Shown here: piece by piece, positions 1 through 64,000 of the stretch
Numbering within the stretch: position 1 is the first letter of the stretch
Layout: every line of letters starts with the position of its first letter
IMG/VR virus record: IMGVR_UViG_3300031234_000003
Reading direction: 5' to 3' (one strand)
From: an uncultured virus (IMG/VR IMGVR_UViG_3300031234_000003)
Lineage: Duplodnaviria; Heunggongvirae; Uroviricota; Caudoviricetes
Length of the DNA stretch: 64,000 nt
The notes under the pieces: generated by a model
Database searches by the model: none
What the model saw: the letters and a program-made list of their open reading frames with translations, nothing else
What the model was told of the DNA's origin: nothing
Made by a program: the position numbers and the translations under genes

Positions 1-1823
1 ACACCCGGATTGGGTTTGTGTGGGTAATCTTGGTGGGTTGAGCTCTGTACGAAATGATCTCTGCCGCGATCAAATTGAGTGCGTTATCGGGGAAACTATG
101 AAAATTCACTTCGTCGATCAATCTACGCTACCGCAAGGGCTGCACGCAGACGCCCTCGTCGGATACAAATACACGCCTTACGCAGTGGAGGAGATGGAAA
201 TTGTTCCGCGTAAGGATGACACTGTTATTCTCCACGGGCGGCGGGAACCAATTGCATTCCCGAAAGAGTTTCACACCGTCTGGGCCGTATACTTCTACGT
301 GGAGCACGGCATCGACAAAATCGTCTCCGTGGGGTACAGGCACGTTTTATGAGCACCGACCTGCGAACCATAGACTTTGCAATTCAAGAGGAGCCCGGGG
401 CGTTCATCACTACCCCCGAGTCAATGAAGAGCCTCGGCACCGTCTGTGAGGTATGTAAGAAGCCGATTGGAGAACGTCAGCGCATGTTCATGCTTATGAA
501 AGACACCGCCCCGAAAGGCTGGCGGCACGTCTATCTTGACGATTGCGAGGAAGTAAAACCATGAACGCACATCCGAATACCGTGATACGCGAAAAACAGG
601 AGAAGATAGGCGGCTGTTGGCTTGCCGTCTACATTGAGGCTGAGCCCTGTGTCGTGTCGGGCGCTACGCTCCGCTGTTTTTACTGCGGTTTTGGACACAA
701 TGAGGGCCACGACTTTGCGTGCCGCTATTTGTGGCACGCCGACAAATTGCCGACCCGTGGCAAAGCGGGAACGACGGCTCACATCATCTTAGTCCCAAAG
801 GGCGGCGTACCGCCGTCAGAATCGATGTTCTAATGAATCGCTGCGATCACGTCTGCCACGAACGCGGGCTCAACCCTTGGGTCGAGGAATGTCCCATCTG
901 CCGTTGCGCCAACACCAAGTATGACCCGAGCATCCCCGCTCCCGAGACGTGGGAAGAACTCATAAACTGGAATCACCCCGACCCAGAGCAGCGACCCGAG
1001 AAGTACCGAGGACTGAAAGTATGATGAGTGACAGTCAGAGGTTCGACTGGCTCGACGCCAACACTCAACGACTCAAGGAAGTGTATTGGCGTATCGAGAA
1101 CGAGGGCGGCAACGTGCGCGAAGCCATCGATTTCTTGAGTGACGGCACGGAGGAACCGAATGAGTAATTGCTTGTGCGAACTCATCAACACGGGAATGTG
1201 CGACGGATCGGAAAAGCAAGTCATCTGCCCTTCGCACCCGAGTAATCGCAGCACGCCAAAAGAGACACCGCTTCGTCTTGCCGTGTGGTGGGTGACCTAC
1301 TACGGCTTCATGCGCCCCGCTGAACTCATTCGCAGGAAGATGCACGAGTGGCATTGGGTGCACACGTGGGGACCGTGGGTGGATGGACAAAGGTTCGCCG
1401 TCGCCTACCCATGGACGAAAGCTGGCTGCTTCGCCCATTACGTGACTAATCAGGTTCGCCACTGTGAGCAGTGCGGGCTCATGGAAAAGAACGTGATCTG
1501 GTCCTGATGAACATTCCCGCACTGACCGAACACGTTAAGCTGCTCAATCAGCATGTCGAACGGGTGAGCAAGTACACCTTCTCGTACTACTTCATTCGGT
1601 CATTCATAGATGATCCAGCGGGGACGATCATCAACATCATTCGTCACGTTGCAACGATGGCGTGTTGGTGGTTCATCTTGGGATCAGTCGCGATATTGGT
1701 GACAACGTGGGGCATCTTGGGGTGGCTGGGAATCGAGTGGCTGCTAGGCCATCATGCCGTCATCGAAAAATTTCTTCACAAATAATTTGACTACCGCAGT
1801 ATTGTACATAGGGTAGTCAAAAA

Positions 1824-2306
1824 ATGGGTCAATGGAAAAACTACGAATTCAAGGGTTGTCCAAGCTGTGGGGAGAAAGATTTAACCAAGTTCGATACTCA
1901 TAAGAACCGTCGATCTGGTGTTCAGACTTACTGCAAAGCGTGCCAGCATCTCATCAAGAACCGTCCCGACCGCGTTCGCAAGTACCTCGTTCTCAACAAG
2001 CACCATATAACTCCTGAACAGTATGCGGCTCGGATGGCGGATCAAGCGGGCGTCTGTGCTATCTGTCGGCAAGCTCCATCCAGAAGGTATCTGGGCATCG
2101 ACCATGACCATTCATGCTGTTCGGGTTATTGGTCTTGCGGGGAGTGCATTCGTGGCCTCCTCTGTAGCCGATGCAACACCATGTTGGGCATGGCGATGGA
2201 CAATCCCGAAACCCTCAGAGAGGCGGCGAGGTACATCGAAAACTACCTAGCTTCAAAAAATTTCGATAATCCTATCCAAAATTCGGAATTCCGTGGTATT
2301 ATATAG
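1824..2306 (+). CDS. Endonuclease VII-like (His-Me finger) nuclease, probably a free-standing homing endonuclease
   Basis: N-terminal CxxC...YCKAC zinc finger; CAIC...IDHDH...IRGLLCSRCNTMLG motif typical of the recombination endonuclease VII family. Confidence 0.85.
   Translation: MGQWKNYEFKGCPSCGEKDLTKFDTHKNRRSGVQTYCKACQHLIKNRPDRVRKYLVLNKHHITPEQYAARMADQAGVCAICRQAPSRRYLGIDHDHSCCSGYWSCGECIRGLLCSRCNTMLGMAMDNPETLREAARYIENYLASKNFDNPIQNSEFRGII
2271..2302 (+). promoter_or_regulatory. Promoter of tRNA operon 1 (CCTATC-N20-TATTAT)
   Basis: The same motif and 26-nt spacing recur upstream of tRNA operon 2 and several other genes. Confidence 0.65.
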
Positions 2307-2345
2307 AAGTTGGCTCACCGCAAGAAGGTGACCCGGACACACAAA

Positions 2346-2420
2346 ATGATCGCTATCAGCATATCATCGTTATCGTCTAGTAGCTCCTCACGGGGCGACG
2401 GCATCGGTGTGTGCTTGTAA
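2346..2420 (+). CDS. Putative attenuator leader peptide (24 aa, MIAISISSLSSSSSSRGDGIGVCL)
   Basis: GGA upstream of ATG; codons 5-15 are AGC ATA TCA TCG TTA TCG TCT AGT AGC TCC TCA; followed by a terminator just before the Ser/Leu/Ile tRNA cluster. Confidence 0.8.
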   Translation: MIAISISSLSSSSSSRGDGIGVCL

Positions 2421-2454
2421 GTATCTGAAAACAAGCAGATTAGATTCACCGAGC

Positions 2455-2487
2455 AGCCGCCAGAAATTGGGCGGCTTTTGTGTTTTT
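2455..2487 (+). terminator. Intrinsic terminator (attenuator) upstream of tRNA operon 1
   Basis: AGCCGCC/GGCGGCT stem followed by TTTGTGTTTTT. Confidence 0.8.
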
Positions 2488-2500
2488 GGACATAAAGTAC

Positions 2501-2593
2501 GGAAGCGTGGCGTAACGGTATCGCAGCAGGTTGCTACCCTGTCCTCCCGAGTTTACCTCGGGAGTCCGAGTTCGAATCTCGGCGCTTCCGCCA
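2501..2593 (+). tRNA. tRNA-Ser(GCT)
   Basis: Cloverleaf, long variable arm, TTCGAAT T-loop, encoded CCA. Confidence 0.93.
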
Positions 2594-2594
2594 T

Positions 2595-2686
2595 GGAGAG
2601 TTGGGCGAGTGGTTTATGCCGCACGCTTGGAAAGCGTGTATCCCGCGCAAGCGGGATCAGAGGTTCGAATCCTCTACTCTCCGCCA
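2595..2686 (+). tRNA. tRNA-Ser(GGA)
   Basis: Cloverleaf, CACGC-TTGGAAA-GCGTG anticodon arm, long variable arm, CCA. Confidence 0.95.
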
Positions 2687-2705
2687 AATTTGAGTATTAA
2701 ATCGC

Positions 2706-3233
2706 ATGGATACTAATGCGAATTGTAAGAAAGCCGAGCAACTTGGAATGCCGTTCGGCACAGCGAGTAACCGCCTCAAGCAACGCCTGTTTTTCGGACT
2801 GCTGGTAAAGCTAGGCGACAACGTTTGTTTCAAATGCGGCAAACTGATCGAGAAGGCCAGCGAGCTTTCCATTGAGCACAAGAAGGATTGGCTCGACGTT
2901 GATCCGCAGCTTTTCTGGGCGGAAGACAACATTGCGTACTCGCACCGTAAGTGCAACAAGGCGGCTCGAAGGACGCCAAAGACTGGCAGGCATGGAACAC
3001 ACGGCCTGTATACTCTGGGTTGTCGTTGTAAGCCGTGCACAGACGCTCACGTTGCTTATAACAACGAATGGCGTTGGCAAAAGGGATTGCGTAAGAAAAA
3101 GTTTGGTAGGGTTGGCACATTGGCAAGTCCGACTGTCTCGAAAACAGTTATGCCTACGGGCATTGGGAGTTCAACTCTCCCTCCTACCGCCAGTTCGGTG
3201 AGCTTGGTACATGGGCAAGTCCGACCGTCTTGA
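2706..3233 (+). CDS. HNH-like nuclease inserted in the tRNA cluster
   Basis: CFKCG...SIEH...DNIAYSHRKCN motif; C-terminal HGT..YTLGCRCKPC; the frame runs into two tRNA-Ser genes. Confidence 0.7.
   Translation: MDTNANCKKAEQLGMPFGTASNRLKQRLFFGLLVKLGDNVCFKCGKLIEKASELSIEHKKDWLDVDPQLFWAEDNIAYSHRKCNKAARRTPKTGRHGTHGLYTLGCRCKPCTDAHVAYNNEWRWQKGLRKKKFGRVGTLASPTVSKTVMPTGIGSSTLPPTASSVSLVHGQVRPS
3105..3192 (+). tRNA. tRNA-Ser(CGA)
   Basis: ACTGT-CTCGAAA-ACAGT anticodon arm, long variable arm, CCA. Confidence 0.9.
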
Positions 3234-3290
3234 AAACGGCTATGCTTCAGAGATGGGGCATTGGCAGTTCAACTCTGCCGCTCACCGCCA
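3197..3290 (+). tRNA. tRNA-Ser(TGA)
   Basis: CCGT-CTTGAAA-ACGG anticodon arm, long variable arm, CCA. Confidence 0.9.
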
Positions 3291-3689
3291 GATTTGACTC
3301 ACGTGCCTAATGTGTGCCGATGTTTGGCCTCGTGACCCGCAAGGGATATGAGAAGCAGAAGATCAAATATTGCAGTATCATAAGGGTATGAAGCCTTACG
3401 AACCATGCGTCGAAGACGCCACAGCACATATCCATGTTGATTGGGAGACACACGAGAGCACGGGGAAGTTTGTTCCGTACTCGAAGATATTTTGCAGTGT
3501 GTGTCCGCCGTCAACAGCAGCGGAGAGCGAAGAGGAGTACCGCAAGTACGCGGCATACGAGAAGCGAGAAGCTCTGAGGTACGCCACACGGCGACCGAGC
3601 AAGTCGCTTCGGTTGCGGTTGTATCGTCACCGCATCCTGATTATCAGCGGACTTTTGCTGGTAGCCTACTTCGTGATTCATTGGATTTT

Positions 3690-3767
3690 GCCCGGGTGAT
3701 GCAACTGGCAGACATTTCCCACTTAAAACGGGAATTTTTGGGAGTTCGAGTCTCCTCCCGGGCACCA
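3690..3767 (+). tRNA. tRNA-Leu(TAA), short variable region
   Basis: GCCCGGG/CCCGGGC acceptor, CTTAAAA loop, TTCGAGT T-loop, ACCA. Confidence 0.85.
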
Positions 3768-3771
3768 GTTT

Positions 3772-3865
3772 AGAGGGTAGCATTGGTGTGCGGGTGGGCC
3801 TTATAAACCTGCAATCGCGGCTGATTACCGTACTCGGACGGGTTCGATTCCCGTACCCTCTACCA
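3772..3865 (+). tRNA. tRNA-Ile(TAT), atypical with long variable arm
   Basis: AGAGGGT/ACCCTCT acceptor, CTTATAA loop, TTCGATT T-loop, ACCA. Confidence 0.75.
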
Positions 3866-3896
3866 CTTTTCCCCCGCCACGTGGTATTATCCTATA

Positions 3897-4253
3897 ATGA
3901 TTGGTGAAATAAAAGTGCCGAAGTGGTTCATGGCGTTGTGGAAGCACTACGTGGGGCTCGATCCCTACCGCTGCTACCTGACCGATGAACAGCCCAAGAT
4001 CGTCGGGCCGAGCAAAGTAATCCGCGTCACGATGACGGTGGACATCGAAGTGCCGCATCGGTTCATCACCAAGAATGCCAACCTCGGCATCGCCCGCTCG
4101 TGCATCATGGAAGAGTTCAAAACCGAGGAGACCGCCCGCATCCAGACGTGGCACATCGTGAAAGCTGAGGATGTGGCATTGGCACAGCCGTCACGCCGGG
4201 GCTGTAAGACTTGCGGAAAGCCTTGGCCTGACAAAGATTACCAGCAGGTATGA
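3897..4253 (+). CDS. hypothetical protein
   Basis: ORF downstream of a -10-like TATAAT, in the co-oriented gene run. Confidence 0.6.
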   Translation: MIGEIKVPKWFMALWKHYVGLDPYRCYLTDEQPKIVGPSKVIRVTMTVDIEVPHRFITKNANLGIARSCIMEEFKTEETARIQTWHIVKAEDVALAQPSRRGCKTCGKPWPDKDYQQV

Positions 4254-4279
4254 TATACTGATCGTGGATGGAGAAGTAA

Positions 4280-4858
4280 ATGGACCCGAGCGCAGAATGG
4301 CTTGAAAAATACGGAAGGTTTTGGGGGAACGTCACGGACGAGCCGAAGAAACCATATCAGTTGACCACTCGGGAGTTGTACAACGCCCACATGGATCAGT
4401 ACACGGACGACACCGCTGTCCTGAGCATGACGAAGACCGACCACCCTAGCTACCAGTACATCAAGAATCAGCTTGGGATGCGGGCAATCCCCTACCTGCT
4501 GGAAGACATTCAAGCACAACACCCAGACGGTTCGTTCGACCACAACAGCTACCACAGCTTTTGGGGAGCGTGCAGTTTGTTCCGCACAATCCTCTACGAA
4601 AACGGGATTCCGGGTCCCGAGATTCCCGAGCCCTATCGCGGCAGGTTAGAGTACATCCGCGAAATATATGTGGATTGGGGCGTCCAAGAAAAGTTCCTGA
4701 AAGACAACCACGTGCCATCTATCCCGCTAAGGCTGGATCAGGTGCATCGGTTGGTTCCAAATCGTTTCTTCGGTCTCCGCAATTACGTGTGGAGATTGAC
4801 CACCCTCCCGAACCGTCACCGCATGAAGCATTCGTGGGACTTTTGGAGGGCAATATGA
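4280..4858 (+). CDS. hypothetical protein
   Basis: 192-aa ORF with GGAG RBS. Confidence 0.7.
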   Translation: MDPSAEWLEKYGRFWGNVTDEPKKPYQLTTRELYNAHMDQYTDDTAVLSMTKTDHPSYQYIKNQLGMRAIPYLLEDIQAQHPDGSFDHNSYHSFWGACSLFRTILYENGIPGPEIPEPYRGRLEYIREIYVDWGVQEKFLKDNHVPSIPLRLDQVHRLVPNRFFGLRNYVWRLTTLPNRHRMKHSWDFWRAI

Positions 4859-6021
4859 GGAGTTTCAATGGTAAAAGCCCAAGTAGCACGCAAGCCGCAG
4901 GACAGAGTGATGCGGTTGCTCAACGAACTTCGGGAGCACCCGAATGAGGAAAGTATCCGCAGGATACTGAATGCTTCGGAAGACGCCCGCCACGGCCGAG
5001 TGGAATATTTTGGTCTGGACAAGGCAGTGAAACGGATTCTGAACCGAGAGTTGACCGAACGCGAGAAGACTCTCGTCAAGAGGTTGTCATGAGCTACGAA
5101 AGCGGCTTTGAAAAAACCATCCGCAGGATCATAACGACAGGCGTGTTTATCGTCGTCGGCGTCCTGTTGTACTACGGCATTCGAGCCTCGGCCCACTGGT
5201 TCGGCGGGATTCAACTCAACCTGCCCAATCTCAGCAACCACGATTTCGAATGGTTGGTCATCGCCCTTCTTGCGGTCATTTGCTTGAACGGCGGCGGAAG
5301 CTGCAACTGCAAGTGCGGCAAGTGAAACGCCTTTGGCAATGATGGGTAGGGGGAATTGGCAATGATCGATTTTCTGTTTTTTCTCGTGATGCTGTTCGTA
5401 GCAGGATTCATCACTGGTGTTGGGGCTTTGATCCATCGAGAATCCGAATCGTACCGCAACTTCATGCACAACCACCCAGTCCTCGGCTGGACGGCATCGT
5501 TCTTCGTGGGCGGGCTGGTGTGGCTGTTTGCAACGTTCACCATAATCTATGCAGTGCTGATGGTGTTGGCCGTTTTATTCCACGCCAGCGTCCCAATTGA
5601 ATAAGGAGCCTCATGGCTAAGAAAGAAGACAACACTCGGAATCACACAGGCTTTGCCGCGTGGCAGAAGCGGAAGGCTGAAATCAACTCGGGCATCGAGT
5701 ACAAGAATGCCCAAAGCATGTACCGCCGTGCGGCTCTCACCGCCCGGGCAGAAGAGGGTCGGCTGACCGACAAGAATTACGTCGAGATGGCGACGGTCGG
5801 GCTCCAGTTAAAGCGTTCATGAGCGACGAACAGAAGCCCCAGATGGATACCAGCATCATCCGCGAGATGATGGCTCACTGGATTCCGTTCCCCGACGCCG
5901 CATACTGGAAGAAGTTCGGCATCGAACCGAATGCGGACGGCACCATCGACACGCCGGGTGGATTCCGTATCCCCACTCGTGAGATGTGCGAGGTTGCCGA
6001 CCTCGAAAAGTTAGCCAAGTT

Positions 6022-6324
6022 GTGACCCAAGTTGTACATGTCCGCAAATTTCCTTTCGTCCAATTTGCACCTAATTGCGTCTACATCGGACGCGACTACC
6101 TTGAGTTCAAAGATGAGGGCTGGGGAAATCCTTTCCATGTCGGCCCTGATGGAAATCGCAAAGAAGTTTTGAGGAAATACCGAGGGTGGATTGTGAACCA
6201 GCCGCAACTTCTCGCTCGGCTGCCCGAGTTAAAGGACAAAATTTTAGGTTGCTGGTGCAAGCCTCTCTCCTGCCACGGCGACGTACTTGTTGAATTACTG
6301 CACGAATACGGAATCCTCTCATAG
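6022..6324 (+). CDS. DUF4326-like protein
   Basis: YIGR...WGNPF...LGCWCKPLSCHGDVL signature; GTG start overlaps the upstream stop. Confidence 0.85.
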   Translation: MTQVVHVRKFPFVQFAPNCVYIGRDYLEFKDEGWGNPFHVGPDGNRKEVLRKYRGWIVNQPQLLARLPELKDKILGCWCKPLSCHGDVLVELLHEYGILS

Positions 6325-6336
6325 AGGGAGGGTTCA

Positions 6337-6531
6337 ATGCCTATCATTCGTATTGACGATCCCAAGGTCTACATTGGGATGTCCATGGAAGCAGCCCGCC
6401 GCGACATCACGGATCACGGGTACGATGTCCGCGTGATTCAATTCCAAACCCCTTACAAACCTGACTACGACCCACTCCGCGTTATCCTGATTATCCAAAA
6501 AGATCAGATCATCGACGCCATGGTCGGCTAA
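6337..6531 (+). CDS. small protein resembling peptidase-inhibitor I78/I13 fold
   Basis: YIGMSMEAA...VRVI...DYDPLRV...I...G pattern; GGAGG RBS. Confidence 0.4.
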   Translation: MPIIRIDDPKVYIGMSMEAARRDITDHGYDVRVIQFQTPYKPDYDPLRVILIIQKDQIIDAMVG

Positions 6532-6593
6532 CCCGTTGATTCCACAACGTTAAAACCTAGCCAAAACCCGAACTTTTACGGTAGAATGGGGGT

Positions 6594-7301
6594 ATGGCGA
6601 AGAAAACCTCATCCACCGTCCACGAATTCGATATGGAGCTTACTCCATTTTCGAGTATGCAACTCTACGGCGACAAAAAGTACAGCCTCCAGAACATGGT
6701 CCTCAAGATGACGGACTATCCCGCCAAGATGGACTCGGCGGTCGATCAACATTTCGACATCTACGTGGACCGTGCGTACACGCAATGGCACGCGGCCTCA
6801 CGCGACATCCCGAGCACACAGACGGGCGATGCGTGGTGGGCTGGTGTCTCCGACAGGGAGTTCCTGCGATTCGCTGGCAAGCTGTTCGCCATCCTCAACA
6901 CGCCTCGCACGATTACGGGCGACGAGATCGTTCAAAACGCCTATCGTTACTCCAACAAATACCTCAGCCGCCTCGCAGAGCTTCAAGGCTCGATGGCTCT
7001 GGCTGGTCTGGACGCTGACGGCTACGGCAACCTCGATCTTCGCATCAAGACTCGTGAGTGGGCCGAAGTTGCTGCCGCCGAAGAGATTGAACCCTTACCG
7101 CTCACTGGCGCTCTGATGGTTCGCATGACGAACGTGAGCAGCGGTTATCCGTGCCCCGTTCTCATGGGCGTCATTCAGAAATCCAAGTTCGCTCGCTACA
7201 GCGGGAACTCCGCTCCGTTCATCAAACAGTTCCGTTCGCACATGGACATATTCGGCAATCCTCGCCTCTACGCCAACGAGTACGAGGAGGATCGGTACTG
7301 A
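6594..7301 (+). CDS. hypothetical protein
   Basis: 235-aa ORF directly after a CCTAGC-N20-TAGAAT promoter motif. Confidence 0.7.
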   Translation: MAKKTSSTVHEFDMELTPFSSMQLYGDKKYSLQNMVLKMTDYPAKMDSAVDQHFDIYVDRAYTQWHAASRDIPSTQTGDAWWAGVSDREFLRFAGKLFAILNTPRTITGDEIVQNAYRYSNKYLSRLAELQGSMALAGLDADGYGNLDLRIKTREWAEVAAAEEIEPLPLTGALMVRMTNVSSGYPCPVLMGVIQKSKFARYSGNSAPFIKQFRSHMDIFGNPRLYANEYEEDRY

Positions 7302-8499
7302 TGGGACCGAAGCCAACAGCGAAGCAATTGGAGACGCTCACTAAGCTGGCTCTTCCCGGAGTCACCGTCCATGAATGGTCGGAGACTCGCGGTGGGCTGC
7401 ACGCCTACATTGGTCATGAACCACGGTACTCTGGGCAAGTTCGTTTCGTGGGACTGGTTGAAGCCCGTAGGCGATCCCGAGATGGCGTGGCGAAACATGG
7501 AGTACGCGATCACCGAGGACGGTCTCGAAGTCATCAAGAAGGGTGAGATACGAAAATGAGCGGAAACGTATACAGTTTTGAAACCTACGTGCGGACGGCC
7601 AAGTGGGGCACCTTCGGCAAGGGCGGCGTTGAACACTGCGCGGGCCGCTGTCCTGAGCACCAGCTTCGTTTCAAAAAGCTGATTGATTGCGACAGCGATC
7701 ACCTGCAAATGATCTTGAAAAACCAGCGGCAGGTTGAGGAGAGCCCATTCCTCAAACGCATCATCCATTACATCTTGATTGGACGTGGCGAGACGCCTGA
7801 GCCGTTCAGTGCGAAAGCCGAAGCCAAGCTGTTCAAACAGATGGCAGCCGCCGAACGTAAGCACCCCATTGTGGTACAATCGGGGTCGGGGGGAACCAAT
7901 GCGACTCGTTAAGAAGGGAAAAGACCCGAAGACCGAAATCTGGTCGGCGACCTGCACGAACTGCAAGTCAAAGTTCGAAGCTCAACGTGGCGAACTCAAC
8001 GTGACCGACGACCAACGCGACGGGCCGTTTGCTCACGCAACCTGCACCGAGTGCAAGCAGGGTATGGTTTTCTACCCGTCGAGGGGATAATGGCAAAGAA
8101 TCACGGCGTCACAAAACGTAACCGTCGTTCAGTATCGAAGTCGCGGCCCAAGCAGGCAGCCACACGCATCGCCCAAACTATGGCGACTCTCAAGCAACTT
8201 GAGAAGCGGGATGCGGCTCTGGAGCAGATACACAAACTCCACCCTGCGGATAGTATCAGGGCAGCCTTCCTACGTCGGGCAGACATCAGCGTCCTCCCAC
8301 CAGAAGAGCAGGAACGCCGCCTCGCGGAGCACATGATTCATGTCGAAAAGTTTTTCACGCAGATTGCGGGTATGGACCCGATCTTTGTGAACGTGCCACG
8401 GACGGCTGAGATCATGGTCGAAGAGGGTATCGACACCACGGACATTCCAGAAGTGACTGACTGGACTGGTGCGGTGCGAAGCAAGTTCTATCGAGGCAA

Positions 8500-9099
8500 A
8501 TGAAACAATACCCACATATCGAAGGCCCCGCTAAGGCTCCTCTGGGAGTCCCGTGCATCGCTTTCTACAAGTACGATGGAAGCAACCTGCGCTGGGAGTG
8601 GTCGCCGAAGCAGGGCTGGCACAAGTTCGGCACCCGGCACGAGATGTTCAATGCGACTCACCCGCTGTTCGGGCAGGCGATTCCAATCTTCATGGACACG
8701 ATGGCGGACGAGATTGTGAAGCGATGCAAGAAGGTTGAACGTGGCGTCCAACGCATCAACGTGTTCACCGAGTTCCTCGGGCCGAGCAGCTTCGCGGGCT
8801 TGCATGACGAGAAGGAACCGAAAGAGCTTCGGCTGTTCGATGTCAACCTGTTCAAGCGAGGCATCATGTCACCCAAGCTGTTCGTCGATACGTTCGGCGA
8901 CCTGCCTTACGCGGCTCAGGTGGTCTACCGAGGCAATCTGAACCGCCAGTTCATCGAAGATGTTCGCATGGGGCTGTACCCGGTGAATGAGGGCGTAATC
9001 GCTAAGGGCAACGACTTCATGGTGAAGATCAAGACGTATGCGTACTTGAAGAAGTTGAACGAAAAATTCGGTGCGGACTATCGCAACTATTGGGAATAA
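8500..9099 (+). CDS. RNA-ligase-like nucleotidyltransferase (adenylation domain only)
   Basis: Covalent nucleotidyltransferase motifs KYDGSN, FTEFLG, LRLFDV, EGVIAK, MVKIK. Confidence 0.75.
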   Translation: MKQYPHIEGPAKAPLGVPCIAFYKYDGSNLRWEWSPKQGWHKFGTRHEMFNATHPLFGQAIPIFMDTMADEIVKRCKKVERGVQRINVFTEFLGPSSFAGLHDEKEPKELRLFDVNLFKRGIMSPKLFVDTFGDLPYAAQVVYRGNLNRQFIEDVRMGLYPVNEGVIAKGNDFMVKIKTYAYLKKLNEKFGADYRNYWE

Positions 9100-9108
9100 G
9101 GAGGCAGT

Positions 9109-9462
9109 ATGAAATCATGCATTATCACAGGGGTGTTTTGCATTCTGACGATCATCTTCCTGTTCGCCAGTCTGGGTCACGCTCAGTCTATCGCTGGCGG
9201 CGGGGGAGGCATTCAGGCTCCTACGGGTCCGACGTACTCGGTGCCCGATCACCCGATGCACGCCGACCAAGGCACTTCACGGCCTGAGGTTAGCTTGCTC
9301 GGTAATAACAACATCACGTATGCTCAGGGTGAGCGCCCCATGTGGGAGTTTGGTCCTAGCCTCCCGCCGCCGACGCCACTTGGCGACGTGGCACGTGTGT
9401 ACCGCAAGGAACACGCGACGGCCGAGAAGGCTGTTCGTGTCTGGAATCAGCAAGGACAGTAG
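9109..9462 (+). CDS. hypothetical exported protein
   Basis: GAGG RBS; N-terminal signal peptide ending ..GHA|Q. Confidence 0.65.
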   Translation: MKSCIITGVFCILTIIFLFASLGHAQSIAGGGGGIQAPTGPTYSVPDHPMHADQGTSRPEVSLLGNNNITYAQGERPMWEFGPSLPPPTPLGDVARVYRKEHATAEKAVRVWNQQGQ

Positions 9463-10676
9463 TGGCGAACATCATGGGAGATCGAGCGGTCAAGACCTGC
9501 TTGCGGGTGTTTGAACACATCCGCAAGTCAGTTCGTTGGGACGCGGAGATGATGGAGCTAATCGTCTGCTCCAAGATCATCCGCGAACAGTTCGCGACCG
9601 CCGAGGACGAGCGGCGAATCTGGCTGAGCTACACGGACAAGGAATAACTATGGCACCGAAACTGGTAGAACCAGCGAAGATGACGGTGATGCGGAAGGCG
9701 TGGGTCGGCGACGATGACCACGTTCTCGCCATGTTCGGCACCGACGAGGCCGTACAATACCTTTTCAACCTGTTGACTGACGATCAGGTCGCGGAGTTCC
9801 TGCGAACGATGCGGGGAAATGCTTTTAATCGTGATGAATTCTGCGACGAATGTGATACACTATTGTCAGCAGGAAATCATTTCTGCCCCAAGTGCGGGCA
9901 CGACAACGAGCAAACATAATGATTACACGGATCAAGAAGGAAAAAATTACGGGTTACCTTCCGATGGTCGAGAACATGACCCTCAATTGCGTGGCGGCGT
10001 GTATCTCCGTCATGCACCACAACCGAGGCATCGTGCAGTCCATCGCGGTTGACCCCACTCAATTCATGCCCGTCACCATCCGTTACTGGCTCCCCATGTG
10101 GGAAGAAGTCGCCATACTGGATGTGACGGAGGAAGCTTCGGCGGCGGCAGCATGAGATCATTCTTCGCATGGATCGATCATTTCCTCACTTGCAAGTAGG
10201 AGATCAGGAATGTGCAGCCAATGCTGGCGCAGGTCTCGCCCGTTGTAGGGGCTATGTGGGGATTTGACAGCCGACAGACCAAGCCCGAACCTGTCACGCA
10301 AGTTTTGCAGGTCTGCAAGGTCTGCGGCAAGCTGCGGACTGAAACCCTGCACGGAAGCTGGACGATGAACGATCTCGTAGGAGGACTCCCCGATGCCACG
10401 GCGTAAAAAGACCTTCGCGGAGAACCACCCCGATTTGGACAAGCTGCGGGTGGACTTCCTCAACATGCAGGCGCTTGGCTCCAAGGAAGCGCCGATGGTG
10501 TTCCTTACTCAGTACGACGCCAAGGGCAAGGAAAAGACGCTGGTCTTCCACGTGGATGTCGCGATCAAGACGTTCCGAGGACTTGCAAAAAAGCTTCGTC
10601 TGTACAAGAAAACCAAGCTGATGATGGCCTTCAACGACGTTCCAGAAATCGACCGTTTCACAGGAGAGGTCTACCG

Positions 10677-11603
10677 ATGACAGCTAAAGCGAAACTCGCG
10701 GGCAACACGCTGGTTTACGGAAACCGCAAACAGCCCGATATGAAGTGGGACATCAGCACGCCCGAACTGCGGGCGAAGGCGTTCCTCGAACTGTTCAAGT
10801 ACCTCAAGAAAGAGTGGGTGGTCTACACCTGCGACTATTGGGGTGCGACTAAGGCTGAGATCGCCCAGCAGAAGGAACTCTACCGCCTTGCCTCCGATGG
10901 TGATGCCGAGGCTGCCGAGCGGTTGCTCAGGATGCGTATCGACTACGAGTACGAGAACTGGCGAATCGTCGCTGTCCCCAAGTCGGGGGACGGTGAGCCC
11001 AAGATGGTTCTCAGCAAGAAACCCGGCAAAGTCTTCGTGAAGGACATCCGCCGCCAGTCCGATACGGGGCGATATTCGTTCCAACTCAGCAATGGCGAAG
11101 AGATTGAATTCGCTTACCTGCCGATCAGCACGACCCGCAATGACTGGTCAAACGGCCATATCATTCCCCACTTCTTGGTTGATTCGTTCTACGAGAAGCT
11201 GGGCCGCGACCGTGATTTCGAGAAAACCACGACCGAACTCCTGTCGCACATGAACTACATGCGGCTGACCCTCTACTACACCATGTTCCCCGAGAAGATG
11301 CCGCTGGGCAAGAATCTTGCCGCGTGGCAGCGTCGATCAATCGGTAGTGCGGAGGGCTTCATTCAGGATTTGGGTGACAACCCCGTCGAGAAGATCAGCG
11401 ACAGGACGGTTCGTCCGACCAATATTCAGAAGGCCCAAAACGTCATCAGCGAACTTGTGCTACACTACGAGAGTCTGCTCTCTTTGACCAAGCGAACACT
11501 CGAAGGCAAGTACGACAAAGAGACCGTACTTGAGCACGACCTACCGACCTACACCAAGAAGTTAGCGGACATCAAGAAAGGGATTATCGACGACGAGCTA
11601 TGA
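10677..11603 (+). CDS. hypothetical protein
   Basis: 308-aa ORF translationally coupled (ATGA overlaps) to neighbours. Confidence 0.75.
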   Translation: MTAKAKLAGNTLVYGNRKQPDMKWDISTPELRAKAFLELFKYLKKEWVVYTCDYWGATKAEIAQQKELYRLASDGDAEAAERLLRMRIDYEYENWRIVAVPKSGDGEPKMVLSKKPGKVFVKDIRRQSDTGRYSFQLSNGEEIEFAYLPISTTRNDWSNGHIIPHFLVDSFYEKLGRDRDFEKTTTELLSHMNYMRLTLYYTMFPEKMPLGKNLAAWQRRSIGSAEGFIQDLGDNPVEKISDRTVRPTNIQKAQNVISELVLHYESLLSLTKRTLEGKYDKETVLEHDLPTYTKKLADIKKGIIDDEL

Positions 11604-12665
11604 TGACCGATTTCGAAATTCGATTCACGCCCCGTGAGAAGAACATGGATCAGCGTCCGCCCGGAGCGCGAGAGCTTATCAACGCCCTTGGGGATTACGC
11701 GGAGGGCACGAAAACGCTGTCGAAGCAGGATGCCGCCGACGCCCACAACTACATCTGTGCGCTGGAATCCAAGGTTTGTGGGCTTCACCACGAACTGGAA
11801 GCGATGAAGCAGCAGAAGTCCGACCGCCTCACCCATCTGTTGAAAGACCGCGAGGCCGCGCTCGGAATACCGATATGAAATTTGTGAAAGTCACCTTCAT
11901 AACGGATGACGGCGAAGAGATCGAAACGACGCCGCAGGAATTCAAACTGCGGCTGGTGTACCCGGGTCAAACGACGCTCACCATTCCAGCGAAGGAAGAG
12001 AGAATGTGCAGGCCGCTGGTTAACTTCCCATGTGGGTTTAGACTGTGAAAGTCATCTTTGAGACGGACGAGGGCAAGAAGTACGAAGTTACGCCAGAGCA
12101 AATGCGCCTGACACAAATTAGGCCGAAGTCGGCGGCACTTCAAATACCCGCCGACGATGACTTAGTGGACGTACTGGTGTTCGACTGCGTACTGACACTG
12201 GAGGGACGGAAATGAACTTCGGACACGGAGAAGGGTGCACCTGCCGCGAGTGCCATCGCGTTCGCCATCTGTTGGCTCAATGCGAAGACGCTATCCGGGG
12301 CGCGAGCCGAGCAATCAACACGCTCGACAGGTATCAGACCGACCGTCTCGTCGAGCAGGCGGAATCGGCTCTGGGAAGGAAGCTCTGATGGAACTCGTAG
12401 AACCGTACACCGACGTTCGGGAGATGACTCCCGAAGTGCTGCTCGAACTCACGCAGTCCCACAAATATCAACAGGTCAAACGCTCGTTCCCGCAAGACAT
12501 CGGCCTGCACAGCAGGTTGGTCATTTCGCAGGAAGACATCGAGAACATGGGCGAGACCCTCAAGATGATCGTGTTCTTCGTTTCGCCCGCCATTATCCGT
12601 GGCGCAGTTGAACTGGCGAAAGAGAAGAGCGTCCTCGGGGTCAACTCGAACTGGCTGAGGTAGTC

Positions 12666-13118
12666 ATGGAAAACGAAGAACGTGGTGGTGTGGATTGGCC
12701 CGCAAAAGCAACCGACGAGTGCTTTCCCGATGTTCCCAAGGGAGGCGAAACCAGAAAGAAACGCGAGGGTTTTGAGTTTGTCTACGCCGACATCGTAGGT
12801 AGTTGGTACATGTCGCCAGAGACGTTCGTGCGGATGGACGGCAGCGAGCAGAAGGACATCATGCCGGGGCATTTCGGCTTCCTGATTCGCTGGGGCGTCA
12901 AGAATTATGGCTTCGGTGAATATTCGGTGAAGTTCGGCACCGATGGCAAGATCGAAGTGCAGGACGAGTTCAGCGGTCCTGAGTTCTCAAAGGCGTTGTT
13001 CGCCTATCTGGGGCAGAAGGTCGCGGAAATCGGCGAGCACGACCACCAGCGAGAAGAGAAAAAGAAACAGGAAGAAGCCGCGAGGATCAACGAAGCGGGG
13101 GAGCCTGATGTTTCCTAA
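12666..13118 (+). CDS. hypothetical protein
   Basis: 150-aa ORF with GAGGT RBS. Confidence 0.65.
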   Translation: MENEERGGVDWPAKATDECFPDVPKGGETRKKREGFEFVYADIVGSWYMSPETFVRMDGSEQKDIMPGHFGFLIRWGVKNYGFGEYSVKFGTDGKIEVQDEFSGPEFSKALFAYLGQKVAEIGEHDHQREEKKKQEEAARINEAGEPDVS

Positions 13119-13521
13119 CACCTCGAAGCCTACCAAATTGCAGTTGGAGACGCTCACTAAGCTGGCTCTTCCCGAAGGACTAATGTCTATTACCGTAGGC
13201 CGCATGACAAAGGGGTGCCTAGCCGTACTCAAGAGAGCCCTCCAAGACATCATCGAGTTGCCGCAGCCTGACGGACACGACTGCGACGACGATCAGGTGA
13301 TTGAACTGTTGGCGGACATGATCGAAAAAGAGGAAGAGAAAGAGGAGTAACATGGCGTGGAAGACTTTCACCCTCTATGAACCGCCTTCGGACGGGGCCT
13401 CAACCAATGGCAGGCCCGTCGAAGCTCAACTCGAAATCATCGAGGCTGAGGGCTACGAAATTAAATTTGTATTCAAGGAGTCCGCGAGGTATACTGTTCT
13501 CGCGAGGAAAAAGGCGCACTA

Positions 13522-14463
13522 ATGGACCTCTTTGAACAACTCAAGGCGAACAAGTTCCCCTACACGGACAACCTCATCCATCTGTTCCGGGGTGGGTCTG
13601 ACCTCCATGGGGCGCAACTTGTGAACAAGCACGATGACGACTGGTACGGCGTTTACGTCGAGCCGCCAGAGATGGTCATCGGGCTAAAGGACTACCCTCA
13701 CTACGTGTGGTCGTCTGCGGGCGACACGAAGCGGAACGTTCCCGGCGACATGGACATCTGCTTCTATTCGCTGCGGAAGTGGGCGAAGCTCGCCTCGGGT
13801 GGGAATCCAACTTGCCTGTCATACCTCTTTGCCGACAATACGTTACCTACCACTGATCTATGGCAAGAGGTACGGAACATGCGGACCCTCTTCCTGAGCA
13901 AGGCATGTGCGGAGCAGTTCCGTGGATTTGCTATGGCTCAGCGCCAGCGGTACATGGGTGAGCGTGGGCAGGGTAAGCATGGGCAACGTCCCGAGCTTGA
14001 GGAGAAGTTCGGCTTTGACACCAAGGCCGCCATGCACGTGATGCGACTCCTCGGCGAGGGGATTGAACTCATGCAGGCTGGTGAGATCACCTACCCGCGT
14101 CCGAACAAGAGCCTGCTGATTGCCGTTCGAGAGGGCAAGTACGATCAGGCATTCCTCAAGGATGCGACCGACATCCTATTTGCCGATCTGGACAAGGCAC
14201 AGGCGGAATCCAACCTGCCCGATCAAGTTGATCGTGAGGCTATCTCACGGTTCTTGACCAAGTTCTATCTCAAAGTCTGGGGAAGAGACGATTGTGCGAC
14301 CAACCGTATCTTGGCACGGGGGCTGGGGCTCGCCTGTCGCTGGATTGCTGGGCACCTGCGGGCCGATGAGCGGGCGGACGGGCACCCGGCGTGGGAAGAA
14401 TGGCGTGACGAGTCGGTTGTTAAGGTCGCCATGATCGACATGGCAATGCGAGCGGAGGACTAA
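13522..14463 (+). CDS. Pol-beta superfamily nucleotidyltransferase (YcgL/RlaP-like)
   Basis: GGSDLHG...DDDWYGVY, GNPTCL and FDTKAAMHVMRLL motifs. Confidence 0.85.
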   Translation: MDLFEQLKANKFPYTDNLIHLFRGGSDLHGAQLVNKHDDDWYGVYVEPPEMVIGLKDYPHYVWSSAGDTKRNVPGDMDICFYSLRKWAKLASGGNPTCLSYLFADNTLPTTDLWQEVRNMRTLFLSKACAEQFRGFAMAQRQRYMGERGQGKHGQRPELEEKFGFDTKAAMHVMRLLGEGIELMQAGEITYPRPNKSLLIAVREGKYDQAFLKDATDILFADLDKAQAESNLPDQVDREAISRFLTKFYLKVWGRDDCATNRILARGLGLACRWIAGHLRADERADGHPAWEEWRDESVVKVAMIDMAMRAED

Positions 14464-14554
14464 TGCCTCAAGTACCATGTGTGGGTGAGGACTGCTGGAT
14501 GTGCCTGATGCAAGCCGAGATTGAGGGCTTGACGGCACCATATTGGGGCGCGTG

Positions 14555-14830
14555 ATGACGGGCGTCTGTGAACTCTGTGACCGTGAACGGCACGATATCA
14601 CGGATCACCACCTGATTCCCCGCACCCTTCATGGCAACAAGCGGGTCAAGGCGGCGTTCCCTAAGGAACTCCTGAAAAAGACCGCTCCGTTGTGCAAGCC
14701 GTGCCACAAGCAGATACACGAGTTCTTTACGGAGAAAGTGTTGGGCTGGCACTACAACACGATTGAGAAATTGAAGGCTCATCCCGAGGTCCAGAAATGG
14801 ATCGCATGGGTCGGAAAGAAGACATTCTGA
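14555..14830 (+). CDS. small HNH-family protein
   Basis: CELCDR...TDHHLIPR...LCKPCHKQIH. Confidence 0.8.
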   Translation: MTGVCELCDRERHDITDHHLIPRTLHGNKRVKAAFPKELLKKTAPLCKPCHKQIHEFFTEKVLGWHYNTIEKLKAHPEVQKWIAWVGKKTF

Positions 14831-15806
14831 TGCTGGAAGTCGATCCATTTTTAGCCATCATCTGCAAACCCGAAGAGCATCCAGTTGGGGATTCGGTCGT
14901 GCACAATGGTGCCGAGTACATCATCGTCAAGCGGGTGCCTCGCAAAGACGGTACGGTACAGTGCTGGCTTGGGAGGGAAGTATAATGCCGAGGCTTAAGA
15001 TAGGAACTGGATCATGGCCGTATAAACGGAGATGGCGAGACGGTCCTACTTGGGCTTGGCTTTGCCAGATACTCGGTCATCAAAAGGAGTGGTATCACTG
15101 GTACGCCAGTGCGGGGGACCAGTTGGGTACGGAAATTGCCCGTGCATTGGGCTGGGGAAGTGGTCAAATAAAACCGCATTGGCATTTTCACGGAACTAAC
15201 TCCGTGAACGGCATGATTTGCGGTAGGTGCGGAAAGGCAGGCATCTAATGGACAACGAAATCCAAGCATTGGTAAACACGGCACTCGATCAGGCCGCTGA
15301 GAATGGCTATGACGAGAGTCCATCCGATCCTGCCGATGTCGCCATCAGTTTAGCAGACGAAGACTCGGACATCGAGAGGCTGATTTCGGATCAGTTCGAC
15401 GGCGACGAGACCATCCTCATCCCCTTCATCAAGGTCTGGCAGCAGAAACAGCAGAGCCAGCTATAATGTACAGCGATATGATCGGTCGCATTCGGGCTGA
15501 CGTGCATTACATGCGGCAAGCCATGGATGAGATTCGTGGGGATGGCTTCGGTCGAGCGGGCTATCTCAAGAGTGAGTTCAAGAAAGCCATCCGCCGTCTA
15601 GAGTCTCTCCAAGCCATGTTGGAAGAAGGCCCTCTACCTGAAGCTGCCGTAGACACCAACCCCGACTGCTGTGGTCATCTGATCGACAACATCCCCGGTT
15701 GCACCTGCCGTCTCATCGCCAGATCGCTAACTAAGAAATCTTCTGGTATTTGATTTCTTTTTCATGTATGCTCCCATGCAAGTGATCGGCAAAATAGGAC
15801 GTGTCT

Positions 15807-16355
15807 ATGACTCCCGGGCGTCGTTTGAAGTGGCTCAACTGTTCGATCTCTGCTTTTTTTCTTATCCCCGCATACATCCTTGCATCATTTTTCCATCCGA
15901 GTGCTTCAACTTGGATCATTGGGCTGTTCGCCGGGTTGCTCTGGGCTAACTGGTTCGAGTACGCCTACCACCGCTGGCTGGATCATACACCGGGTCTCCG
16001 CTGGGAGAAGCTCCACCGCGAGCACCACAAGGCTCCGCTCGATGAGACACACGTCAACCTCGGCAGTACCCCCTTCGACACGTTCATGATGTTCATCGTC
16101 AACTGCACACCAGTCGTTTGTGCAGACATCTGGTATCAGAAGGGCTTCTCCGCTCCTGTGATGGTCGCCTTCGTCATCTACGTCCTCGTTATGGAAGAGG
16201 TCCACTGGCGAGTACACATGGGCGGCTACGTGCCTCAGTGGATCAAGAGCTATCACTTGTCCCACCACGCCATGGGCGACACCCCCACTGGCGGAAAGAC
16301 CAAATTCAACATTTTTGTCCCCATCTTTGACTGGGTTTTTGGTACAATGGGGTAA
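15807..16355 (+). CDS. fatty acid hydroxylase / sterol desaturase family membrane protein
   Basis: Hydrophobic segments and His boxes EYAYHRWLDH, HREHH, EEVHWRVH, YHLSHH; FDWVFGT end. Confidence 0.85.
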   Translation: MTPGRRLKWLNCSISAFFLIPAYILASFFHPSASTWIIGLFAGLLWANWFEYAYHRWLDHTPGLRWEKLHREHHKAPLDETHVNLGSTPFDTFMMFIVNCTPVVCADIWYQKGFSAPVMVAFVIYVLVMEEVHWRVHMGGYVPQWIKSYHLSHHAMGDTPTGGKTKFNIFVPIFDWVFGTMG

Positions 16356-17089
16356 TGCCGACCAACATCATCATTGCAGAGGAAGAAGGCTACCTCTGGC
16401 ACCATCCCCTCGCCAAACGAATCTACGCCATCCTCAACGACATCCGGTATACCCAGCGGGACGTCACGTGGATGATCTCGGGCAATATCGCTTGGTACGC
16501 GGGCGGCGGACTCATGGATGAATACCGCCCCATCAGCTTTCGCATCATGGTCAGCAACCTTAAAGACGTGCAGAGCGGCGAGTCGATCAGTTTGTTCATG
16601 CCGCCAATCGTAGTTCACCCCGAGATGAAGGACGAGTGGATTCTCCAGACGGCGTACCGCGCTATCCGAAGCTTCGAACTACACGAAATGGACGAGCATT
16701 TCTTCTACAAGGACGAGAAGATTTTCGACCCGCACAGAGGCGAAACGCAGACAATCCATGGGTAGGGTGACCAAAGCGAACGGGCAATGGCTGTTCGGCT
16801 ACTGCTGGCGATACGCCCGAGCCCTCGAAGACCTCACAGGATGGCCTGTGCGCTTCGTTAACGGTCTGAGCCGCACTGTGTACACGGAATACGTCCACTG
16901 CGTTGTCCAGAAACCTGATGGCACCCTGTTCGACGCCAGCGGTCCTGTGAGCATCAAACAGCTTGAGAGGCGATATCTGCTCAAAGGAATTTACTTGACC
17001 AAACCGGGTCCCGAACACTACCATGAATACGACGCTACCGAGGCAATGGTAGCCGCCCGAAAACAATTGCAAAAATAAATTTTGATTTT

Positions 17090-17121
17090 CCTATCGAAAA
17101 CTCTGACTTTCATGGTAGTAT
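17090..17121 (+). promoter_or_regulatory. Promoter of tRNA operon 2 (CCTATC-N20-TAGTAT)
   Basis: Matches the operon-1 promoter, including the downstream ATAGAAG. Confidence 0.65.
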
Positions 17122-17139
17122 ATAGAAGCTGAGGAACAC

Positions 17140-17271
17140 ATGACCTTTAATAAAGCCAACTCGAACGTCGCCGCGACCCCAGAACATCAGGGCGTGGGCG
17201 GTAAGCGCCAGCGGAATAATCGCTGGTCGGTCGGTGGGCAGGTCTGCTCAGTTGGAGTCGTAGGAATCTAA
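17140..17271 (+). CDS. Putative attenuator leader peptide (43 aa, MTFNKANSNVAATPEHQGVGGKRQRNNRWSVGGQVCSVGVVGI)
   Basis: GAGGA RBS; cluster of His/Gln/Lys/Arg/Asn/Trp codons; followed by a terminator before the Trp/His/Arg/Asn/Gln/Lys tRNA cluster. Confidence 0.78.
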   Translation: MTFNKANSNVAATPEHQGVGGKRQRNNRWSVGGQVCSVGVVGI

Positions 17272-17300
17272 AGCAAGAGACTCCAAATCGAGATCAAACA

Positions 17301-17333
17301 GACCCGCCAAAGTTGGTGGGTTTTTGCATTTTT
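17301..17333 (+). terminator. Intrinsic terminator (attenuator) upstream of tRNA operon 2
   Basis: GACCCGCC/GGTGGGTT stem followed by TTTGCATTTTT. Confidence 0.78.
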
Positions 17334-17347
17334 AGTGGGTTTTCTGT

Positions 17348-17435
17348 AGGGGTGAAGGGCAACCCGGTTCGGCCCAGCGGTCTCCAAAACCGCCGACTTC
17401 GGTCATTGTGGGTTCAAATCCCACCACCCCTGCCA
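17348..17435 (+). tRNA. tRNA-Trp(CCA), atypical with long variable arm
   Basis: AGGGGTG/CACCCCT acceptor, GCGGT-CTCCAAA-ACCGC, GAC-TTCG-GTC variable hairpin, GCCA. Confidence 0.8.
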
Positions 17436-17473
17436 AATTTAAGTCGCATCGTGAATCAACCGATGTGCAGATT

Positions 17474-17553
17474 GTGGCGATGGCAACTCTGGGTATTGTT
17501 GCACTGGTCTGTGAAACCAGTTCTGGTGGGTTCGACTCCCACTCGTCACCCCA
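17474..17553 (+). tRNA. tRNA-His(GTG), no encoded G-1
   Basis: CTGGT-CTGTGAA-ACCAG arm, C73, CCA. Confidence 0.85.
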
Positions 17554-17563
17554 AGTTTGATGT

Positions 17564-17640
17564 GGTGGGCATAGTTCAGCGGTCAGAACGTCGGCCTGTG
17601 ACGCCGAATGCCGTGGGTTCGAATCCCACTGTCCACCCCA
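17564..17640 (+). tRNA. tRNA-His(GTG)
   Basis: Canonical cloverleaf with G-1:C73, CCA. Confidence 0.93.
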
Positions 17641-17928
17641 AGTTTTTAAGGCGAGAGAGCACGACAGAGATGATTGAAGGAGGGACCAAGATATTGAACA
17701 GCGGGGACGGAAGCTCGCCCAGCGTGCAGCGGAGAACAGGATTAGTCGCCCCCTCGGGGCAAGATTGGTCCGATGTGCACATCGAGCTTCCGTCTTCAAA
17801 GGGTAAAACTTTAGCGACGGTTGTTGGCAGCCCACTGGATCATGAGTGCCCAGCGTGTGAAGCGCCGAAAGGCGTGGCTTGCAGGTCAGCAACAACGCAT
17901 TACGACCGCGTGAGGTTGATTAGAATTT

Positions 17929-18005
17929 AGTCCCGTAACTCAGCGGAATAGAGTGCCAGCCTCCGAAGCTGGAAGTCGTGGGTTCGAATCCCACCGGGAC
18001 TACCA
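17929..18005 (+). tRNA. tRNA-Arg(CCG)
   Basis: CCAGC-CTCCGAA-GCTGG arm, CCA. Confidence 0.93.
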
Positions 18006-18052
18006 GTTACGAAGGCGTAATCCAGACTTCGTAGTGCTATAATAGAGGCACT

Positions 18053-18460
18053 ATGAACTGTCCCAAATGCGGGAAAGAAAAAGAGGTCGCGTCGGCCTCG
18101 TACTGTCGGGAATGCCAACGAGAGTTTACTCGCGGCGATTACGTTAAGAACAAAGCGGTGTACATCGCTAAAGCAAAGAGGAATGGCGAACGTTACAAGC
18201 GAGAGATGTACGAATGGCTGATGGCGTATTTCAGGAATCATCCATGCGTAGATTGCGGGGAACCTGATCCCGTAGTTCTGGATTTCGATCATCGTGATGG
18301 TGTCAAGAAAGACGATATAATTTCACGATTGATCTGTTGTAAGAAATACCACGCTGCAAAGCTGGAAATTGAAAAATGCGATGTGCGATGTAGTAACTGT
18401 CATCGGCGTCGAACAGCGAAACAGCAAGGTTGGTACTGGTTAAAATTTTTGCACGTGTAG
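18053..18460 (+). CDS. HNH endonuclease within the tRNA cluster
   Basis: CVDCG...LDFDHRD...KCDVRCSNCHRRRT; N-terminal zinc finger. Confidence 0.85.
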   Translation: MNCPKCGKEKEVASASYCRECQREFTRGDYVKNKAVYIAKAKRNGERYKREMYEWLMAYFRNHPCVDCGEPDPVVLDFDHRDGVKKDDIISRLICCKKYHAAKLEIEKCDVRCSNCHRRRTAKQQGWYWLKFLHV

Positions 18461-18527
18461 CTCAGCGGAACAGAGCATCGGTCTACGAAACCGGGGGTCG
18501 CAGGTTCGAATCCTGCCATGTGCACCA
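18451..18527 (+). tRNA. tRNA-Arg(ACG)
   Basis: Canonical cloverleaf, CTACGAA loop, CCA. Confidence 0.93.
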
Positions 18528-18546
18528 AGTTTGGAACGTAGAGGTC

Positions 18547-18610
18547 GGCTGTAGCTCAATTGGCAGAGCACCTCATTGCGAGGAGATGCGGGTTCGAATC
18601 CCGCCAGCCA
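18547..18610 (+). ncRNA. tRNA-like element with truncated anticodon arm
   Basis: Intact D arm (TAGCTCAATTGGCAGAGC) and T arm (GCGGGTTCGAATCCCGC); anticodon arm CCTC-ATTGC-GAGG. Confidence 0.65.
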
Positions 18611-18694
18611 TACGCCGAAACGTTCTAAGGGCAGAGGATAGACAGCGACGGCTGGAACGACGTGAAATCCCTCAAGCCCTCCGGATTTTAGATT

Positions 18695-18771
18695 GGTCCT
18701 ATCGGCAACTGGATAGTCACCTGCGCTTCGAACGCGGATCAGTGTAGGTTCGAATCCTACTAGGATCACCA
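18695..18771 (+). tRNA. tRNA-Arg(TCG)
   Basis: CTGCG-CTTCGAA-CGCGG arm, CCA. Confidence 0.88.
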
Positions 18772-18777
18772 AATTTT

Positions 18778-18864
18778 GCGGGCGTGTCGGCAAATGGACG
18801 CCACGGGCGCTACGAACGCCCAGCCCTTCGGGGAATGCAGGTTCGAGTCCTGTCACTTGCTCCA
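18778..18864 (+). tRNA. tRNA-Arg(ACG), atypical with long variable arm
   Basis: GGGCG-CTACGAA-CGCCC arm, CCC-TTCG-GGG variable hairpin, TCCA. Confidence 0.8.
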
Positions 18865-19028
18865 GTTTATGGAAGAACAGAAACAAAACGAAGGGGTCGA
18901 TAGTCGGAGCAATGCCCTCGGCTGGCATGAACGCAAGAAGCAGGAGCAAGCCAAGGAAGGCTCGACGGTTCACGCAGTGGGTTGTCCCTGCGGATTCTGT
19001 AAGGCAGGTTTTACGAAAGCATAAGTTT

Positions 19029-19114
19029 TGGGATGTAGAGCGTAATGGTAGCGTGCACGACTGTTAATCGTGTGGCGAAAGCCCTTGTAGGTTCGAGTCC
19101 TACCGTCCCAGCCA
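19029..19114 (+). tRNA. tRNA-Asn(GTT), atypical with long variable arm
   Basis: CACGA-CTGTTAA-TCGTG arm, GGC-GAAA-GCC variable hairpin, GCCA. Confidence 0.8.
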
Positions 19115-19277
19115 AATATGTTGACGAAAGAACTGATCGTCGAGTGGAACGCACGGTGTGAGCAACAGTGCCTCGACACAGCTTTCGAAGCGGCAGCCCG
19201 GGGAATGATCGACCTCTCCGAGGAGTTCATGAGATGGGCTCAGGAATGCCGCGAGAAGATTGAGTTTGTTGAAAGAT

Positions 19278-19363
19278 TGGGAAGTAGGAAAATTGGCAAC
19301 CCCAGTGGATTCTGAATCCACCGCCTTAGGGCACTGAAGGTTCGACTCCTTCCTTCCCAGCCA
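19278..19363 (+). tRNA. tRNA-Gln(CTG), atypical with long variable arm
   Basis: GTGGA-TTCTGAA-TCCAC arm, GCC-TTAG-GGC variable hairpin, U1:A72, GCCA. Confidence 0.82.
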
Positions 19364-19374
19364 ATTTTAGATGC

Positions 19375-19450
19375 GGGAGCATAAGCTTAACGGCCAAACT
19401 GCTCGTCTCCAAAACGAGACTTCTAGGTTCGAATCCTAGTGCTCCTGCCA
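19375..19450 (+). tRNA. tRNA-Trp(CCA)
   Basis: CTCGT-CTCCAAA-ACGAG arm, GCCA. Confidence 0.92.
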
Positions 19451-19516
19451 CGAAACGAAAGACGTATACGAGCACGAAACGCAGGCTCAAGTACGAAGCG
19501 AAAGGTTATTAGACAT

Positions 19517-19591
<75 letters not shown>

Positions 19592-19597
19592 TAGTAA

Positions 19598-19677
19598 GCT
19601 GTTGCGAAACGGGAGGCGGGTTCGTCTCGCCCACGCGCTAGTGGGTAATGTCCGTGAGAGTCGGGCGGCGACAGCCA
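19598..19677 (+). ncRNA. highly divergent tRNA-like RNA
   Basis: CTGTTGC/GCGACAG closing stem plus CCA; three internal hairpins including GTCCG-TGAGAGT-CGGGC. Confidence 0.5.
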
Positions 19678-19890
19678 ATTAAGTCTCAACGTGTGGTTTG
19701 TTCGGCGGTGGAGGGTCACCCGTAAAACGGTGCTCCTCATGGAGCGGGCAAGGGATGTCGGCATCGAACAGGGTTTCGACAGCGACTCGGTAAGTGCAGC
19801 CGCATTCGAGGACAGTGAAGAAACACTCCTCGTCGCCCTCGCGGGCAGTGTAGGCTCCAGCTTGCTTCATACTAATGAATACTGAAGTTT

Positions 19891-19966
19891 GGGCGGTTGG
19901 CAGAACTGGATATGCACTCGGCTCTTACCCGAGACTACGAGGGTTCGATTCCCTTGCCGCTCACCA
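19891..19966 (+). tRNA. tRNA-Lys(CTT)
   Basis: CTCGG-CTCTTAC-CCGAG arm, ACCA. Confidence 0.9.
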
Positions 19967-19992
19967 AGTTTTGGAGTATTGTAAGTAGAGAT

Positions 19993-20068
<76 letters not shown>

Positions 20069-20813
20069 AGATTCGAGGTAATTTATGCTGCAAACAAATC
20101 GAGTTCGAGTGCATCAAGGCGGACGGCACGGAGAAAAAGGCACCGTTATTCGAGGACCTTATCGCCACGATCCGCCAACAACCCGATATGGAAACCCTGT
20201 TCGGAATCCGAGGGGGTTTAACCCTGACACGCTCTGGTACACAGTATTGATGGATGAACTAAAGAACGGTAGAGCGGAGACGGAAGAGTTTTGCGACTAC
20301 CAGTTGACCGTGGTGCCGCAGATGCAGTGCGTGCAGTGCAAAAGGATGTTTGAGGATGGCGAAACCCAGACCGCTCCTATGGAGCAATGCCCGAAAGGTG
20401 GGGGTGGAAACCACGCGCTGGTACACCCAGACAATATCGCGACTACTGTGGAAGCATAAAATGCGGCAAGCGTGCCCCCGATGTCTCGGCGATGACGCGG
20501 CAGAGCGTGAAGGTCGGAACTTTGACCCCCTCTACGGCACCGTCGAAATCTACTGCACGTACTGTGGGTCCTTCGTGGACATGATCTGGCGCTGGCAGAC
20601 GGGTGACGCCGAGTGGCAGAAGTTCAGGGATCAAGCGAAGGGCGTAAGGGTATGAAGAAATGCGATGTGTGCGGGTTTGAGGGTCGCTGGCTGACTCACA
20701 TGTGCCCCGGCCCCGCCGATAACGGCAAGATTGATCCAGCGGATGGACGGATGAGGGTGTATCTGTGGTATCCGACGCAGATCATAGACATCCAAGAGAT
20801 TAAGGAACGCAGA

Positions 20814-20890
20814 TTCGGGTTAGCTCAAGCTTAGGCAGAGCAGCCGCGCAAGCGGAAGACTGGCGGGTTCGACTCCCGCCCCCTAAACCA
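20814..20890 (+). ncRNA. tRNA-like element with GCAA tetraloop in place of the anticodon loop
   Basis: D arm TAGCTCAAGCTTAGGCAGAGC, CCGC-GCAA-GCGG, T arm GCGGGTTCGACTCCCGC, ACCA; acceptor stem imperfect. Confidence 0.6.
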
Positions 20891-20926
20891 TCTTTTAGAC
20901 TGATAAGAAGGGAGACAACGTGATTT

Positions 20927-21481
20927 ATGGGAATGGCAGACACATTAGTTCTTGACCTCTCGAACAGGCCCATCGGGTTTGTGAGTTGGCAGCGTGCCGT
21001 CAAGATGTACTGGGAAGACCGTGCCGAAATCGTGAAGGAAGACCCGCACGTTTTCCTGCACTCCCCGTCCATCGAGATGAACATGCCTCGTGTCATCAAG
21101 GCGAAGAACTACGTCGTCAAGCGGCTGAAGTTGAGCGTGCCGTTCTCTCGTCGTAACATCGCCCTGCGTGACAACAGCGAGTGTCAGTATTGTGGCAAGT
21201 TCTTGCACAGTCACGAGTACACTCTGGATCACGTGATCCCGCGTTCGAAGGGTGGATTGTCCACGTGGCTGAACTTGGTCTTGGCTTGCATCAAGTGCAA
21301 CAAGATGAAGAACAACCACACGTTGGCCGAGTCTGGCATGACGCTCCGTAAGAAGCCCATGGAGCCGAAGGCAACCGACCCGCGTTACAACTTCAAGCTG
21401 CACATCAAGAAGCTCCGTCCCGAGTGGAAGGAGTGGGCTGATGGGGGCTGGCTCTACTGGAACGTGGAGTTAGACAAGTAG
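20927..21481 (+). CDS. HNH endonuclease (McrA-like)
   Basis: FSRRNIALRDNSECQYCG...TLDHVIPRSKGG..TWLNLVLACIKCN. Confidence 0.92.
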   Translation: MGMADTLVLDLSNRPIGFVSWQRAVKMYWEDRAEIVKEDPHVFLHSPSIEMNMPRVIKAKNYVVKRLKLSVPFSRRNIALRDNSECQYCGKFLHSHEYTLDHVIPRSKGGLSTWLNLVLACIKCNKMKNNHTLAESGMTLRKKPMEPKATDPRYNFKLHIKKLRPEWKEWADGGWLYWNVELDK

Positions 21482-22226
21482 GATGACACCGAACGGTAAC
21501 ATTTACGAATGTCGCCGTTCGGTGACACCCAAATATTCCCGAACGGGAACATTCCGGGAATGAGATTGGATGCACAATAGGTTGCCCGACAGGGAACATT
21601 TCGTGCACAGGATATAACTATGGCGAGGGAGATTGGCGGCGTCGAGTTCGGATTACGCAGTCTTCCCCTCATGGGTGTAGGTCTGGTGCTGGCAATTAGC
21701 ACTCAGATGACCGACACGAAGAAGCTCTGGGGTATGCTGGCTCTGGAGATCGTTTTAGGAATCGCCGCAATTGGGGCGTGGATTGTGAAGGCATAATGGC
21801 AGGCGTACCGCATATCCGAGGCTGCTGGTTTTGCTTCCTGAATAAGCTGATGGCGACCCTTGGATTCGCCGCGATTGGGATTGTTTGCGTCTGTGCCATG
21901 GTCTGGGATGCGGCCCATCATCACTATCTGACGGCGGCAAAGGATTTGGTGGGTTACTTCATAGCTCTCGTGGCTATCAGCGTGGTGCCGAAGTTGATAG
22001 ATGGCTGGTCGGGGCTTTTGGACAGGGTACTGCCTGATGGTAAATGATCTTCAGGCACTATCGAAAGCATTAACATGGGGTGCCGCTGCCTACGATAGGG
22101 CATCTGAGAAAGAATTAGCCGACCTCATCCTGAAGGATCGGGCTCGGATCGAAGAGGAATTGAATCGGGACGGACAGACAATCGTCACGTTTCGCGGTTG
22201 CCCGTATCGGGTAACCAGAAAAGTTT

Positions 22227-22304
22227 GACTCGGTAGCTCAGTTGGACTAGAGCGTCTCTCTCCTAAAGAGAAGGTCGTGAGTTCGAATCTCACTCGGGTC
22301 ACCA
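22227..22304 (+). tRNA. tRNA-Arg(CCT)
   Basis: TCTCT-CTCCTAA-AGAGA arm, ACCA. Confidence 0.93.
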
Positions 22305-22608
22305 TATTTTATGACGTTCAAAGCGAAGTGGATGCAAAAGTTGAGCCGCTGGCTGTGCGAGCATGACATGCACGCTTGGACATACACGAGGTTGAAGGCT
22401 TTATGGCCTGAGTGCGGCGGGGTTACAGCATGTGCGTTTGACCGTTGCTGTGATGCTTGTGGTAAGATGGAGTCGGGAGCGGACTGGTTCTAGGAGGATC
22501 ACATGCTCGACGTAAAGTTTGACGGCGTGCTCGACGAATTTCTTGCTCAATTGACTGGCGAAGAGGGTATTAGATTACAGATCGCCATGTCGGTCACGGA
22601 GAACAAAG

Positions 22609-22833
22609 ATGCCAGTGCTGACGGTAGAGTTCAACGACAGGATGAACGACATCCTGCAAGAGTTAGCAGATAAGAAGGGTTGCACCAAGGTGGACATCCT
22701 TCGTCGGGCTGTGGCGCTGTACAAGTACATCACCAACGAGCTTCACTGCCGCCGCAAGGATGATTTGGTGCCGAAGCGGTTGGTGATTCGCAACAGTGAA
22801 GATGTGATTCTGAAAGAAGTCATGGTGCCGTAG
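22609..22833 (+). CDS. ribbon-helix-helix (CopG-like) DNA-binding protein
   Basis: LTVEFNDRMNDILQELADKKGCTKVDILRRAVALY pattern. Confidence 0.7.
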   Translation: MPVLTVEFNDRMNDILQELADKKGCTKVDILRRAVALYKYITNELHCRRKDDLVPKRLVIRNSEDVILKEVMVP

Positions 22834-22992
22834 TGGAGTTGAAAGAGTTTCTCATCATAGCGTTGCCGTTCCCGAACTCGACTTTAGAGTCGGAGTACAC
22901 GGAGTTCGCTGTTGATGATGAAACGGCCCTGAAACAGTTTGAAGCTCGGTTCCCGCTATGGCGGGTCAAGAGCGTGACCGAGAAGTAAAGAT

Positions 22993-23066
22993 TGGCACAT
23001 CGTTCAACGGCAGGACCCTTGCCTCTGGAGCAAGGTATCGGGGTTCGAATCCCTGTGTGCCAGCCA
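22993..23066 (+). tRNA. tRNA-Gln(CTG)
   Basis: Canonical cloverleaf, U1:A72, GCCA. Confidence 0.93.
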
Positions 23067-23442
23067 AGTTTTAGAAAGTAGTAGTTGTGAATCGAACGTT
23101 AAAAAACGTTCTACTTGTCGGGCTCGGGGTAGTCATTCCCGGTGCGTCGTTGATATGGCTGTACAAATTCGCCAGCTATGACGCAGAAAAAGAAGATTTT
23201 AGACAGTACGTCGAACAGCGGTTCGACAGGATGAAAGCGGACGAACAGCAATGGTTACACTAAAGATCACACGTACCGCGATGTACCTCGCATATCTGTT
23301 GCAGGTCATCCACGAAGCAGAATAACTATGACTACACTGATTCAAAACTTGTTACCAGCCTTCGCCGCAGGAGCCCTCCTGCTCATTTGCGAAGCTACGC
23401 CGATCCTCTTCACCAGACGAAAACGTTAACCACAATTCGTGT

Positions 23443-23523
23443 GGGCGTGTAGCGGACGGGCCTTCTAAACCCGATCACTGTAATGGACTGAAAATGTGAG
23501 TTCGACCCTCACCACGCCCCCCA
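23443..23523 (+). tRNA. atypical tRNA-Arg(TCT) lacking a normal D arm
   Basis: GGGCGTG/CACGCCC acceptor, CGGG-CCTTCTAAA-CCCG arm, long variable region, T arm, CCA. Confidence 0.65.
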
Positions 23524-23538
23524 AACTTCTTTTCAAAT

Positions 23539-23615
23539 GGGAGCGTGGCAGACTGGGTAATGCACTCGCCTTTTAAGCGATGACCATGTGGGATCGTACC
23601 CCACCGCTCTCACCA
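23539..23615 (+). tRNA. tRNA-Lys(TTT)
   Basis: TCGC-CTTTTAA-GCGA arm, ACCA. Confidence 0.85.
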
Positions 23616-23621
23616 AACTTT

Positions 23622-23705
23622 CCCAGTATGGCAGAACGGTTATGCACCCGACTAATCGGAGACTCGCAAGGGTCAACGGGGGTTCGACTCCCTCTGCTGG
23701 GACCA
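23622..23705 (+). ncRNA. anticodon-less tRNA-like RNA (4-nt loop CTAA)
   Basis: Complete acceptor, D, long variable and T arms plus ACCA; anticodon stem CCGA/TCGG closes only CTAA. Confidence 0.7.
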
Positions 23706-23735
23706 ATTTTCCTCAAGCTGTGGTATTATAGAAGC

Positions 23736-24188
23736 ATGAACCTCACCAAACTGCTCGCCGCGATTTTTGTAGTAGTCCTCATGGCTGCCTGCGAGGTCGG
23801 TGTCCGAGCCAAGATTGACTCCCGTCCCAGCCCCGAAGACACGAAGCTGGGCACAGTCTACGGCACCACAGACGAAGCCTGCCAGTACCAAATCACCCCC
23901 GAGGGAATCATCACCGTCACAGCGGGTTCCTGTCCCGTCTCAAATGACGGCAAAACCCTTACCACGCTGGGAACGGATGACTGTCTGTACGAGATCACCC
24001 AGCACAGTAAGCTTTTGGTGCTGGGATCAAAGCAAGCCCGCGAATGCGGTCGCAAGCATCCCCTCACCGCTGGCGACGTGACAACCGATCTGACCCACGG
24101 TCCCGATGGCTGCGATTACGCCCTCGCCCGAGACGGTGAAGTCACCAAGGTGCCCGGGTCGTGCTGGAAAGTCGGCGGTGCAAAATGA
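23736..24188 (+). CDS. putative lipoprotein with three Cys-containing repeats
   Basis: Lipobox-like MAAC; repeats DEACQY, DDCLY, DGCDY. Confidence 0.65.
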   Translation: MNLTKLLAAIFVVVLMAACEVGVRAKIDSRPSPEDTKLGTVYGTTDEACQYQITPEGIITVTAGSCPVSNDGKTLTTLGTDDCLYEITQHSKLLVLGSKQARECGRKHPLTAGDVTTDLTHGPDGCDYALARDGEVTKVPGSCWKVGGAK

Positions 24189-24791
24189 GCTACCGCCCAC
24201 GTCTCATTAAAAAGTCCTTCACGTTCAAGCGGACGGACGGCACTAAGGTCGAGATGGTCGAACTGGTTTGTTCCAACTGCGGCATGAAGCAACAGGACAG
24301 CGAATATTGGCCAGCCAAGAACCACCTTAAAAAGTGCGCGGAATTCAAGGCTCCCTACAAGTGGACCGAGACCCAGCGGCACGGCGGCGAGCCCGACTAC
24401 ATGGGCAACTACGATATGTTCGACTGGAGCCTGTGTTGCAACGGACGGGCGCTCGGGTCTTCGTCAGGTTCTCACGGCAAGAAAACGCTGGACGCCTTGA
24501 ATAAGTTCCAGATCAGCCCCTACCAGTACAACCAGACGGACTGGCGGGCGATCTGCTTTCCACAGGAGTACGTCAACGAGAAGAAATCTCATCTCATCCA
24601 TCTGAGTATGAAGAAGAAAACCTTTCTCGCGGATCACGACGAAGAAGTGAAGAAAATTCAGAAGGAAATCAAGCAGGCGCAAGGATGATCTGTAAAGTGT
24701 TGTAAAGATGGAATCTAAATTCTTTGACTATGCATCTCATGTATTATAACTTTGCCCGATAACTCGGGTTAGATCAAAGTGAGGTAACAAA

Positions 24792-25190
24792 ATGCGTAAA
24801 TTTTTGGCTTCTCTCCTTGTTGCATTCGCGATGTTCGTGGGCGTTACAGTAATCCCAGCAACGACCCCAACGGCGGCGGCTCAGATCGCTGTCGAAATTG
24901 GCGTACCGCCTGTGTGCGAGTACGGCTACTATGACTACTACCCTTACGAATGTGCGCCCGATGGCTTTTACGGCCCGGGGTACTTCTACAACGGCATTTT
25001 CCTCGGCGTCGGTCCTTGGTGGGGCTGGGGCTACGGACACGGTTGGGGCGGGCATCGCTTCTACGGTGCTGGCGGCGGTCGGTATCGCGGTAATGGGCGC
25101 GGCGGCTATCGCGGTGGTGCAGTTCGTGGCGGCGGTGGATACCATGGCGGCGGCGGATCGCACGGCGGTGGGCATGGCGGACACAGGTAA
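24792..25190 (+). CDS. exported Gly-rich protein
   Basis: Own TTGACT/TATAAC promoter, GAGGT RBS, signal peptide, PPVCEYGYYDYYPYECAP motif, Gly-rich tail, own terminator. Confidence 0.8.
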   Translation: MRKFLASLLVAFAMFVGVTVIPATTPTAAAQIAVEIGVPPVCEYGYYDYYPYECAPDGFYGPGYFYNGIFLGVGPWWGWGYGHGWGGHRFYGAGGGRYRGNGRGGYRGGAVRGGGGYHGGGGSHGGGHGGHR

Positions 25191-25206
25191 TTTCTGAGGC
25201 GGTCAG

Positions 25207-25242
25207 AAAAAGCCCCGACCTAAAATCGGGGCTTTTTCTTTT
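25207..25242 (+). terminator. intrinsic terminator
   Basis: AAAAAGCCCCGA/TCGGGGCTTTTT. Confidence 0.85.
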
Positions 25243-27130
25243 CGAGTTTCTTTGGTATTATGAGGTATGCGCGAACGCGAGCCCAACGTGGTCGATGTCC
25301 GAGTTCTCAACTCCGAGAACAACACGTACTACTACTTCACAGCCCGTGAAGATCGATTGCGGGACTTCTACCAATCCATCCTGAAAGATCGTCGCGCAAC
25401 CAACGGTCCATGGATGCCCGGACTGAGCTACGCTGCAACCTTCGGCGTCAAAGCCATCTTCTGCCTCATGCCCGATAAATTTCCCGCTTTAGATGTCCTT
25501 ATTTGGCTCCGCGACAACCAGAAGCAATACCTCGGGGAGTACCCCAACCCCACAATAGCTCTCCCCGAACTTGAGATCGCCTTGGAACGATTTGCAACTC
25601 TCGCCTCACAGTTGTATCAGAATGGTTCGGGAGAAGAGATCAGGACGGAGCCCAATGTCGTCGAAAATTAAAATCTGCCCGTTTTGGAATACGCGGAGGC
25701 TGGTAATGAGAATCCCAGAGGAAAAATGAATCTCAAGTTAAAGTACGCTATCCTGATCCCGCTGCAAAGCGTCATCCCGTTCACCCTGCTAATCTGCGGC
25801 CCGTATGTCGGTCTGGTCGCGAGAACCCATAATGGGCGACTCGTCCAAATCGTGGGCGGGTCACTGACGATAGTTCTTCTCGGGACAGCGCAATACTTTC
25901 TGGGGTACTGCCGCGAGAGGAACATCAGGAAATTCTTTGCCGACATCCGAGCACGCGGTTCGCGCTCAGTCTCAGTCGGCGGAAACGTGGATGTGATATG
26001 AGCTTCGAAGACTTGCGGTTCAAACTACGCGAACCAAACGTCCAGTTCGGCATTTACATCGTCGCTCTGGTCAGTTGGATCGTATTCTGTATTGTGAAAA
26101 AGTGAGACCATGAGCTACGAAGTCTATGGAACGCAAGGTCAGGGCGGCGGCGAGCATCCCGACGAGACTTTTCCCACGCTGGAAGAGGCGCTGGCGTTCG
26201 TCAAGACGCACAAAGAGGACGGTTCGTGGGGCATCAAGTACCCCGATGGGACGTGGCACAAGTGGGGTGATGCGTGCGTTGTGTGCGGACGGTATACGGA
26301 GTGGGCTTGCTCGGACTGTGCTATCGACACTGGCAACACGGTGCATGTTTGCAACAAGACCAAGTGCCGTGATACACATGAAGAGACGTGCACTGTGAAG
26401 GGACTTTAATGGGCGTCTATCAGAGCGAGAACGGTTGCTATTACAGCACGCCACAAGAATACGATCAACCTCAATGCTTGGCGAACGGCGGTGATGGCTC
26501 GTTCTTTGGCGAGTTCAGCAAGACGACCGTCAATCGACACCAGCACACCTGTGTCCGCCTGCCGAGTCACACGGGCAAACATCTGTGCGGCAATCAGTAT
26601 TGCAACCACGAATGGGAACAATCATGACATCACCAGCACCGAATCCGTTTTTCATTGCCCGCGAAAAAGGTCCCTGTGGACCGTACACTCTCGCTCTGCT
26701 CCAGACTGAGGACCCCCGCAAAGCAAGCTGCGGCGGCTCATGGCCGTATGGCATTCTTGACCGCCTCTGCAATGGTGGGCTCAAGTCATACTTCTGTTGG
26801 ATATCTGGTGGACACACCTTTGTGGAGTACGAACGCGAGTATCATTACGACAGCAGCGAGACGGCTAACACCAAGTGCTCTCGTTGCAACATGTGGGTGC
26901 CGTTCTAGTGGAAGCCGCCATCCATGCCGCCATCGAATCTTCTCTCGAACCCCGTCTCGGGTACATCGAAGCGGACGAGATTAAGCGTGGTGTGGACGAG
27001 ATGCGACGGCGGGGGTATAATCAGCCAACACTCGACATGTTCCTCTGTCGCATGGTCGGGCGTTTTGGGTTTGACAGGGTGGTTGCGGGGATTCAGCGGG
27101 TGCAAAACAAACGATTGATGGGGGAACTAA

Positions 27131-27877
27131 ATGCTAGAGCTTGATTCCAACCTAACTACACTCGAAAAGATCATCGCCATCGTAGCGGATTACGCTCGTC
27201 AAGGCGGTATGCCGACTAGCTATCTGGACAAGATGGCTGCCGACCTCATCCGTATCCACAAGTGCGAGCCCGCGTTCCTTGGCTTCACGCCCACAGGTAA
27301 GGCCGGTCTGGGCGGCTACCCAGCCGTGATGTGCGTCAGCATCAACGGCGAAGTGATCCACGGCATTCCCTCCGATGACAAAATCCTCCAAGACGGCGAT
27401 GTGGTCAAGCTGGATTGCGGCATCAAGATGCCCGATGGTCAGTACGACGACGGGGCGACGACGGTGCTGGTAGGTGACTGCTCCGCTACCGCCCGCAAAC
27501 TGGTCAAGAGCACCAAGGAAGCTCTCGAAGCTGGCATCAAGCAGGCAAAGGCTGGCAAGACGAACCACGACATCACCAAGGCAATCGAAGCGGTTGCCAA
27601 GCGGGATGGTTTCGCGGTGGTTCATGGCTACGGTGGGCACGGTATCGGCACCGAGCTTCACATGGAGCCGCACATCGCGAATGAGATGCTGTACAAGGAA
27701 GACGGCGAGACTCCCGTGGATGAGCCCGTGAAACTCACGTCGGGAATGCGTATCGCCATCGAGCCTATGTTCGCTTCCAAGCGAGGGTTCGTCAAGACGG
27801 CGGCGGATGGCTGGACACTCCAGATCATCGGCGGCGGTATCGCGGCACACTTTGAGAAGACGGTGACGATCAAATGA
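27131..27877 (+). CDS. map: methionine aminopeptidase type I
   Basis: CVSINGEVIHGIP, DGDVVKLDCG, GGHGIG..LHMEP, AIEPM, AAHFEKTV. Confidence 0.95.
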   Translation: MLELDSNLTTLEKIIAIVADYARQGGMPTSYLDKMAADLIRIHKCEPAFLGFTPTGKAGLGGYPAVMCVSINGEVIHGIPSDDKILQDGDVVKLDCGIKMPDGQYDDGATTVLVGDCSATARKLVKSTKEALEAGIKQAKAGKTNHDITKAIEAVAKRDGFAVVHGYGGHGIGTELHMEPHIANEMLYKEDGETPVDEPVKLTSGMRIAIEPMFASKRGFVKTAADGWTLQIIGGGIAAHFEKTVTIK

Positions 27878-29735
27878 GCAGGGAACAAGTCCTCGCTTTC
27901 GTTCAAACCGAGTTAGCCAGTAAGCTCATTCAGGCTGGCTACAATGACGTGGTGGTAAAGGCATCCGTGGGCGACGGCCGCTGGGGCAACTTGGTGGTCA
28001 GGGTCGAGGCTAAGAAAGGTGAGGAGACAATCACCGAGCAGTGCGTTCACCCGACGATGAGCATGTGGTCGGCTGTGGACATCGTAGATTGTTTCTTTGG
28101 TCTGATAACCCGCGATGCCTTCATCATCAAGGCATACGGAGAAAAACTGGTGACAGTATGACGGCAGGCACGGTATCGGTTCATGTGGTTGACGGTAATC
28201 CGACGTTGGACGCTATCACAGTGTTCTTTCAAGATTTCAACCCGGGTCAAGGTCGCGTGGTAGTCGAGTGCTTCGGTGAAGCGTGGACAGCCTACTTCGA
28301 CGCGATGGGCGGCAACACGATTCGCCAGTTCGTCAGTACCGCAGGCGTGGACTACCTGACCAACAAACTCTCACGCCCGAAGCAGACGAAGACGACGGAA
28401 AAATACCTGCGTCGAATTGTCGAGGCAGTAAAGGCGGATTTGACCCCGCGAGAAGTTGATCCAGTCGAAGCCAAATTTCAAGACGACATTCGGTCGTCAT
28501 TGGGGTACTGATGAAAATCACCATCCTACGTCTCGTCGTCATTACGGGCATCATCCTTCTGGTCTTGCACGCTTGCAAGGCTCACGCCGACATTCCTTCA
28601 CCTCGCCCACCTCTTCCACAAAAAGAACTGGTGAGTACCATTCAAAAAAATCATAAGGGCGGCAAGTGGTACATGGCGGACGACGGTCATGCGATCTACT
28701 GCTACGGCCCGCAGCGGATGATTCCCGGTCCAGATGGCAACCTCATGAAGATCGCTACATTCTGCTCTGGTGACCGAGCCATTGTGAAACTGAGGGAATA
28801 ATGACTCCTCCCGTATCTCAATTCGAGGTTCTTTGCGGCATGATCGTGCTGATGTGGATCGCCTTTGGCTGCATAGGTGTCATCGGCTGGCGGCAAGAGC
28901 GTAAGCAGCCGATCAAGATATACCGCATCGGTGCGCGGGCATTCACCCTTTTCTGCATCATCCTCCTGACCGCGTTCTTCACGGTTATGCTTGGGGGTGT
29001 TGCGGTGATGGTCTCTAACGAACCCCCGCCCGCCGTCAAGACGATCCCGTCAGCACCCGATGGCTGGTGGAAAAGTTATAACCGTAGATAATCTCCAAAA
29101 CTCAGTATTATCCTTTAGACCGAGACGCATGGTCTAAAGACATGAAACGTACAGAGAAACCATTGACGCAAGACGAACTACAACGCTACGAGCGGGCTCT
29201 CACACTCTGGGAGCGGGGTCTCAAGAAAGAGACTGCCGAACTGGACGCCAGAGAAGCCGATCTTCGAGAACGAGAAGCCGAGGTCGGCATATTCTATATG
29301 CCCGAGCCTGTGTCGGGTGCGGGAGACATCACTCTCGAATCCATGCAGGCAATGTATCACCAACTCACGCCCAAATCGAAAAAATCCGTCGTTTTCGATG
29401 ACGACGGCTGCACCATCACCCCCGAAGAATTCGTTACCACAATCCCAGCTTGCGGTCAAAAATGCTACGAAGGTGGTACTCACACCGCTGACTGTGCGCG
29501 TATGATCTATCTGGAAGTGGAACGGCTGGGAAATCTGTAGGAGACAATCATGAGAGCTTGGCAAGTATCATACGACGCCCCAGGCCAGTACAGCCCAAAA
29601 CACGCGGTAATCTTTGCGGCAGACGCAAAGTCCGCCCTGAAGAAATTCACCAAGAAATCGAAACTGAGCGACCGTGCGGTATCGAAGGTAGAAGAAGTTC
29701 CCTCCACACTCCAGATCAGCTAATCTACAAACACA

Positions 29736-29761
29736 AAAGCCCACCATCTCAGGTGGGCTTT
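29736..29761 (+). terminator. intrinsic terminator
   Basis: AAAGCCCACC/GGTGGGCTTT. Confidence 0.7.
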
Positions 29762-29946
29762 GCGTAGATTCTAGATCACCTCCCCTTATGGTTGGACTTT
29801 TGTTTGCCGACAACCTCCTGTGGTTGTCACGGTGGTTGATCCAAAGAACGCGATGTTCATGCAAAGTCCTCCTTGGGGAGTATTAAGTTGTATGGGGGCT
29901 TACCCCCTTGTGTTGCTCTATTAAGTGATCTCGGTAGCGGTGAAAT

Positions 29947-30980
29947 TTGACCCAACAAGACAAAGTTTACGGCGCAATCTTCGGAGAGGCAATAGGCGAT
30001 GCGCTGGGACATCCTCGGGAGTTCGCTAACTCCAAATTGGTGATGAACGACCTCGGCGTCAAGGTCTGGTCACCTCTGGTGATCGAAGACCTGCTTCCCA
30101 ACAACACGTTCACCGACGATACCCAGATGTTCTGCTGTATCGGCGAAGCCCTGCTCTCCAATCCCCCGCACATCGACGAAAGTCGGTTCATGGAGGCTGT
30201 CAGCCAGAACTTCGTGGTCTGGCGGGATACCCCGCTAGGGGGCTCGCACAGGGCTCCCGGAGGCTCCTGCATGGCTGGAGTCCGCAAATTGGGGGCTGGG
30301 GTGCCTTGGCTCGAATCAGGGGGCTTACAAGCCAAGGGAGACGGCACAGCGATGCGTTCCGGCGTCGTGGGAGCCTACTATTGGCAAATGCCTGACTACG
30401 CCTTCAGGATCGGCTGCCTGACCGCCGTAAACACCCATTACAATCTGGAGCCCATCCTTGGAGCGGGCATTGTCAGCTATCTGGTCGCCGCGAGCATAAA
30501 GGGAATCGAATTTTCAACCGCCATGGGGTGTGCGCTGAAGCTCGCCTCCGAGTTCGACGACATGACCGTGGTAGCCCATTATCCCCAGCAAGTACGCCTC
30601 GGACCCGGGGAAGCCGACCAGAACCCGTGGTACGCTATCGGGCATATTGCGGCCGCTTTTTGCTTTGGAAATGGGAAAAGGGTCAATATCGGAGCCTTTA
30701 ATAAGTGGAATGGGGACGACTTCGCCGTCATCCCAGCGGTAGCCGCAGCCGTGTTCTTTAACGCACGATATGACACCTACCGCAATGTGGTTCTGAACTG
30801 CGTGAATAACACGGGCGACTGCGACACTACCACCGCCATAGCGGGCACCATCATGGGGGCTCGGGTGGGCAACGATGGATTGCCGAATACTGGCGGACGC
30901 GAATCGAACTGCGTGATTATCTCGATGGACTTGCGAAAAGAACATGGGAAGCCAGTATTAAAGTGAAAGAGGAAGCATAA
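29947..30980 (+). CDS. ADP-ribosylglycohydrolase (DraG/ARH family), with a probable 1-nt frameshift near the 3' end
   Basis: AIGDALG, TDDTQM, GDGTAMR, GDCDTTTAIAGTIMGA; the annotated frame stops at 30966, while a family-like tail lies in another frame ending 30980. Confidence 0.9.
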
Positions 30981-30981
30981 A

Positions 30982-32595
30982 ATGGCAGACAGGATCAGAA
31001 ACATTCTGGGAATGCTCGATGAGGGCAAGCGCATCTACAAGATCGAAGAGGGTGAAGTAGACCGCGAAGAATTCGAATATTGTCAGATCATCGACCAACT
31101 GGTTTTCGGGCCGAAGGGCTACGTGGAGACCATTGGGCCAACGTGGAACATGATCCACGACCCACGTTTCAACAAGATCGAGAACACGTTCATCATCAAC
31201 CGCAAGAGCATGTTCGGAGGTGATGCCCGCGTGGGCAAGCAGTACATTTCCTCGGACGGCACGTTCAGTTCCACGGTCGCCGACCTTGAGCAGTACGCGG
31301 AAATCCTCGGCGAAGGACGCCACTTTCACAATGTGCTGGTGCACCCTAATCTGAAGTGCCCCATCCGCAAGTGGCTCGAACGCATTCACACGCCGACGCA
31401 GGCTAAGCCGAACGCCGACCTTCTGTGCATCTGCGACGGCAATGCGAAAGAGAATCCCAAGAGCGTCAAGGACTGGTCGAAGGAAGAAGTCTGGGCGTTG
31501 GTCAAGCAGGAATGCCCCAACTACTTCACCCGCGAAGGCAAGCCGAACTACATCGCTACCCGCCTGTTTGATCTCATGAAGTCCGATCTCCTCGGCATGA
31601 TCGACGATTACGCGGAGACCCCGCTGGTGGACGAATGGACGCTGCTGGATACGGGCGACATCATCGAGCAAAACAACAATCCCGACCTTCTGGATGTGCC
31701 GCCGCAGGTGTTCATGGAAGTGGACCTGCTGGAAAAGGCTCTGACCTACCGGGCAACGCTGCGGGCTACGGCTGCAAAGATTCTGAAGCAGCTTGGTTTC
31801 GACGGCTATCTGGACAGGCTGGCTGAGAAGTACCCCAGCCATGAGCCGCTGCTCACCGATGGCGAGATGGACACGCTTCTCCGCATGATCTATCAGTCGA
31901 ACTGGCCGAGCGACAAGCCGCTGTTGGTAGCCAACCTCAGCAACTACGTTTCTCAGGTTCTCCGCGATCCATACGACGTGCGGCTGGCGGATCAGGTTTC
32001 CCGTGCCTCCGAGCAATCGAAGCAGGTTATCTCCGATCTCAAGACGGGCAAGGCCGAGTGCATCAATCGCTACACCGATCCCGGCGTCGAAGTACCGCAA
32101 GACGAGCACGCGAATCTAGTTGAAGCTATCATTAAGAACCCGCTCAAGCAAGGGCTGTTCCTGATCTACGCCGAAGCTGAGAAGCGCACCATGCACGATC
32201 AGGGGCACGTTACGGGCATTCTGGCAGCAAGTTCTCTCGCGGCTGAGGGTCTGGACAATGTAGGCGACGACGGGCTCTGCAAAAACCCGAATTGCGTGGC
32301 TTGCGTCATCCCCAAGCAGGTCATTGACATCTTGGCTCCCATTTTCTCGGCACCAGATTTCCCGCTGAGCGAAGAGGGCTACACCAAGTTCATGCAGGAT
32401 GTTCAGGCGACAGGATTCTTCGACAAGAAGACCGGGGCGACCCATGAAGGGGATTTTAATCCCGCTCCGACTGGCGACCCGCTCAACATGCGTCCCGAGG
32501 ACATCATCGACCCCAACCGCAAGATCAGTTGGGACAATCCCGAGATCGACGAGGGTTACATCGACCCGATAGACCCAGACGAGCCGTCGCGATAG
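30982..32595 (+). CDS. hypothetical protein (537 aa)
   Basis: Long ORF with GAGGA RBS. Confidence 0.8.
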   Translation: MADRIRNILGMLDEGKRIYKIEEGEVDREEFEYCQIIDQLVFGPKGYVETIGPTWNMIHDPRFNKIENTFIINRKSMFGGDARVGKQYISSDGTFSSTVADLEQYAEILGEGRHFHNVLVHPNLKCPIRKWLERIHTPTQAKPNADLLCICDGNAKENPKSVKDWSKEEVWALVKQECPNYFTREGKPNYIATRLFDLMKSDLLGMIDDYAETPLVDEWTLLDTGDIIEQNNNPDLLDVPPQVFMEVDLLEKALTYRATLRATAAKILKQLGFDGYLDRLAEKYPSHEPLLTDGEMDTLLRMIYQSNWPSDKPLLVANLSNYVSQVLRDPYDVRLADQVSRASEQSKQVISDLKTGKAECINRYTDPGVEVPQDEHANLVEAIIKNPLKQGLFLIYAEAEKRTMHDQGHVTGILAASSLAAEGLDNVGDDGLCKNPNCVACVIPKQVIDILAPIFSAPDFPLSEEGYTKFMQDVQATGFFDKKTGATHEGDFNPAPTGDPLNMRPEDIIDPNRKISWDNPEIDEGYIDPIDPDEPSR

Positions 32596-33258
32596 ACGGT
32601 TACGACGGAATGTGGTATGATAGCCTCGTGAAGAAAATTGTCCACACCGCGACTGGCAGCCGATACCTCATCGACTACGATAACCAGACGTGGGAGCGTT
32701 ACAAGGCAGGCGAGGATTCGGGCGAGCTTCGCTCCGATGGCGGTCAGTTCATCGACATCAGTCCTCTGGAGATAGGCAAGTCCCTCGCAATGATGTGCTC
32801 GCCTTACCACGAAAAAGCGGATGGGCGTGCGATCATCACCAGCGCCGTACTTTCCATTGAGGATGTCCCCGTATGCTGAACACCACCTACCCCAACAAAA
32901 TCGAGATCGCCTATTCCGCCGCCCACTTCCCCGGTGAGAAGCAGATACCGAACGGCATCGAAGTCGCCCGTGGGTCGTACATCGTTTTCGTCGATCAAGG
33001 CATCCCAAAGGGTATGAAGACCCACGTCTTCGAGGTCTGGACCCTGAAAGACGATTGGATCGAGTTCAAGCTGGGCGAAGTCCGCTGGTACGGGGCGTGG
33101 CGTAAGTACGATTTCTCACCCGCCGCAGGTACTCGATTCGAGGAAGTTTGCATGGGCGAGATCAGCGAATTCATCGTTGGGCAGACCAAAGCCCACCGAG
33201 AGGCCAAGAAAAATGCAGTCGTTTAGGGACTATGGAAACACTCATTTAGGGGGTTTCC

Positions 33259-33696
33259 ATGAAATGCGCTCAATGCACTCGTCCCGCACAGGAAGGCAAG
33301 AATCGATGTTCGGCGTGTATCGCAGCGAATAGTCGATACTACGAACGAAATAAAGAAGCTGTTAAAGCTCGGGCTACGGCCCGCCGTGAGGGAAATAGAG
33401 AAGAAAATCGAGCCTACAAAAGATCGTGGCGTGCGAAATTAAAGGCTGAGGTTTTTGCTTTATTAGGTGGAAAATGTGCATGGTTAGGGTGTGATTGGAT
33501 CGACTCCCGAGCCTTACAGATTGACCATAAAAACGGAGATGGAAACAAGGAAAGAGCCAACGGCATAATGGGCACGGGGCTTCTGAGAAAAGTTCTCAAA
33601 GACGGCGGTAAGAGCTACCAATTACTATGCGCGAATCACAACTGGATCAAGCGGGTAGAACAAGGCGAAGTTCGGAACTTTGCTCCCCTAGAATAG
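33259..33696 (+). CDS. HNH-like endonuclease
   Basis: LGGKC..LGC...LQIDHKNG...YQLLCANHNWIK; AT-richer than neighbours. Confidence 0.8.
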   Translation: MKCAQCTRPAQEGKNRCSACIAANSRYYERNKEAVKARATARREGNREENRAYKRSWRAKLKAEVFALLGGKCAWLGCDWIDSRALQIDHKNGDGNKERANGIMGTGLLRKVLKDGGKSYQLLCANHNWIKRVEQGEVRNFAPLE

Positions 33697-34551
33697 GGAG
33701 GATTTCCATGGACAAAGACTGCCCACATTTGATCCCCGACGAGGATGATAAGTGCATCGACTGCGGGGCACCCATCGTCATGCCTGAGCTTCCGCCGAAC
33801 TACGAGCCGAACCTCGGCAACATCATGGAAATCTGTAAGCTCATCGACGAGACTCGCGGAGTCTTCGACAAGCTCATCAAGGCGAACACCGACCCCAAGA
33901 ATCCCGATCTCCCACGTTTGCGTATGGTCGGCGGACAGATGCTACGCCTGCCGCACAAGATGGTCTGCAAGGGCATGATTGGACCGTCGTTCGTCCGGGC
34001 TAAGGCTGCTGGTTACAAAGGCACGCAAGAACGTTGGATGGAGATGGTCTTGGAAGACATCGCCACTCTCACTTCCCCTCCCATCTCCCCCGTGCTATAA
34101 TCTGAGTATGAGCGAGATCACCTACGAACAGCAGATAGACTCCACCCTCTCCCGAGAATGTTTCTACGCGGAGACCGACACCGAATGCGGTTTGTGTAGC
34201 CGCCCGAACTGCACCCATTACTGCCACACCGACCAGTATAAATTCTGGCGAGCGGCGGATAACCTCGCGGCCTTCATCCTGTTGAAGGGCACCAAGGTAG
34301 GGGGCTGCAACATGGTCTCTTACCCCACGGGTGCGAAAGCTCGCGGTGTGGCGGCGGGTGCCGAGGAGACCTTCCGCGAGGAAGACTTCGACGGCGGCGA
34401 AGCCGAAGATGCCTACGAGGACCCGTATGGTTACGGCGTTGAAGAGGACGCAGATCAGGACTAGCGTTCTCATAAGATAGGGGACTCGATTCTGTCGTAA
34501 GCTTCTCTCCCCGCCCTTAATGGCGGTTGCCTAAAAACAGGATCACCCCTT

Positions 34552-34591
34552 AAACGGGAGCCACTGGCAAAGCGGCTCCCGTTTCTCTTTT
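34552..34591 (+). terminator. intrinsic terminator
   Basis: AAACGGGAGCC/GGCTCCCGTTT followed by a T-rich tract. Confidence 0.75.
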
Positions 34592-34676
34592 ACCCCCACA
34601 AAGCGTTGAAAATAAAGGGCAAAAAAGTAGCGATTTCCCCAATGAAATTGGTATAATGAGGCAGGAGAGAACACAC

Positions 34677-35687
34677 ATGGCGAAACCCAAGAAAGTTGCG
34701 GCACCCGTAGTCGAAGCACCAGTGGTCGATAAGGCTGAGACCGTTGCCGAGCTAAGCAGCAAGCTGGTATCCATGCTGAATGTGGCAAAGCTGCCCGTCC
34801 CTACCTCCGCGAAAACTCCCGAAAAGAAAACCACCAAGACTTCGACCTTCACTGGTCGCATGATCGTGTTCGACAGCATCCAGTTCGACGTGAAGACTTA
34901 CGTCGCCGCCGAAGCTGACGCGATCAAGCGCAATATGCTGCACAAATCGAAGACCGTCAAGCAGATGGTCGATGGCGTCGAAGTAGACGTGACCGTGCCC
35001 TGCATGGGCCGCATCAAAGAGAACGGCTCACGCTGCTCGACCTGCAACGTGGACGTGGACAAAGACAGCATCGTGAAGGGCGTCGAAATCAGCAAAGACA
35101 AGTACGTCACCCTGACCGACGAAGAAATCGCTCAATACCGCCCCGCCTCCGACAAACTCATGATCGTCACCGAGACGGTTGACCCCACCGACGTGAACCC
35201 GAAGTACATCGAAGATTCCGAGTACGTCTCGCTGGACGGCGACAGCAAGAACCCGAACGACAAAGTGGGCTACGACCACTTCGTCGCTGGCTTGCGTGAG
35301 AGCGGCCTCTGGGGACGCGGCGTCCGCGTGAAGGGTGGACGTGAGCAATATTTCATCGTGCGTCCTGAGGGCTTCGGCCTGATGATGCACTACCTGTTCG
35401 CGGAGTACGAAGTCCGCAACTGCGACAAGTTCTCGGCTCCTGAGTTGAACCCGGAAATGACGGCGGTGTTCGCCGAACTCGCGGTAGCCAAAAAGGTAGC
35501 GTTCGTGCCCGCCCCGTATGACGGCTCACTCGCCGCCACGCGCAATCTGATTACGGCGAAGGCTGCCGACAAGACTCTGGAATTGCCTGAGGCAAAGGTG
35601 ACGCCTGCTCCTGCGGTCGATCTGATGGCGTCCTTGAAGTCCTCGTTGGCATCCTTGAAGTCGAAGGGTGCAACGGCTGGCAAATAA
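34677..35687 (+). CDS. ku: Ku DNA end-binding protein
   Basis: NMLHK...GRIK...IVKGVEISKDKYVTLTDEEI, LMMHYLFAEYEVR and VDLMASLKSSL, all typical of prokaryotic Ku. Confidence 0.9.
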   Translation: MAKPKKVAAPVVEAPVVDKAETVAELSSKLVSMLNVAKLPVPTSAKTPEKKTTKTSTFTGRMIVFDSIQFDVKTYVAAEADAIKRNMLHKSKTVKQMVDGVEVDVTVPCMGRIKENGSRCSTCNVDVDKDSIVKGVEISKDKYVTLTDEEIAQYRPASDKLMIVTETVDPTDVNPKYIEDSEYVSLDGDSKNPNDKVGYDHFVAGLRESGLWGRGVRVKGGREQYFIVRPEGFGLMMHYLFAEYEVRNCDKFSAPELNPEMTAVFAELAVAKKVAFVPAPYDGSLAATRNLITAKAADKTLELPEAKVTPAPAVDLMASLKSSLASLKSKGATAGK

Positions 35688-38600
35688 GTTCGTGGCGTGC
35701 GTACCCGCAAGGGTTGCACTAAGTCTGGCGCAGTCGGCAGTGAGTGCCCACGCAGACGCAAGTAGCGCCCGCCACTAAGACTTGTGGACCGTGTGTAAAG
35801 CGGGGGTGTAAAGCGGCAGTGTCATCGCCACGACGAAGCCATACTGCGATTGAAGCACGGTTCACGATTAGGCTCTGAGGAGGAGTTATGGCAAAGAATC
35901 TGTATTTTGGGGATGCGTTCCAATCTAGCTTGTCGCGGACGGATAAATGCGTAGCAATTGTGTTCTCTTCCGCCGCCCAAGCACTTCGACTGAGTGATGC
36001 GTTGCAGTTAGCAGCGAGAGCGGGCACCGGCCGTATCAGCATCATGACAGGTCGTGCTCCCCGGCGAAAGAAAGATAATCTCCAACGGATTACCGTCACG
36101 GGACGATAAAAGGCTTGCGGGTAGTTTAACTTGAGAACACCCGATGTTCCTCGGCTTGCCAACGAAGGCTGCCGGGTCGCGTAAAAGTCGGGAAGGTGCC
36201 GTCTCGAAGACGGTCCTGCAAAGAATTTGAGGAGCTATGACAAGAGAAGCCGTTCAGAAACTACCTTTGGGCGTGTACCGCATTTTCTGGAAGAGCGGAG
36301 GCTCCTCCCTTGCCGCTGTCGGAAACGACTATGCTGGCAAGCGTTGGTTCGCCCCCGTCAACTGGATTGGCTTCAAGGTCAAGACCTACGACAACGGATT
36401 TTCAGCAGGGAGCACAGCGCCAGATTCAGACTGGCGATCTGTTGCTCGGGTAGAGTTGATCGCTAAGAATTGACGAGAAGAGACCGCACCCTAACTGGTG
36501 CGGCGGTAGGGCGGGTTCCGCAACAGAGCGGCCCACGGAAGACGACACCCTGTAGCAGCGGGGAGGGCTTAGCGACAAGCACTCGCAGGTGATGCGGGAA
36601 GGAACGGTTAGAAGCCGAACCGCCCTACGCAGATTTGAGGGAGAGGATATGGAGATAAGAACGACGGTATCAAAAGAGTTGGCGAAAAAAATACGAGCGA
36701 ATGTCCCTCCGCAAGTCGCTAAGGAGATTCTCGCTGAAATCAAGCGGGCTCTTGTCTCCGCTCACAATGGGGGTTGTGAGGTTGGTCGGTACAACGCACG
36801 ACAGTCGCAACTTGCCCGTGCTGAACTCGGGATCACCGAGGAGCAAGCTGAGGAGTGGGGACTATTCGATTAACTAAGCTGGTCGCGTGCATGACCGTTC
36901 CACGAGATAAGAGCGAAGGTCGTTAATACGAGAGCCGCCAGCAAATTTATGAGCAAATTCATCAATGTCAGCCGAGTGGACGATCAGGGAGACCGAGTTC
37001 TCCTGTACGGCAAGAGCCCGAACTTCCACGTCATCGCAGGCCCTGAGGATAATGTTCAGGTAGGTGACGAGATCGAGTTCGAGCCCTACGGTCTGAACTT
37101 CGGTTGGTTCAAGCGAAAGGTTGTGGTATCATGACCTACCAGAAGCTTTACGAAAGCGTCCACACCAGCAGTGCAAAATGGCTGGCAGACCGGATGCGAT
37201 ACCTGTACGGCTTCGAGACCGAAGCCGAAGAGGACGACATCGAAGCCATTCATACCGCTGAGCACGAAGCCATGGGAGGCTGCTAGTGAAGATCGAGAAG
37301 CTACAGGTCGGGCAGACGGTCTACAATCTGGAACGCCGGGGCATGGGCAACACCACCCTGCGGACGACCTCCGCATTCGCCATCAAGATCATCGAGATCG
37401 ACCCTGCGGGGCAGTGGGTGAGGGCGTCGTGGAATTTTAACAGCCCCCAGAAGTATCGCGCTCATGAGGTATCAAAGTGGCGCGAGAAGAAACCCATCAT
37501 GCACACGGGCGGGTTCGGTGTCCAACGGCTGGCGACCAAGAAAGAGATCGCATTCGCCGAGGCACAGAAAGCGGGCGGTGTGCCCGAGGGGAATCGCTGC
37601 ATTGTGCACGATATTCCGTTCGGCGAGAATCGCATTGGCAACTTCAACGTCAAAGCCTGCTGGCGATGCTTGGGGAAAGACTAATGGACGATCTGGCGAA
37701 GCGGACCACGGCAGCGATTGACGTGCTCAAGGCGGCTATCGCGGGCGACACGTACCCGATGATCGTGATCGAGAATAGGTTCGGGCGGGGCGCTAAGGAC
37801 CGGAGCCTCGACGCGGTACGGAAAGGGCTGGCGGAACTGGCTCTGGACATCCTGTGTGGGGAGCAACCATTATGTGGATAGTCGTGGAAGACGGGGACAT
37901 TTTCGAGGGTAACGAGCACCATTGGGCCGATTGCTTCTTCACGAACGTGAGCGCAGACACCGTTCTGGGTTTCTGCGAAGCAAACGGCTGGAAAGTGAAG
38001 ATTACAGATGTCAAACCTGAAAATACGCCCGCGTAGGGAACACGAGACGATGGCGGGATACATGGAATCCGACCACGACTACGTGATGAACAACTTCGAA
38101 CTCGCCATCCAATTACTCGACACGCTGGCGAATGCCGAGTTGCTCAATGCGGCAATCAAAGCAAGGGGGAAACGTGCGCGAACGGCCAGTCAGAATCGAA
38201 ACTAGCGAGGGCGGCGTCCTCAAGGTCATCGGCAAGGGCAAGACCGCCTGCATCAACTTCCATACGGGCAGGAACACGTCCTATGGGCTGATCGAGAACA
38301 GCGCGGACCTGCGGCACTTCATCATGACGGCGGCGAAGAGGCTGGCGATTCCTGACGTTCGTCGTCGCTGCGTGTACTGCGGCGGCAGCAAGAACGCGAT
38401 CATCGGCACAGCCGACCCCAAGCACCCGTTACGGGCGGTCCCCTGCCCTGAGTGTCAGCCAGAGGCGTACCGAAAAGAGATGAAAAGGAAACCCCGATGA
38501 ACCGTAAATTATTCGTGTCGTTCACCGCTCTGTTGCGGGAGATCAAAAACGATAGGGTCACCGAGAAGGACTTGGAGCGCGGCCTGTATTACTTCGGCTG

Positions 38601-39014
38601 TACCCGCCGCCATGCGTTCGAGCCCGGAACACAGGGCGAATCGAACGAACTCATGTGGATTTTCAAGGATACCACTGAGGCTCAGGCAACGCATCGGGTG
38701 CTTCTCAAGTACGTGGAGAAAGCCGAGAAGGATGGTCGCTGCGTGTGGCGTGCCGCCGATCAGATGAACTCCTACGAGCAACTGAACGCTCTGCTCGTGA
38801 AGCACGGCTACTCTTACGACCGTGATAAGGGGCCTGCGATCATCACCGAGACCAAGCCCGAGGAGAAGATCGAACTGGTTGAGATCAACCCCAACCACAA
38901 GCGGGCGATCATGTACGAACCCGACAACCGCACGGAGAATCCGTGGTACGCTTACTGCTACCCGGGCGTGCGGGATCGCGTAGAACAAGCGGGACTACCG
39001 CTGGATGTGATCGC

Positions 39015-39566
39015 ATGAGAAAACTCGCCCTGTTGCCCTTGCTCTTGCTCGCCGTCAGCCTGATTGCCCAGACTGCTAAACCGTCGCCCGGTGTCCCAAA
39101 GCTGGCGGTCTGGCAAGTCACCCCAACCGCGAGCGTGCAGTACGACCCCACCGTCTGGAAGCTGGGGACAATGGACGACTCGCAGGTGCTCCTCCTGATG
39201 GATAAAGACAAGGCACCGCGTGCAGACGTAGCCCTGAATGTGACGATCATCCCAGCGACGGACGAGATGGACGCGGCTGGTATAATCGCCAGCCGCATAG
39301 CCAAAACTCAGGATGAAAAAGGCGTGGCAACTCTCTCCATGAAGGAATACCAAGCGGGCGACGAGTACGGCGTGCTGTTCGCCTACACCGCACAAAACGA
39401 CAAGGGCAGGGACTTTGTGATCGGCAGATGGTCTTTCGCTGGTGATAAGCTGGACACCAAGAGTCACAGCGTGATAGAGTTCGAGGGAGTCGTTCCCATA
39501 TCCAAGGAAAACGACGACATCATGTCGAAGATAAACGCCGTGATCCAGACCTACAAAATCAAATGA
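39015..39566 (+). CDS. hypothetical exported protein
   Basis: MRKLALLPLLLLAVSLIA signal peptide. Confidence 0.65.
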   Translation: MRKLALLPLLLLAVSLIAQTAKPSPGVPKLAVWQVTPTASVQYDPTVWKLGTMDDSQVLLLMDKDKAPRADVALNVTIIPATDEMDAAGIIASRIAKTQDEKGVATLSMKEYQAGDEYGVLFAYTAQNDKGRDFVIGRWSFAGDKLDTKSHSVIEFEGVVPISKENDDIMSKINAVIQTYKIK

Positions 39567-39810
39567 AACAGTCACGCTATATCGACACCGCCGCGTTGGA
39601 AGCCCTCGCCGCTCTCTTGCATATCGAGGCTGGCAACCTTTGTGTGGGCTGCAAAGATAACGTCGGCTTCAACCTCGGCGAAGGGCATGGCCTGCGTGGG
39701 AGCCCAATCGCCCCGTTCGATTGCAGGGCGACAAAGCTGCGGAAGCTGACTAAAGACCTGTACAAGATCATCGACGACTACAAAAAGGCGAACGACAAGG
39801 AGCGTGAATT

Positions 39811-40353
39811 TTGGTCACCGAAGAAAAAATAATCTACGTTGTGGTCGCGGAGACTGTCCAGCACCCGACGACGACTACAATCGTCGGTCAACGCCTCGTC
39901 CGTCTCTCTGGAGTTCCCTGCGGCAACAAGACTCGCGACATCGTGCAGATTCCGGGTCGCCTCGCGGCTCAGGCGTGCCACGCGGTTCGTCGCATGGGGC
40001 ACCACATGGTGATCGACGCCGTGAAGGATTTGCTCAGCTTCGCCAACATCGTCAGCTTGAAGAAACTCAAGCAGGCGATTCGTGCGTTGGGCAGCTTGGT
40101 CGTTTACGAACCCATCACAACCATCATCCTCTCGTGCCGCGACAGCTTCGAACTGGAGCACGCTTACAACCTGCTTCGCGATCACGCGGGTGTACTGGCT
40201 TTCAAGTTCAATGACACGAACGCGGCTGTTTACTGCGTCGGTTGCAGCCAGCCATGCAAGGGCGAAGTCACCACGGCATTCGCTACGGTGCCCGTAAGCA
40301 AGGAGCAAGTTCAGGGCTACCTCGACTACCTCCCTTTGTGGACCCCCAAGTAG
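39811..40353 (+). CDS. peptidyl-tRNA hydrolase type 2 (Pth2)-like protein
   Basis: IYVVV...GRLAAQACHA...TIIL...D...TAFATVP...LPL layout of the PTH2 fold. Confidence 0.7.
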   Translation: MVTEEKIIYVVVAETVQHPTTTTIVGQRLVRLSGVPCGNKTRDIVQIPGRLAAQACHAVRRMGHHMVIDAVKDLLSFANIVSLKKLKQAIRALGSLVVYEPITTIILSCRDSFELEHAYNLLRDHAGVLAFKFNDTNAAVYCVGCSQPCKGEVTTAFATVPVSKEQVQGYLDYLPLWTPK

Positions 40354-41795
40354 TTGAAAACAAAGGCATAATTCCTATCGATTTACCTCTCCGTTTGGGT
40401 ATAATGGGGTATGAGAATTAAGCTTGGCACTTGGTACGACAGCGTAGATTACGAAGGCAACGATCTGCCCTCTGCCGTTGCACCCTTCAAGAAAGAGCGC
40501 GGCACACCATTCTACGTTTGTGTCAATCACCTTGGCGGTCACGTCTGGGTGAAGGGCACGGAGTTCCGTCCAATCACCGCCCCCAACGCAGGTCGCATCA
40601 CGGCAAGAGCCACAGTCCATCTTTTGGAGTTGGTATGACCAAAAACGAATTACGTCGAGCGAAAGCACGGCAGGCGCGTTACGCCAAGAAATTGCGTAAG
40701 GCCGCTCTCTACCTGTACGGCACGCCCATCGGCAAGAAACCTCTGATCGCAGCGGTCGGCATCCTGAAAGTGCTCAGCTTGGGCACCAAACGCGGCTGGC
40801 TGTATCCGCAAGAGATTGCAACGCTGGCGAAATTGACGACATCGACGGGTAAGCCTGTCAGAAAGCACGCGACAGCCTGAGGACAATATGCCTTTTCTTG
40901 AAGAAATAAACGAACGGCGTGCGGAAGATCGGCGCAAAGCTGATCGACGCAAAAGCGAGGAAACTGTGGTTCCGTTGTCCTCGTTCTACGAAGTGCCAGT
41001 CGCACCGCCAGTTCGCAAGTCCGTCGTGAGCCAGCAATTCGGCCCGAGAATTTCTTCACAGGTCAGCAATCGGGAAATCGAAAAACAGATGAACGAATTT
41101 TTGGATCGGCTGCTTGACGCTGTACCGAAACCCGAGCCAAAACCACTGTCCGATGCGGAAGTGCTGGCGATACTGGCGACGGAAGCCACGCTGATGTTTG
41201 CCAGCAGCAAGCCGTGTTGGGAACAGGACAAAGCCAAGAGTGCTGGAGCAGGCGAATGAAAGCAAAGCAGAGCAAGGACAATCCGTTCGACATTATTGAC
41301 CGCCGCGTCGAGTGGGTGGAATTCGAGTACCAAGCTGGTCGTGGCTCCAAGCACCAGCTAGTGGACTACGCCAAGCGGTACAAACTGATGTCGGCGATTG
41401 CTCTCGACCGTAACGTCACACCGACCGTCGTGGAAGCGATGGCTTATCTTTTGAACATGGGAGGCGAATGTGAAAGCTAAACTGTTGTTCTTGGTCTTCA
41501 TCGTGGCGGCTGTTTGCTGGTCGCTAATCGTCGTCATGGTCGGAACGCAGCACGGATTCATTCTCCAGCCCTACCTCGACAGTCCATGGTCGAGCGGCAT
41601 CGTGGGTATTTTCGGCGGCTTCATGATTGTCGCCCTCGGACTGCGGGTCTACAGCAGCGCCTCAGCGAAGGAATTCCTGAAACGGTTGCAGAAGGCTCCC
41701 CGGCACACCATCGCCACGAATGATGGCTACGCACTGGACAAGTGCCAGACCATGTACCGCGAACCTTACATCGTGACCGACAGGCAGACAGCACG

Positions 41796-42101
41796 ATGAT
41801 CTTCACATTCGGCAGCAACGAGCAGGGCATCCACGGCGGCGGGGCGGCAAAAGTCGCCCGTGAGCAACACGGAGCCATCCTGCATCAGGGCTTCGGGCCG
41901 CAGGGCAACTGCTTCGGTATCCCGACTTGCCACGTACCCGTGGGTCGCCCGGGCTGGCAGATTCCGTTCGGCAAAGTCCAGTTCTACATATCGTGCTTCT
42001 TGATGTACGCCGATCAGGTAGCCGCCGTGGATCGCGAGGAGTGGTTCAAGGTCACCCAGATTGGCTGCGGCTTTGCGGGCTGGACGAAAGAACAGAAATG
42101 A
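41796..42101 (+). CDS. A1S_2505-family phage protein, probably C-terminally truncated
   Basis: IFTFGSNEQGIHGGGAAKVA...GIPT...FKVTQIGCGFAG signature. Confidence 0.8.
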   Translation: MIFTFGSNEQGIHGGGAAKVAREQHGAILHQGFGPQGNCFGIPTCHVPVGRPGWQIPFGKVQFYISCFLMYADQVAAVDREEWFKVTQIGCGFAGWTKEQK

Positions 42102-42517
42102 CTTTGACCTTCGACAACCTGCTCGACACGGGAGTTGAGATTCGTACTCATGGCAACTGGACCCCGAAGGACTCGGAAGAACGCATTGTCCGTGTGCCCC
42201 GCCAGTTGATTGAGAACCTGCGATTGCTTCCACGCATCGGAGATTCCAATCTCGTATTCCCCACGGCGAAGGGTCACATCAACAATCACCTGCTTCGTAC
42301 TTTGAAGCGTACAGCCATGCGTGCGGGACTCGACCCTGCCGATGCTTGGTTGCACAAATTTAGAGCCACATACGCCACGCATCTTCTACGGGCAGGATTC
42401 CCTATCGTAGACGTGGCGAATCAACTCGGGCATTCCAGCATCAAAACGACGCTTCGTTATCTGGCGTTGTTGGGCTGTGATGTCATGCAGACGAAAATTG
42501 AGGCGGTGTGGGGGTAA
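42098..42517 (+). pseudogene. tyrosine recombinase C-terminal fragment
   Basis: HKFRATYATHLL...LGHSSIKTTLRY; the N-terminal domains and first catalytic Arg region are absent. Confidence 0.8.
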
Positions 42518-43047
42518 CGTTACCAAAGAAAGGCGGGCATTCCTATCGAATGGGGATGCCCGCTTGGGTATAATTGAACATGACAATCTTAATCGTTGGC
42601 TTCATCGGCACCCTTGGACTGGCACTCAGCTTCGGTCGCAACGCCCAGACGGGCGAGTGGGACGGTGGTCTGGGTATCGGTCTTCTGATTTTTGCGGCGA
42701 TACTCGCCTGCGTGTAAGCCCCTTTTCAAGCAGCAATGATGCGGTTGATCTGTTCGTTCCAAGCAACCTTCAACGCCGCTGGAACGTCGGCGGCTTCCAG
42801 GAAACATTCTGATGGGTAAGGACCCATGCCCAATTTGCGCTACGCCTAAGACGAAGCTCGTTGACGGGCGTATTCTGTGCGGCGGTTGCGGCCTAGACAT
42901 ACCACTCTTGCGTCTTCGGGGCTATCTTCGTGGTGACAAGAAACTTGTCGGCTTCGACAGAGCGACAAGGCTGTATGAAAAGGCTCAGATCACGGTATCG
43001 TTCGGAGAGTGGTTGGTGCAGAACAATCTCGAACTGGTAGGCAAACC

Positions 43048-43902
43048 ATGAAACCATATTTCCTGTTTCCCGCTGATCCGTTGAACCACCGTGTCATCGA
43101 CTGTGACTTTCAATTACAGGCGAAGGCCCTGACCGATGCTGGCTATGGCTACGCCATACTCAACCTCGAAGATGATTCGGTCTGGTCGCCTCGGGGCGGT
43201 TTGGTTGCACAGACCCCGTTCAAGCAGGACAATATCGTCTATCGCGGCTGGATGCTCAACGAGCACGAGTACGGTCGATTGGAAGAATTGGCTGACTGGT
43301 ACGGCGGCACGCTCCGCACGACCAAAGAGCAGTATTACCAGACGCATCACATTCCGAACTGGCATGTCATGCTCAGCGACATGACGGCGGAAACCCTCGT
43401 GTTTCCGAAAGAGACCATCGACTTCGAAGACACCGACGAACTCTGGGATCGATTCTTCGAGCGGAACTTAAAGCGCACGGGCTGGCGTGAGTGCTTCGTG
43501 AAGGATTACGTGAAGTCCCTCAAGACGGCTGGCGGCTCCATGGTTCGCAGTGCCGCCGACTTACGCCGCGTCGTGGAAGAGATGGCGAAGTTCCGGGGCA
43601 CCATCGAGGGCGGTCTGTGTATCCGCCAGTTCGAGGAGTACATTCCGCAGACCGAGATTCGTTTCTTTGTCGTCAACGGGAAGGTGTTTGCCCCGAAGAT
43701 CGACACCAATTTCAACATCATGGCGAACACCAGCTACCTTCCGCTGGCGAACGAAGTAGCGCACCGCATCACGGCCCCGTTCTTCTCCGTTGACATCGCC
43801 ACACGTGCGGATTTCACGCCGCGTGTGGTAGAATGTGGTGACGGGCAGGTGAGCGATCTGGTGGGCTGGACGCCCGAGGAGTTTGCAAAGATATGGGCTT
43901 AG
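43048..43902 (+). CDS. ATP-grasp domain protein (R2K-like)
   Basis: YRGWML, FVKDYVKSLK, EIRFFVVNG, FFSVDIA, VVECGDGQVS. Confidence 0.85.
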   Translation: MKPYFLFPADPLNHRVIDCDFQLQAKALTDAGYGYAILNLEDDSVWSPRGGLVAQTPFKQDNIVYRGWMLNEHEYGRLEELADWYGGTLRTTKEQYYQTHHIPNWHVMLSDMTAETLVFPKETIDFEDTDELWDRFFERNLKRTGWRECFVKDYVKSLKTAGGSMVRSAADLRRVVEEMAKFRGTIEGGLCIRQFEEYIPQTEIRFFVVNGKVFAPKIDTNFNIMANTSYLPLANEVAHRITAPFFSVDIATRADFTPRVVECGDGQVSDLVGWTPEEFAKIWA

Positions 43903-44027
43903 ACAACGAAATTGGCTGGAGGCTGGCGACTATGAACGAAGTCAAAGACGACGAGGGCTACGCAGGCCCAACGCACGAGACCCCTGCGCGTTTGCTTCCG
44001 AAGCCTACGCTCGCCCCGCCGACCGAG

Positions 44028-44117
44028 GGCTGGACGTACCTGTTCAATTCCCCCAAGTGGCATTACTTCCGTGGCTGGACGTACCTGTTCAATTCCCCCA
44101 AGTGGCATTACTTCCGT
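44028..44117 (+). repeat. perfect 45-bp tandem duplication
   Basis: GGCTGGACGTACCTGTTCAATTCCCCCAAGTGGCATTACTTCCGT x2, in frame (GWTYLFNSPKWHYFR). Confidence 0.97.
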
Positions 44118-44322
44118 GGCGGGCGCTCCCTGTGCAAGCGGTGGATGACGTTCGGCAGCGAGTTCGAGCAGGGCAACGACAAGAGCCCCGACAACTGCAA
44201 GGGCTGCATGACGGCACTGGAGAAAGAGCGGGCAAAAGCTGCCTCTAAGCAGTTGAAAACAAAGACATAAAAGCTAGAGATTTACCCTCCGATTTGGGTA
44301 TAATGATCGTGGAGGGGAACTC

Positions 44323-45108
44323 TTGGCGATCCGTGCAGACCTACCTGTTGAGGTTGACAAAGCGGTCCTAACTCGCTATTGCCCCGACCCGCGTTGGGGC
44401 TATCAAGAAAAGTTCAACGGCGAGTATCGCACAATCTGCAAGGATTCGAACGGCATCCACGATTTCAATCGCAACGGCGACCCTGCCAAGGGTCTACCAA
44501 GCGGTCTAATTGCTGTTCTCAAGAATCATCCCCTCCACCAATTCATCATCGCAGGCGAGTTGGTCGGCAACAAAACTTTCAAGTTGTTCGATGCGCTGGT
44601 TCTGGGCGACGAGATTTGTGGTGCCAGTTCTTACGAGCACCGCGAAGCCCGCTACCATCAGGAGTTCGACGGATTCAGCAAGCTGATTCAGCCCTTGTAC
44701 ACCGCCCGGACGCATGAAGCGAAGGCTCAACTGGTGATCCAGTTGCTCGAAGATGGAGCCGAGGGCGTGATCGTGCGGGACATGACCGCTCCGTATGTCG
44801 AGGGCGAGTCAGGGCAGCACAAGAAAGTCAAGTTCTGGAAGACGCTGGAAGCTATCGTAGTCGGGCCGAGCCCGCGACACAAGAATAGCGTGCGCCTCGC
44901 GTGCTATGACGACCGGGGCACGCTGCATGAGATTTGCGGGATTAAGCTGAAAGACGAAAAATTGACTACTGGGTACGTAGTAGAGGTAAAATATCTTTAT
45001 GCTACTTCAAGAAACCACATCGTCCAACCACAACTACTCCGTAGACGGACAGACAAGCAGGCGTCACTATGCACTATGAGCCAGCTTGTAATCGGCAAGA
45101 ACCAGTAG
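44323..45108 (+). CDS. ATP-dependent DNA ligase (minimal)
   Basis: QEKFNGEY, GELV, LFDAL, EGVIVR, KKVKFWK, OB-fold VVEVKYLY...QP...RTDK. Confidence 0.88.
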   Translation: MAIRADLPVEVDKAVLTRYCPDPRWGYQEKFNGEYRTICKDSNGIHDFNRNGDPAKGLPSGLIAVLKNHPLHQFIIAGELVGNKTFKLFDALVLGDEICGASSYEHREARYHQEFDGFSKLIQPLYTARTHEAKAQLVIQLLEDGAEGVIVRDMTAPYVEGESGQHKKVKFWKTLEAIVVGPSPRHKNSVRLACYDDRGTLHEICGIKLKDEKLTTGYVVEVKYLYATSRNHIVQPQLLRRRTDKQASLCTMSQLVIGKNQ

Positions 45109-45290
45109 TCTATCGAATCAGGAATCTTTTCAATGGGAAAAAGTACATCGGATCGACAAGAAACTGTCGATCACGAATGCAGTATCATATCAATCGTCTG
45201 AGAGCAGGCAAGCATCACTGTTCGATCCTCCAACGAGCATTCAACAAGCACGGTGAAAAAGCGTTTGTATTTGAGATCATTGATTGCGTG
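45108..45290 (+). pseudogene. GIY-YIG endonuclease remnant
   Basis: VYRIRNLFNGKKYIGST..R...H...LQRAFNKHG..F.FEII without a clear start or C-terminus. Confidence 0.75.
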
Positions 45291-45398
45291 GGGCGATCAG
45301 CCGTACCATTGGGACCGCTCAGATCGATCCCAAATCGTAGGTTCCGCGTACCTGTACGAGCGAAAGACTAAGGCGGCACACGCCTAACGGAGGAAGCG

Positions 45399-46619
45399 AT
45401 GCTGGTATCGAGACAACTCAAGTCGCTCATTGAGCGGTTCAAGCAGATGTACCCGCAATACAACACGCAGGCGGGGGCGCTGTATCAGTGCTGCGATGCT
45501 ACCGCCCAGTTTATGAAGTTCGTCAACGACTTCCAATTAGCCAAACTGATCGTCCTCCCAAGCGGCCTAATCCAAGAGACGCTTGTTGGCGCAACTGCGG
45601 GCACCGTCAATTCCCCTCCGACCCCAGACCCATCCGACGCAGGAAAAGTGGTTGTTCTAGGTCCCGATGGAGCCATCACTGGGTCTTTGCTCGTCCATGC
45701 CAGCGGTGGTGGGGGAGGCGGCGGTTCGACCGACTTTAGCCAAATCACAGGAAATTTCCCCAGCACAACCACGCTGACCGTGGGTCTAGGCGGCGTCCTG
45801 ACATTTTCCAATGGCACCATCAACGCCAACATGCTTTATGGTACGTCAGTCAGCAGCATACCCCCAACCGTGGGACAAGTTCTGACTGCGGTAGCCGTGG
45901 GCTCGCCGCCTGTCCTCGTAGCGACTTGGCAAGACCCCACTGGCGGCGGCACACTGGTGGGCGCACGCAAGACTGCGACCCACTACCTATCTGGGTCAGC
46001 GGGACCAGCCGCGATTCAAGATTCGGGTCTTGCTATCGGCGGGGCCTTCGGCGCGACGGCTCCTGTTGCCGCCAGCCAGCAAGCTGCGTCCTACTGGTAT
46101 CAGTCAACGGGCGTTGCAACCCCGGGCGGTTACCAAAGCTCGACGAACAACACCTTCCTGCCTTGGTGGTTCGACGGAGCTAACCTCAGTCTGTTTGTTG
46201 ATTTATACCTCGTTCAATTGGTGACGGAACGTGTGTGGGTTGGAATGTTTGACAGCACCCTGTCCACGACAACCATCTTCGGTTCTGACACGTTACACGC
46301 CAACCAGTACGCGGCGTTCAGATTTTCGACTGTCGCGGGAGATACAGCATGGCAGTGCGTGACTAGCGACGGCACCACGCAGACCGTAGTTAGTTCTGGG
46401 GTGACGGCGGACACGAAATCCCACAGGTTCGTAATCATCTGCAATGACAGCGTGCCGAACGTACAGTTTTACATTGATGGGGTTCTCGTCGCGACGATTA
46501 CGACTCACACTCCGACAACGAGCATTGTGGGGGCGTACATGGTGGTCGGACTCACATCGACGGCGGCGGTTACATCCAAGATCGCGTTCACGCAGGCGAT
46601 GATCCAGCAAGACTACTAA
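45399..46619 (+). CDS. Gly/Thr-rich virion/fibre-like protein with C-terminal beta-sandwich; possibly chimeric
   Basis: Low-complexity G/T/S/V composition, DAGKVVVLGPDG, VQFYIDGVLVATITT. Confidence 0.55.
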   Translation: MLVSRQLKSLIERFKQMYPQYNTQAGALYQCCDATAQFMKFVNDFQLAKLIVLPSGLIQETLVGATAGTVNSPPTPDPSDAGKVVVLGPDGAITGSLLVHASGGGGGGGSTDFSQITGNFPSTTTLTVGLGGVLTFSNGTINANMLYGTSVSSIPPTVGQVLTAVAVGSPPVLVATWQDPTGGGTLVGARKTATHYLSGSAGPAAIQDSGLAIGGAFGATAPVAASQQAASYWYQSTGVATPGGYQSSTNNTFLPWWFDGANLSLFVDLYLVQLVTERVWVGMFDSTLSTTTIFGSDTLHANQYAAFRFSTVAGDTAWQCVTSDGTTQTVVSSGVTADTKSHRFVIICNDSVPNVQFYIDGVLVATITTHTPTTSIVGAYMVVGLTSTAAVTSKIAFTQAMIQQDY

Positions 46620-46639
46620 AACATGGTATTATATAGGGT

Positions 46640-47272
46640 ATGGCGATTGACACCCTGAGATTCTCGGACTTCGTTCGGACGGCTCCCCGTGCGGGAAGGT
46701 GCTGCCCCACCGATATCAGAATCGGGTACGTATGGAAGGCGTTGATGAATCGCTACCTTGAGCCCCACCGCCATTATCACACACTGGGGCATATCCAGTT
46801 TGGCTTCAGCGAATACTTCAAGTTTTTCGACAAAATGAGCCCCATTACCTTCTTCGCGTGGGTCTACCATGATGCGGTTTACGAGCCTACCCGCGACGAC
46901 AACGAAGCTCGCAGCGCAATGGTTTTCGAGAAGGACAACCCCGTACTGGGGTTCGATGTGGAAGATGCCGACAAGATCATCAGCCTCATTCTCAGCACCA
47001 CTCACACCGAGCACACCAACCTTGTGACCGATATCGACCTCGCGGGACTGGGGCTGCCTCCCGAGGAATACGACGAGAACACCCGCCTCATCCGCGTGGA
47101 GTACAACTTCGCCAGCGATGAGATGTGGAAGGCTGGCCGATTGGCATTCCTGAAGAGATTTCTCGCCAGACCGCAGCTTTACTTCAGCCCTCAGTTCGCC
47201 GGGGCGTACACCCTCTTGGCTCGGGAGAATATGCAGCGGGAATTGGATAGGCTATGTACGAGCCCTTCGTAG
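46640..47272 (+). CDS. HD-superfamily phosphohydrolase
   Basis: Y.EPHRHYHTLGHI...YHDAVY...NEARSA...DIDLAGLG. Confidence 0.9.
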   Translation: MAIDTLRFSDFVRTAPRAGRCCPTDIRIGYVWKALMNRYLEPHRHYHTLGHIQFGFSEYFKFFDKMSPITFFAWVYHDAVYEPTRDDNEARSAMVFEKDNPVLGFDVEDADKIISLILSTTHTEHTNLVTDIDLAGLGLPPEEYDENTRLIRVEYNFASDEMWKAGRLAFLKRFLARPQLYFSPQFAGAYTLLARENMQRELDRLCTSPS

Positions 47273-47655
47273 TCTCCTACGTCGATCCTTTCTCGGACCA
47301 CACTCGCCGCAGGTCCGTCGCATGGTTCAATCTCAGGTCTCTCTACCTCTCGAACCAGACCAACCTAGCCATAGAAAACCAAGACGTGCTCCTCACCTCA
47401 ATCGAGCGGAACCCAGCGGACGGAGGCAAATGGAGGTGGGACACACCCCTGTTCGACGGAGAGGTGACTGATCTGGTAAAGCGCATCAAGATCAGCGGGG
47501 AGTTCGAGGCCGTTTGGCTGCAACTGAAGGACGGGCAGCTTACCGTACTGGACGGGCACCACCGAATCGTCGCGTGGGAGCGGCTAGGCTTCGGCACCGT
47601 CCCGGCTGTCGTTGTGAGGGTCACCCCGTTTTCCACAAAATTCAAATCCAAATAG
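47254..47655 (+). CDS. ParB/Srx-like domain protein
   Basis: VLDGHHRIVAW..LG...VPAVV. Confidence 0.75.
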   Translation: MYEPFVVSYVDPFSDHTRRRSVAWFNLRSLYLSNQTNLAIENQDVLLTSIERNPADGGKWRWDTPLFDGEVTDLVKRIKISGEFEAVWLQLKDGQLTVLDGHHRIVAWERLGFGTVPAVVVRVTPFSTKFKSK

Positions 47656-47681
47656 TTCCGACTTTCAGTATTACTCTATGT

Positions 47682-47995
47682 GAGCCACGTGGCTGAACAA
47701 GTCCTTGATGAGGGACTAAAGCTCGGGCGGTGCCGCTGAAAAGCGAAGAGAGTGCCGTCTGGTGGTACAGTTAATGCGTTGTAAGGTTGAAGAAGGCGAT
47801 CTTGGCCAAGATCGACCCCCGTAAGACTCGGACAAATCGTCAAATCGACACTGACATCTGTATCCGACTGGAGGCACCCAATCCTCCCAACCAGCCGCAA
47901 GGCGAGTGTTCGGCTGATCCCCGAATACGGTTGTGACCGAACAACGATGCGTTAGCTAAGGCTTGGGTGGTAGTCAGGAATCCGCCCAGTGGCTC
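47682..47995 (+). ncRNA. candidate structured ncRNA (~314 nt)
   Basis: GAGCCAC/GTGGCTC terminal stem, multiple hairpins, -10-like element upstream, hairpin downstream, no convincing ORF. Confidence 0.55.
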
Positions 47996-48126
47996 TTAAT
48001 CTTTTCGCTTGGGGGCACCTCATGGGTGTCCCCTTGGCTTTTCTGGTAAGTCTTTGATTCTAAAGCCACAAATTCCTAGCTAAAACTCGGGTTCCCTTGG
48101 TAGAATAGAGGTGCAAGGAGAACACT

Positions 48127-48642
48127 ATGGATGCCTACGTATTAGCGATCAGTGTTGAGAAATCGAGCAACCTGCCGACCAGAGCAAAAAACGTTCTGAA
48201 GCGACTGGGTTGCGAGACCCTCGAAGATGTCACCAAGTTGACACCCGAGCAAATCCTGCGGGCGAAGTGGGCGGGCACGAAAGTGCTGAGCTACATCAAG
48301 CTTTGGCTTGACAGCTTCGGCCTCACTCTGTCAGACTCAAAACTCATGCCGACATCAACTGGATTCCCGCTCCTGAATGGGTACAACCTACTTCGGAAGC
48401 GAATCTACGAATACTTCGGCTACGATGAGGAATTCAATAGAGTCCTCCATAACTTGGGGAATGATCTCCCAATACAGGATTGCACGGATCGTCCGTGGGG
48501 AGAATTTAAGTGGGCGAGCGACACCACCTATCGCGGCAAAGATTTCACCATGATCCTCAGCAACACCGAGCATCTGGGTGTCCTCTGCATCTACGACAAC
48601 GCCAAAGAATTCAAAACCAAAGCGGCGAAGGACGGCATCTAA
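48127..48642 (+). CDS. protein with RNA polymerase alpha-CTD-like domain
   Basis: NLPTRAKNVLKRLGCETLEDV...ILRAKWAGTKVLSYIK..L..FGLTL. Confidence 0.7.
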   Translation: MDAYVLAISVEKSSNLPTRAKNVLKRLGCETLEDVTKLTPEQILRAKWAGTKVLSYIKLWLDSFGLTLSDSKLMPTSTGFPLLNGYNLLRKRIYEYFGYDEEFNRVLHNLGNDLPIQDCTDRPWGEFKWASDTTYRGKDFTMILSNTEHLGVLCIYDNAKEFKTKAAKDGI

Positions 48643-49122
48643 TGAGTGGAATGACTTGGCCCGCATCGAAACCCATCTTGACCGACGACGAGTTCAGCAA
48701 GGTTCTCCAAGAGGACAATGACGCCTCGATCTGGCTGGCATTGGTGGACGCCGCCAATACCGACCCAATCCTCAGCCGCGTATTCGCACTCGCCCGGGCA
48801 AAGGGCTGGTCACGATTCCGCACGGTCATGGTATGCTCGTATGTGATGGCACAGCGGCACGAGCGGTTCATCCAGATGGAACTGGACCGCCTGAACACGA
48901 CATTGCCCAAACCGATGCAGTTCTGCTCGAAGTGCTCAAAGGAACTTTTCACGACCGATGACGGCGTGACATTACGGCTCAAAACAGCCGAGGAGCAGAA
49001 GGCGTAATTTGCGGTATTGGTGAGATTTTAGGTAGGGCGGCACCTGTCAGAACGGGGAAAGTCACTTCTCAAACCTTAGAAAGGTGGTACTTGTGGGACT
49101 CGGATACGGAACAGGAGTAGGC

Positions 49123-50286
49123 ATGAAAGGTACTGGCACTGGACTCAAGTTAGACCCCACCAAGCGTTCAAACGATGCGCGTGATTTTGAGAAAGCCATG
49201 CGTAAACGTATCGTCGGACAAGATGTCGCCGTCGATAAAGTTGTTGAGATTTACCAGATGTTCTTGGCGGGCCTGAACGCTCCGGGTCGTCCAGTTGGTA
49301 ATCTTCTCTTCCTCGGTCCCACGGGCAGCGGCAAGACTCGCGTCGTAGAAGCGATGGCTGAATCCCTCTTCGGTGACGCCCGAGCCTGCATCAAGATTGA
49401 TTGCGCTGAATTCCAGCATTCCCACGAAATCGCCAAGCTGATCGGTTCGCCCCCGGGCTACCTCGGTCACCGCGAAACCCATCCTCTCCTCACGCAGGAA
49501 GCGTTGAACCAGTGGTTCAGCGAGAAGTTGAAGTTATCGATTCTGCTGTTCGACGAAATCGAAAAAGCTTCTGACTCACTGTGGCAACTCCTGCTCGGCA
49601 TCCTCGACAAGGCTACGCTGACCCTCGGCGACAACCACCGCGTAGACCTTAGCCAGTGCATTATCATCATGACATCGAACCTCGGTGCTGCCGACATGAA
49701 CGAACTGATGAATGGCGGCATGGGCTTCGGTAACTCCCGTGAGAACATCGTCGTCAATGACTCACTGGATGCAAAGATCGACCGCAGCGCAGTTGACGCC
49801 GCAAAGCGCAAGTTCACCCCGGAGTTCATGAACCGCATCGACAAATCAGTCGTGTTCAAAACTCTCCGCGATGAGCATCTGGTGCAGATTCTTGAGATCG
49901 AACTCGGCATGGTGCAACAGCGCGTGCTGATGGCCGCTGGTGCGAACCAATTCGTGTTCAACTGCACACAGCCTGTCAAAGAGTTTCTGCTCAAGGAAGG
50001 CACGGACCCGAAGTACGGTGCGCGTCACTTGAAGCGTGCCATTGAGCGTCATCTGGTGTTCCCGATGGCGAACCTCGTTGCCACTGGTCAAGTCAAGCTG
50101 GGCGATTTCATCCGTGTGGACATGGAGGGCGAGACCACCACGTTCATCAAGGAATCCGAGAACGCCATGGCACCCATGCTGCTCGAACGTTACGGGTCTT
50201 CGGCGGCTCCACAGCGCGAACCCATCAACGTGAGACCCATCATCCCAATTCCCACGCGGAAACCAACCGGGGGCGCGGGGGCGTAA
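49123..50286 (+). CDS. ClpB/ClpA D2-type AAA+ ATPase (stand-alone)
   Basis: IVGQD, LFLGPTGSGKT, KLIGSPPGYLG, LLFDEIEKA, IIIMTSNLG, PEFMNRID, YGARHLKR. Confidence 0.93.
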   Translation: MKGTGTGLKLDPTKRSNDARDFEKAMRKRIVGQDVAVDKVVEIYQMFLAGLNAPGRPVGNLLFLGPTGSGKTRVVEAMAESLFGDARACIKIDCAEFQHSHEIAKLIGSPPGYLGHRETHPLLTQEALNQWFSEKLKLSILLFDEIEKASDSLWQLLLGILDKATLTLGDNHRVDLSQCIIIMTSNLGAADMNELMNGGMGFGNSRENIVVNDSLDAKIDRSAVDAAKRKFTPEFMNRIDKSVVFKTLRDEHLVQILEIELGMVQQRVLMAAGANQFVFNCTQPVKEFLLKEGTDPKYGARHLKRAIERHLVFPMANLVATGQVKLGDFIRVDMEGETTTFIKESENAMAPMLLERYGSSAAPQREPINVRPIIPIPTRKPTGGAGA

Positions 50287-50513
50287 GGGGTGGGTGAAAT
50301 GAGCACAGCTTACGAAAGAGTGCTGGCAAAGCGTGCGAAGCGTTTAGGCGTCTCGCTCGAAGAAGCTACCAAGGTGACTGGAAAGCCGCTCTATCTGAGA
50401 GCGGCTGAGGCTGTAGCAGCCCGTCGTGGGGTAACCGTTGAGACTGTGTTGGACGAGGACATGAAACGGATCAACGAAGCTCTCTACGAATTCTCCGACT
50501 ACTACGGGATAGA

Positions 50514-50858
50514 TTAACGAACCTCTCCGTTAGTAATGAACCCATGCCAGTGCCCGTACTTGGAAGCGTCCACCGAGGGCGTGAGGCTGAGGGTCTCGAA
50601 AGTATCGCCCGTCCGTGCCCACACATGCTCTGCCAGTTTTCCGAGCGGTGTTATCCGTGGCAGCCAGTTGTCGGGGTCAACTGGATTCGCAAAGAATATC
50701 CCGATGTAGAAAACCTCGCCACGTTCTCCCACGGGGCAATGTGGGCAGCGGAACGTAATCCCGATGTACAGCTTCACATAGCTTGAGTCATCCCCGTGAT
50801 ACCCGGGAGCAGCCTGAGGAACCGTAACCCAATGCGGATTGAGGTCTGTTAGTTTCAT
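50514..50858 (-). CDS. DUF6527-like protein
   Basis: FRCPHC...LSLTPSV...HWHGFITNG. Confidence 0.6.
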   Translation of the reverse strand: MKLTDLNPHWVTVPQAAPGYHGDDSSYVKLYIGITFRCPHCPVGERGEVFYIGIFFANPVDPDNWLPRITPLGKLAEHVWARTGDTFETLSLTPSVDASKYGHWHGFITNGEVR

Positions 50859-51517
50859 GGCACCAATTGTCCGTTGTGCAAGAATCCATGCCAGTTCCCG
50901 CTGAGGATCGAGCCCGCCCCAGCCTGACAGGTGTGTCCGTTCTTATCCACGTGGATGTTAGGCGGCTCACCATGCCGCACCCAGCAACGATGCGTGCGTT
51001 CCTCCTTCATGGTGCAGTTGCTCGCCCGTCCATCAATGTTCCACTCTCTATTGTTCGGCAACATGCACATCAAGGGCGGTGTCGATGCGTTATCCCAGTC
51101 CCACCCGAAGCTGCCGTTCTCCATCCTGTACCACCATGCGTACCAAAGAGCACCCGTAGGAGCTTCCTGCAACGTGGTCAGCCCGCCGTTGTCCGACCGC
51201 TGATACATGCGATGGACAAACATTTGTCCGCCCTTCTCACAACCGCGTAGCTCGTCGAGGATAGGTGCCCCACACTTACAGTTCATCGGCCAAATAGGAT
51301 CGCCCACGGGCGGGCGTAAGGTCTCAACGAAATCGTTCCAGTCCTCGTACTGCCCCTCGACGTGCGGGTAGTCGAAGTCGCCGATGAGGTTCATGTTGCC
51401 GTGGTAGGAGTATTCGCCCGGATAGAGCGGGCAACAGTTCGGAATGCCTGCGTTGTAACGGCGAGCCCAGACACGAATCTTAGAGATTGGCGTCAACAGG
51501 AAGCATGGAGTGCCCAC
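50855..51517 (-). CDS. hypothetical Cys/His-rich protein with DUF6527-like C-terminus
   Basis: Ends GSI...WHGFLHNG; coupled to the downstream gene. Confidence 0.6.
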   Translation of the reverse strand: MGTPCFLLTPISKIRVWARRYNAGIPNCCPLYPGEYSYHGNMNLIGDFDYPHVEGQYEDWNDFVETLRPPVGDPIWPMNCKCGAPILDELRGCEKGGQMFVHRMYQRSDNGGLTTLQEAPTGALWYAWWYRMENGSFGWDWDNASTPPLMCMLPNNREWNIDGRASNCTMKEERTHRCWVRHGEPPNIHVDKNGHTCQAGAGSILSGNWHGFLHNGQLVP

Positions 51518-51519
51518 AG

Positions 51520-51849
51520 TTACCCCTTTGAGGGATCAGGTGCCGCAGCGGTAGCCGTTGCCGTGTTGGTATTCGCGTTCGAGTTGTTCACGTTCACGTC
51601 TACCGTTGGAGCGGGCGTTGTAGGATCAGGCCACTTCTGGTAAACCAAGGCGTGACCGCCGAGGAACCCGTAGAAGGCGTACAGCGAACTCACGTACCCC
51701 GGCAGCAAATCCTTGCCAGTGTGGAAACAGTACGCCGAGGTTGTCGCGAAGACGACGAGGGCAATCGGCACGTGCGAGTCATTCGTCAGCTTGTCGAGAA
51801 AGCCCTTCAGCCTGTCGCGATGTTCCTTGAGAATCTCTGCAAAGCCCAT
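51520..51849 (-). CDS. small membrane protein (holin-like)
   Basis: Two hydrophobic segments; function is a guess. Confidence 0.4.
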   Translation of the reverse strand: MGFAEILKEHRDRLKGFLDKLTNDSHVPIALVVFATTSAYCFHTGKDLLPGYVSSLYAFYGFLGGHALVYQKWPDPTTPAPTVDVNVNNSNANTNTATATAAAPDPSKG

Positions 51850-52019
51850 AAAATCATCCCCTATGAAAGAGCCCGAAAGTCGTGGGAAATTCTTGTCAAG
51901 CAAAAAATGTCGCGTTGAAATCACGAGACTTGTTCGTCCGTAAGTGGCTCAAACGCCACGTTTTAAGCCTGTTTCCAAAACTCGAATGGTATAATGGTTA
52001 TAGATCAAAGGAGGTCACT

Positions 52020-52325
52020 ATGACCAAGATTAGCGAGCGCAAGACACGGCTGAGCTTCGAGACGGATGCCGAGATGCGGGGGTGGGGTAGCATCACCGTA
52101 GACAAGGAGAAGCGGAAGACACGACGTGTCCCCGTGACTCGGGCAATCATCGTGGACGTGGACAACGCATTCCACGGCACCGTGCGGTTGAAGGGTACGC
52201 GGCAGACCTTCGACTTCTCGTGGGAGGGCTTGTTCCTGTGGGCGGTCGAGCAGAAGGTTATGAAGGAGCGTGCGGAGAAGAAGCGGCTGCGTGACGCTAA
52301 GAAGAAAGGACGGTTTGTGCGGTGA
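52020..52325 (+). CDS. hypothetical basic protein
   Basis: TGGTATAAT promoter and AGGAGGT RBS. Confidence 0.75.
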   Translation: MTKISERKTRLSFETDAEMRGWGSITVDKEKRKTRRVPVTRAIIVDVDNAFHGTVRLKGTRQTFDFSWEGLFLWAVEQKVMKERAEKKRLRDAKKKGRFVR

Positions 52326-55300
52326 CCTCAATGGGGGCGTTGTAGACAACGCTCCCATAAATTCTCAGGCTGTCTTGCCACGTACCCTTGCAGTTCTGCC
52401 ATTCCTCATACAACTCATCTTCACTACGACCAAGCGTGTAGGTCAGAGGCTCAGCAACCGAGTTCTGGTCGGCCTCCAGCAACGCGGGGTTGAATGCACT
52501 GAGTGGTAACTTGATAACCTTGTATTCTTCCTCGGGTCCAATCTCTTCGGCAGCGGTCTCAGCGTAATACTCGGCGATCTCAGCGGTGCCCCACCAGCTA
52601 GGCTCAGGCAGTACGCCGCCAGCACTCATGGCTCGATTGTAGTCCGTCATGCTCATGCCGTGGTAAAGGAACCCATCAGCCGCAGCGGTCACATAGCTTC
52701 GGGCTGGCTGTGCGTTGGGCGGGGTTGCTTCCTTCGCGTTGCAGGTATTCATCACAAACCACTCGGACTGCATACCCGGATAGTTGCTTTCATCGGGGTG
52801 CGTTCGATTACGCCAAAGAACGATATCCTCCAGAGCGATACCTTGAATCTTGCCCACGGTCTGCCACACGATGCCCCGATGTCCGCCCGAGAATCCCTTG
52901 GCGGTGTCGTAAGCTGCCGACCAAGACAACAGGTCTCGAAGATGTGGCTCCCACTTGGCGGGCTCGCGGTCGTCGCCCATGCGAATCTCTTCCCCACGAT
53001 AGAGGCACTTTCGAGTAGTCGGCGGTACGAATGGCGTGAGTGATTTGACCAACTCAACCACTCGACCGGATGCCGCTGGGTTGTCCTCAAAGGCGTCGGC
53101 ACACTGCACGTATTGACCGAAGTAGCCGTACAGCGCATCGTCCATGGCGATAGTGTAGCAAACCTTGTCGTACTTGCTACGAGGAAGATCGGCAGCGGTC
53201 ACGGATCGGCCTAACGCTGGGAGTTCGACCTGAGCCTTGGGCTTGAGGCGGACTTCCTTCTCTTCGGGGAGAGTGACCCATGCCCTGAAGGTGTTAAGCC
53301 AGTCCACAGCGTTCGCTTTGATCTTACCCTCGAAGACCTCGATGCGGTGTTGATCGGGGTAGTCGATGTACTTATCTTCCGCAAAGTTCTCGGCAAACTT
53401 CCTATCCAAAGACCATGACCAACCGAAGGTGCTGTAGTCAATGTCATGACGCTCGTTGAAAACAGCCATGCCGCGATACACCGTGAGCGGGAACTTTTGG
53501 GATTTCCAGAACGCCAACGCCTGATCGTACCAGCGTTTGCTTTCCTCGTCGCTGCCAAACATGAATTCGTCATCAGCCAAGGTGGATTCGTCCATCACCT
53601 GCTCGAAGGTTGGGAAGGCTGCCCCGAACTTCTCACCGGGCTTCCTGCCCTCGGTAGGGACGTAATCGTACTTGTGCATACCCGTGATCTTGACCTTACC
53701 CAGATCGGCTGTAGGTACGAAGAACCCATCCTCCTTCTGGTCGGTGGTGATTGCCACGCCTTCGGGAACCTGTACTTCAATGATTGCCATCTGAGGTATT
53801 TGCTTCTTGTTTTCTTCCCACGAATTCTCTGGCTGCATGTTGCGTGTGAAGAGTTGACCCTCAGCGTAGGCGGCGTAAGCCTCGGAGTATTTCAAATCGT
53901 CGTAAAAGTAGATGCCGTCGCGTCCCTGCGGAGCGTAGTAGTTCTTCCACATACCTTGATCCACGGGCTTGAAGCCGTGAGCTTTGATGTCTTTGGCAAT
54001 AGGCACTGTCGTGACGTGATAGAGCTTGAGGGCTCGGGCTGGTGTGGCTGCGGTCAACGCCTTTGCTTTACCGCCGCCGATCCTAATCTGGTCGGCTGAA
54101 AACACGCAATAGCTATACTTGCCGTTGTACTCATCCACCATGGTGCTGTCGTAGCCGCGTTCCTTCATGCGGTTGACGGCTTCCTGATTGTCCAAAATGT
54201 TCCAATCGAGGCCGTTCTGCTTCACAATCTCGTTGAGCCAGTTGCCTTCTGGGTCTACATCGATGGCAAAGGCTCCCAGTTCAATCGTCTTGACGGAATT
54301 GCCTTGCAAGTCGGAATAGCCGTCACTCATACATAGCTCGCAGATGTAAGTCAGGTCGGCGATCTGTTTCTTGCTCAGATTGTATTGATCTTCTTGCCGA
54401 ATCAGTGGCTTCTTCATCTTCAAGTAGCAGGTCATGACGTTTGAGCCGAACTCTTTCGCTTCCTCAGGGTCATCGGTGAAGAAGAACCCACCAGCTTGTA
54501 CCTTAATCTCGGAGAAGAGAATGTATCGGGTGCCGGGTTTCTGCTCGAACTTGTCGAATTTCTTATCGGTGCCGTGATACACAGGACCCACTTCACCGCG
54601 AGCAGCGAGCTTTCGGGAGACTTTCCCCCGTGGCTCCTCGTAATCTCGTAGGTCCACGACCTTGCACTTGAGCAAGATGCCGAGCTTCATGGCGGCGTTT
54701 GCGCGGTGGTTGCCGTCGTACAGCCAATCGCCTTCGGTGGTGCGGCACACGAGGGGGTACAACTGCTCCGTGTCACTCAGCCCGACATTGCTGTGCGGCT
54801 TGGTGATCTCCTCGGGGTTGTCCAAGAAATACTGGAGGTCTTTCCGCTTGAGGGTCGCCTGATTCGTCTTCAGATCGGCTGGATGTAATTCTTCAAGTTG
54901 AGCTTCCTCGATCAAACGGTCACGCTCAAACAGACGCATGTGGCGGAAAGTCTCCATCACATCGGGACGTTCGGGGAAGACCTGAAGCATGTTCGGCATA
55001 TCCCCGTCGTCGTCCGAAGCCGTCTTGGGCTTACCGAGAAGCTGCTCGATCTTCTTGCCGTCGCTCTTGAACAAACTGATGAGTCCCGGGTGGAAATCGC
55101 TGGCGTTATCCTTCACCATCTCCTGAATATCTACCCACGTGAACCATTCTAGACCCGTGGTTTCCCAGTGATGTTCGGACTGCGGGGCGAAGCGGAACTC
55201 CGTACCCACGGTGCCGAGGAAGTTGTGATAGGAAAAGCCGCCCTTTGAAAATACGTAAGCTGGGTGCATGGTGATGCCGCCCGTGAAGCCCGTCTCTTCC

Positions 55301-58300
55301 GTTAGTTCGGCCTTGGCACTGTCCGCGAGGCTCATCTTTGGCTTGACCGCTCCACCGATGGTGCCCCAGCAATTGCCGATGTGAACATCGGGTGACCGCC
55401 ACGCGAGACAGATGCGACCAGTGGTGGTGCAGATCGGCAGCACGCCAGACGCGGCGTTACCCTCGCCCGCCCAGAAGCCCTCATTATTGAATCCTTCGGC
55501 GATCTTCATCGACGCCGTTGCACCTTGAGCCTTCGCCCCAACGAAGTCTATGTCGCGGGCATAGACGTTATGGTCGGTGCCGCCCTTCGCCCACTTGATC
55601 TCGTAGAACTTGTCAGCCCCACCGTGATACTGTTGTGCCACATCAGGCGGAATGCTGCGGATGTTCTTGATGACACCCTTCATCCCATCAGCCTTACGAG
55701 TGACCTTGGAGCCGATGTCACCCGGCTTAGACATGGCAGCGTCCACTTCATAGATGTGGCTCGCGTCAAACACACAAATCTGATCGCCGTCGAGCAGCTT
55801 GTACATGCCCTTGCCCTTGAACCATACGGCGTCAAACTGAGCCTTCAGGTGCTCGGTCATCGGCTTGGTCGCTTCCACGCGATTCTTCTTGGCGAGGTCC
55901 GCGTTGTAGCCCTGACTGATCCACCATTTCATCATGGTCTTCGGCACTCCGAAGTTGATGGTCTCCAGCCGTGGCACGTCGAGGTAGTAGGTCTTCATGC
56001 CCCGCGTGGTGCCGCCTGCGAACTGCTTGGCGATAGCCTTGGCGGTCGTGAAGTACACGCCGTAACCCAGATGGTGCACGGGGGCTGGGATGCCGTCATG
56101 GTAGGGTTGGTTACCTTCGTAACCGTGGGCAACGTCGCCCGATCCCGCGTCCCCGATGTAGACCTTGAAGCCCTCGTTCCCGATGTTCTCCTGCTTCTCC
56201 TCGGTGGTGCCATGGTAGACAGGGCCGAACATCTTGCGGTCAACGGCGTCCTGCTGGCTAATGCGGTTCATGGCGGCGAGCTTTGCCACGCCTGCCAGCT
56301 TCTTCATGAAGATGCCTGCGGTGCTGCTGTCGAACCATCGTGGCGGCGGGTCGATCACGTAGGGCTGGAACCCCAGACTGTTGTAGAAGGAGCTTAATTC
56401 CTTCCCAGAGAGCCCTGTGAGCGAATGAGCGAGCAAGAAGCACACTTGGGCACCCTGAGCCTTCGCTGCGTCGAGCACAGCCCCTACAAGCGCCCTGCCG
56501 AGCCCATTACGACGTGTCGCGACCTTGACGCTTACGGTGCCCAAAACGAAGGCTTTGTCGTAAATTCCAGCCCCACCTTTGGGTAAAGTGCTCCAATCAA
56601 ACCACTTAACCAGCCCCTCGCGGTCTTCCATGGTGCCGGAAGCACTTCCATCGACGTGTTTGGCGGTAATTCGCCCGTCTGGTGCCGTGGTGATCTTGAT
56701 TTCTTCCTCAAACCCAGCCGTCTTGACGATCCGCCCACCATCGAAATACTTGATGGCGGTGATGTTCTGCCGAGAGATATCGCCCTCAATGCGACGGTAC
56801 ATGTCGCCTTCCTCGAAATGCTCCGGGTCAGGCTCGCTCTTGCCGTAATCCCAGATGAACTCGATCACGGCGTACTGGTCGCTGTCCGTCACACTCGCAC
56901 CGTATTCCTTCGCCGCGAACTCCGCGATGGCGCACCAGATGTATTTCTTGCCGCCTGTCAGACGGTTGTCGCTCGCTTTCAGACCTTCCTTGTCGATCAG
57001 TTGAGCGGCCTGCCACGAGGTTCCGTGGTAGAAGACCTGAGGATCGTCTTCGTGAGCCGATGCCGCCACGCCCTTAGCCTTGGGCTGACCCTTGCGTGCG
57101 TCCACCACTTCATACTTGCTGCCGTACTTTGTATTCCACTGGCTGAAGAAATCCTGCGGGATGGTGCCCCAGTGTAGAAGCATTCGAACTGGCGATGGGG
57201 TTGCCCGCACTTCAAGGTCCCGAACTTCTACGAGAGCGAGAATGTGGTTTGACCCGCTGAAGCCAATCGGCTCATTGATGCGGGAGGTGTTAATGTTGTA
57301 TGTCTGGCTTCCTTCAGTGTTCGGACGGGCTAGGAGCCGCAATGTACGGGTGACCTTCTCTGCCGCTTCGCGGAACGCCGCCTCTCCCTCGGACGCATCG
57401 GGGAGTATGGTGTTCATGTCGGGGCGTTGTTTCTCCTTAGGGGTGCCGTAGAAGACTTGATCCCATGCCCGAATGTAGGAGTAGTTGTCCTTGACGTGAC
57501 CCGCCGCACGGGTGACGGCACCTAGCCACACGCTGGGTAGGAGCTTCTCAAGCTCAGCCTTCAGTTCGGGATGGAATGGCATCTTACGTTCAGCGAACTT
57601 GGCTTCCCATTGCGTGAAACACTTGCGGACGTAATCTTCCCGCATCACCCTGATCTCATCCTGCCAGTCTTGGGTTGCGCCTTCCTGTGTAGCTGCCAAG
57701 TAGTAGCAGAGAACGTGGAAGGTGTTATCGCTCATGTGCTTGATTGGAGCACCGAGAACCCCCGTAACGTTGTCCTCGTCAAGGTACATGGTGTTCGGCT
57801 GAAGCTCCATGATAACCACGAGCGAGCCGCCGCGAGCCTTTCTATCCTCGGTATCGGGGGCTCCCGCAGCCGTCATGAGGTTCTGTGACACGTAAATGCC
57901 GCCGTAAGATTGACGGCTGGGTGCGGATATCCCAGCATCAGGATCGTCTGCCCAAACCTTTTCCGTACCTTCAGGAACTAACCCCTGACTCATGATGCTT
58001 CGCAGATTCTTGATGCTGGTGCCGTGATACCAGATGGACTTCGGTGCGGCGGTCTTGACTTGACGCACGACCTTGAGCGGTCCCATGTGAGCGGCCTTGC
58101 CACTGAGTTCGATGATTGCACGAGCGAGCTTGGGGTCATTCTTGACGATGTAGTCGGTCAGATACTTCATCTGCTCCGCAAGCTCTGCCGAGCCCTCGAA
58201 CTCGATCTCGCCCCATGCTTTCCACGCTTCCTCGAAGTTTTTGTAGACCGGGAACTTCTCGGGCTCATTGTAGGAAGCATTCTCGTCATTCCATTGCTTG

Positions 58301-61300
58301 AGCCACAAAGCCTTAACTCGCTTGGCTTGGGCGGAACCCTTGGCGTTCAACTCACCACCACGGTCATTGAGGAGTTCGTAAACATCGTCCTCATCGGGCA
58401 GGAGCTTACTGATGTCAGGAGCGGCTACCTCAAGCACGGGTCCGCCGCGCTCGATAGCGTACTGGTTTGCTACGTCGAACTCTGCGATGTATACCGCCCC
58501 GTCACGCGGGATGTCGATGTCGTAGGTGGTCTCCTGATCTGGGCGTAGGTAACCATCCCCCATGATAATCTCGGCATTTTTCGTGGACGTGCCGTGATAC
58601 CACTTCTTCGGCATGGCGGCGGTCACACCGATTGCTTTCGACTCCGCTGGGATCGATAGGGCGTAGTGGGGATATGTCTTTTTGAACAGGTCTACCACGT
58701 CGTTAGGTATCAACTCGTTTGTGGGGGTTGCCAAGGTCACGGTTTTCTGATCCACGTCGATCACCGCGTAGCCCCGTAGTACCTCTTCGTACTTCCGCCC
58801 AGAGGACATGCCCTCACCCATAGTTCTCGCTATCAGTGTTGCATGAGGGCCTATGCTTCCCTTCTGCGAGAACGCGCCATAGTCAGGGTGGTAAATCCAC
58901 TTTTCATTCCGCTTCTCATTCAGGCTGCCGATCTTACTCTTGAACACCTTGAAGTGGTCCGCAGGTAGTGGCTTTGTCAGTACAACCGTGCCGGGGAATG
59001 CCTTCTCGCTAAAGTTCAATTCTCTCTCAATGGTGTCCTCAGTGCCGTCCTCAGGATCAACTTCGAGATACGACATCGGGATGTTACGGACCTCAAGGAT
59101 GGTGTCGCACCCCTTCTCATTGGCGAACCACTGAGCATTCTCAGGGAAGTTCGTGAGATAGAGGTACTGCGGCTGTCCAGCGTTCCCGCCCGATGAGACT
59201 TGATTCGGCCCCCAGCCGTTCTTCATGATGGCTTCAGCGTTCTCGGGGCAGGTGCCATGGTACAGCGTAGGCGCTGTGGTGCCTGCATACTTGACAAACT
59301 GCTTCGGTTCCCAGTAAAGCTTCCAGTGGTCTTCGTACTTGCCGCTCAGTTCGCACAACGACTCACCCGGCTTCTCAACCTTGAGGACGGTGGTCTCTGC
59401 GACAGGCATCTTGTCGAACGTGAAGTAAACCTTCTCGTTCATCAGGACTGGCGGACGGCTTCGGAATGCCCAGAACTCCAGATTGTGCGCGGGCGGCTCG
59501 TCCCAGAAATGACCACGGGTTTCTTTCGGCACTTCGATGAAGAACGCAAACTTGGCGATATCTGACGATTTTCTGACGATACCTGACGATAACGACCAGT
59601 GGGGTTTACGGGGTTCCAACTTCATAATCACGGCTGGAATAGTCGTTTTGCCCATCTTCTTAGCCGCACGGGTGCGGTGATGCCCCTCTTCCAAGTAGTA
59701 TTTCCCCGGCTGGTCTTCGTACTCATCTACGAGGATGGCTTCGAACCACTTCTCCGCTTCCATCTGCGTGTGAATCTCGTCCACACGTCTGTCAGTTGTC
59801 CATTGCTCGCCCTGCGTTTCCACCACATCGGCGACGTTGATGAATTTCTGCTCGATTCCCTTCAGTTTCCGAACGAACGATGCGGGCAGCATGTGTTCCT
59901 TGACTGGATCGGCACTGAAATCAATGTTCCAGCCCTGCCACTCACCTACACCCTGCTCAGACTTGTACTGTACGTTGGCTCGGTTGGGATTAAACATTCC
60001 CATCTTTGCCGACGCAGCGTCCTTACTGGCTTTGAGGCCGTTCTTTAGGATATCGTCGAGGTTCTCCGCTGCCGTGCCGTGGTAGAACTTCGGCATCTTC
60101 CGTGCGGCTTCCTTCTCATCGGAGAACAACGGCGGGTCGAACATCAGAGGGAAGTCCTGTCCGCCGATGCCCTTCTGACCACGCAAAGGCAGGTTCTTGG
60201 ATTCGTCGCCGTATGCCATGACCCTTTTCTGAGCGGGCTTCTTATAGCCTTGCCCGTAATCGATACCAATCAATTGAAGCTCAGCGCCCGACTCAATTGT
60301 GATCTCATTTTCATCTTCGTTGAGCATGTTAGCAAGAAGAGTCGCGTCCCAGTCCACATCGGTTGAGCGTAGTACCTTGGCTTTGAGGATCAAGGTTTGA
60401 GGATGTTTCGGGTGCGGACCACCTTGATCCCACATTGACCCCGAGCCAAAGTACGCATCGGCACTGTTCTCAACCCACGTCCAATAGACGCCCGCCTTTT
60501 CCAAATTCGGTTGCGTGCCCTGCTCAACTTGAACCGCACGATAGATCGTGATGGGGAAGTCCACTGTGCTGAAGTGGGCGACATTCTCGTCGTAGCGGTA
60601 CTCAGCCTCGTTGAAATCGTCTGGCTGGTACATCGGATTCGCGTCACACCAGTTGTCGAACGGCATGGGCTTGAAGTTCTGCGCTGCCGCACGGACTGTG
60701 CGAAGGTTCTTTGGCGGATTCTTCCACGCCTTCTCACCTTTGTATTTGTAGCCCGTGATCTGGATTTCTTCACCCGGATGAATGTTGATCTCCCGCTCAT
60801 CGGCTGCCACGAGGTTCACGTAGGCAGTGCGAATCCAGTCGATCTGCTTGGGCGAACTCACGACGCCACGCAGGATTACGATGTGCGGGTGCCCAGCAGC
60901 GAGTTCTTCGTGCACATAGGCGTTATTCTCGTCGTAGGACCAATAGATGCCAGTCCCCTTCTCCGCGTATTGACCCTTGTTGATTTCCTTAAGGCTCACC
61001 GAGCCCAGCCCACGGTAAACCGTGAGGGGGAACTTCAGGGATTGAAGGCGATTCATAGTGATTTCCCATGTCGCCCCGAGCCACTCCCAGCCGATCTTGT
61101 CGAGCCACACTTCCTGCTCAGCCTCGGGCATCTTCTCCCAATCCTTGCCTTCGGCTTTCGCACGTCCAGCGGCTTCGGACCTGATCTTATCCCAATCGCC
61201 CTGTGCCTCGCTGAGGCTACCACCCCAAGCAACCACGTCCTGTAAATCAAGATCGTACACGCTGCCCGCTCCCGTCTTGAACAGGTCGGGTGAAAGCGAT

Positions 61301-63948
61301 TCAAGCGACGGCAGGTCTTCCACACCCATCACACGCTCGGGGATGTCGGCGTAAGCATTCGTCTCCTCGCCCATCTCGGGATTCCTGTACTGCGTGTCGC
61401 TCATCGGCGGCGTCTTGTGGGATGCTGACTTTCGCGGCTTACCGAAAGGTACTCGAACCTGACCACCACCCTTCGTACTCAGGGTGATGCTGTCCACTTG
61501 GAAGGAAATGCCCTCGGCCCAATCCATTCCCTCATATTTGGCGGCAGCGTCAGGCTTGACGTAGGCAAGGGTCACGTGCGGTACGTAGGGAAAATCATCT
61601 TTGCGGGTGCCCATCGCTTCTGCGACCTTGTTGTGGAGAGCCTCAAGTTCGGGAGCGTGACACTGAACCACGATGGGGGCTTGGGCGTCAGAGCTTTCGC
61701 TCACGGAGAATACGTGCGTCTTCCCTAGCGTGACCGTAAACGGTTGCTGCTCGCCTACAACTTGACTCAACAGAGCGGGGTCGGGCTTTACCCCGTACTT
61801 AACTGTGATGTGTGGATCGTCCTCACGACCATCCTTGCCGAGTTCCTCATCTGGAATCTGCTTGGCGGCTTCCATCATCCCGGAGGCGGCATCAGGCGGC
61901 AGGTTGATTTGAGACGTGGCGTTTTTGTGGGGACCTGACTTGGCTTTCTTTGCTGCCTCAATGTCGGCTTCATCCTGAGCGGCGGAACAACCGAACTTCG
62001 CCATCGGAGCATTCGCCCAAAGGTCCTGAATTTTCTGCTCCTGCTCTGGGGTGCGGGGCAGATTCCATCCGCCGTATTGTTTGATACGCCCACGCCCACG
62101 AGTAAACACGTGGTCGTTCGTTTTGACCAGCTTGAATTCTCCCGAAGTCCAATCGAGTCCATCGAGGTACGCCATAGCCTGACGGCTGAGCCCCAGCGCC
62201 CATTGCCAGCCCAAACGTTGCTTGTGCCGACCGTAGACGTAGTTATTGAGCAGGAGCCAGTATTCTTTCGTTGGCTCATCGCTGATGACACTCTGATCGG
62301 AGAACTCGGTCACGAAGTCCGCTCCGTACTTCGCATTGAAGCGAGCGGCGACGGCCTGCCATTCTTTGCCGTGTCCCTCGGGTGCGAGTAGCTTTTTGTA
62401 TTTGTTGTAGGCGTCGAACCCGACTTCCATGAGTTTCGGCTTCCCAATAAGCAGAGCCACTTCATGATGACACAGTTCGTGAGCGATAGTACGGCGAAGC
62501 GATTCCTCGTGCCCCAGTATGGACTTCTGAATGCCGATTGTGGTGTTGTCCGCACCCCAAGTGTTACCCGCCTCATCCCTACCCCGTTCCCACACATCGT
62601 ACCCCAGCATACGGTTGGTCTGGTTTACGATCTTGACTTCGGGATGCGGGAGCCCGGAAGCGAGCACGCCCATCATTTCGTTAATGATGTTCTTGACCTG
62701 ACCGATATCGGCGGCGGTTTTCTGTGCCGCAACCTTGGGATTCATGATGCCCATTATCATCAGTTCCCCGCCGTAGACCGAGGCAACCTGCTCAAAGTCG
62801 TTGCGTTCGTACCACTCCACCAAATTGAAGCCTTGGGCTTGTTCCTCAGCGGTGTCGGCAACCAACAGACAGATGCCCGCACCGCGATCCCCGGCTTCTC
62901 GCAAGAACTCGGCAAGCAGATAGTCCCCGTAGCCCTTGCCACGGGAATCCTCGTATACGTTGATGTTGTTTAGAACGGCGAAGGTGTCATACTTCTTCCG
63001 CAGGTCGGCAACAAACTCTTTGTTCGTGTAGCCGAAACGGTCGAGCCAATTCTGGAGTTGTTCCGCATTGGTGTCCGCTGTGTACCCTTCTGCGGAACCC
63101 TGATCTTCCGAGATGTTGATTTCCCGTACCGAAGAGGATGCCAGTTTGCTGAACGTCTCGATTTGGCTCTGCGGCACCATGATTTGAACCTTTGGGTAAC
63201 CCTGATCGCGGAGCACGGAGAAGCGGTGCCGACCGTTGGTGAAATGCGCCTCACCACCCGCATTGTCGCTCCACGACACAATAGGAGCCTCAACTGGGGT
63301 GTTGGGGTTGTCCTGCCGCCACTGGGTAAAGCGAGCGTAGCGGTCGCCGATGTGATTGGTTTTATCCCCCGGAGCGAGGTACAGGTGTTTGTCCTTCGAC
63401 CACTCGCGATCTAACTTTTGCGTATCAACCCAAACTAGCTCGTAGTCTTCGAGCTTCCTATCCGATGGTTGGGTGAACTTAAGCGGCGGCAACTCGGTTG
63501 CGGTCTTGCTCGCCATAACCTGCCGACCTTCGATAGCATCGGCTGGTGTGACGGGCATATCCTCATCGTACATGACCGCTCCCCAAATCTTCAGCGAATC
63601 CATCCACGTCTTCTTGCTCGCCTTCCACGCACGATTCGTGGCGTTCATTTTCTTCTGATCGTAATCCCCGTTCTCGTCTTCCATGAAATACGGGTCTTGA
63701 ATCATGTTCTCGTCAGGGAGTAGAAAGGCTTCGTTGAACCTGCTAACGGGCAGCCGTAACATGGCCCCGCCCTCATACATGTCCGCCGTCTCCCTCACGC
63801 CCCAATAGCTGTGCCCCTCCACCTTCCCTTCGGTCAGGATGGACTTGAGGTCTCGTAACGTGGTGCCGTGATAGAGAAAGCCGTCTGTCTCAAAGAATGA
63901 GGTCGTGGTCGCGGGCTGTTTGGCTATCTTCCGAAGCAATGGGTTCAT
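52297..63948 (-). CDS. giant polyvalent protein (3883 aa): multiple ADP-ribosyltransferase-like domains plus ParB-like, GNAT, SprT-like metallopeptidase, 2H phosphoesterase and NUDIX-like domains
   Basis: About 10 YHG(T)-type and 4 YR(G/A)-type ART-like motifs; NGRHR, EGHHR and DGNHR (ParB); RGKGYG and RRNGLG (GNAT); HELCH; PHITV and PHVTL. Confidence 0.88.
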   Translation of the reverse strand: MNPLLRKIAKQPATTTSFFETDGFLYHGTTLRDLKSILTEGKVEGHSYWGVRETADMYEGGAMLRLPVSRFNEAFLLPDENMIQDPYFMEDENGDYDQKKMNATNRAWKASKKTWMDSLKIWGAVMYDEDMPVTPADAIEGRQVMASKTATELPPLKFTQPSDRKLEDYELVWVDTQKLDREWSKDKHLYLAPGDKTNHIGDRYARFTQWRQDNPNTPVEAPIVSWSDNAGGEAHFTNGRHRFSVLRDQGYPKVQIMVPQSQIETFSKLASSSVREINISEDQGSAEGYTADTNAEQLQNWLDRFGYTNKEFVADLRKKYDTFAVLNNINVYEDSRGKGYGDYLLAEFLREAGDRGAGICLLVADTAEEQAQGFNLVEWYERNDFEQVASVYGGELMIMGIMNPKVAAQKTAADIGQVKNIINEMMGVLASGLPHPEVKIVNQTNRMLGYDVWERGRDEAGNTWGADNTTIGIQKSILGHEESLRRTIAHELCHHEVALLIGKPKLMEVGFDAYNKYKKLLAPEGHGKEWQAVAARFNAKYGADFVTEFSDQSVISDEPTKEYWLLLNNYVYGRHKQRLGWQWALGLSRQAMAYLDGLDWTSGEFKLVKTNDHVFTRGRGRIKQYGGWNLPRTPEQEQKIQDLWANAPMAKFGCSAAQDEADIEAAKKAKSGPHKNATSQINLPPDAASGMMEAAKQIPDEELGKDGREDDPHITVKYGVKPDPALLSQVVGEQQPFTVTLGKTHVFSVSESSDAQAPIVVQCHAPELEALHNKVAEAMGTRKDDFPYVPHVTLAYVKPDAAAKYEGMDWAEGISFQVDSITLSTKGGGQVRVPFGKPRKSASHKTPPMSDTQYRNPEMGEETNAYADIPERVMGVEDLPSLESLSPDLFKTGAGSVYDLDLQDVVAWGGSLSEAQGDWDKIRSEAAGRAKAEGKDWEKMPEAEQEVWLDKIGWEWLGATWEITMNRLQSLKFPLTVYRGLGSVSLKEINKGQYAEKGTGIYWSYDENNAYVHEELAAGHPHIVILRGVVSSPKQIDWIRTAYVNLVAADEREINIHPGEEIQITGYKYKGEKAWKNPPKNLRTVRAAAQNFKPMPFDNWCDANPMYQPDDFNEAEYRYDENVAHFSTVDFPITIYRAVQVEQGTQPNLEKAGVYWTWVENSADAYFGSGSMWDQGGPHPKHPQTLILKAKVLRSTDVDWDATLLANMLNEDENEITIESGAELQLIGIDYGQGYKKPAQKRVMAYGDESKNLPLRGQKGIGGQDFPLMFDPPLFSDEKEAARKMPKFYHGTAAENLDDILKNGLKASKDAASAKMGMFNPNRANVQYKSEQGVGEWQGWNIDFSADPVKEHMLPASFVRKLKGIEQKFINVADVVETQGEQWTTDRRVDEIHTQMEAEKWFEAILVDEYEDQPGKYYLEEGHHRTRAAKKMGKTTIPAVIMKLEPRKPHWSLSSGIVRKSSDIAKFAFFIEVPKETRGHFWDEPPAHNLEFWAFRSRPPVLMNEKVYFTFDKMPVAETTVLKVEKPGESLCELSGKYEDHWKLYWEPKQFVKYAGTTAPTLYHGTCPENAEAIMKNGWGPNQVSSGGNAGQPQYLYLTNFPENAQWFANEKGCDTILEVRNIPMSYLEVDPEDGTEDTIERELNFSEKAFPGTVVLTKPLPADHFKVFKSKIGSLNEKRNEKWIYHPDYGAFSQKGSIGPHATLIARTMGEGMSSGRKYEEVLRGYAVIDVDQKTVTLATPTNELIPNDVVDLFKKTYPHYALSIPAESKAIGVTAAMPKKWYHGTSTKNAEIIMGDGYLRPDQETTYDIDIPRDGAVYIAEFDVANQYAIERGGPVLEVAAPDISKLLPDEDDVYELLNDRGGELNAKGSAQAKRVKALWLKQWNDENASYNEPEKFPVYKNFEEAWKAWGEIEFEGSAELAEQMKYLTDYIVKNDPKLARAIIELSGKAAHMGPLKVVRQVKTAAPKSIWYHGTSIKNLRSIMSQGLVPEGTEKVWADDPDAGISAPSRQSYGGIYVSQNLMTAAGAPDTEDRKARGGSLVVIMELQPNTMYLDEDNVTGVLGAPIKHMSDNTFHVLCYYLAATQEGATQDWQDEIRVMREDYVRKCFTQWEAKFAERKMPFHPELKAELEKLLPSVWLGAVTRAAGHVKDNYSYIRAWDQVFYGTPKEKQRPDMNTILPDASEGEAAFREAAEKVTRTLRLLARPNTEGSQTYNINTSRINEPIGFSGSNHILALVEVRDLEVRATPSPVRMLLHWGTIPQDFFSQWNTKYGSKYEVVDARKGQPKAKGVAASAHEDDPQVFYHGTSWQAAQLIDKEGLKASDNRLTGGKKYIWCAIAEFAAKEYGASVTDSDQYAVIEFIWDYGKSEPDPEHFEEGDMYRRIEGDISRQNITAIKYFDGGRIVKTAGFEEEIKITTAPDGRITAKHVDGSASGTMEDREGLVKWFDWSTLPKGGAGIYDKAFVLGTVSVKVATRRNGLGRALVGAVLDAAKAQGAQVCFLLAHSLTGLSGKELSSFYNSLGFQPYVIDPPPRWFDSSTAGIFMKKLAGVAKLAAMNRISQQDAVDRKMFGPVYHGTTEEKQENIGNEGFKVYIGDAGSGDVAHGYEGNQPYHDGIPAPVHHLGYGVYFTTAKAIAKQFAGGTTRGMKTYYLDVPRLETINFGVPKTMMKWWISQGYNADLAKKNRVEATKPMTEHLKAQFDAVWFKGKGMYKLLDGDQICVFDASHIYEVDAAMSKPGDIGSKVTRKADGMKGVIKNIRSIPPDVAQQYHGGADKFYEIKWAKGGTDHNVYARDIDFVGAKAQGATASMKIAEGFNNEGFWAGEGNAASGVLPICTTTGRICLAWRSPDVHIGNCWGTIGGAVKPKMSLADSAKAELTEETGFTGGITMHPAYVFSKGGFSYHNFLGTVGTEFRFAPQSEHHWETTGLEWFTWVDIQEMVKDNASDFHPGLISLFKSDGKKIEQLLGKPKTASDDDGDMPNMLQVFPERPDVMETFRHMRLFERDRLIEEAQLEELHPADLKTNQATLKRKDLQYFLDNPEEITKPHSNVGLSDTEQLYPLVCRTTEGDWLYDGNHRANAAMKLGILLKCKVVDLRDYEEPRGKVSRKLAARGEVGPVYHGTDKKFDKFEQKPGTRYILFSEIKVQAGGFFFTDDPEEAKEFGSNVMTCYLKMKKPLIRQEDQYNLSKKQIADLTYICELCMSDGYSDLQGNSVKTIELGAFAIDVDPEGNWLNEIVKQNGLDWNILDNQEAVNRMKERGYDSTMVDEYNGKYSYCVFSADQIRIGGGKAKALTAATPARALKLYHVTTVPIAKDIKAHGFKPVDQGMWKNYYAPQGRDGIYFYDDLKYSEAYAAYAEGQLFTRNMQPENSWEENKKQIPQMAIIEVQVPEGVAITTDQKEDGFFVPTADLGKVKITGMHKYDYVPTEGRKPGEKFGAAFPTFEQVMDESTLADDEFMFGSDEESKRWYDQALAFWKSQKFPLTVYRGMAVFNERHDIDYSTFGWSWSLDRKFAENFAEDKYIDYPDQHRIEVFEGKIKANAVDWLNTFRAWVTLPEEKEVRLKPKAQVELPALGRSVTAADLPRSKYDKVCYTIAMDDALYGYFGQYVQCADAFEDNPAASGRVVELVKSLTPFVPPTTRKCLYRGEEIRMGDDREPAKWEPHLRDLLSWSAAYDTAKGFSGGHRGIVWQTVGKIQGIALEDIVLWRNRTHPDESNYPGMQSEWFVMNTCNAKEATPPNAQPARSYVTAAADGFLYHGMSMTDYNRAMSAGGVLPEPSWWGTAEIAEYYAETAAEEIGPEEEYKVIKLPLSAFNPALLEADQNSVAEPLTYTLGRSEDELYEEWQNCKGTWQDSLRIYGSVVYNAPIEVTAQTVLSS

Positions 63949-64000
63949 TCTAGCGTCCTACCATAGAAAGTGGAAGTTCAACGGCGGGACTTCTTCTTTT

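Follow-up and report, generated by a model that had tools for sequence, protein, structure and literature searches.

Codon-matched leader ORFs and intrinsic terminators upstream of phage tRNA operons suggest control by ribosome-mediated attenuation

Layout of the tRNA operons

The window, that is, the whole stretch of 64,000 nucleotides analysed here, originates from an uncultured giant phage from peat. At tRNA operon A a promoter is followed by a short leader ORF, a terminator and a cluster of Ser, UAA and UAU tRNA genes, and the window carries a second copy of this layout at operon B, with its own leader ORF and terminator (Table 1). A sequence-only reading of the locus had proposed this order of elements at operon A, including a 24-aa ORF at 2346-2420, and each of them was found where it had been placed. 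Homing-endonuclease ORFs accompany the tRNAs in the operons and would be regulated with them, and the window also codes for a protein with a match to the RNA-repair family RlaP. A search of INPHARED gave no close relative of the window (14 records matched at tRNAs and at the gene for endonuclease VII and nowhere else, with identities of 74-80%), and no relative of the locus was recovered from viral_contigs with two flanking proteins as queries.

Table 1. Positions in the window of the two tRNA operons and their leader elements.
Feature	Position	Strand	Evidence or remark
Promoter of tRNA operon A	2251-2309	+	same block at 17070-17128; also before tRNA leaders in metagenome and viral contigs
Conserved upstream element, operon A promoter	2270-2281	+	TCCTATCCAAAA
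Extended -10, operon A promoter	2294-2302	+	TGGTATTAT
5' hairpin of leader A, TCACC / GGTGA	2315-2331	+	present in MFE; kept in relative L009
Leader ORF A, 24 codons	2346-2420	+	ATG 2346 to TAA 2420; peptide MIAISISSLSSSSSSRGDGIGVCL
Control codons of leader A	2358-2390	+	11 consecutive, all readable by the six downstream tRNAs
Segment 1 of proposed switch, leader A	2373-2387	+	inside control codons
Segment 2 of leader A	2392-2402	+	with central hairpin and 2455-2461, predicted antiterminator
Segment 2 and central hairpin region, leader A	2392-2454	+	MFE with ribosome masked on codons 9-12
Central hairpin of leader A	2404-2452	+	contains stop codon
Intrinsic terminator A, AGCCGCC / GGCGGCT then T tract	2455-2487	+	terminator scan; -13.4 kcal/mol
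tRNA operon A	2501-3865	+	ARAGORN, Rfam, folding
tRNA-Ser(GCT)	2501-2593	+	ARAGORN
tRNA-Ser(GGA)	2595-2686	+	ARAGORN
HNH ORF inside operon A	2706-~3100	+	among tRNAs
tRNA-Ser(CGA)	3105-3192	+	ARAGORN
tRNA-Ser(TGA)	3197-3290	+	ARAGORN
ORF inside operon A	3370-3699	+	among tRNAs
tRNA(UAA), short variable arm	3690-3767	+	ARAGORN, anticodon TAA
tRNA-like gene with UAU	3772-3865	+	fold; candidate Ile(TAT)
Promoter of tRNA operon B	17070-17128	+	recurrence of operon A promoter block
Upstream element, operon B promoter	17089-17100	+	TCCTATCGAAAA
Extended -10, operon B promoter	17113-17121	+	TGGTAGTAT
Leader ORF B, 43 codons	17140-17271	+	MTFNKANSNVAATPEHQGVGGKRQRNNRWSVGGQVCSVGVVGI
Control run of leader B, AAG CGC CAG CGG AAT AAT CGC TGG	17203-17226	+	run of eight cluster-B codons
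Predicted antiterminator hairpin of leader B	17237-17308	+	contains stop codon; overlaps terminator
Terminator of leader B	17300-17323, T tract to 17335	+	terminator scan
tRNA operon B	17348-23705	+	HNH and small ORFs interspersed

The sequence-only reading had assigned Ser(GCT/GGA/CGA/TGA), Leu(TAA) and Ile(TAT) to operon A. ARAGORN confirmed the four Ser tRNAs and a tRNA with anticodon TAA, and missed the Ile(TAT) candidate even at 80% thresholds. The sole model match of this last gene was Rfam tRNA-Sec, with 31.6 bits (E 7e-4) under the family cut-off of 47. Its sequence folds into an acceptor stem, a T arm and a variable arm, the CCA is encoded, and the anticodon loop has UAU at its centre; the Ile(TAT) identity is weakly supported. 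Operon B encodes tRNAs for Trp, His (x2), Arg (CCG/ACG/TCG/ACG/CCT), Gln (TTG/CTG x2), Asn (x2) and Lys (CTT x2/TTT) as well as two aberrant tRNA-like genes. The T tract of the terminator is separated from the first tRNA by 13 nt in operon A and by about 12-13 nt in operon B; this spacing has no room for another promoter, and thus the first tRNAs would be transcribed only through the terminator.

The promoter that had been proposed at 2271-2302 gained support from its recurrence, since a block of about 50 nt around 2270-2309 is present again before operon B, at 17089-17128. Moreover, the extended -10 motif TGGTAnnAT occurred 17 times in the window versus 3.3 expected, with 16 of the 17 sites on the + strand. 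A generic sigma-70 consensus scan called no promoter at leader A and none of these tRNA-leader promoters. Transcription of operon A would start near 2309-2311.

The control codons of leader A read AGC ATA TCA TCG TTA TCG TCT AGT AGC TCC TCA and comprise eight distinct codons, namely all six Ser codons together with ATA and TTA, as had been read from the sequence. When runs of codons readable by the operon A tRNAs were counted in all six frames of the window, we found 260 of length 3, 41 of length 4, four of length 5, one of length 6 and one of length 11. The only run of 11 is leader A itself, the next longest being 6, and chance is excluded as its origin. Over the whole ORF, 12 of the 23 codons belong to the tRNA set versus a background of 7.0% in phage ORFs (binomial P 8e-9). 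This phage makes little use of ATA and TTA (3.4 and 3.6 per thousand), which are the sole non-Ser codons in the run and match the sole two non-Ser tRNAs in the operon; both non-Ser codons would fall in TTA/TTG/ATA by chance with a probability of 4e-4. The ATG of leader ORF A is preceded by an A/C-rich stretch with no Shine-Dalgarno sequence, and such a sequence was present at only about 45% (26/58) of crude gene starts.

In leader B a GAGGA lies 4 nt (ACAC) upstream of the ATG, and all six amino acids of cluster B are represented among the codons. Its control run of eight is among the two longest runs of cluster-B codons in the six frames of the window, and its overall composition (15/42 codons in the set, P 0.06) is not significant alone.

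Predicted folds of the leader RNAs

The terminator scan recovered the stem and T tail of the intrinsic terminator that the sequence-only reading had placed at 2455-2487. The stem of terminator A (2455-2476) consists of seven pairs, six of them G-C, and is followed by the tail TTTTGTGTTTT; the number of terminator-like sites around leader A did not exceed that in shuffled sequences (3 versus 3.1 expected). In the related contig L009 this terminator carries three substitutions, all of them in the loop with the stem untouched, and a double change from C-G to U-A leaves the 5' hairpin intact. That L009 and the window have identical leader ORFs was dismissed as a sign of selection, because the adjacent endonuclease VII gene is equally identical. 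In the four leaders of types A and D (the latter from related contigs, described below) all seven terminator stem pairs are invariant. The control codons of leader A can pair with segment 2 in a 1:2 helix of -10.7 kcal/mol, which RNAalifold recovered, with compensatory changes, on the alignment of the A and D leaders; such changes were seen in 9 of all 31 pairs predicted there.

The antiterminator pairings proposed for leader A were reproduced by folding. The pairing of 2412-2418 with 2431-2437 was part of the MFE structure, and the extension of 2394-2397 with 2458-2461 appeared when a ribosome was masked on leader codons 9-12. The extended antiterminator hairpin reaches -24.4 kcal/mol, and the central hairpin by itself -14.9 kcal/mol. 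With the ribosome masked on the control codons, the antiterminator was the MFE structure of the nascent transcript. Full-length folds at equilibrium showed no switch, the terminator having a probability of 0.92-0.98 whichever codon was masked. As the terminator is held in every ribosome state at equilibrium, the switch would have to be kinetic. In truncated transcripts the terminator 5' arm also found other partners, e.g., the 5' end of the transcript.

The antiterminator of leader B (-27.0 kcal/mol versus -15.0 kcal/mol for the terminator) remained the MFE structure in the ribosome-mask scan until the ribosome had passed codon 29. No 1:2 helix was found in this leader, the control run of which folds into a hairpin of its own (-12.5 kcal/mol). 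The antiterminator of leader B forms without any ribosome, which means that the untranslated state would read through, unlike in trp.

Rfam revealed no T-box or other cis-regulatory family at the gathering threshold at 2200-2500 or 17100-17347, and likewise none at E ≤ 10 in a search that covered 2200-4000. A direct tRNA-binding riboswitch was rejected on account of this result and of the in-frame ORFs with many different codons.

Contigs from the RNA library of a peat metatranscriptome run, in which DNA may occur and from which transcript ends and levels are not readable, covered parts of both leaders. One of 176 letters (depth 198.9), with adapter letters at both ends, lies on 2318-2456 and stops at the foot of terminator A, not at its T tract; another (depth 4.6) spans 17209-17393, starting in leader B, crossing the terminator and ending in tRNA-Trp. 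Gaps of this library in the window are not to be taken as unexpressed regions, and RNA pieces of 20-36 letters on the tRNAs came from other organisms. The discrete and deep contig of leader A would suit stable small RNAs or micro-protein genes that have a function of their own (e.g., on host translation) and merely lie upstream of tRNAs, as would the leader folds, which are somewhat more stable than those of shuffled sequences (z -3.1 for A and -2.2 for B). We consider this explanation very improbable: Rfam yielded no match for the leader, nothing is common to the peptides of the four types (two of them described below) beyond a Gly-rich part imposed by the stems, and the leaders lie directly against the first tRNA with no promoter between, which ties them to tRNA expression.

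Leaders in related contigs

If the leaders are attenuators, other tRNA clusters should possess leaders written in their own codons, and the sequence-only reading had suggested searching related phages for short ORFs co-varying with tRNA content. A first promoter pattern gave one match in viral_contigs (L001) and four in genome_contigs, all of them chance matches without tRNAs. The metagenome search with the promoter pattern yielded 15 loci. Eight of these (L003, L005, L006, L007, L010, L014, L015 and L016) were chance matches, having no tRNA and a similarity limited to the pattern, and three (L002, L008 and L011) were 100% identical to the window and hence not independent. Four records (G001, G002, G005 and G006) contained the third promoter only, without the tRNA region. 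CheckV rated the related records 8-58% complete.

In related peat contigs this promoter is followed by leaders of two additional types, and the prediction holds. The Pro-type leader C (CCA, CCG, CCT) lies upstream of five Pro tRNAs (L004, L012, L013 and L032), and the Leu/Tyr-type leader D upstream of two Tyr GTA and of Leu GAG/CAG/CAA/TAG tRNAs (L025 and L026). The presence of codon-matched leaders at these other clusters supports the earlier comparison of the architecture with trp/his/thr attenuation. No codon-matched leader was found upstream of the Phe/Met tRNAs of relatives (G003 and G004). The composition of leader C (3/22 codons in the set, P 0.10) is not significant alone. When the four leaders were scored against the four clusters, each type scored highest on its own cluster (12 for A, 15 for B, 3-4 for C and 7 for D), except that the D leader of L025 scored 8 on the Ser set versus 7 on the Tyr/Leu set, and the true assignment of leaders to clusters gave the highest total among the 24 possible.

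Leaders A and D are paralogues that can be aligned over their whole length. At homologous positions, ATA and TTA in A correspond to CTA and TTG in D, the anticodons downstream being UAU/UAA versus UAG/CAA, and TCC and AGT in A correspond to TAC and TAT in D. From leader to leader the control codons have changed in step with the anticodons of the tRNAs that follow. A terminator was found in leader D as well, its stem differing between L025 and L026 by a U-A to C-G double change, and the antiterminator was the MFE structure of the nascent transcript with the ribosome masked on the control codons. In leader C, which has a 1:2 helix of -27.0 kcal/mol, the probability of the antiterminator was about 0.72-0.76 with the ribosome from the last Pro codon on versus 0.17 at the stop codon.

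The terminators could also be fixed leaky dampers or insulators that allow constant low tRNA transcription, with the ORFs as by-products, left untranslated, of stems rich in G and in pyrimidines. The GGCGG stems do account for the Gly-rich C-terminal half of every leader peptide; leader A lacks a Shine-Dalgarno sequence, its terminator is predicted in all states at equilibrium, and the compositions of B and C are not significant when taken singly. Yet a fixed damper leaves unexplained why the eight different codons of the 11-codon run are exactly those of the six tRNAs, why each of four leader types matches its own cluster and why corresponding codons of the paralogues change together with the anticodons. 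The in-frame ATG and the stop codon inside the switch are also kept in all leaders, and we regard such a damper as quite improbable.

Translation of the leader ORF could sense the same codons with an output other than intrinsic termination: a stalled ribosome might act on Rho access, on RNA decay, or on how the first tRNA folds and is processed. L032 points in this direction: its Pro-type leader has the ORF and the 1:2 helix with no recognisable terminator, and CCCCG, the segment 2 of this leader, could base-pair with the first tRNA-Pro at the 5' strand of the acceptor stem. The terminator of L004, also of the Pro type, is non-canonical and was not called by the terminator scan. Terminator A was never removed in equilibrium folds, and the abundant RNA contig ends at 2456 instead of the T tract. 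Against this stand the canonical G+C-rich hairpins and T tracts of A, B and D, located 12-13 nt before the first tRNA, the conservation of the terminator stems while the loops vary, and the alternative pairing that covers the terminator 5' arm in each of these three leaders. A non-termination output is therefore unlikely.

Proposed mechanism and known systems

Taken together, the sequences and modelled folds are, in our opinion, fairly likely to reflect ribosome-mediated attenuation of the tRNA operons, and the phage tRNAs would probably be made mainly when ribosomes struggle with the matching codons. We infer that the leaders are translated and that a kinetic switch regulates the operons in the following direction. 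Each tRNA operon would be transcribed from its dedicated promoter class into a leader with an intrinsic terminator and a short translated ORF, written in the codons that the operon's own tRNAs read. When the control codons are decoded fast, the ribosome would reach the stop codon; because this lies within the antiterminator hairpin, the finishing ribosome would melt the antiterminator, the terminator would form and only a short leader RNA would be made. When the matching charged tRNAs are scarce, slow decoding would stall the ribosome on the control codons, which in leaders A, C and D would open the helix of the control codons (segment 1) with the G-rich segment 2. The freed segment 2 would then pair with the terminator 5' arm, RNA polymerase would read through and the tRNAs would be made. 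The new tRNAs would restore decoding, closing a negative feedback loop.

We lean slightly towards the broader view that a modular and fast-evolving family of codon-matched attenuators governs phage tRNA operons, acting as a sensor of per-codon decoding speed that supplies exactly the tRNAs in short supply. Such leaders would duplicate and be retuned by point mutations of the control codons (ATA to CTA, TTA to TTG, TCC to TAC) when the cargo changes. Host tRNA cleavage may act as the trigger in this phage, in which case the leaders would be a sense-and-respond counter-defence.

For fifty years codon compensation and escape from tRNA-cleaving defences have been set against each other as reasons for tRNA genes in phages, and to our knowledge the control of these genes has hardly been addressed in that debate. 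In the literature we found no description of codon-matched leader attenuators before phage tRNA genes. If ribosome-mediated attenuation applies here, the phage would measure decoding speed per codon species and make tRNAs only on demand, which would extend textbook attenuation from amino-acid supply to tRNA supply. The leaders would then be natural and compact sensors, open to retuning, that report how available a single tRNA species is. The Ser, Leu/Tyr, Pro and six-amino-acid leaders provide a ready-made comparative series of what we term paralogous leaders, and the idea is directly testable with synthetic leaders in defined translation systems.

T-box riboswitches bind uncharged tRNA directly, without a ribosome, and so determine, in front of genes related to translation, whether a terminator or an antiterminator forms. 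The phage leaders are likewise proposed to sense tRNA status and to make this choice, and differ in having an in-frame ORF with many different codons and no Rfam T-box match. A long accessory tRNA array that stays silent until impaired translation induces it has been described in the trn operon of Anabaena, where control is attributed to the repressor TrcR (PMC8421152, PMC10272220). The main texts of these two papers make no mention of a leader peptide, attenuation or a terminator. The phage tRNA array is similarly proposed to be off until translation is impaired, with leader attenuation in place of a repressor. Phage tRNAs have also been described as a counter-defence against tRNA-cleaving systems (PMC10264068, PMC11464382, PMC11555353). 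These papers give a reason for on-demand Lys, Arg, His, Asn, Gln, Ser or Leu tRNAs; the parts of them considered here concern what the tRNAs do, with nothing noticed there on leader-based gene control.

Multivalent attenuators are known, thrL reporting Thr and Ile, and ilvL reporting Ile, Leu and Val. One phage leader would in the same way report several amino acids via mixed control codons; the difference lies in the range, which is as many as six amino acids in leader B and eight codon species in leader A, and in the codon set being the one that the tRNAs of the operon read.

The enterobacterial amino-acid operons have leader-peptide transcription attenuators such as trpL, hisL, pheL and leuL. 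For pheL, membership of this class is described in PMC3082878. The phage leaders resemble these four in the short 5' leader ORF, the control codons in segment 1, the intrinsic terminator before the first gene, the predicted, mutually exclusive 1:2, 2:3 and 3:4 pairings and a stop codon at which a finishing ribosome would block the antiterminator. In contrast to them, they are phage-encoded, one promoter class precedes several paralogous leaders in a genome, leader B has no 1:2 helix, and the control codons are picked by anticodon (each of the six Ser codons, and ATA and TTA, both rare). Instead of biosynthetic enzymes, tRNAs and homing-endonuclease ORFs would be regulated, and we therefore file the phage leaders as a variant that would work like the attenuator family, not as a classical member of it.

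Leader A and the codons of its operon

The promoter, the 24-codon ORF and the terminator of leader A, as well as the Ser gene cluster behind them, read exactly as the sequence-only reading had placed them. The T tract of terminator A lies 13 nt ahead of the first tRNA-Ser gene, and the four tRNA-Ser genes (GCT, GGA, CGA, TGA) are followed by a tRNA with the anticodon UAA. Leader A has no Shine-Dalgarno sequence; 26 of the 58 crude gene starts of the phage carry one, and several genes are situated directly behind a -10 box. The proposed six-tRNA operon stood for the four Ser genes and the UAA tRNA; its least secure element is the claimed Ile(TAT) gene at 3772-3865. This gene was not called by ARAGORN at thresholds down to 80%, and its sole Rfam match was the tRNA-Sec model (31.6 bits, under the family cut-off of 47). 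In its fold, a 7-bp acceptor stem is joined by a T arm and a hairpin in the variable arm; CCA is encoded, and UAU occupies the middle of the anticodon loop.

Features of the window considered here
Feature	Position	Strand	Remarks
Upstream element of promoter A	2270-2281	+	TCCTATCCAAAA; conserved
Extended -10 of promoter A	2294-2302	+	TGGTATTAT
Small 5' hairpin, leader A	2315-2331	+	
Leader ORF A	2346-2420	+	24 codons, MIAISISSLSSSSSSRGDGIGVCL
Intrinsic terminator A	stem 2455-2476, T tract to 2487	+	
Leader ORF B	17140-17271	+	43 codons; Shine-Dalgarno ahead
Terminator B	17300-17323 plus T tract		12 nt before tRNA-Trp
Aberrant tRNA-like genes	3690-3767, 3772-3865, 23443-23523, 23622-23705		four genes
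RlaP-family nucleotidyltransferase (PF10127), jointly with ligase-like and Ku-like ORFs	13522-14463, 44323-45108, 34656-35687		PF10127 match 76.8 bits
Endonuclease VII and HNH ORFs	1824-2306, 2706-3100, 18053-18460, 20927-21481		flank and interrupt tRNA clusters; also in L013
Third promoter of the class and its gene	48074-48642		promoter 48074-48106, TCCTAGCTAAAA ... TGGTAGAAT
Extended -10 boxes ahead of ATG	3882-3899, 6580-6596, 16340-16357, 25253-25269, 34649-34658, 46624-46642		0-8 nt ahead

Four tRNA-like genes are aberrant. In the 'Leu' tRNA(UAA) the variable arm is short and the anticodon loop is closed by an A-C mismatch; the class-II-like gene bears UAU in the loop CCUUAUAAACC; a gene similar to it (CCUUCUAAACC) would give the anticodon UCU; and the fourth has an 8-nt anticodon loop, read as 'tcgg' by relaxed ARAGORN. 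In none of the four does the anticodon by itself establish the amino-acid identity.

The codons read by the six anticodons of cluster A under standard wobble rules are AGC, AGT, TCN, TTA, TTG and ATA, and the 64-kb window was scanned in all six frames for runs of this set. There were 260 runs of three, 41 of four, four of five, one of six and a single run of 11, which is that of leader A; it contains eight different codons and is thus not a simple repeat. Altogether 12 of the 23 leader codons belong to the set, as against 7.0% of 12,631 phage ORF codons (binomial 8e-9). ATA and TTA, the only non-Ser codons of the run, are rare in the phage (3.4 and 3.6 per thousand), and they are what the operon's only two non-Ser tRNAs read; the probability of both non-Ser codons being among TTA, TTG and ATA is 4e-4. 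The uniqueness of the run and the binomial value place the claimed match of the control codons to a Ser/Leu/Ile operon beyond chance.

Leaders of other tRNA clusters

If the leader acts as a sensor, the second tRNA cluster of the window (cluster B) should have its own leader in other codons, and this was found to be so, in agreement with the attenuation originally proposed for operon A. The promoter block recurs at 17070-17128 (42 of ~55 positions identical), and the cluster encodes tRNAs for Trp, His, Arg (CCG, ACG, TCG, CCT), Gln (TTG, CTG), Asn and Lys (CTT, TTT). Leader B contains CAT CAG and later the unbroken AAG CGC CAG CGG AAT AAT CGC TGG, one of the two longest runs of cluster-B codons (8) in the six frames of the window; its bulk composition (15 of 42 codons in the set) is not significant (P 0.06).

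Scanning metagenome contigs with the promoter pattern yielded 15 loci, eight of which were rejected as chance matches; three others, at 100% identity to the window, are not independent of it. L009, a relative with the same leader A and different Ser tRNA genes downstream, has one C-G pair of its 5' hairpin replaced by U-A, a compensatory change, and carries three terminator substitutions, all in the loop. Loci L004, L012 and L013 have only the promoter in common with the window (86-90% over ~51 nt) and carry a third leader type, C (MATKIPTMFRPCTPTVRGGMDTL; start in L012, MNTMRPTPMFRPCTP), with CCA, CCG and CCT once each ahead of five tRNA-Pro genes (anticodons UGG, CGG, GGG). The terminator of L004 is non-canonical. 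A relaxed-pattern scan of IMG/VR gave six loci, four of which (L021-L024) correspond, in an identical stretch, to the third promoter of the class in the window. The fourth leader type, D (MTRLTLSSLRLYSYLSGFSGGVFEGLN and MTRVTLSLSLLYTLLSGVGGGVFEG in L025 and L026), contains five different Leu codons and TAT/TAC, and is followed by two Tyr(GTA) and Leu(GAG, CAG, CAA, TAG) tRNAs. The related IMG/VR records span 26-186 kb, with completeness rated at 8-58%.

The record of L025 has a second, Pro-type leader (L032) 6 kb further on, in which no terminator was found. At 1540-1710 of record G003, L032 retains the ORF, with four Pro codons, and the 1:2 helix of the control codons; the long terminator hairpin of L004 is absent, and for segment 2 of L032 (CCCCG) the 5' strand of the acceptor stem in the first tRNA-Pro is a possible partner. 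In the relatives, no codon-matched leader was found upstream of the tRNAs for Phe and Met.

When every leader was scored against every cluster, each type reached its top score on its own cluster (3 of 22 and 4 of 23 codons for C, 7 of 26 and 7 of 24 for D). Relatives with co-varying leaders, sought by the sequence-only reading, exist as Pro and Leu/Tyr types. Off-diagonal scores were 0-4, except for leader D of L025, which scored 8 on the Ser set; of the 24 possible assignments, the true one had the highest total. Leaders A and D are alignable over their full length and thus paralogous, which accounts for this exception. Homologous codons are ATA TCA TCG TTA in A and CTA TCA TCG TTG in D, and AGT ... 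TCC in A and TAT ... TAC in D. This implies that, by point changes, codons for tRNA-UAU and tRNA-UAA of cluster A became those of tRNA-Leu UAG and CAA of cluster D, and Ser codons became Tyr codons. We regard the conversion as the strongest single argument for selection on the control codons to match their cargo.

Predicted pairings and peat transcripts

Segments 1 to 4 denote, as in trp, the control codons, the strand that pairs with them (G-rich in leader A) and the 5' and 3' arms of the terminator. In silico, every leader has some pairing in competition with the terminator. Segment 2 of leader A (GGGGCGACGGC, 2392-2402) forms a helix of -10.7 kcal/mol with the control codons (2373-2387); in the predicted antiterminator it pairs instead with the terminator 5' arm, at the foot of a hairpin of 70 nt within which the stop codon lies. 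The energies are -24.4 for the antiterminator, -14.9 for the hairpin alone and -13.4 kcal/mol for the terminator. The antiterminator of the sequence-only reading is the MFE structure of the nascent transcript with a ribosome masked on codons 9-12; the full-length equilibrium fold showed no switch and kept the terminator (P 0.92-0.98) in every ribosome state. Therefore, any switch must be kinetic. In trp, too, the 3:4 helix is more stable than the other pairings. In truncated folds of leader A the terminator 5' arm also met spurious partners.

Leader D has the same design as A, with a perfect foot (GGCGG(C/U)/GCCGCC). RNAalifold on A and D together returned the terminator with 7 invariant pairs and the control codon/segment 2 helix, with compensatory changes in 9 of 31 predicted pairs. 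Leader C of L004 is predicted to be the most trp-like in design (1:2 -27.0, 2:3 -15.6, 3:4 -13.1 kcal/mol): its 2:3 pairing has P ~0.72-0.76 from the last Pro codon on and is blocked (0.17) at the stop codon. The antiterminator of leader B (-27.0) is kept until the ribosome has moved beyond codon 29, where the control run ends, and is then lost; it forms even without a ribosome. This counts against the model, as do the equilibrium and truncated folds of leader A, its lack of a Shine-Dalgarno sequence, the terminators of L004 (non-canonical) and L032 (none found) and the Phe and Met tRNAs that have no such leader.

Four peat metatranscriptome runs were compared with window 2000-20100; these data are contigs and thus indicate presence only. 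The HNH ORF within operon A was covered in all four. In run X2, a 176-letter contig (depth 198.9) with adapter letters on both sides lies on 2318-2456, a short discrete insert over the leader ORF and central hairpin. The strain it stems from is a variant, with C2353T and a one-base deletion at 2343; neither difference falls in the control codons or the stems. Its depth is far above that of other phage pieces there (4.6-15.8), and its end at 2456 is the foot of the terminator hairpin, not the T tract. A second X2 contig (depth 4.6) runs from 17209 through terminator B to 17393 in tRNA-Trp. The metatranscriptome contigs do not show termination at the T tract.

Phage setting and known attenuators

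The window (G+C 55%) is part of a large uncultured phage with mainly small, plus-strand genes, among them homing endonucleases and matches to RlaP RNA-repair, Ku-like, ligase-like and ClpX-like families. The RlaP-family nucleotidyltransferase and the ligase-like ORF hint at phage RNA repair, possibly of cleaved tRNA; together with the tRNA identities, they suggest a possible link to anticodon-nuclease defence. Promoter A contains the 3' end of the endonuclease VII ORF, and in L013 an HNH-like insertion separates the Pro-type leader from the first tRNA-Pro. Directly past the terminator, the tRNA genes of L009 and the window are exchanged for one another, the endonuclease gene and leader being identical. 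On the minus strand, one open frame of at least 3883 codons (52297-63948) reaches ~50 nt from the window end, so its start may lie beyond.

The gene driven by the third promoter is an ordinary one, preceded by a Shine-Dalgarno sequence, and its product resembles the RNA polymerase alpha C-terminal domain (24.7 bits to Pfam PF03118, cut-off 23.8). TGGTAnnAT occurs 17 times in the window (3.3 expected), 16 times on the plus strand, and the boxes listed in the table, 0-8 nt ahead of ATG, suggest that many mRNAs of the phage may be leaderless.

Ribosome-mediated attenuation of the tRNA operons is the best-supported reading, and we consider it probable. A ribosome stalled on codons read by the operon's own tRNAs would permit read-through, and the newly made tRNAs would restore termination. 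T-box identity was rejected because an Rfam search of the leader regions gave no T-box match. No description of leader-peptide control of tRNA genes was found in the full-text literature searched, subscription journals being outside its coverage. In Anabaena, translational stress switches on an accessory tRNA operon, but control is exerted through a repressor (PMC8421152, PMC10272220); leader peptides, attenuation and terminators go unmentioned in the main texts of these two papers. The phage leaders would work like those of trp, his, thr and ilv, with which they have in common the short ORF, the matching control codons, the intrinsic terminator and, in leaders A, C and D, a helix of the control codons with segment 2. 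They differ in that their targets would be tRNA genes, that the anticodon species determines the choice of control codons, and that the module belongs to a phage, is multi-copy and can be retuned.

What the first reader, a model, noticed from the sequence alone, without database searches (positions are those of the whole stretch)
17090..23705. Second, independent leader attenuator sensing six amino acids upstream of the Trp/His/Arg/Asn/Gln/Lys tRNA operon
Seen: the same promoter type (17090-17121), a GAGGA RBS, a 43-aa ORF (17140-17271) and a terminator (17301-17333) immediately before the tRNAs. Codons 16-29 read CAT CAG GGC GTG GGC GGT AAG CGC CAG CGG AAT AAT CGC TGG (H Q g v g g K R Q R N N R W). 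His, Gln, Lys, Arg, Asn and Trp are exactly the six amino acids of the downstream tRNAs. Gln codons are CAG only and the Gln tRNAs are CTG only. The antiterminator would be GGTGG(gcag)GTCTG (17233-17246) with CAGACCCGCC (17299-17308), plus TTGGAGTC (17252-17259) with GACTCCAA (17279-17286). The leader sequence is unrelated to leader 1 but has the same geometry, which makes chance unlikely. Caveat: CGA, AGA and AGG codons are absent although tRNAs for them lie downstream. Inference: a multi-input OR-gate sensor for tRNA depletion.
Basis: partly seen in the sequence, partly recalled or inferred. Interest (0 to 1): 0.94.

Follow-up and report, generated by a model that had tools for sequence, protein, structure and literature searches.

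The report
Codon-matched attenuator gating phage tRNA genes
A peat-soil phage places a tiny translated test gene and a switchable transcription stop directly in front of a block of tRNA genes, so these tRNAs are probably made mainly when ribosomes read the matching codons slowly; this control is classic for amino-acid synthesis genes, but I found no published case for tRNA genes.

Summary
Sixteen tRNAs for exactly Trp, His, Arg, Asn, Gln and Lys follow.

Taken alone, this leader is only weakly enriched in those six amino acids (15 of 42 codons, p about 0.05). The case rests on comparison:
- Six metagenome variants keep the frame open through in-frame indels, and each holds all six amino acids before a conserved Trp codon.
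- In all six, the folding switch sits at or 1-2 codons before that Trp codon.
- In the cultured relative Tunturi 5, all three tRNA clusters have their own leader ORF and terminator, matched to their own tRNA sets. Three more such cases occur in another large phage.
- The true leader-to-cluster pairing is the best of 40,320 permutations.

Best reading (about 0.7): a ribosome-mediated attenuator that gives demand-driven tRNA supply.

Caveats: there is no experiment; an internal promoter-like site lies at 18035; and the conserved core is also an RNA hairpin.

Eight literature searches found no published precedent. This scan has noted the same kind of element before on other DNA.

The parts
17089..17128 (+). 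Promoter motif shared with the Ser/Leu leader. Extended -10: TG at 17113-17114, hexamer 17116-17121. An A/T-rich stretch lies upstream.
   Evidence: 2 sites in the window, 33 of 40 positions identical; the same motif heads 11 related metagenome loci.
17131..17135 (+). Shine-Dalgarno sequence, 4 bases before the start codon.
   Evidence: Kept, with small changes, in the 6 variants.
17140..17271 (+). Leader ORF of 43 codons plus stop. Codons 2-29 hold 14 codons for Asn, Lys, His, Gln, Arg and Trp. Codons 30-43 hold 1.
   Evidence: Open in 6 of 6 variants despite indels, all of which are in frame.
17208..17226 (+). Perfect hairpin formed by the last six matching codons (24-29). The stem is invariant in 6 of 6 variants and only the loop varies. 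Possibly a pause or timing hairpin.
   Evidence: Its role is inferred.
17233..17308 (+). Antiterminator. The outer stem pairs 17237-17249 with 17290-17308. The inner hairpin pairs 17252-17259 with 17279-17286. The stop codon 17269-17271 lies in the inner loop. The 3' strand overlaps the terminator's 5' arm.
   Evidence: MFE -27.3 kcal/mol against -15.1 +/- 2.9 in shuffles, 0 of 300 as low. The terminator arm is sequestered at 0.80 against 0.50 +/- 0.16 in shuffles, with 8 of 300 reaching it. The same nested design with different sequence is seen in relatives.
17300..17333 (+). Intrinsic terminator: a 10-pair stem, a 4-base loop and a T-rich tail. It ends 15 bases before the first tRNA.
17348..18005 (+). 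The first four tRNA genes: Trp-CCA, His-GTG, His-GTG, Arg-CCG. These are the part most surely under the attenuator.
18035..18460 (+). Extended -10-like site (18035-18043) and an HNH homing-endonuclease ORF (18053-18460) inserted in the cluster. This is a possible internal promoter.
   Evidence: The relative L038 has only a 121-base gap here, and the sigma-70 scan reports no promoter-like site on the tRNA strand after its attenuator.
18451..20068 (+). tRNAs Arg-ACG, a tRNA-like gene with a shortened anticodon loop (18545-18612), Arg-TCG, Arg-ACG, Asn-GTT, Gln-CTG, Trp-CCA, Asn-GTT, Lys-CTT and Lys-CTT.
20085..22226 (+). Protein-coding ORFs lying between tRNAs, including a second HNH endonuclease at 20927-21481.
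22227..23702 (+). tRNAs Arg-CCT, Gln-CTG and Lys-TTT, and a long-arm tRNA-like gene (23622-23702). Small ORFs lie between them.
23721..23729 (+). The next extended -10 promoter-like site, 6 bases before the ATG of a lipoprotein-like ORF. It marks the end of the tRNA block.
2270..3862 (+). The sister unit. Same promoter motif (2270-2309), a 24-codon Ser-rich leader (2346-2420) and a terminator (2455-2476 plus T run). Then four tRNA-Ser, tRNA-Leu-TAA and a tRNA-like gene with anticodon TAT (3771-3862).

Best explanation
This is a ribosome-mediated (leader-peptide) transcription attenuator placed in front of phage tRNA genes.

Transcription starts at the extended -10 promoter at about 17128, and a ribosome loads on the leader ORF. 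Two outcomes follow.

- Slow decoding. If the Asn, Lys, His, Gln, Arg or Trp codons in codons 2-29 are read slowly because the matching charged tRNAs are scarce, the ribosome lags. The segment 17233-17308 then stays free and folds into the antiterminator. That fold ties up the 5' arm of the terminator, and RNA polymerase runs on into tRNA-Trp and the tRNAs behind it.
- Fast decoding. The ribosome moves into codons 30-43 and to the stop codon, which lies inside the antiterminator's inner hairpin. It melts the antiterminator, the terminator forms, and transcription ends 15 bases before the first tRNA.

A stall at any matching codon has the same effect, so the element behaves as an OR gate. Because the output is the very tRNAs whose shortage is sensed, the circuit is a negative feedback that supplies tRNAs on demand. 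Demand could arise when the host pool does not fit the phage's codon use, or when the host pool is degraded or cut during infection.

Shown here: the anatomy, its conservation, the match of codons to tRNAs, and the position of the predicted switch. Inferred: translation of the ORF, stalling, regulated read-through, and the nature of the signal.
For: 1. Anatomy. The promoter, Shine-Dalgarno site, ORF and terminator are contiguous, and only 15 bases separate the T run from tRNA-Trp. No separate promoter fits in that gap.

2. Translation. Six variants (the window, its identical copy L040, and L018, L022, L029, L038, L042) have ORFs of 30-43 codons. All length differences are in frame.

3. Codon content.
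- In 6 of 6 variants all six amino acids occur before the conserved Trp codon.
- Matching codons before and after that Trp are: window 14/28 and 1/14; L018 13/24 and 0/13; L022 12/17 and 2/12; L029 14/23 and 3/13; L038 13/26 and 0/13; L042 15/23 and 0/13. Binomial p before the Trp runs from 2e-5 to 3e-3.
- By standard wobble rules (my reading), all 14 matching codons of the window's leader can be read by anticodons encoded downstream.

4. Switch geometry. I blocked a 28-base ribosome footprint and folded only the RNA made before the terminator's 3' arm. The probability that the 5' arm is sequestered is 0.80 with the A site at any codon up to Trp-29, then 0.51, 0.24 and 0.03 at codons 30-32. 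The drop lies at or 1-2 codons before the Trp codon in 6 of 6 variants. In the four other leaders it falls at or near the end of the matching block.

5. Tracking.
- Tunturi 5 (PP885688.1) holds all its tRNAs in three blocks. Each block is preceded by a small ORF and one of the best-scoring terminators of the region.
- Whole-ORF matches to the block's own tRNA set are 16/31, 25/36 and 37/48. Among same-length windows of long ORFs, 0 of 5,388, 0 of 5,263 and 2 of 4,963 reach these values.
- Another large phage record (G004) has three more cases: 7/32, 25/39 and 11/50, with p 6e-4, 0.018 and 4e-4.
- Over the 8 leaders, the true pairing of leaders with tRNA sets gives the highest summed enrichment of all 40,320 permutations. 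6 of 8 leaders score best on their own set.

6. Frame. The ORF frame has the most matches in 5 of 5 leaders.

7. RNA. One contig of an RNA library (X23, record 2, 2 mismatches) runs from 17209 across the terminator to 17393, inside tRNA-Trp. This is a weak hint of read-through, because DNA carry-over cannot be excluded.
Against: - Weak on its own. This leader matches at 15/42 against a background of 0.232 (p 0.046; 507 of 10,415 windows do as well). The shifted frames give 10 and 13 of 42. Its whole-ORF score is slightly higher on the tRNA set of Tunturi 5 cluster 2 (z 2.1) than on its own set (z 1.8), because of many Gly, Ala and Thr codons.
- Low specificity. 15 of the 29 codons before the switch are for amino acids with no phage tRNA in the window. 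A stall there would antiterminate too.
- Hairpin ambiguity. The invariant six-codon core (17208-17226) is a perfect hairpin, so its conservation may reflect RNA structure and not codon identity.
- Kinetics required. At equilibrium the terminator wins at every ribosome position (0.87 throughout). The switch therefore has to be kinetic, which folding cannot show.
- Sister leader. For leader 1 of the window, sequestration of the terminator arm is no better than in shuffles (201 of 300 reach it).
- Extent of control. A promoter-like site at 18035 and protein genes lie inside the block, so the tRNAs after 18005 may be made independently.
- Unrepresented tRNAs. tRNA-Arg-TCG and tRNA-Arg-CCT have no codon in this leader.
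- Not universal. In a further large phage (G003) the crude detector found a hairpin in only 6 of 31 gaps, and only 1 had a plausibly matching ORF.
- No direct measurement of transcripts or translation exists.
Confidence: 0.7

Rival explanations
1. A generic translation sensor. The leader and terminator respond to whether ribosomes are available or coupled to the polymerase at all, for instance after host shut-off, and not to particular codons. On this view the amino-acid content of the ORF is secondary.
For: Half of the codons before the switch are not for the six amino acids. The enrichment of this leader alone is marginal. Any slow ribosome would give the same structural outcome in the scan.
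Against: This does not explain why leader content follows the tRNA set of each cluster in 8 leaders from three phages, where the true pairing is the best of 40,320. It also does not explain why all six amino acids are kept in 6 of 6 variants while the surrounding codons turn over.
Confidence: 0.12
2. An RNA-only leader. The structured 5' region acts without translation, for example as a protein- or tRNA-binding switch, a processing signal or a stabilising element for the tRNA precursor. On this view the ORF is incidental.
For: The most conserved stretch is a perfect hairpin. The leader folds better than shuffles (z -2.83, 1 of 200 shuffles folds as well). The nested helices are kept with changed sequence.
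Against: All indels among the variants are in frame and the stop codon keeps its place in the inner loop. The ORF frame has the most matches in 5 of 5 leaders. A good Shine-Dalgarno and ATG are present. No Rfam family matches, T-box included.
Confidence: 0.08
3. An ordinary small gene with its own leaky terminator, followed by tRNAs that are made by constitutive read-through or from internal promoters. The codon match would be chance or shared composition.
For: For this leader alone p is about 0.05. There is an internal promoter-like site at 18035.
Against: The same arrangement recurs before 2 of 2 clusters in the window, 3 of 3 in Tunturi 5 and 3 clusters in G004, each matched to its own tRNAs. 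The terminator lies between a promoter and genes that have no promoter of their own within 15 bases.
Confidence: 0.06

Closest known systems
Multivalent leader-peptide transcription attenuators of enterobacterial amino-acid operons: the thr leader for Thr and Ile, and the ilvGMEDA and ilvBN leaders for Ile, Leu and Val. These are named from my own knowledge; I opened no paper on them here.
   Same: A promoter-proximal short ORF rich in the codons to be sensed, an intrinsic terminator, an overlapping antiterminator whose fate depends on where the ribosome stands, and more than one amino acid sensed by one leader.
   Different: The regulated genes are tRNA genes and not biosynthetic enzymes, so the loop closes on tRNA supply itself. 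Six amino acids are sensed, and up to nine in Tunturi 5. The element is carried by a phage. There is no sequence or Rfam-family relationship.
T-box riboswitches (Rfam RF00230)
   Same: They read the state of a specific tRNA and decide between a terminator and an antiterminator in a leader.
   Different: A T-box binds the tRNA directly, without translation, and controls synthetase, transport or biosynthesis genes. Here there is no T-box match, and the sensor is a translated ORF.
Cys-rich leaderless short ORFs acting as cysteine-responsive attenuators in mycobacteria (bioRxiv 10.1101/834739; I saw only the search listing and the start of the abstract)
   Same: Short ORFs at the 5' end of an operon whose codon content sets the response.
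   Different: They sense a single amino acid, sit in bacterial operons of protein genes, and regulate no tRNA genes.
Phage tRNA clusters regarded as codon-usage helpers or as replacements for host tRNAs (Bailly-Bechet et al. 2007, cited in PMC11924767, of which I read passages; the counter-defence role is recalled and I read nothing on it)
   Same: Large phages carry many tRNA genes in clusters interspersed with homing endonucleases.
   Different: Those accounts treat the tRNAs as simply expressed. Here each cluster carries a codon-matched gate.
Earlier notes of this scan on other phage genomes (e1-2978539, e1-5985818, e1-5690341 and others; one search lists 103 notes)
   Same: The same kind of element: a leader ORF written in the amino acids of the tRNA block behind it, joined to a terminator.
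   Different: Those notes concern other DNA and are AI notes, mostly unchecked. None concerns this window.

Membership tests
Ribosome-mediated (leader-peptide) transcription attenuators | A short ORF with its own start signals close behind the promoter | tested here: met
   ATG at 17140, Shine-Dalgarno at 17131-17135 and -10 hexamer at 17116-17121. The ORF is open in 6 of 6 variants.
Ribosome-mediated (leader-peptide) transcription attenuators | Enrichment of the codons whose decoding is sensed | tested here: met
   Marginal for this leader alone: 15/42, p 0.046. Clear before the switch: 14/29 against 1/13, Fisher p 0.011. Also clear in the family: 12-15 of 17-28 codons, p 2e-5 to 3e-3.
Ribosome-mediated (leader-peptide) transcription attenuators | An intrinsic terminator between the leader ORF and the regulated genes | tested here: met
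   Stem at 17300-17323 plus a T run, 15 bases before tRNA-Trp.
Ribosome-mediated (leader-peptide) transcription attenuators | An antiterminator that excludes the terminator and depends on ribosome position | tested here: met
   In the folding model only. Sequestration of the 5' arm is 0.80 up to codon 29 and 0.03-0.24 from codon 31. 8 of 300 shuffles reach 0.80. At equilibrium the terminator always wins, so the switch must be kinetic.
Ribosome-mediated (leader-peptide) transcription attenuators | Read-through rises when the sensed aminoacyl-tRNA is limiting | not testable with these tools
   This needs reporter or in vitro assays. The only RNA evidence is one bridging contig in an RNA library.
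Ribosome-mediated (leader-peptide) transcription attenuators | The regulated genes encode amino-acid biosynthesis, transport or charging functions | tested here: not met
   The genes downstream are tRNA genes and homing endonucleases. This is the point of novelty. It concerns what is regulated, not how.
Curated Rfam leader families (Trp, His, Thr, Leu and other leaders) | A match to a family covariance model at its gathering score | tested here: not met
   Only tRNA matches pass the gathering score in the window. On 17080-17345 the best sub-threshold hits are the rnk leader (21.1 bits against 55) and Trp_leader (14.5 bits against 41).
T-box riboswitch | A match to RF00230 (specifier loop and T-box sequence) | tested here: not met
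   No match at the gathering score or at E up to 10 on the leader.

The most novel reading that the evidence does not exclude
Large phages of several lineages sort their tRNA genes into regulons. Each regulon is headed by a codon-matched leader ORF and attenuator, and together they form a demand-driven tRNA supply system that reads the state of the host's decoding capacity codon by codon. On this reading the system switches on exactly the tRNA block whose host counterparts are scarce or have been cut by tRNA-targeting defences, and which tRNAs share a block is shaped by which shortages occur together. In Tunturi 5 the three leaders between them would cover all 20 amino acids.
Probability: 0.45. 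Interest if true: 0.93.

Novelty: new variant of a known kind. Interest (0 to 1): 0.85.

Why it matters
Phage tRNA genes are usually treated as passively expressed helpers. A gate written in the very codons those tRNAs read would mean several things:
- The phage measures decoding speed and makes tRNAs only on demand.
- tRNA genes can be the output of leader-peptide attenuation, a control so far tied to amino-acid metabolism.
- The grouping of tRNAs into clusters has a regulatory meaning.

It also gives a direct handle on an open question, namely why phages carry tRNAs. One could see which shortage opens which gate.

The same design is present in Tunturi 5, a cultured phage with a known host, so the idea can be tested at the bench now.

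Tried and rejected
- **Own genome.** None is held.
- **Nearest virus record, G001.** It does not cover 1-20000 of the window. Its only tRNA beyond the window is a lone one with anticodon CTA, and the 300 bases read upstream of it show protein-coding sequence with no leader ORF and terminator.
- **IMG/VR scan with the promoter motif.** 5 loci, none related; one holds an unrelated tRNA-Met on the other strand.
- **Relatives of the upstream 106-residue protein.** One weak locus.
- **Relatives of the CCA-adding enzyme.** 5 loci, none with a tRNA cluster nearby. Their whole records were used later.
- **blastn against named phages.** Only tRNA-sized matches.
- **Equilibrium scan of terminator probability.** Flat at 0.87 for this leader, so uninformative. 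I replaced it with a scan of the RNA made before the terminator's 3' arm.
- **Column-wise covariation on a MAFFT alignment of six variants.** Too few sequences and too many indels. I replaced it with per-sequence folds.
- **A recalled precedent: a leader ORF before E. coli tRNA-Phe genes.** At pheV of K-12 only about 105 bases separate the upstream gene from the tRNA. I saw a promoter-like stretch there and no leader ORF and terminator. pheU was not checked.
- **RNA runs X23 and X24.** Most laid pieces are short tRNA parts of other organisms, and stretches without cover say nothing.
- **G003.** Of 31 gaps, 6 had a hairpin and only 1 had a plausibly matching ORF. The detector is crude, requiring a run of four T and a simple hairpin within 110 bases, so this is neither support nor refutation.
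- **Literature.** Eight searches and a term search inside the Tunturi paper (0 hits for 'leader' or 'attenuat') found no account of leader-peptide control of tRNA genes. Subscription journals and older papers are not in the library.

Full report
**What the window is.** The window is phage DNA.
- It has small, tightly packed ORFs, three HNH or endonuclease VII genes among tRNA genes, a CCA-adding enzyme (13522-14463), a Ku-like protein and a Lon-like protease. An ORF of 3,883 codons lies on the minus strand.
- The only named relative I found is the jumbo phage Tunturi 5 of the acidobacterium Tunturiibacter. The 537-residue product of 30982-32595 is 44% identical to it over 69% of its length.
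- Near-identical DNA occurs in 22 peat metagenome runs. No whole genome is held for the window.

**The observation.**
- The ORF 17140-17271 has 43 codons.
- A Shine-Dalgarno sequence lies at 17131-17135, and an extended -10 promoter at 17113-17121.
- A terminator with a 10-pair stem (17300-17323) and a T-rich tail runs to 17333.
- The first tRNA starts at 17348, so there is no room for another promoter.
- ARAGORN finds 16 tRNAs up to 23615, for Trp, His, Arg, Asn, Gln and Lys only. Rfam adds two aberrant tRNA-like genes.
- The promoter belongs to a 40-base motif that is 33/40 identical to the one before the Ser/Leu leader at 2270-2309. The two leader ORFs are unrelated in sequence.

**Is it more than chance?** For this leader alone, barely.
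- 15 of its 42 codons encode the six amino acids, against a background of 0.232 (p 0.046). 507 of 10,415 same-length windows in the window's long ORFs do as well.
- The shifted frames give 10 and 13 of 42.

The evidence that follows is therefore comparative.

**Relatives of this leader.** A metagenome scan with the promoter motif gave 29 loci. Six carry this leader type (L040 is identical to the window; the others are L018, L022, L029, L038 and L042). Five carry the Ser/Leu type. The other 18 are unrelated and have no tRNA behind the motif.
- The six ORFs have 30 to 43 codons. Every length difference is in frame, and the stop codon keeps its place.
- In 6 of 6 variants all six amino acids occur before a conserved Trp codon. 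The codons around them turn over.
- Matches before the Trp are 12-15 of 17-28 codons. After it they are 0-3 of 12-14.
- One complication remains. The invariant last six matching codons (17208-17226) form a perfect hairpin, so their strict conservation may be structural.

**The switch.** The naked leader folds with the terminator in place. Its MFE is -72.6 kcal/mol, z is -2.83, and 1 of 200 shuffles folds as well.
- An equilibrium scan was uninformative: terminator probability was 0.87 at every ribosome position.
- I then asked what the RNA does before the terminator's 3' arm exists, with a 28-base footprint blocked around each A-site codon. The 5' arm is sequestered with probability 0.80 for every A-site codon up to Trp-29. 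It falls to 0.51, 0.24 and 0.03 at codons 30-32.
An outer stem encloses an inner hairpin whose loop holds the stop codon.
- Its energy (-27.3 kcal/mol) is lower than in all 300 shuffles. Its sequestration value is reached by 8 of 300 shuffles.
- In the relatives the helices have partly different sequences but the same nesting. The drop lies at or 1-2 codons before the Trp codon in 6 of 6 variants.
- In the four other leaders the drop also falls at or near the end of the matching block. For the window's Ser/Leu leader, however, sequestration is no better than in shuffles (201 of 300 reach it).

- Tunturi 5 holds all its tRNAs in three blocks.
- Each block follows a small ORF and one of the best-scoring terminators of the region. 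One of these ORFs is annotated as hypothetical protein gp308.
- The three tRNA sets differ from those of the window, and each ORF matches its own set: 16/31, 25/36 and 37/48. Among same-length windows of long ORFs, 0 of 5,388, 0 of 5,263 and 2 of 4,963 reach these values.
- Another large phage record (G004), reached through a distant CCA-enzyme match, has three more cases: His/Met, a 13-tRNA block, and Pro/Gln. Their p values are 6e-4, 0.018 and 4e-4.
- Over the 8 leaders, the true pairing of leaders with tRNA sets is the best of all 40,320 permutations, and 6 of 8 leaders score highest on their own set.
- The window's leader 2 is one of the two exceptions: z is 1.8 on its own set and 2.1 on the set of Tunturi 5 cluster 2.
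- A third record (G003) showed little. Of 31 gaps, 6 had a hairpin, and 1 of those had a plausible ORF.

**How far the gate reaches.** Only Trp, His, His and Arg-CCG (17348-18005) lie between the terminator and the next promoter-like site.
- That site is at 18035, 9 bases before an HNH endonuclease ORF.
- The relative L038 lacks this insertion. It carries 11 tRNAs of the same six kinds within 2.4 kb, and the sigma-70 scan reports no promoter-like site on the tRNA strand behind its attenuator. The ancestral unit was probably contiguous.
- In the window, the tRNAs after 18005 may have an extra, ungated source.
- Protein genes fill 20085-22226. The block ends at a new promoter-like site at 23721.

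**Expression.** Two metatranscriptome runs hold small parts of the stretch. One contig runs from 17209 over the terminator into tRNA-Trp with 2 mismatches. This would fit read-through, but DNA in the library cannot be excluded.

**Mechanism and rivals.** I commit to ribosome-mediated attenuation with negative feedback on tRNA supply, at about 0.7.
- More tRNA does not cure an amino-acid shortage, so the sensible signal is scarcity of the tRNAs themselves. This step is inference.
- The rivals are a codon-blind translation sensor (0.12), an RNA-only leader (0.08), and an ordinary small gene with a leaky terminator (0.06).

**Comparison with what is known.** In design this is a multivalent leader-peptide attenuator.
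- It matches no Rfam leader family and no T-box.
- Its output, tRNA genes on a phage, is not what that class is known to regulate.
- Eight literature searches and the Tunturi paper gave no precedent. The library lacks many older and subscription papers.
- A precedent I recalled at E. coli pheV did not hold up.
- This scan has noted the same kind of element on other phage DNA, including a relative of Tunturi 5. Those notes are AI notes. I reached Tunturi 5 independently, before reading them.

Noticed in passing
window 3771-3862 (+): A tRNA-like gene with a long variable arm and anticodon TAT (Ile, codon ATA), directly behind tRNA-Leu-TAA. ARAGORN does not call it here but calls its counterpart in L020 tRNA-Ile(tat). 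Rfam scores it below threshold (31.6 bits on the tRNA-Sec model). The Ser/Leu leader holds three Ile codons, one of them ATA, and its only Leu codon before the switch is TTA, the codon read by the Leu-TAA tRNA.
   Followed up: partly
window 18545-18612 and 23622-23702 (+): Two tRNA-like genes that pass Rfam's tRNA threshold (50.1 and 38.6 bits) but that ARAGORN does not call. The first has a shortened anticodon loop containing TTG. The second has a long variable arm and an irregular anticodon loop.
   Followed up: partly
window 3882, 23721, 25253, 34093, 46624 (+): Extended -10 promoter-like sites, each followed by an ATG only 5-7 bases after the nine-base site. This suggests that many genes of this phage are expressed from leaderless or nearly leaderless mRNAs.
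   Followed up: no
L044 1363-1437 (-), from G001, the nearest virus record; also L011 4437-4510: Lone tRNAs with anticodon CTA, which would read TAG. ARAGORN labels them Pyl. No leader ORF and terminator is visible in the 300 bases read upstream of the one in G001. They may be amber suppressors.
   Followed up: partly
window 2706-3233, 18053-18460, 20927-21481 (+): HNH or endonuclease VII-type homing endonuclease ORFs lie inside both tRNA clusters. The first runs into tRNA-Ser-CGA. Relatives differ in whether these insertions are present.
   Followed up: partly
L008 17357-17376 (+) (Tunturi 5): A strong terminator directly after the last tRNA of cluster 2. That cluster, which includes an RtcB-type ligase gene and a RimK-like gene, is therefore bracketed by an attenuator and a terminator.
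   Followed up: no
window 52297-63948 (-): A single ORF of 3,883 codons. I did not examine it.
   Followed up: no
L047, reverse strand, about 18396-18551 (G004): A leader ORF ending in an alternating run of Pro and Gln codons stands directly before a two-gene block of tRNA-Pro and tRNA-Gln. It is the most transparent example of the design that I saw.
   Followed up: partly
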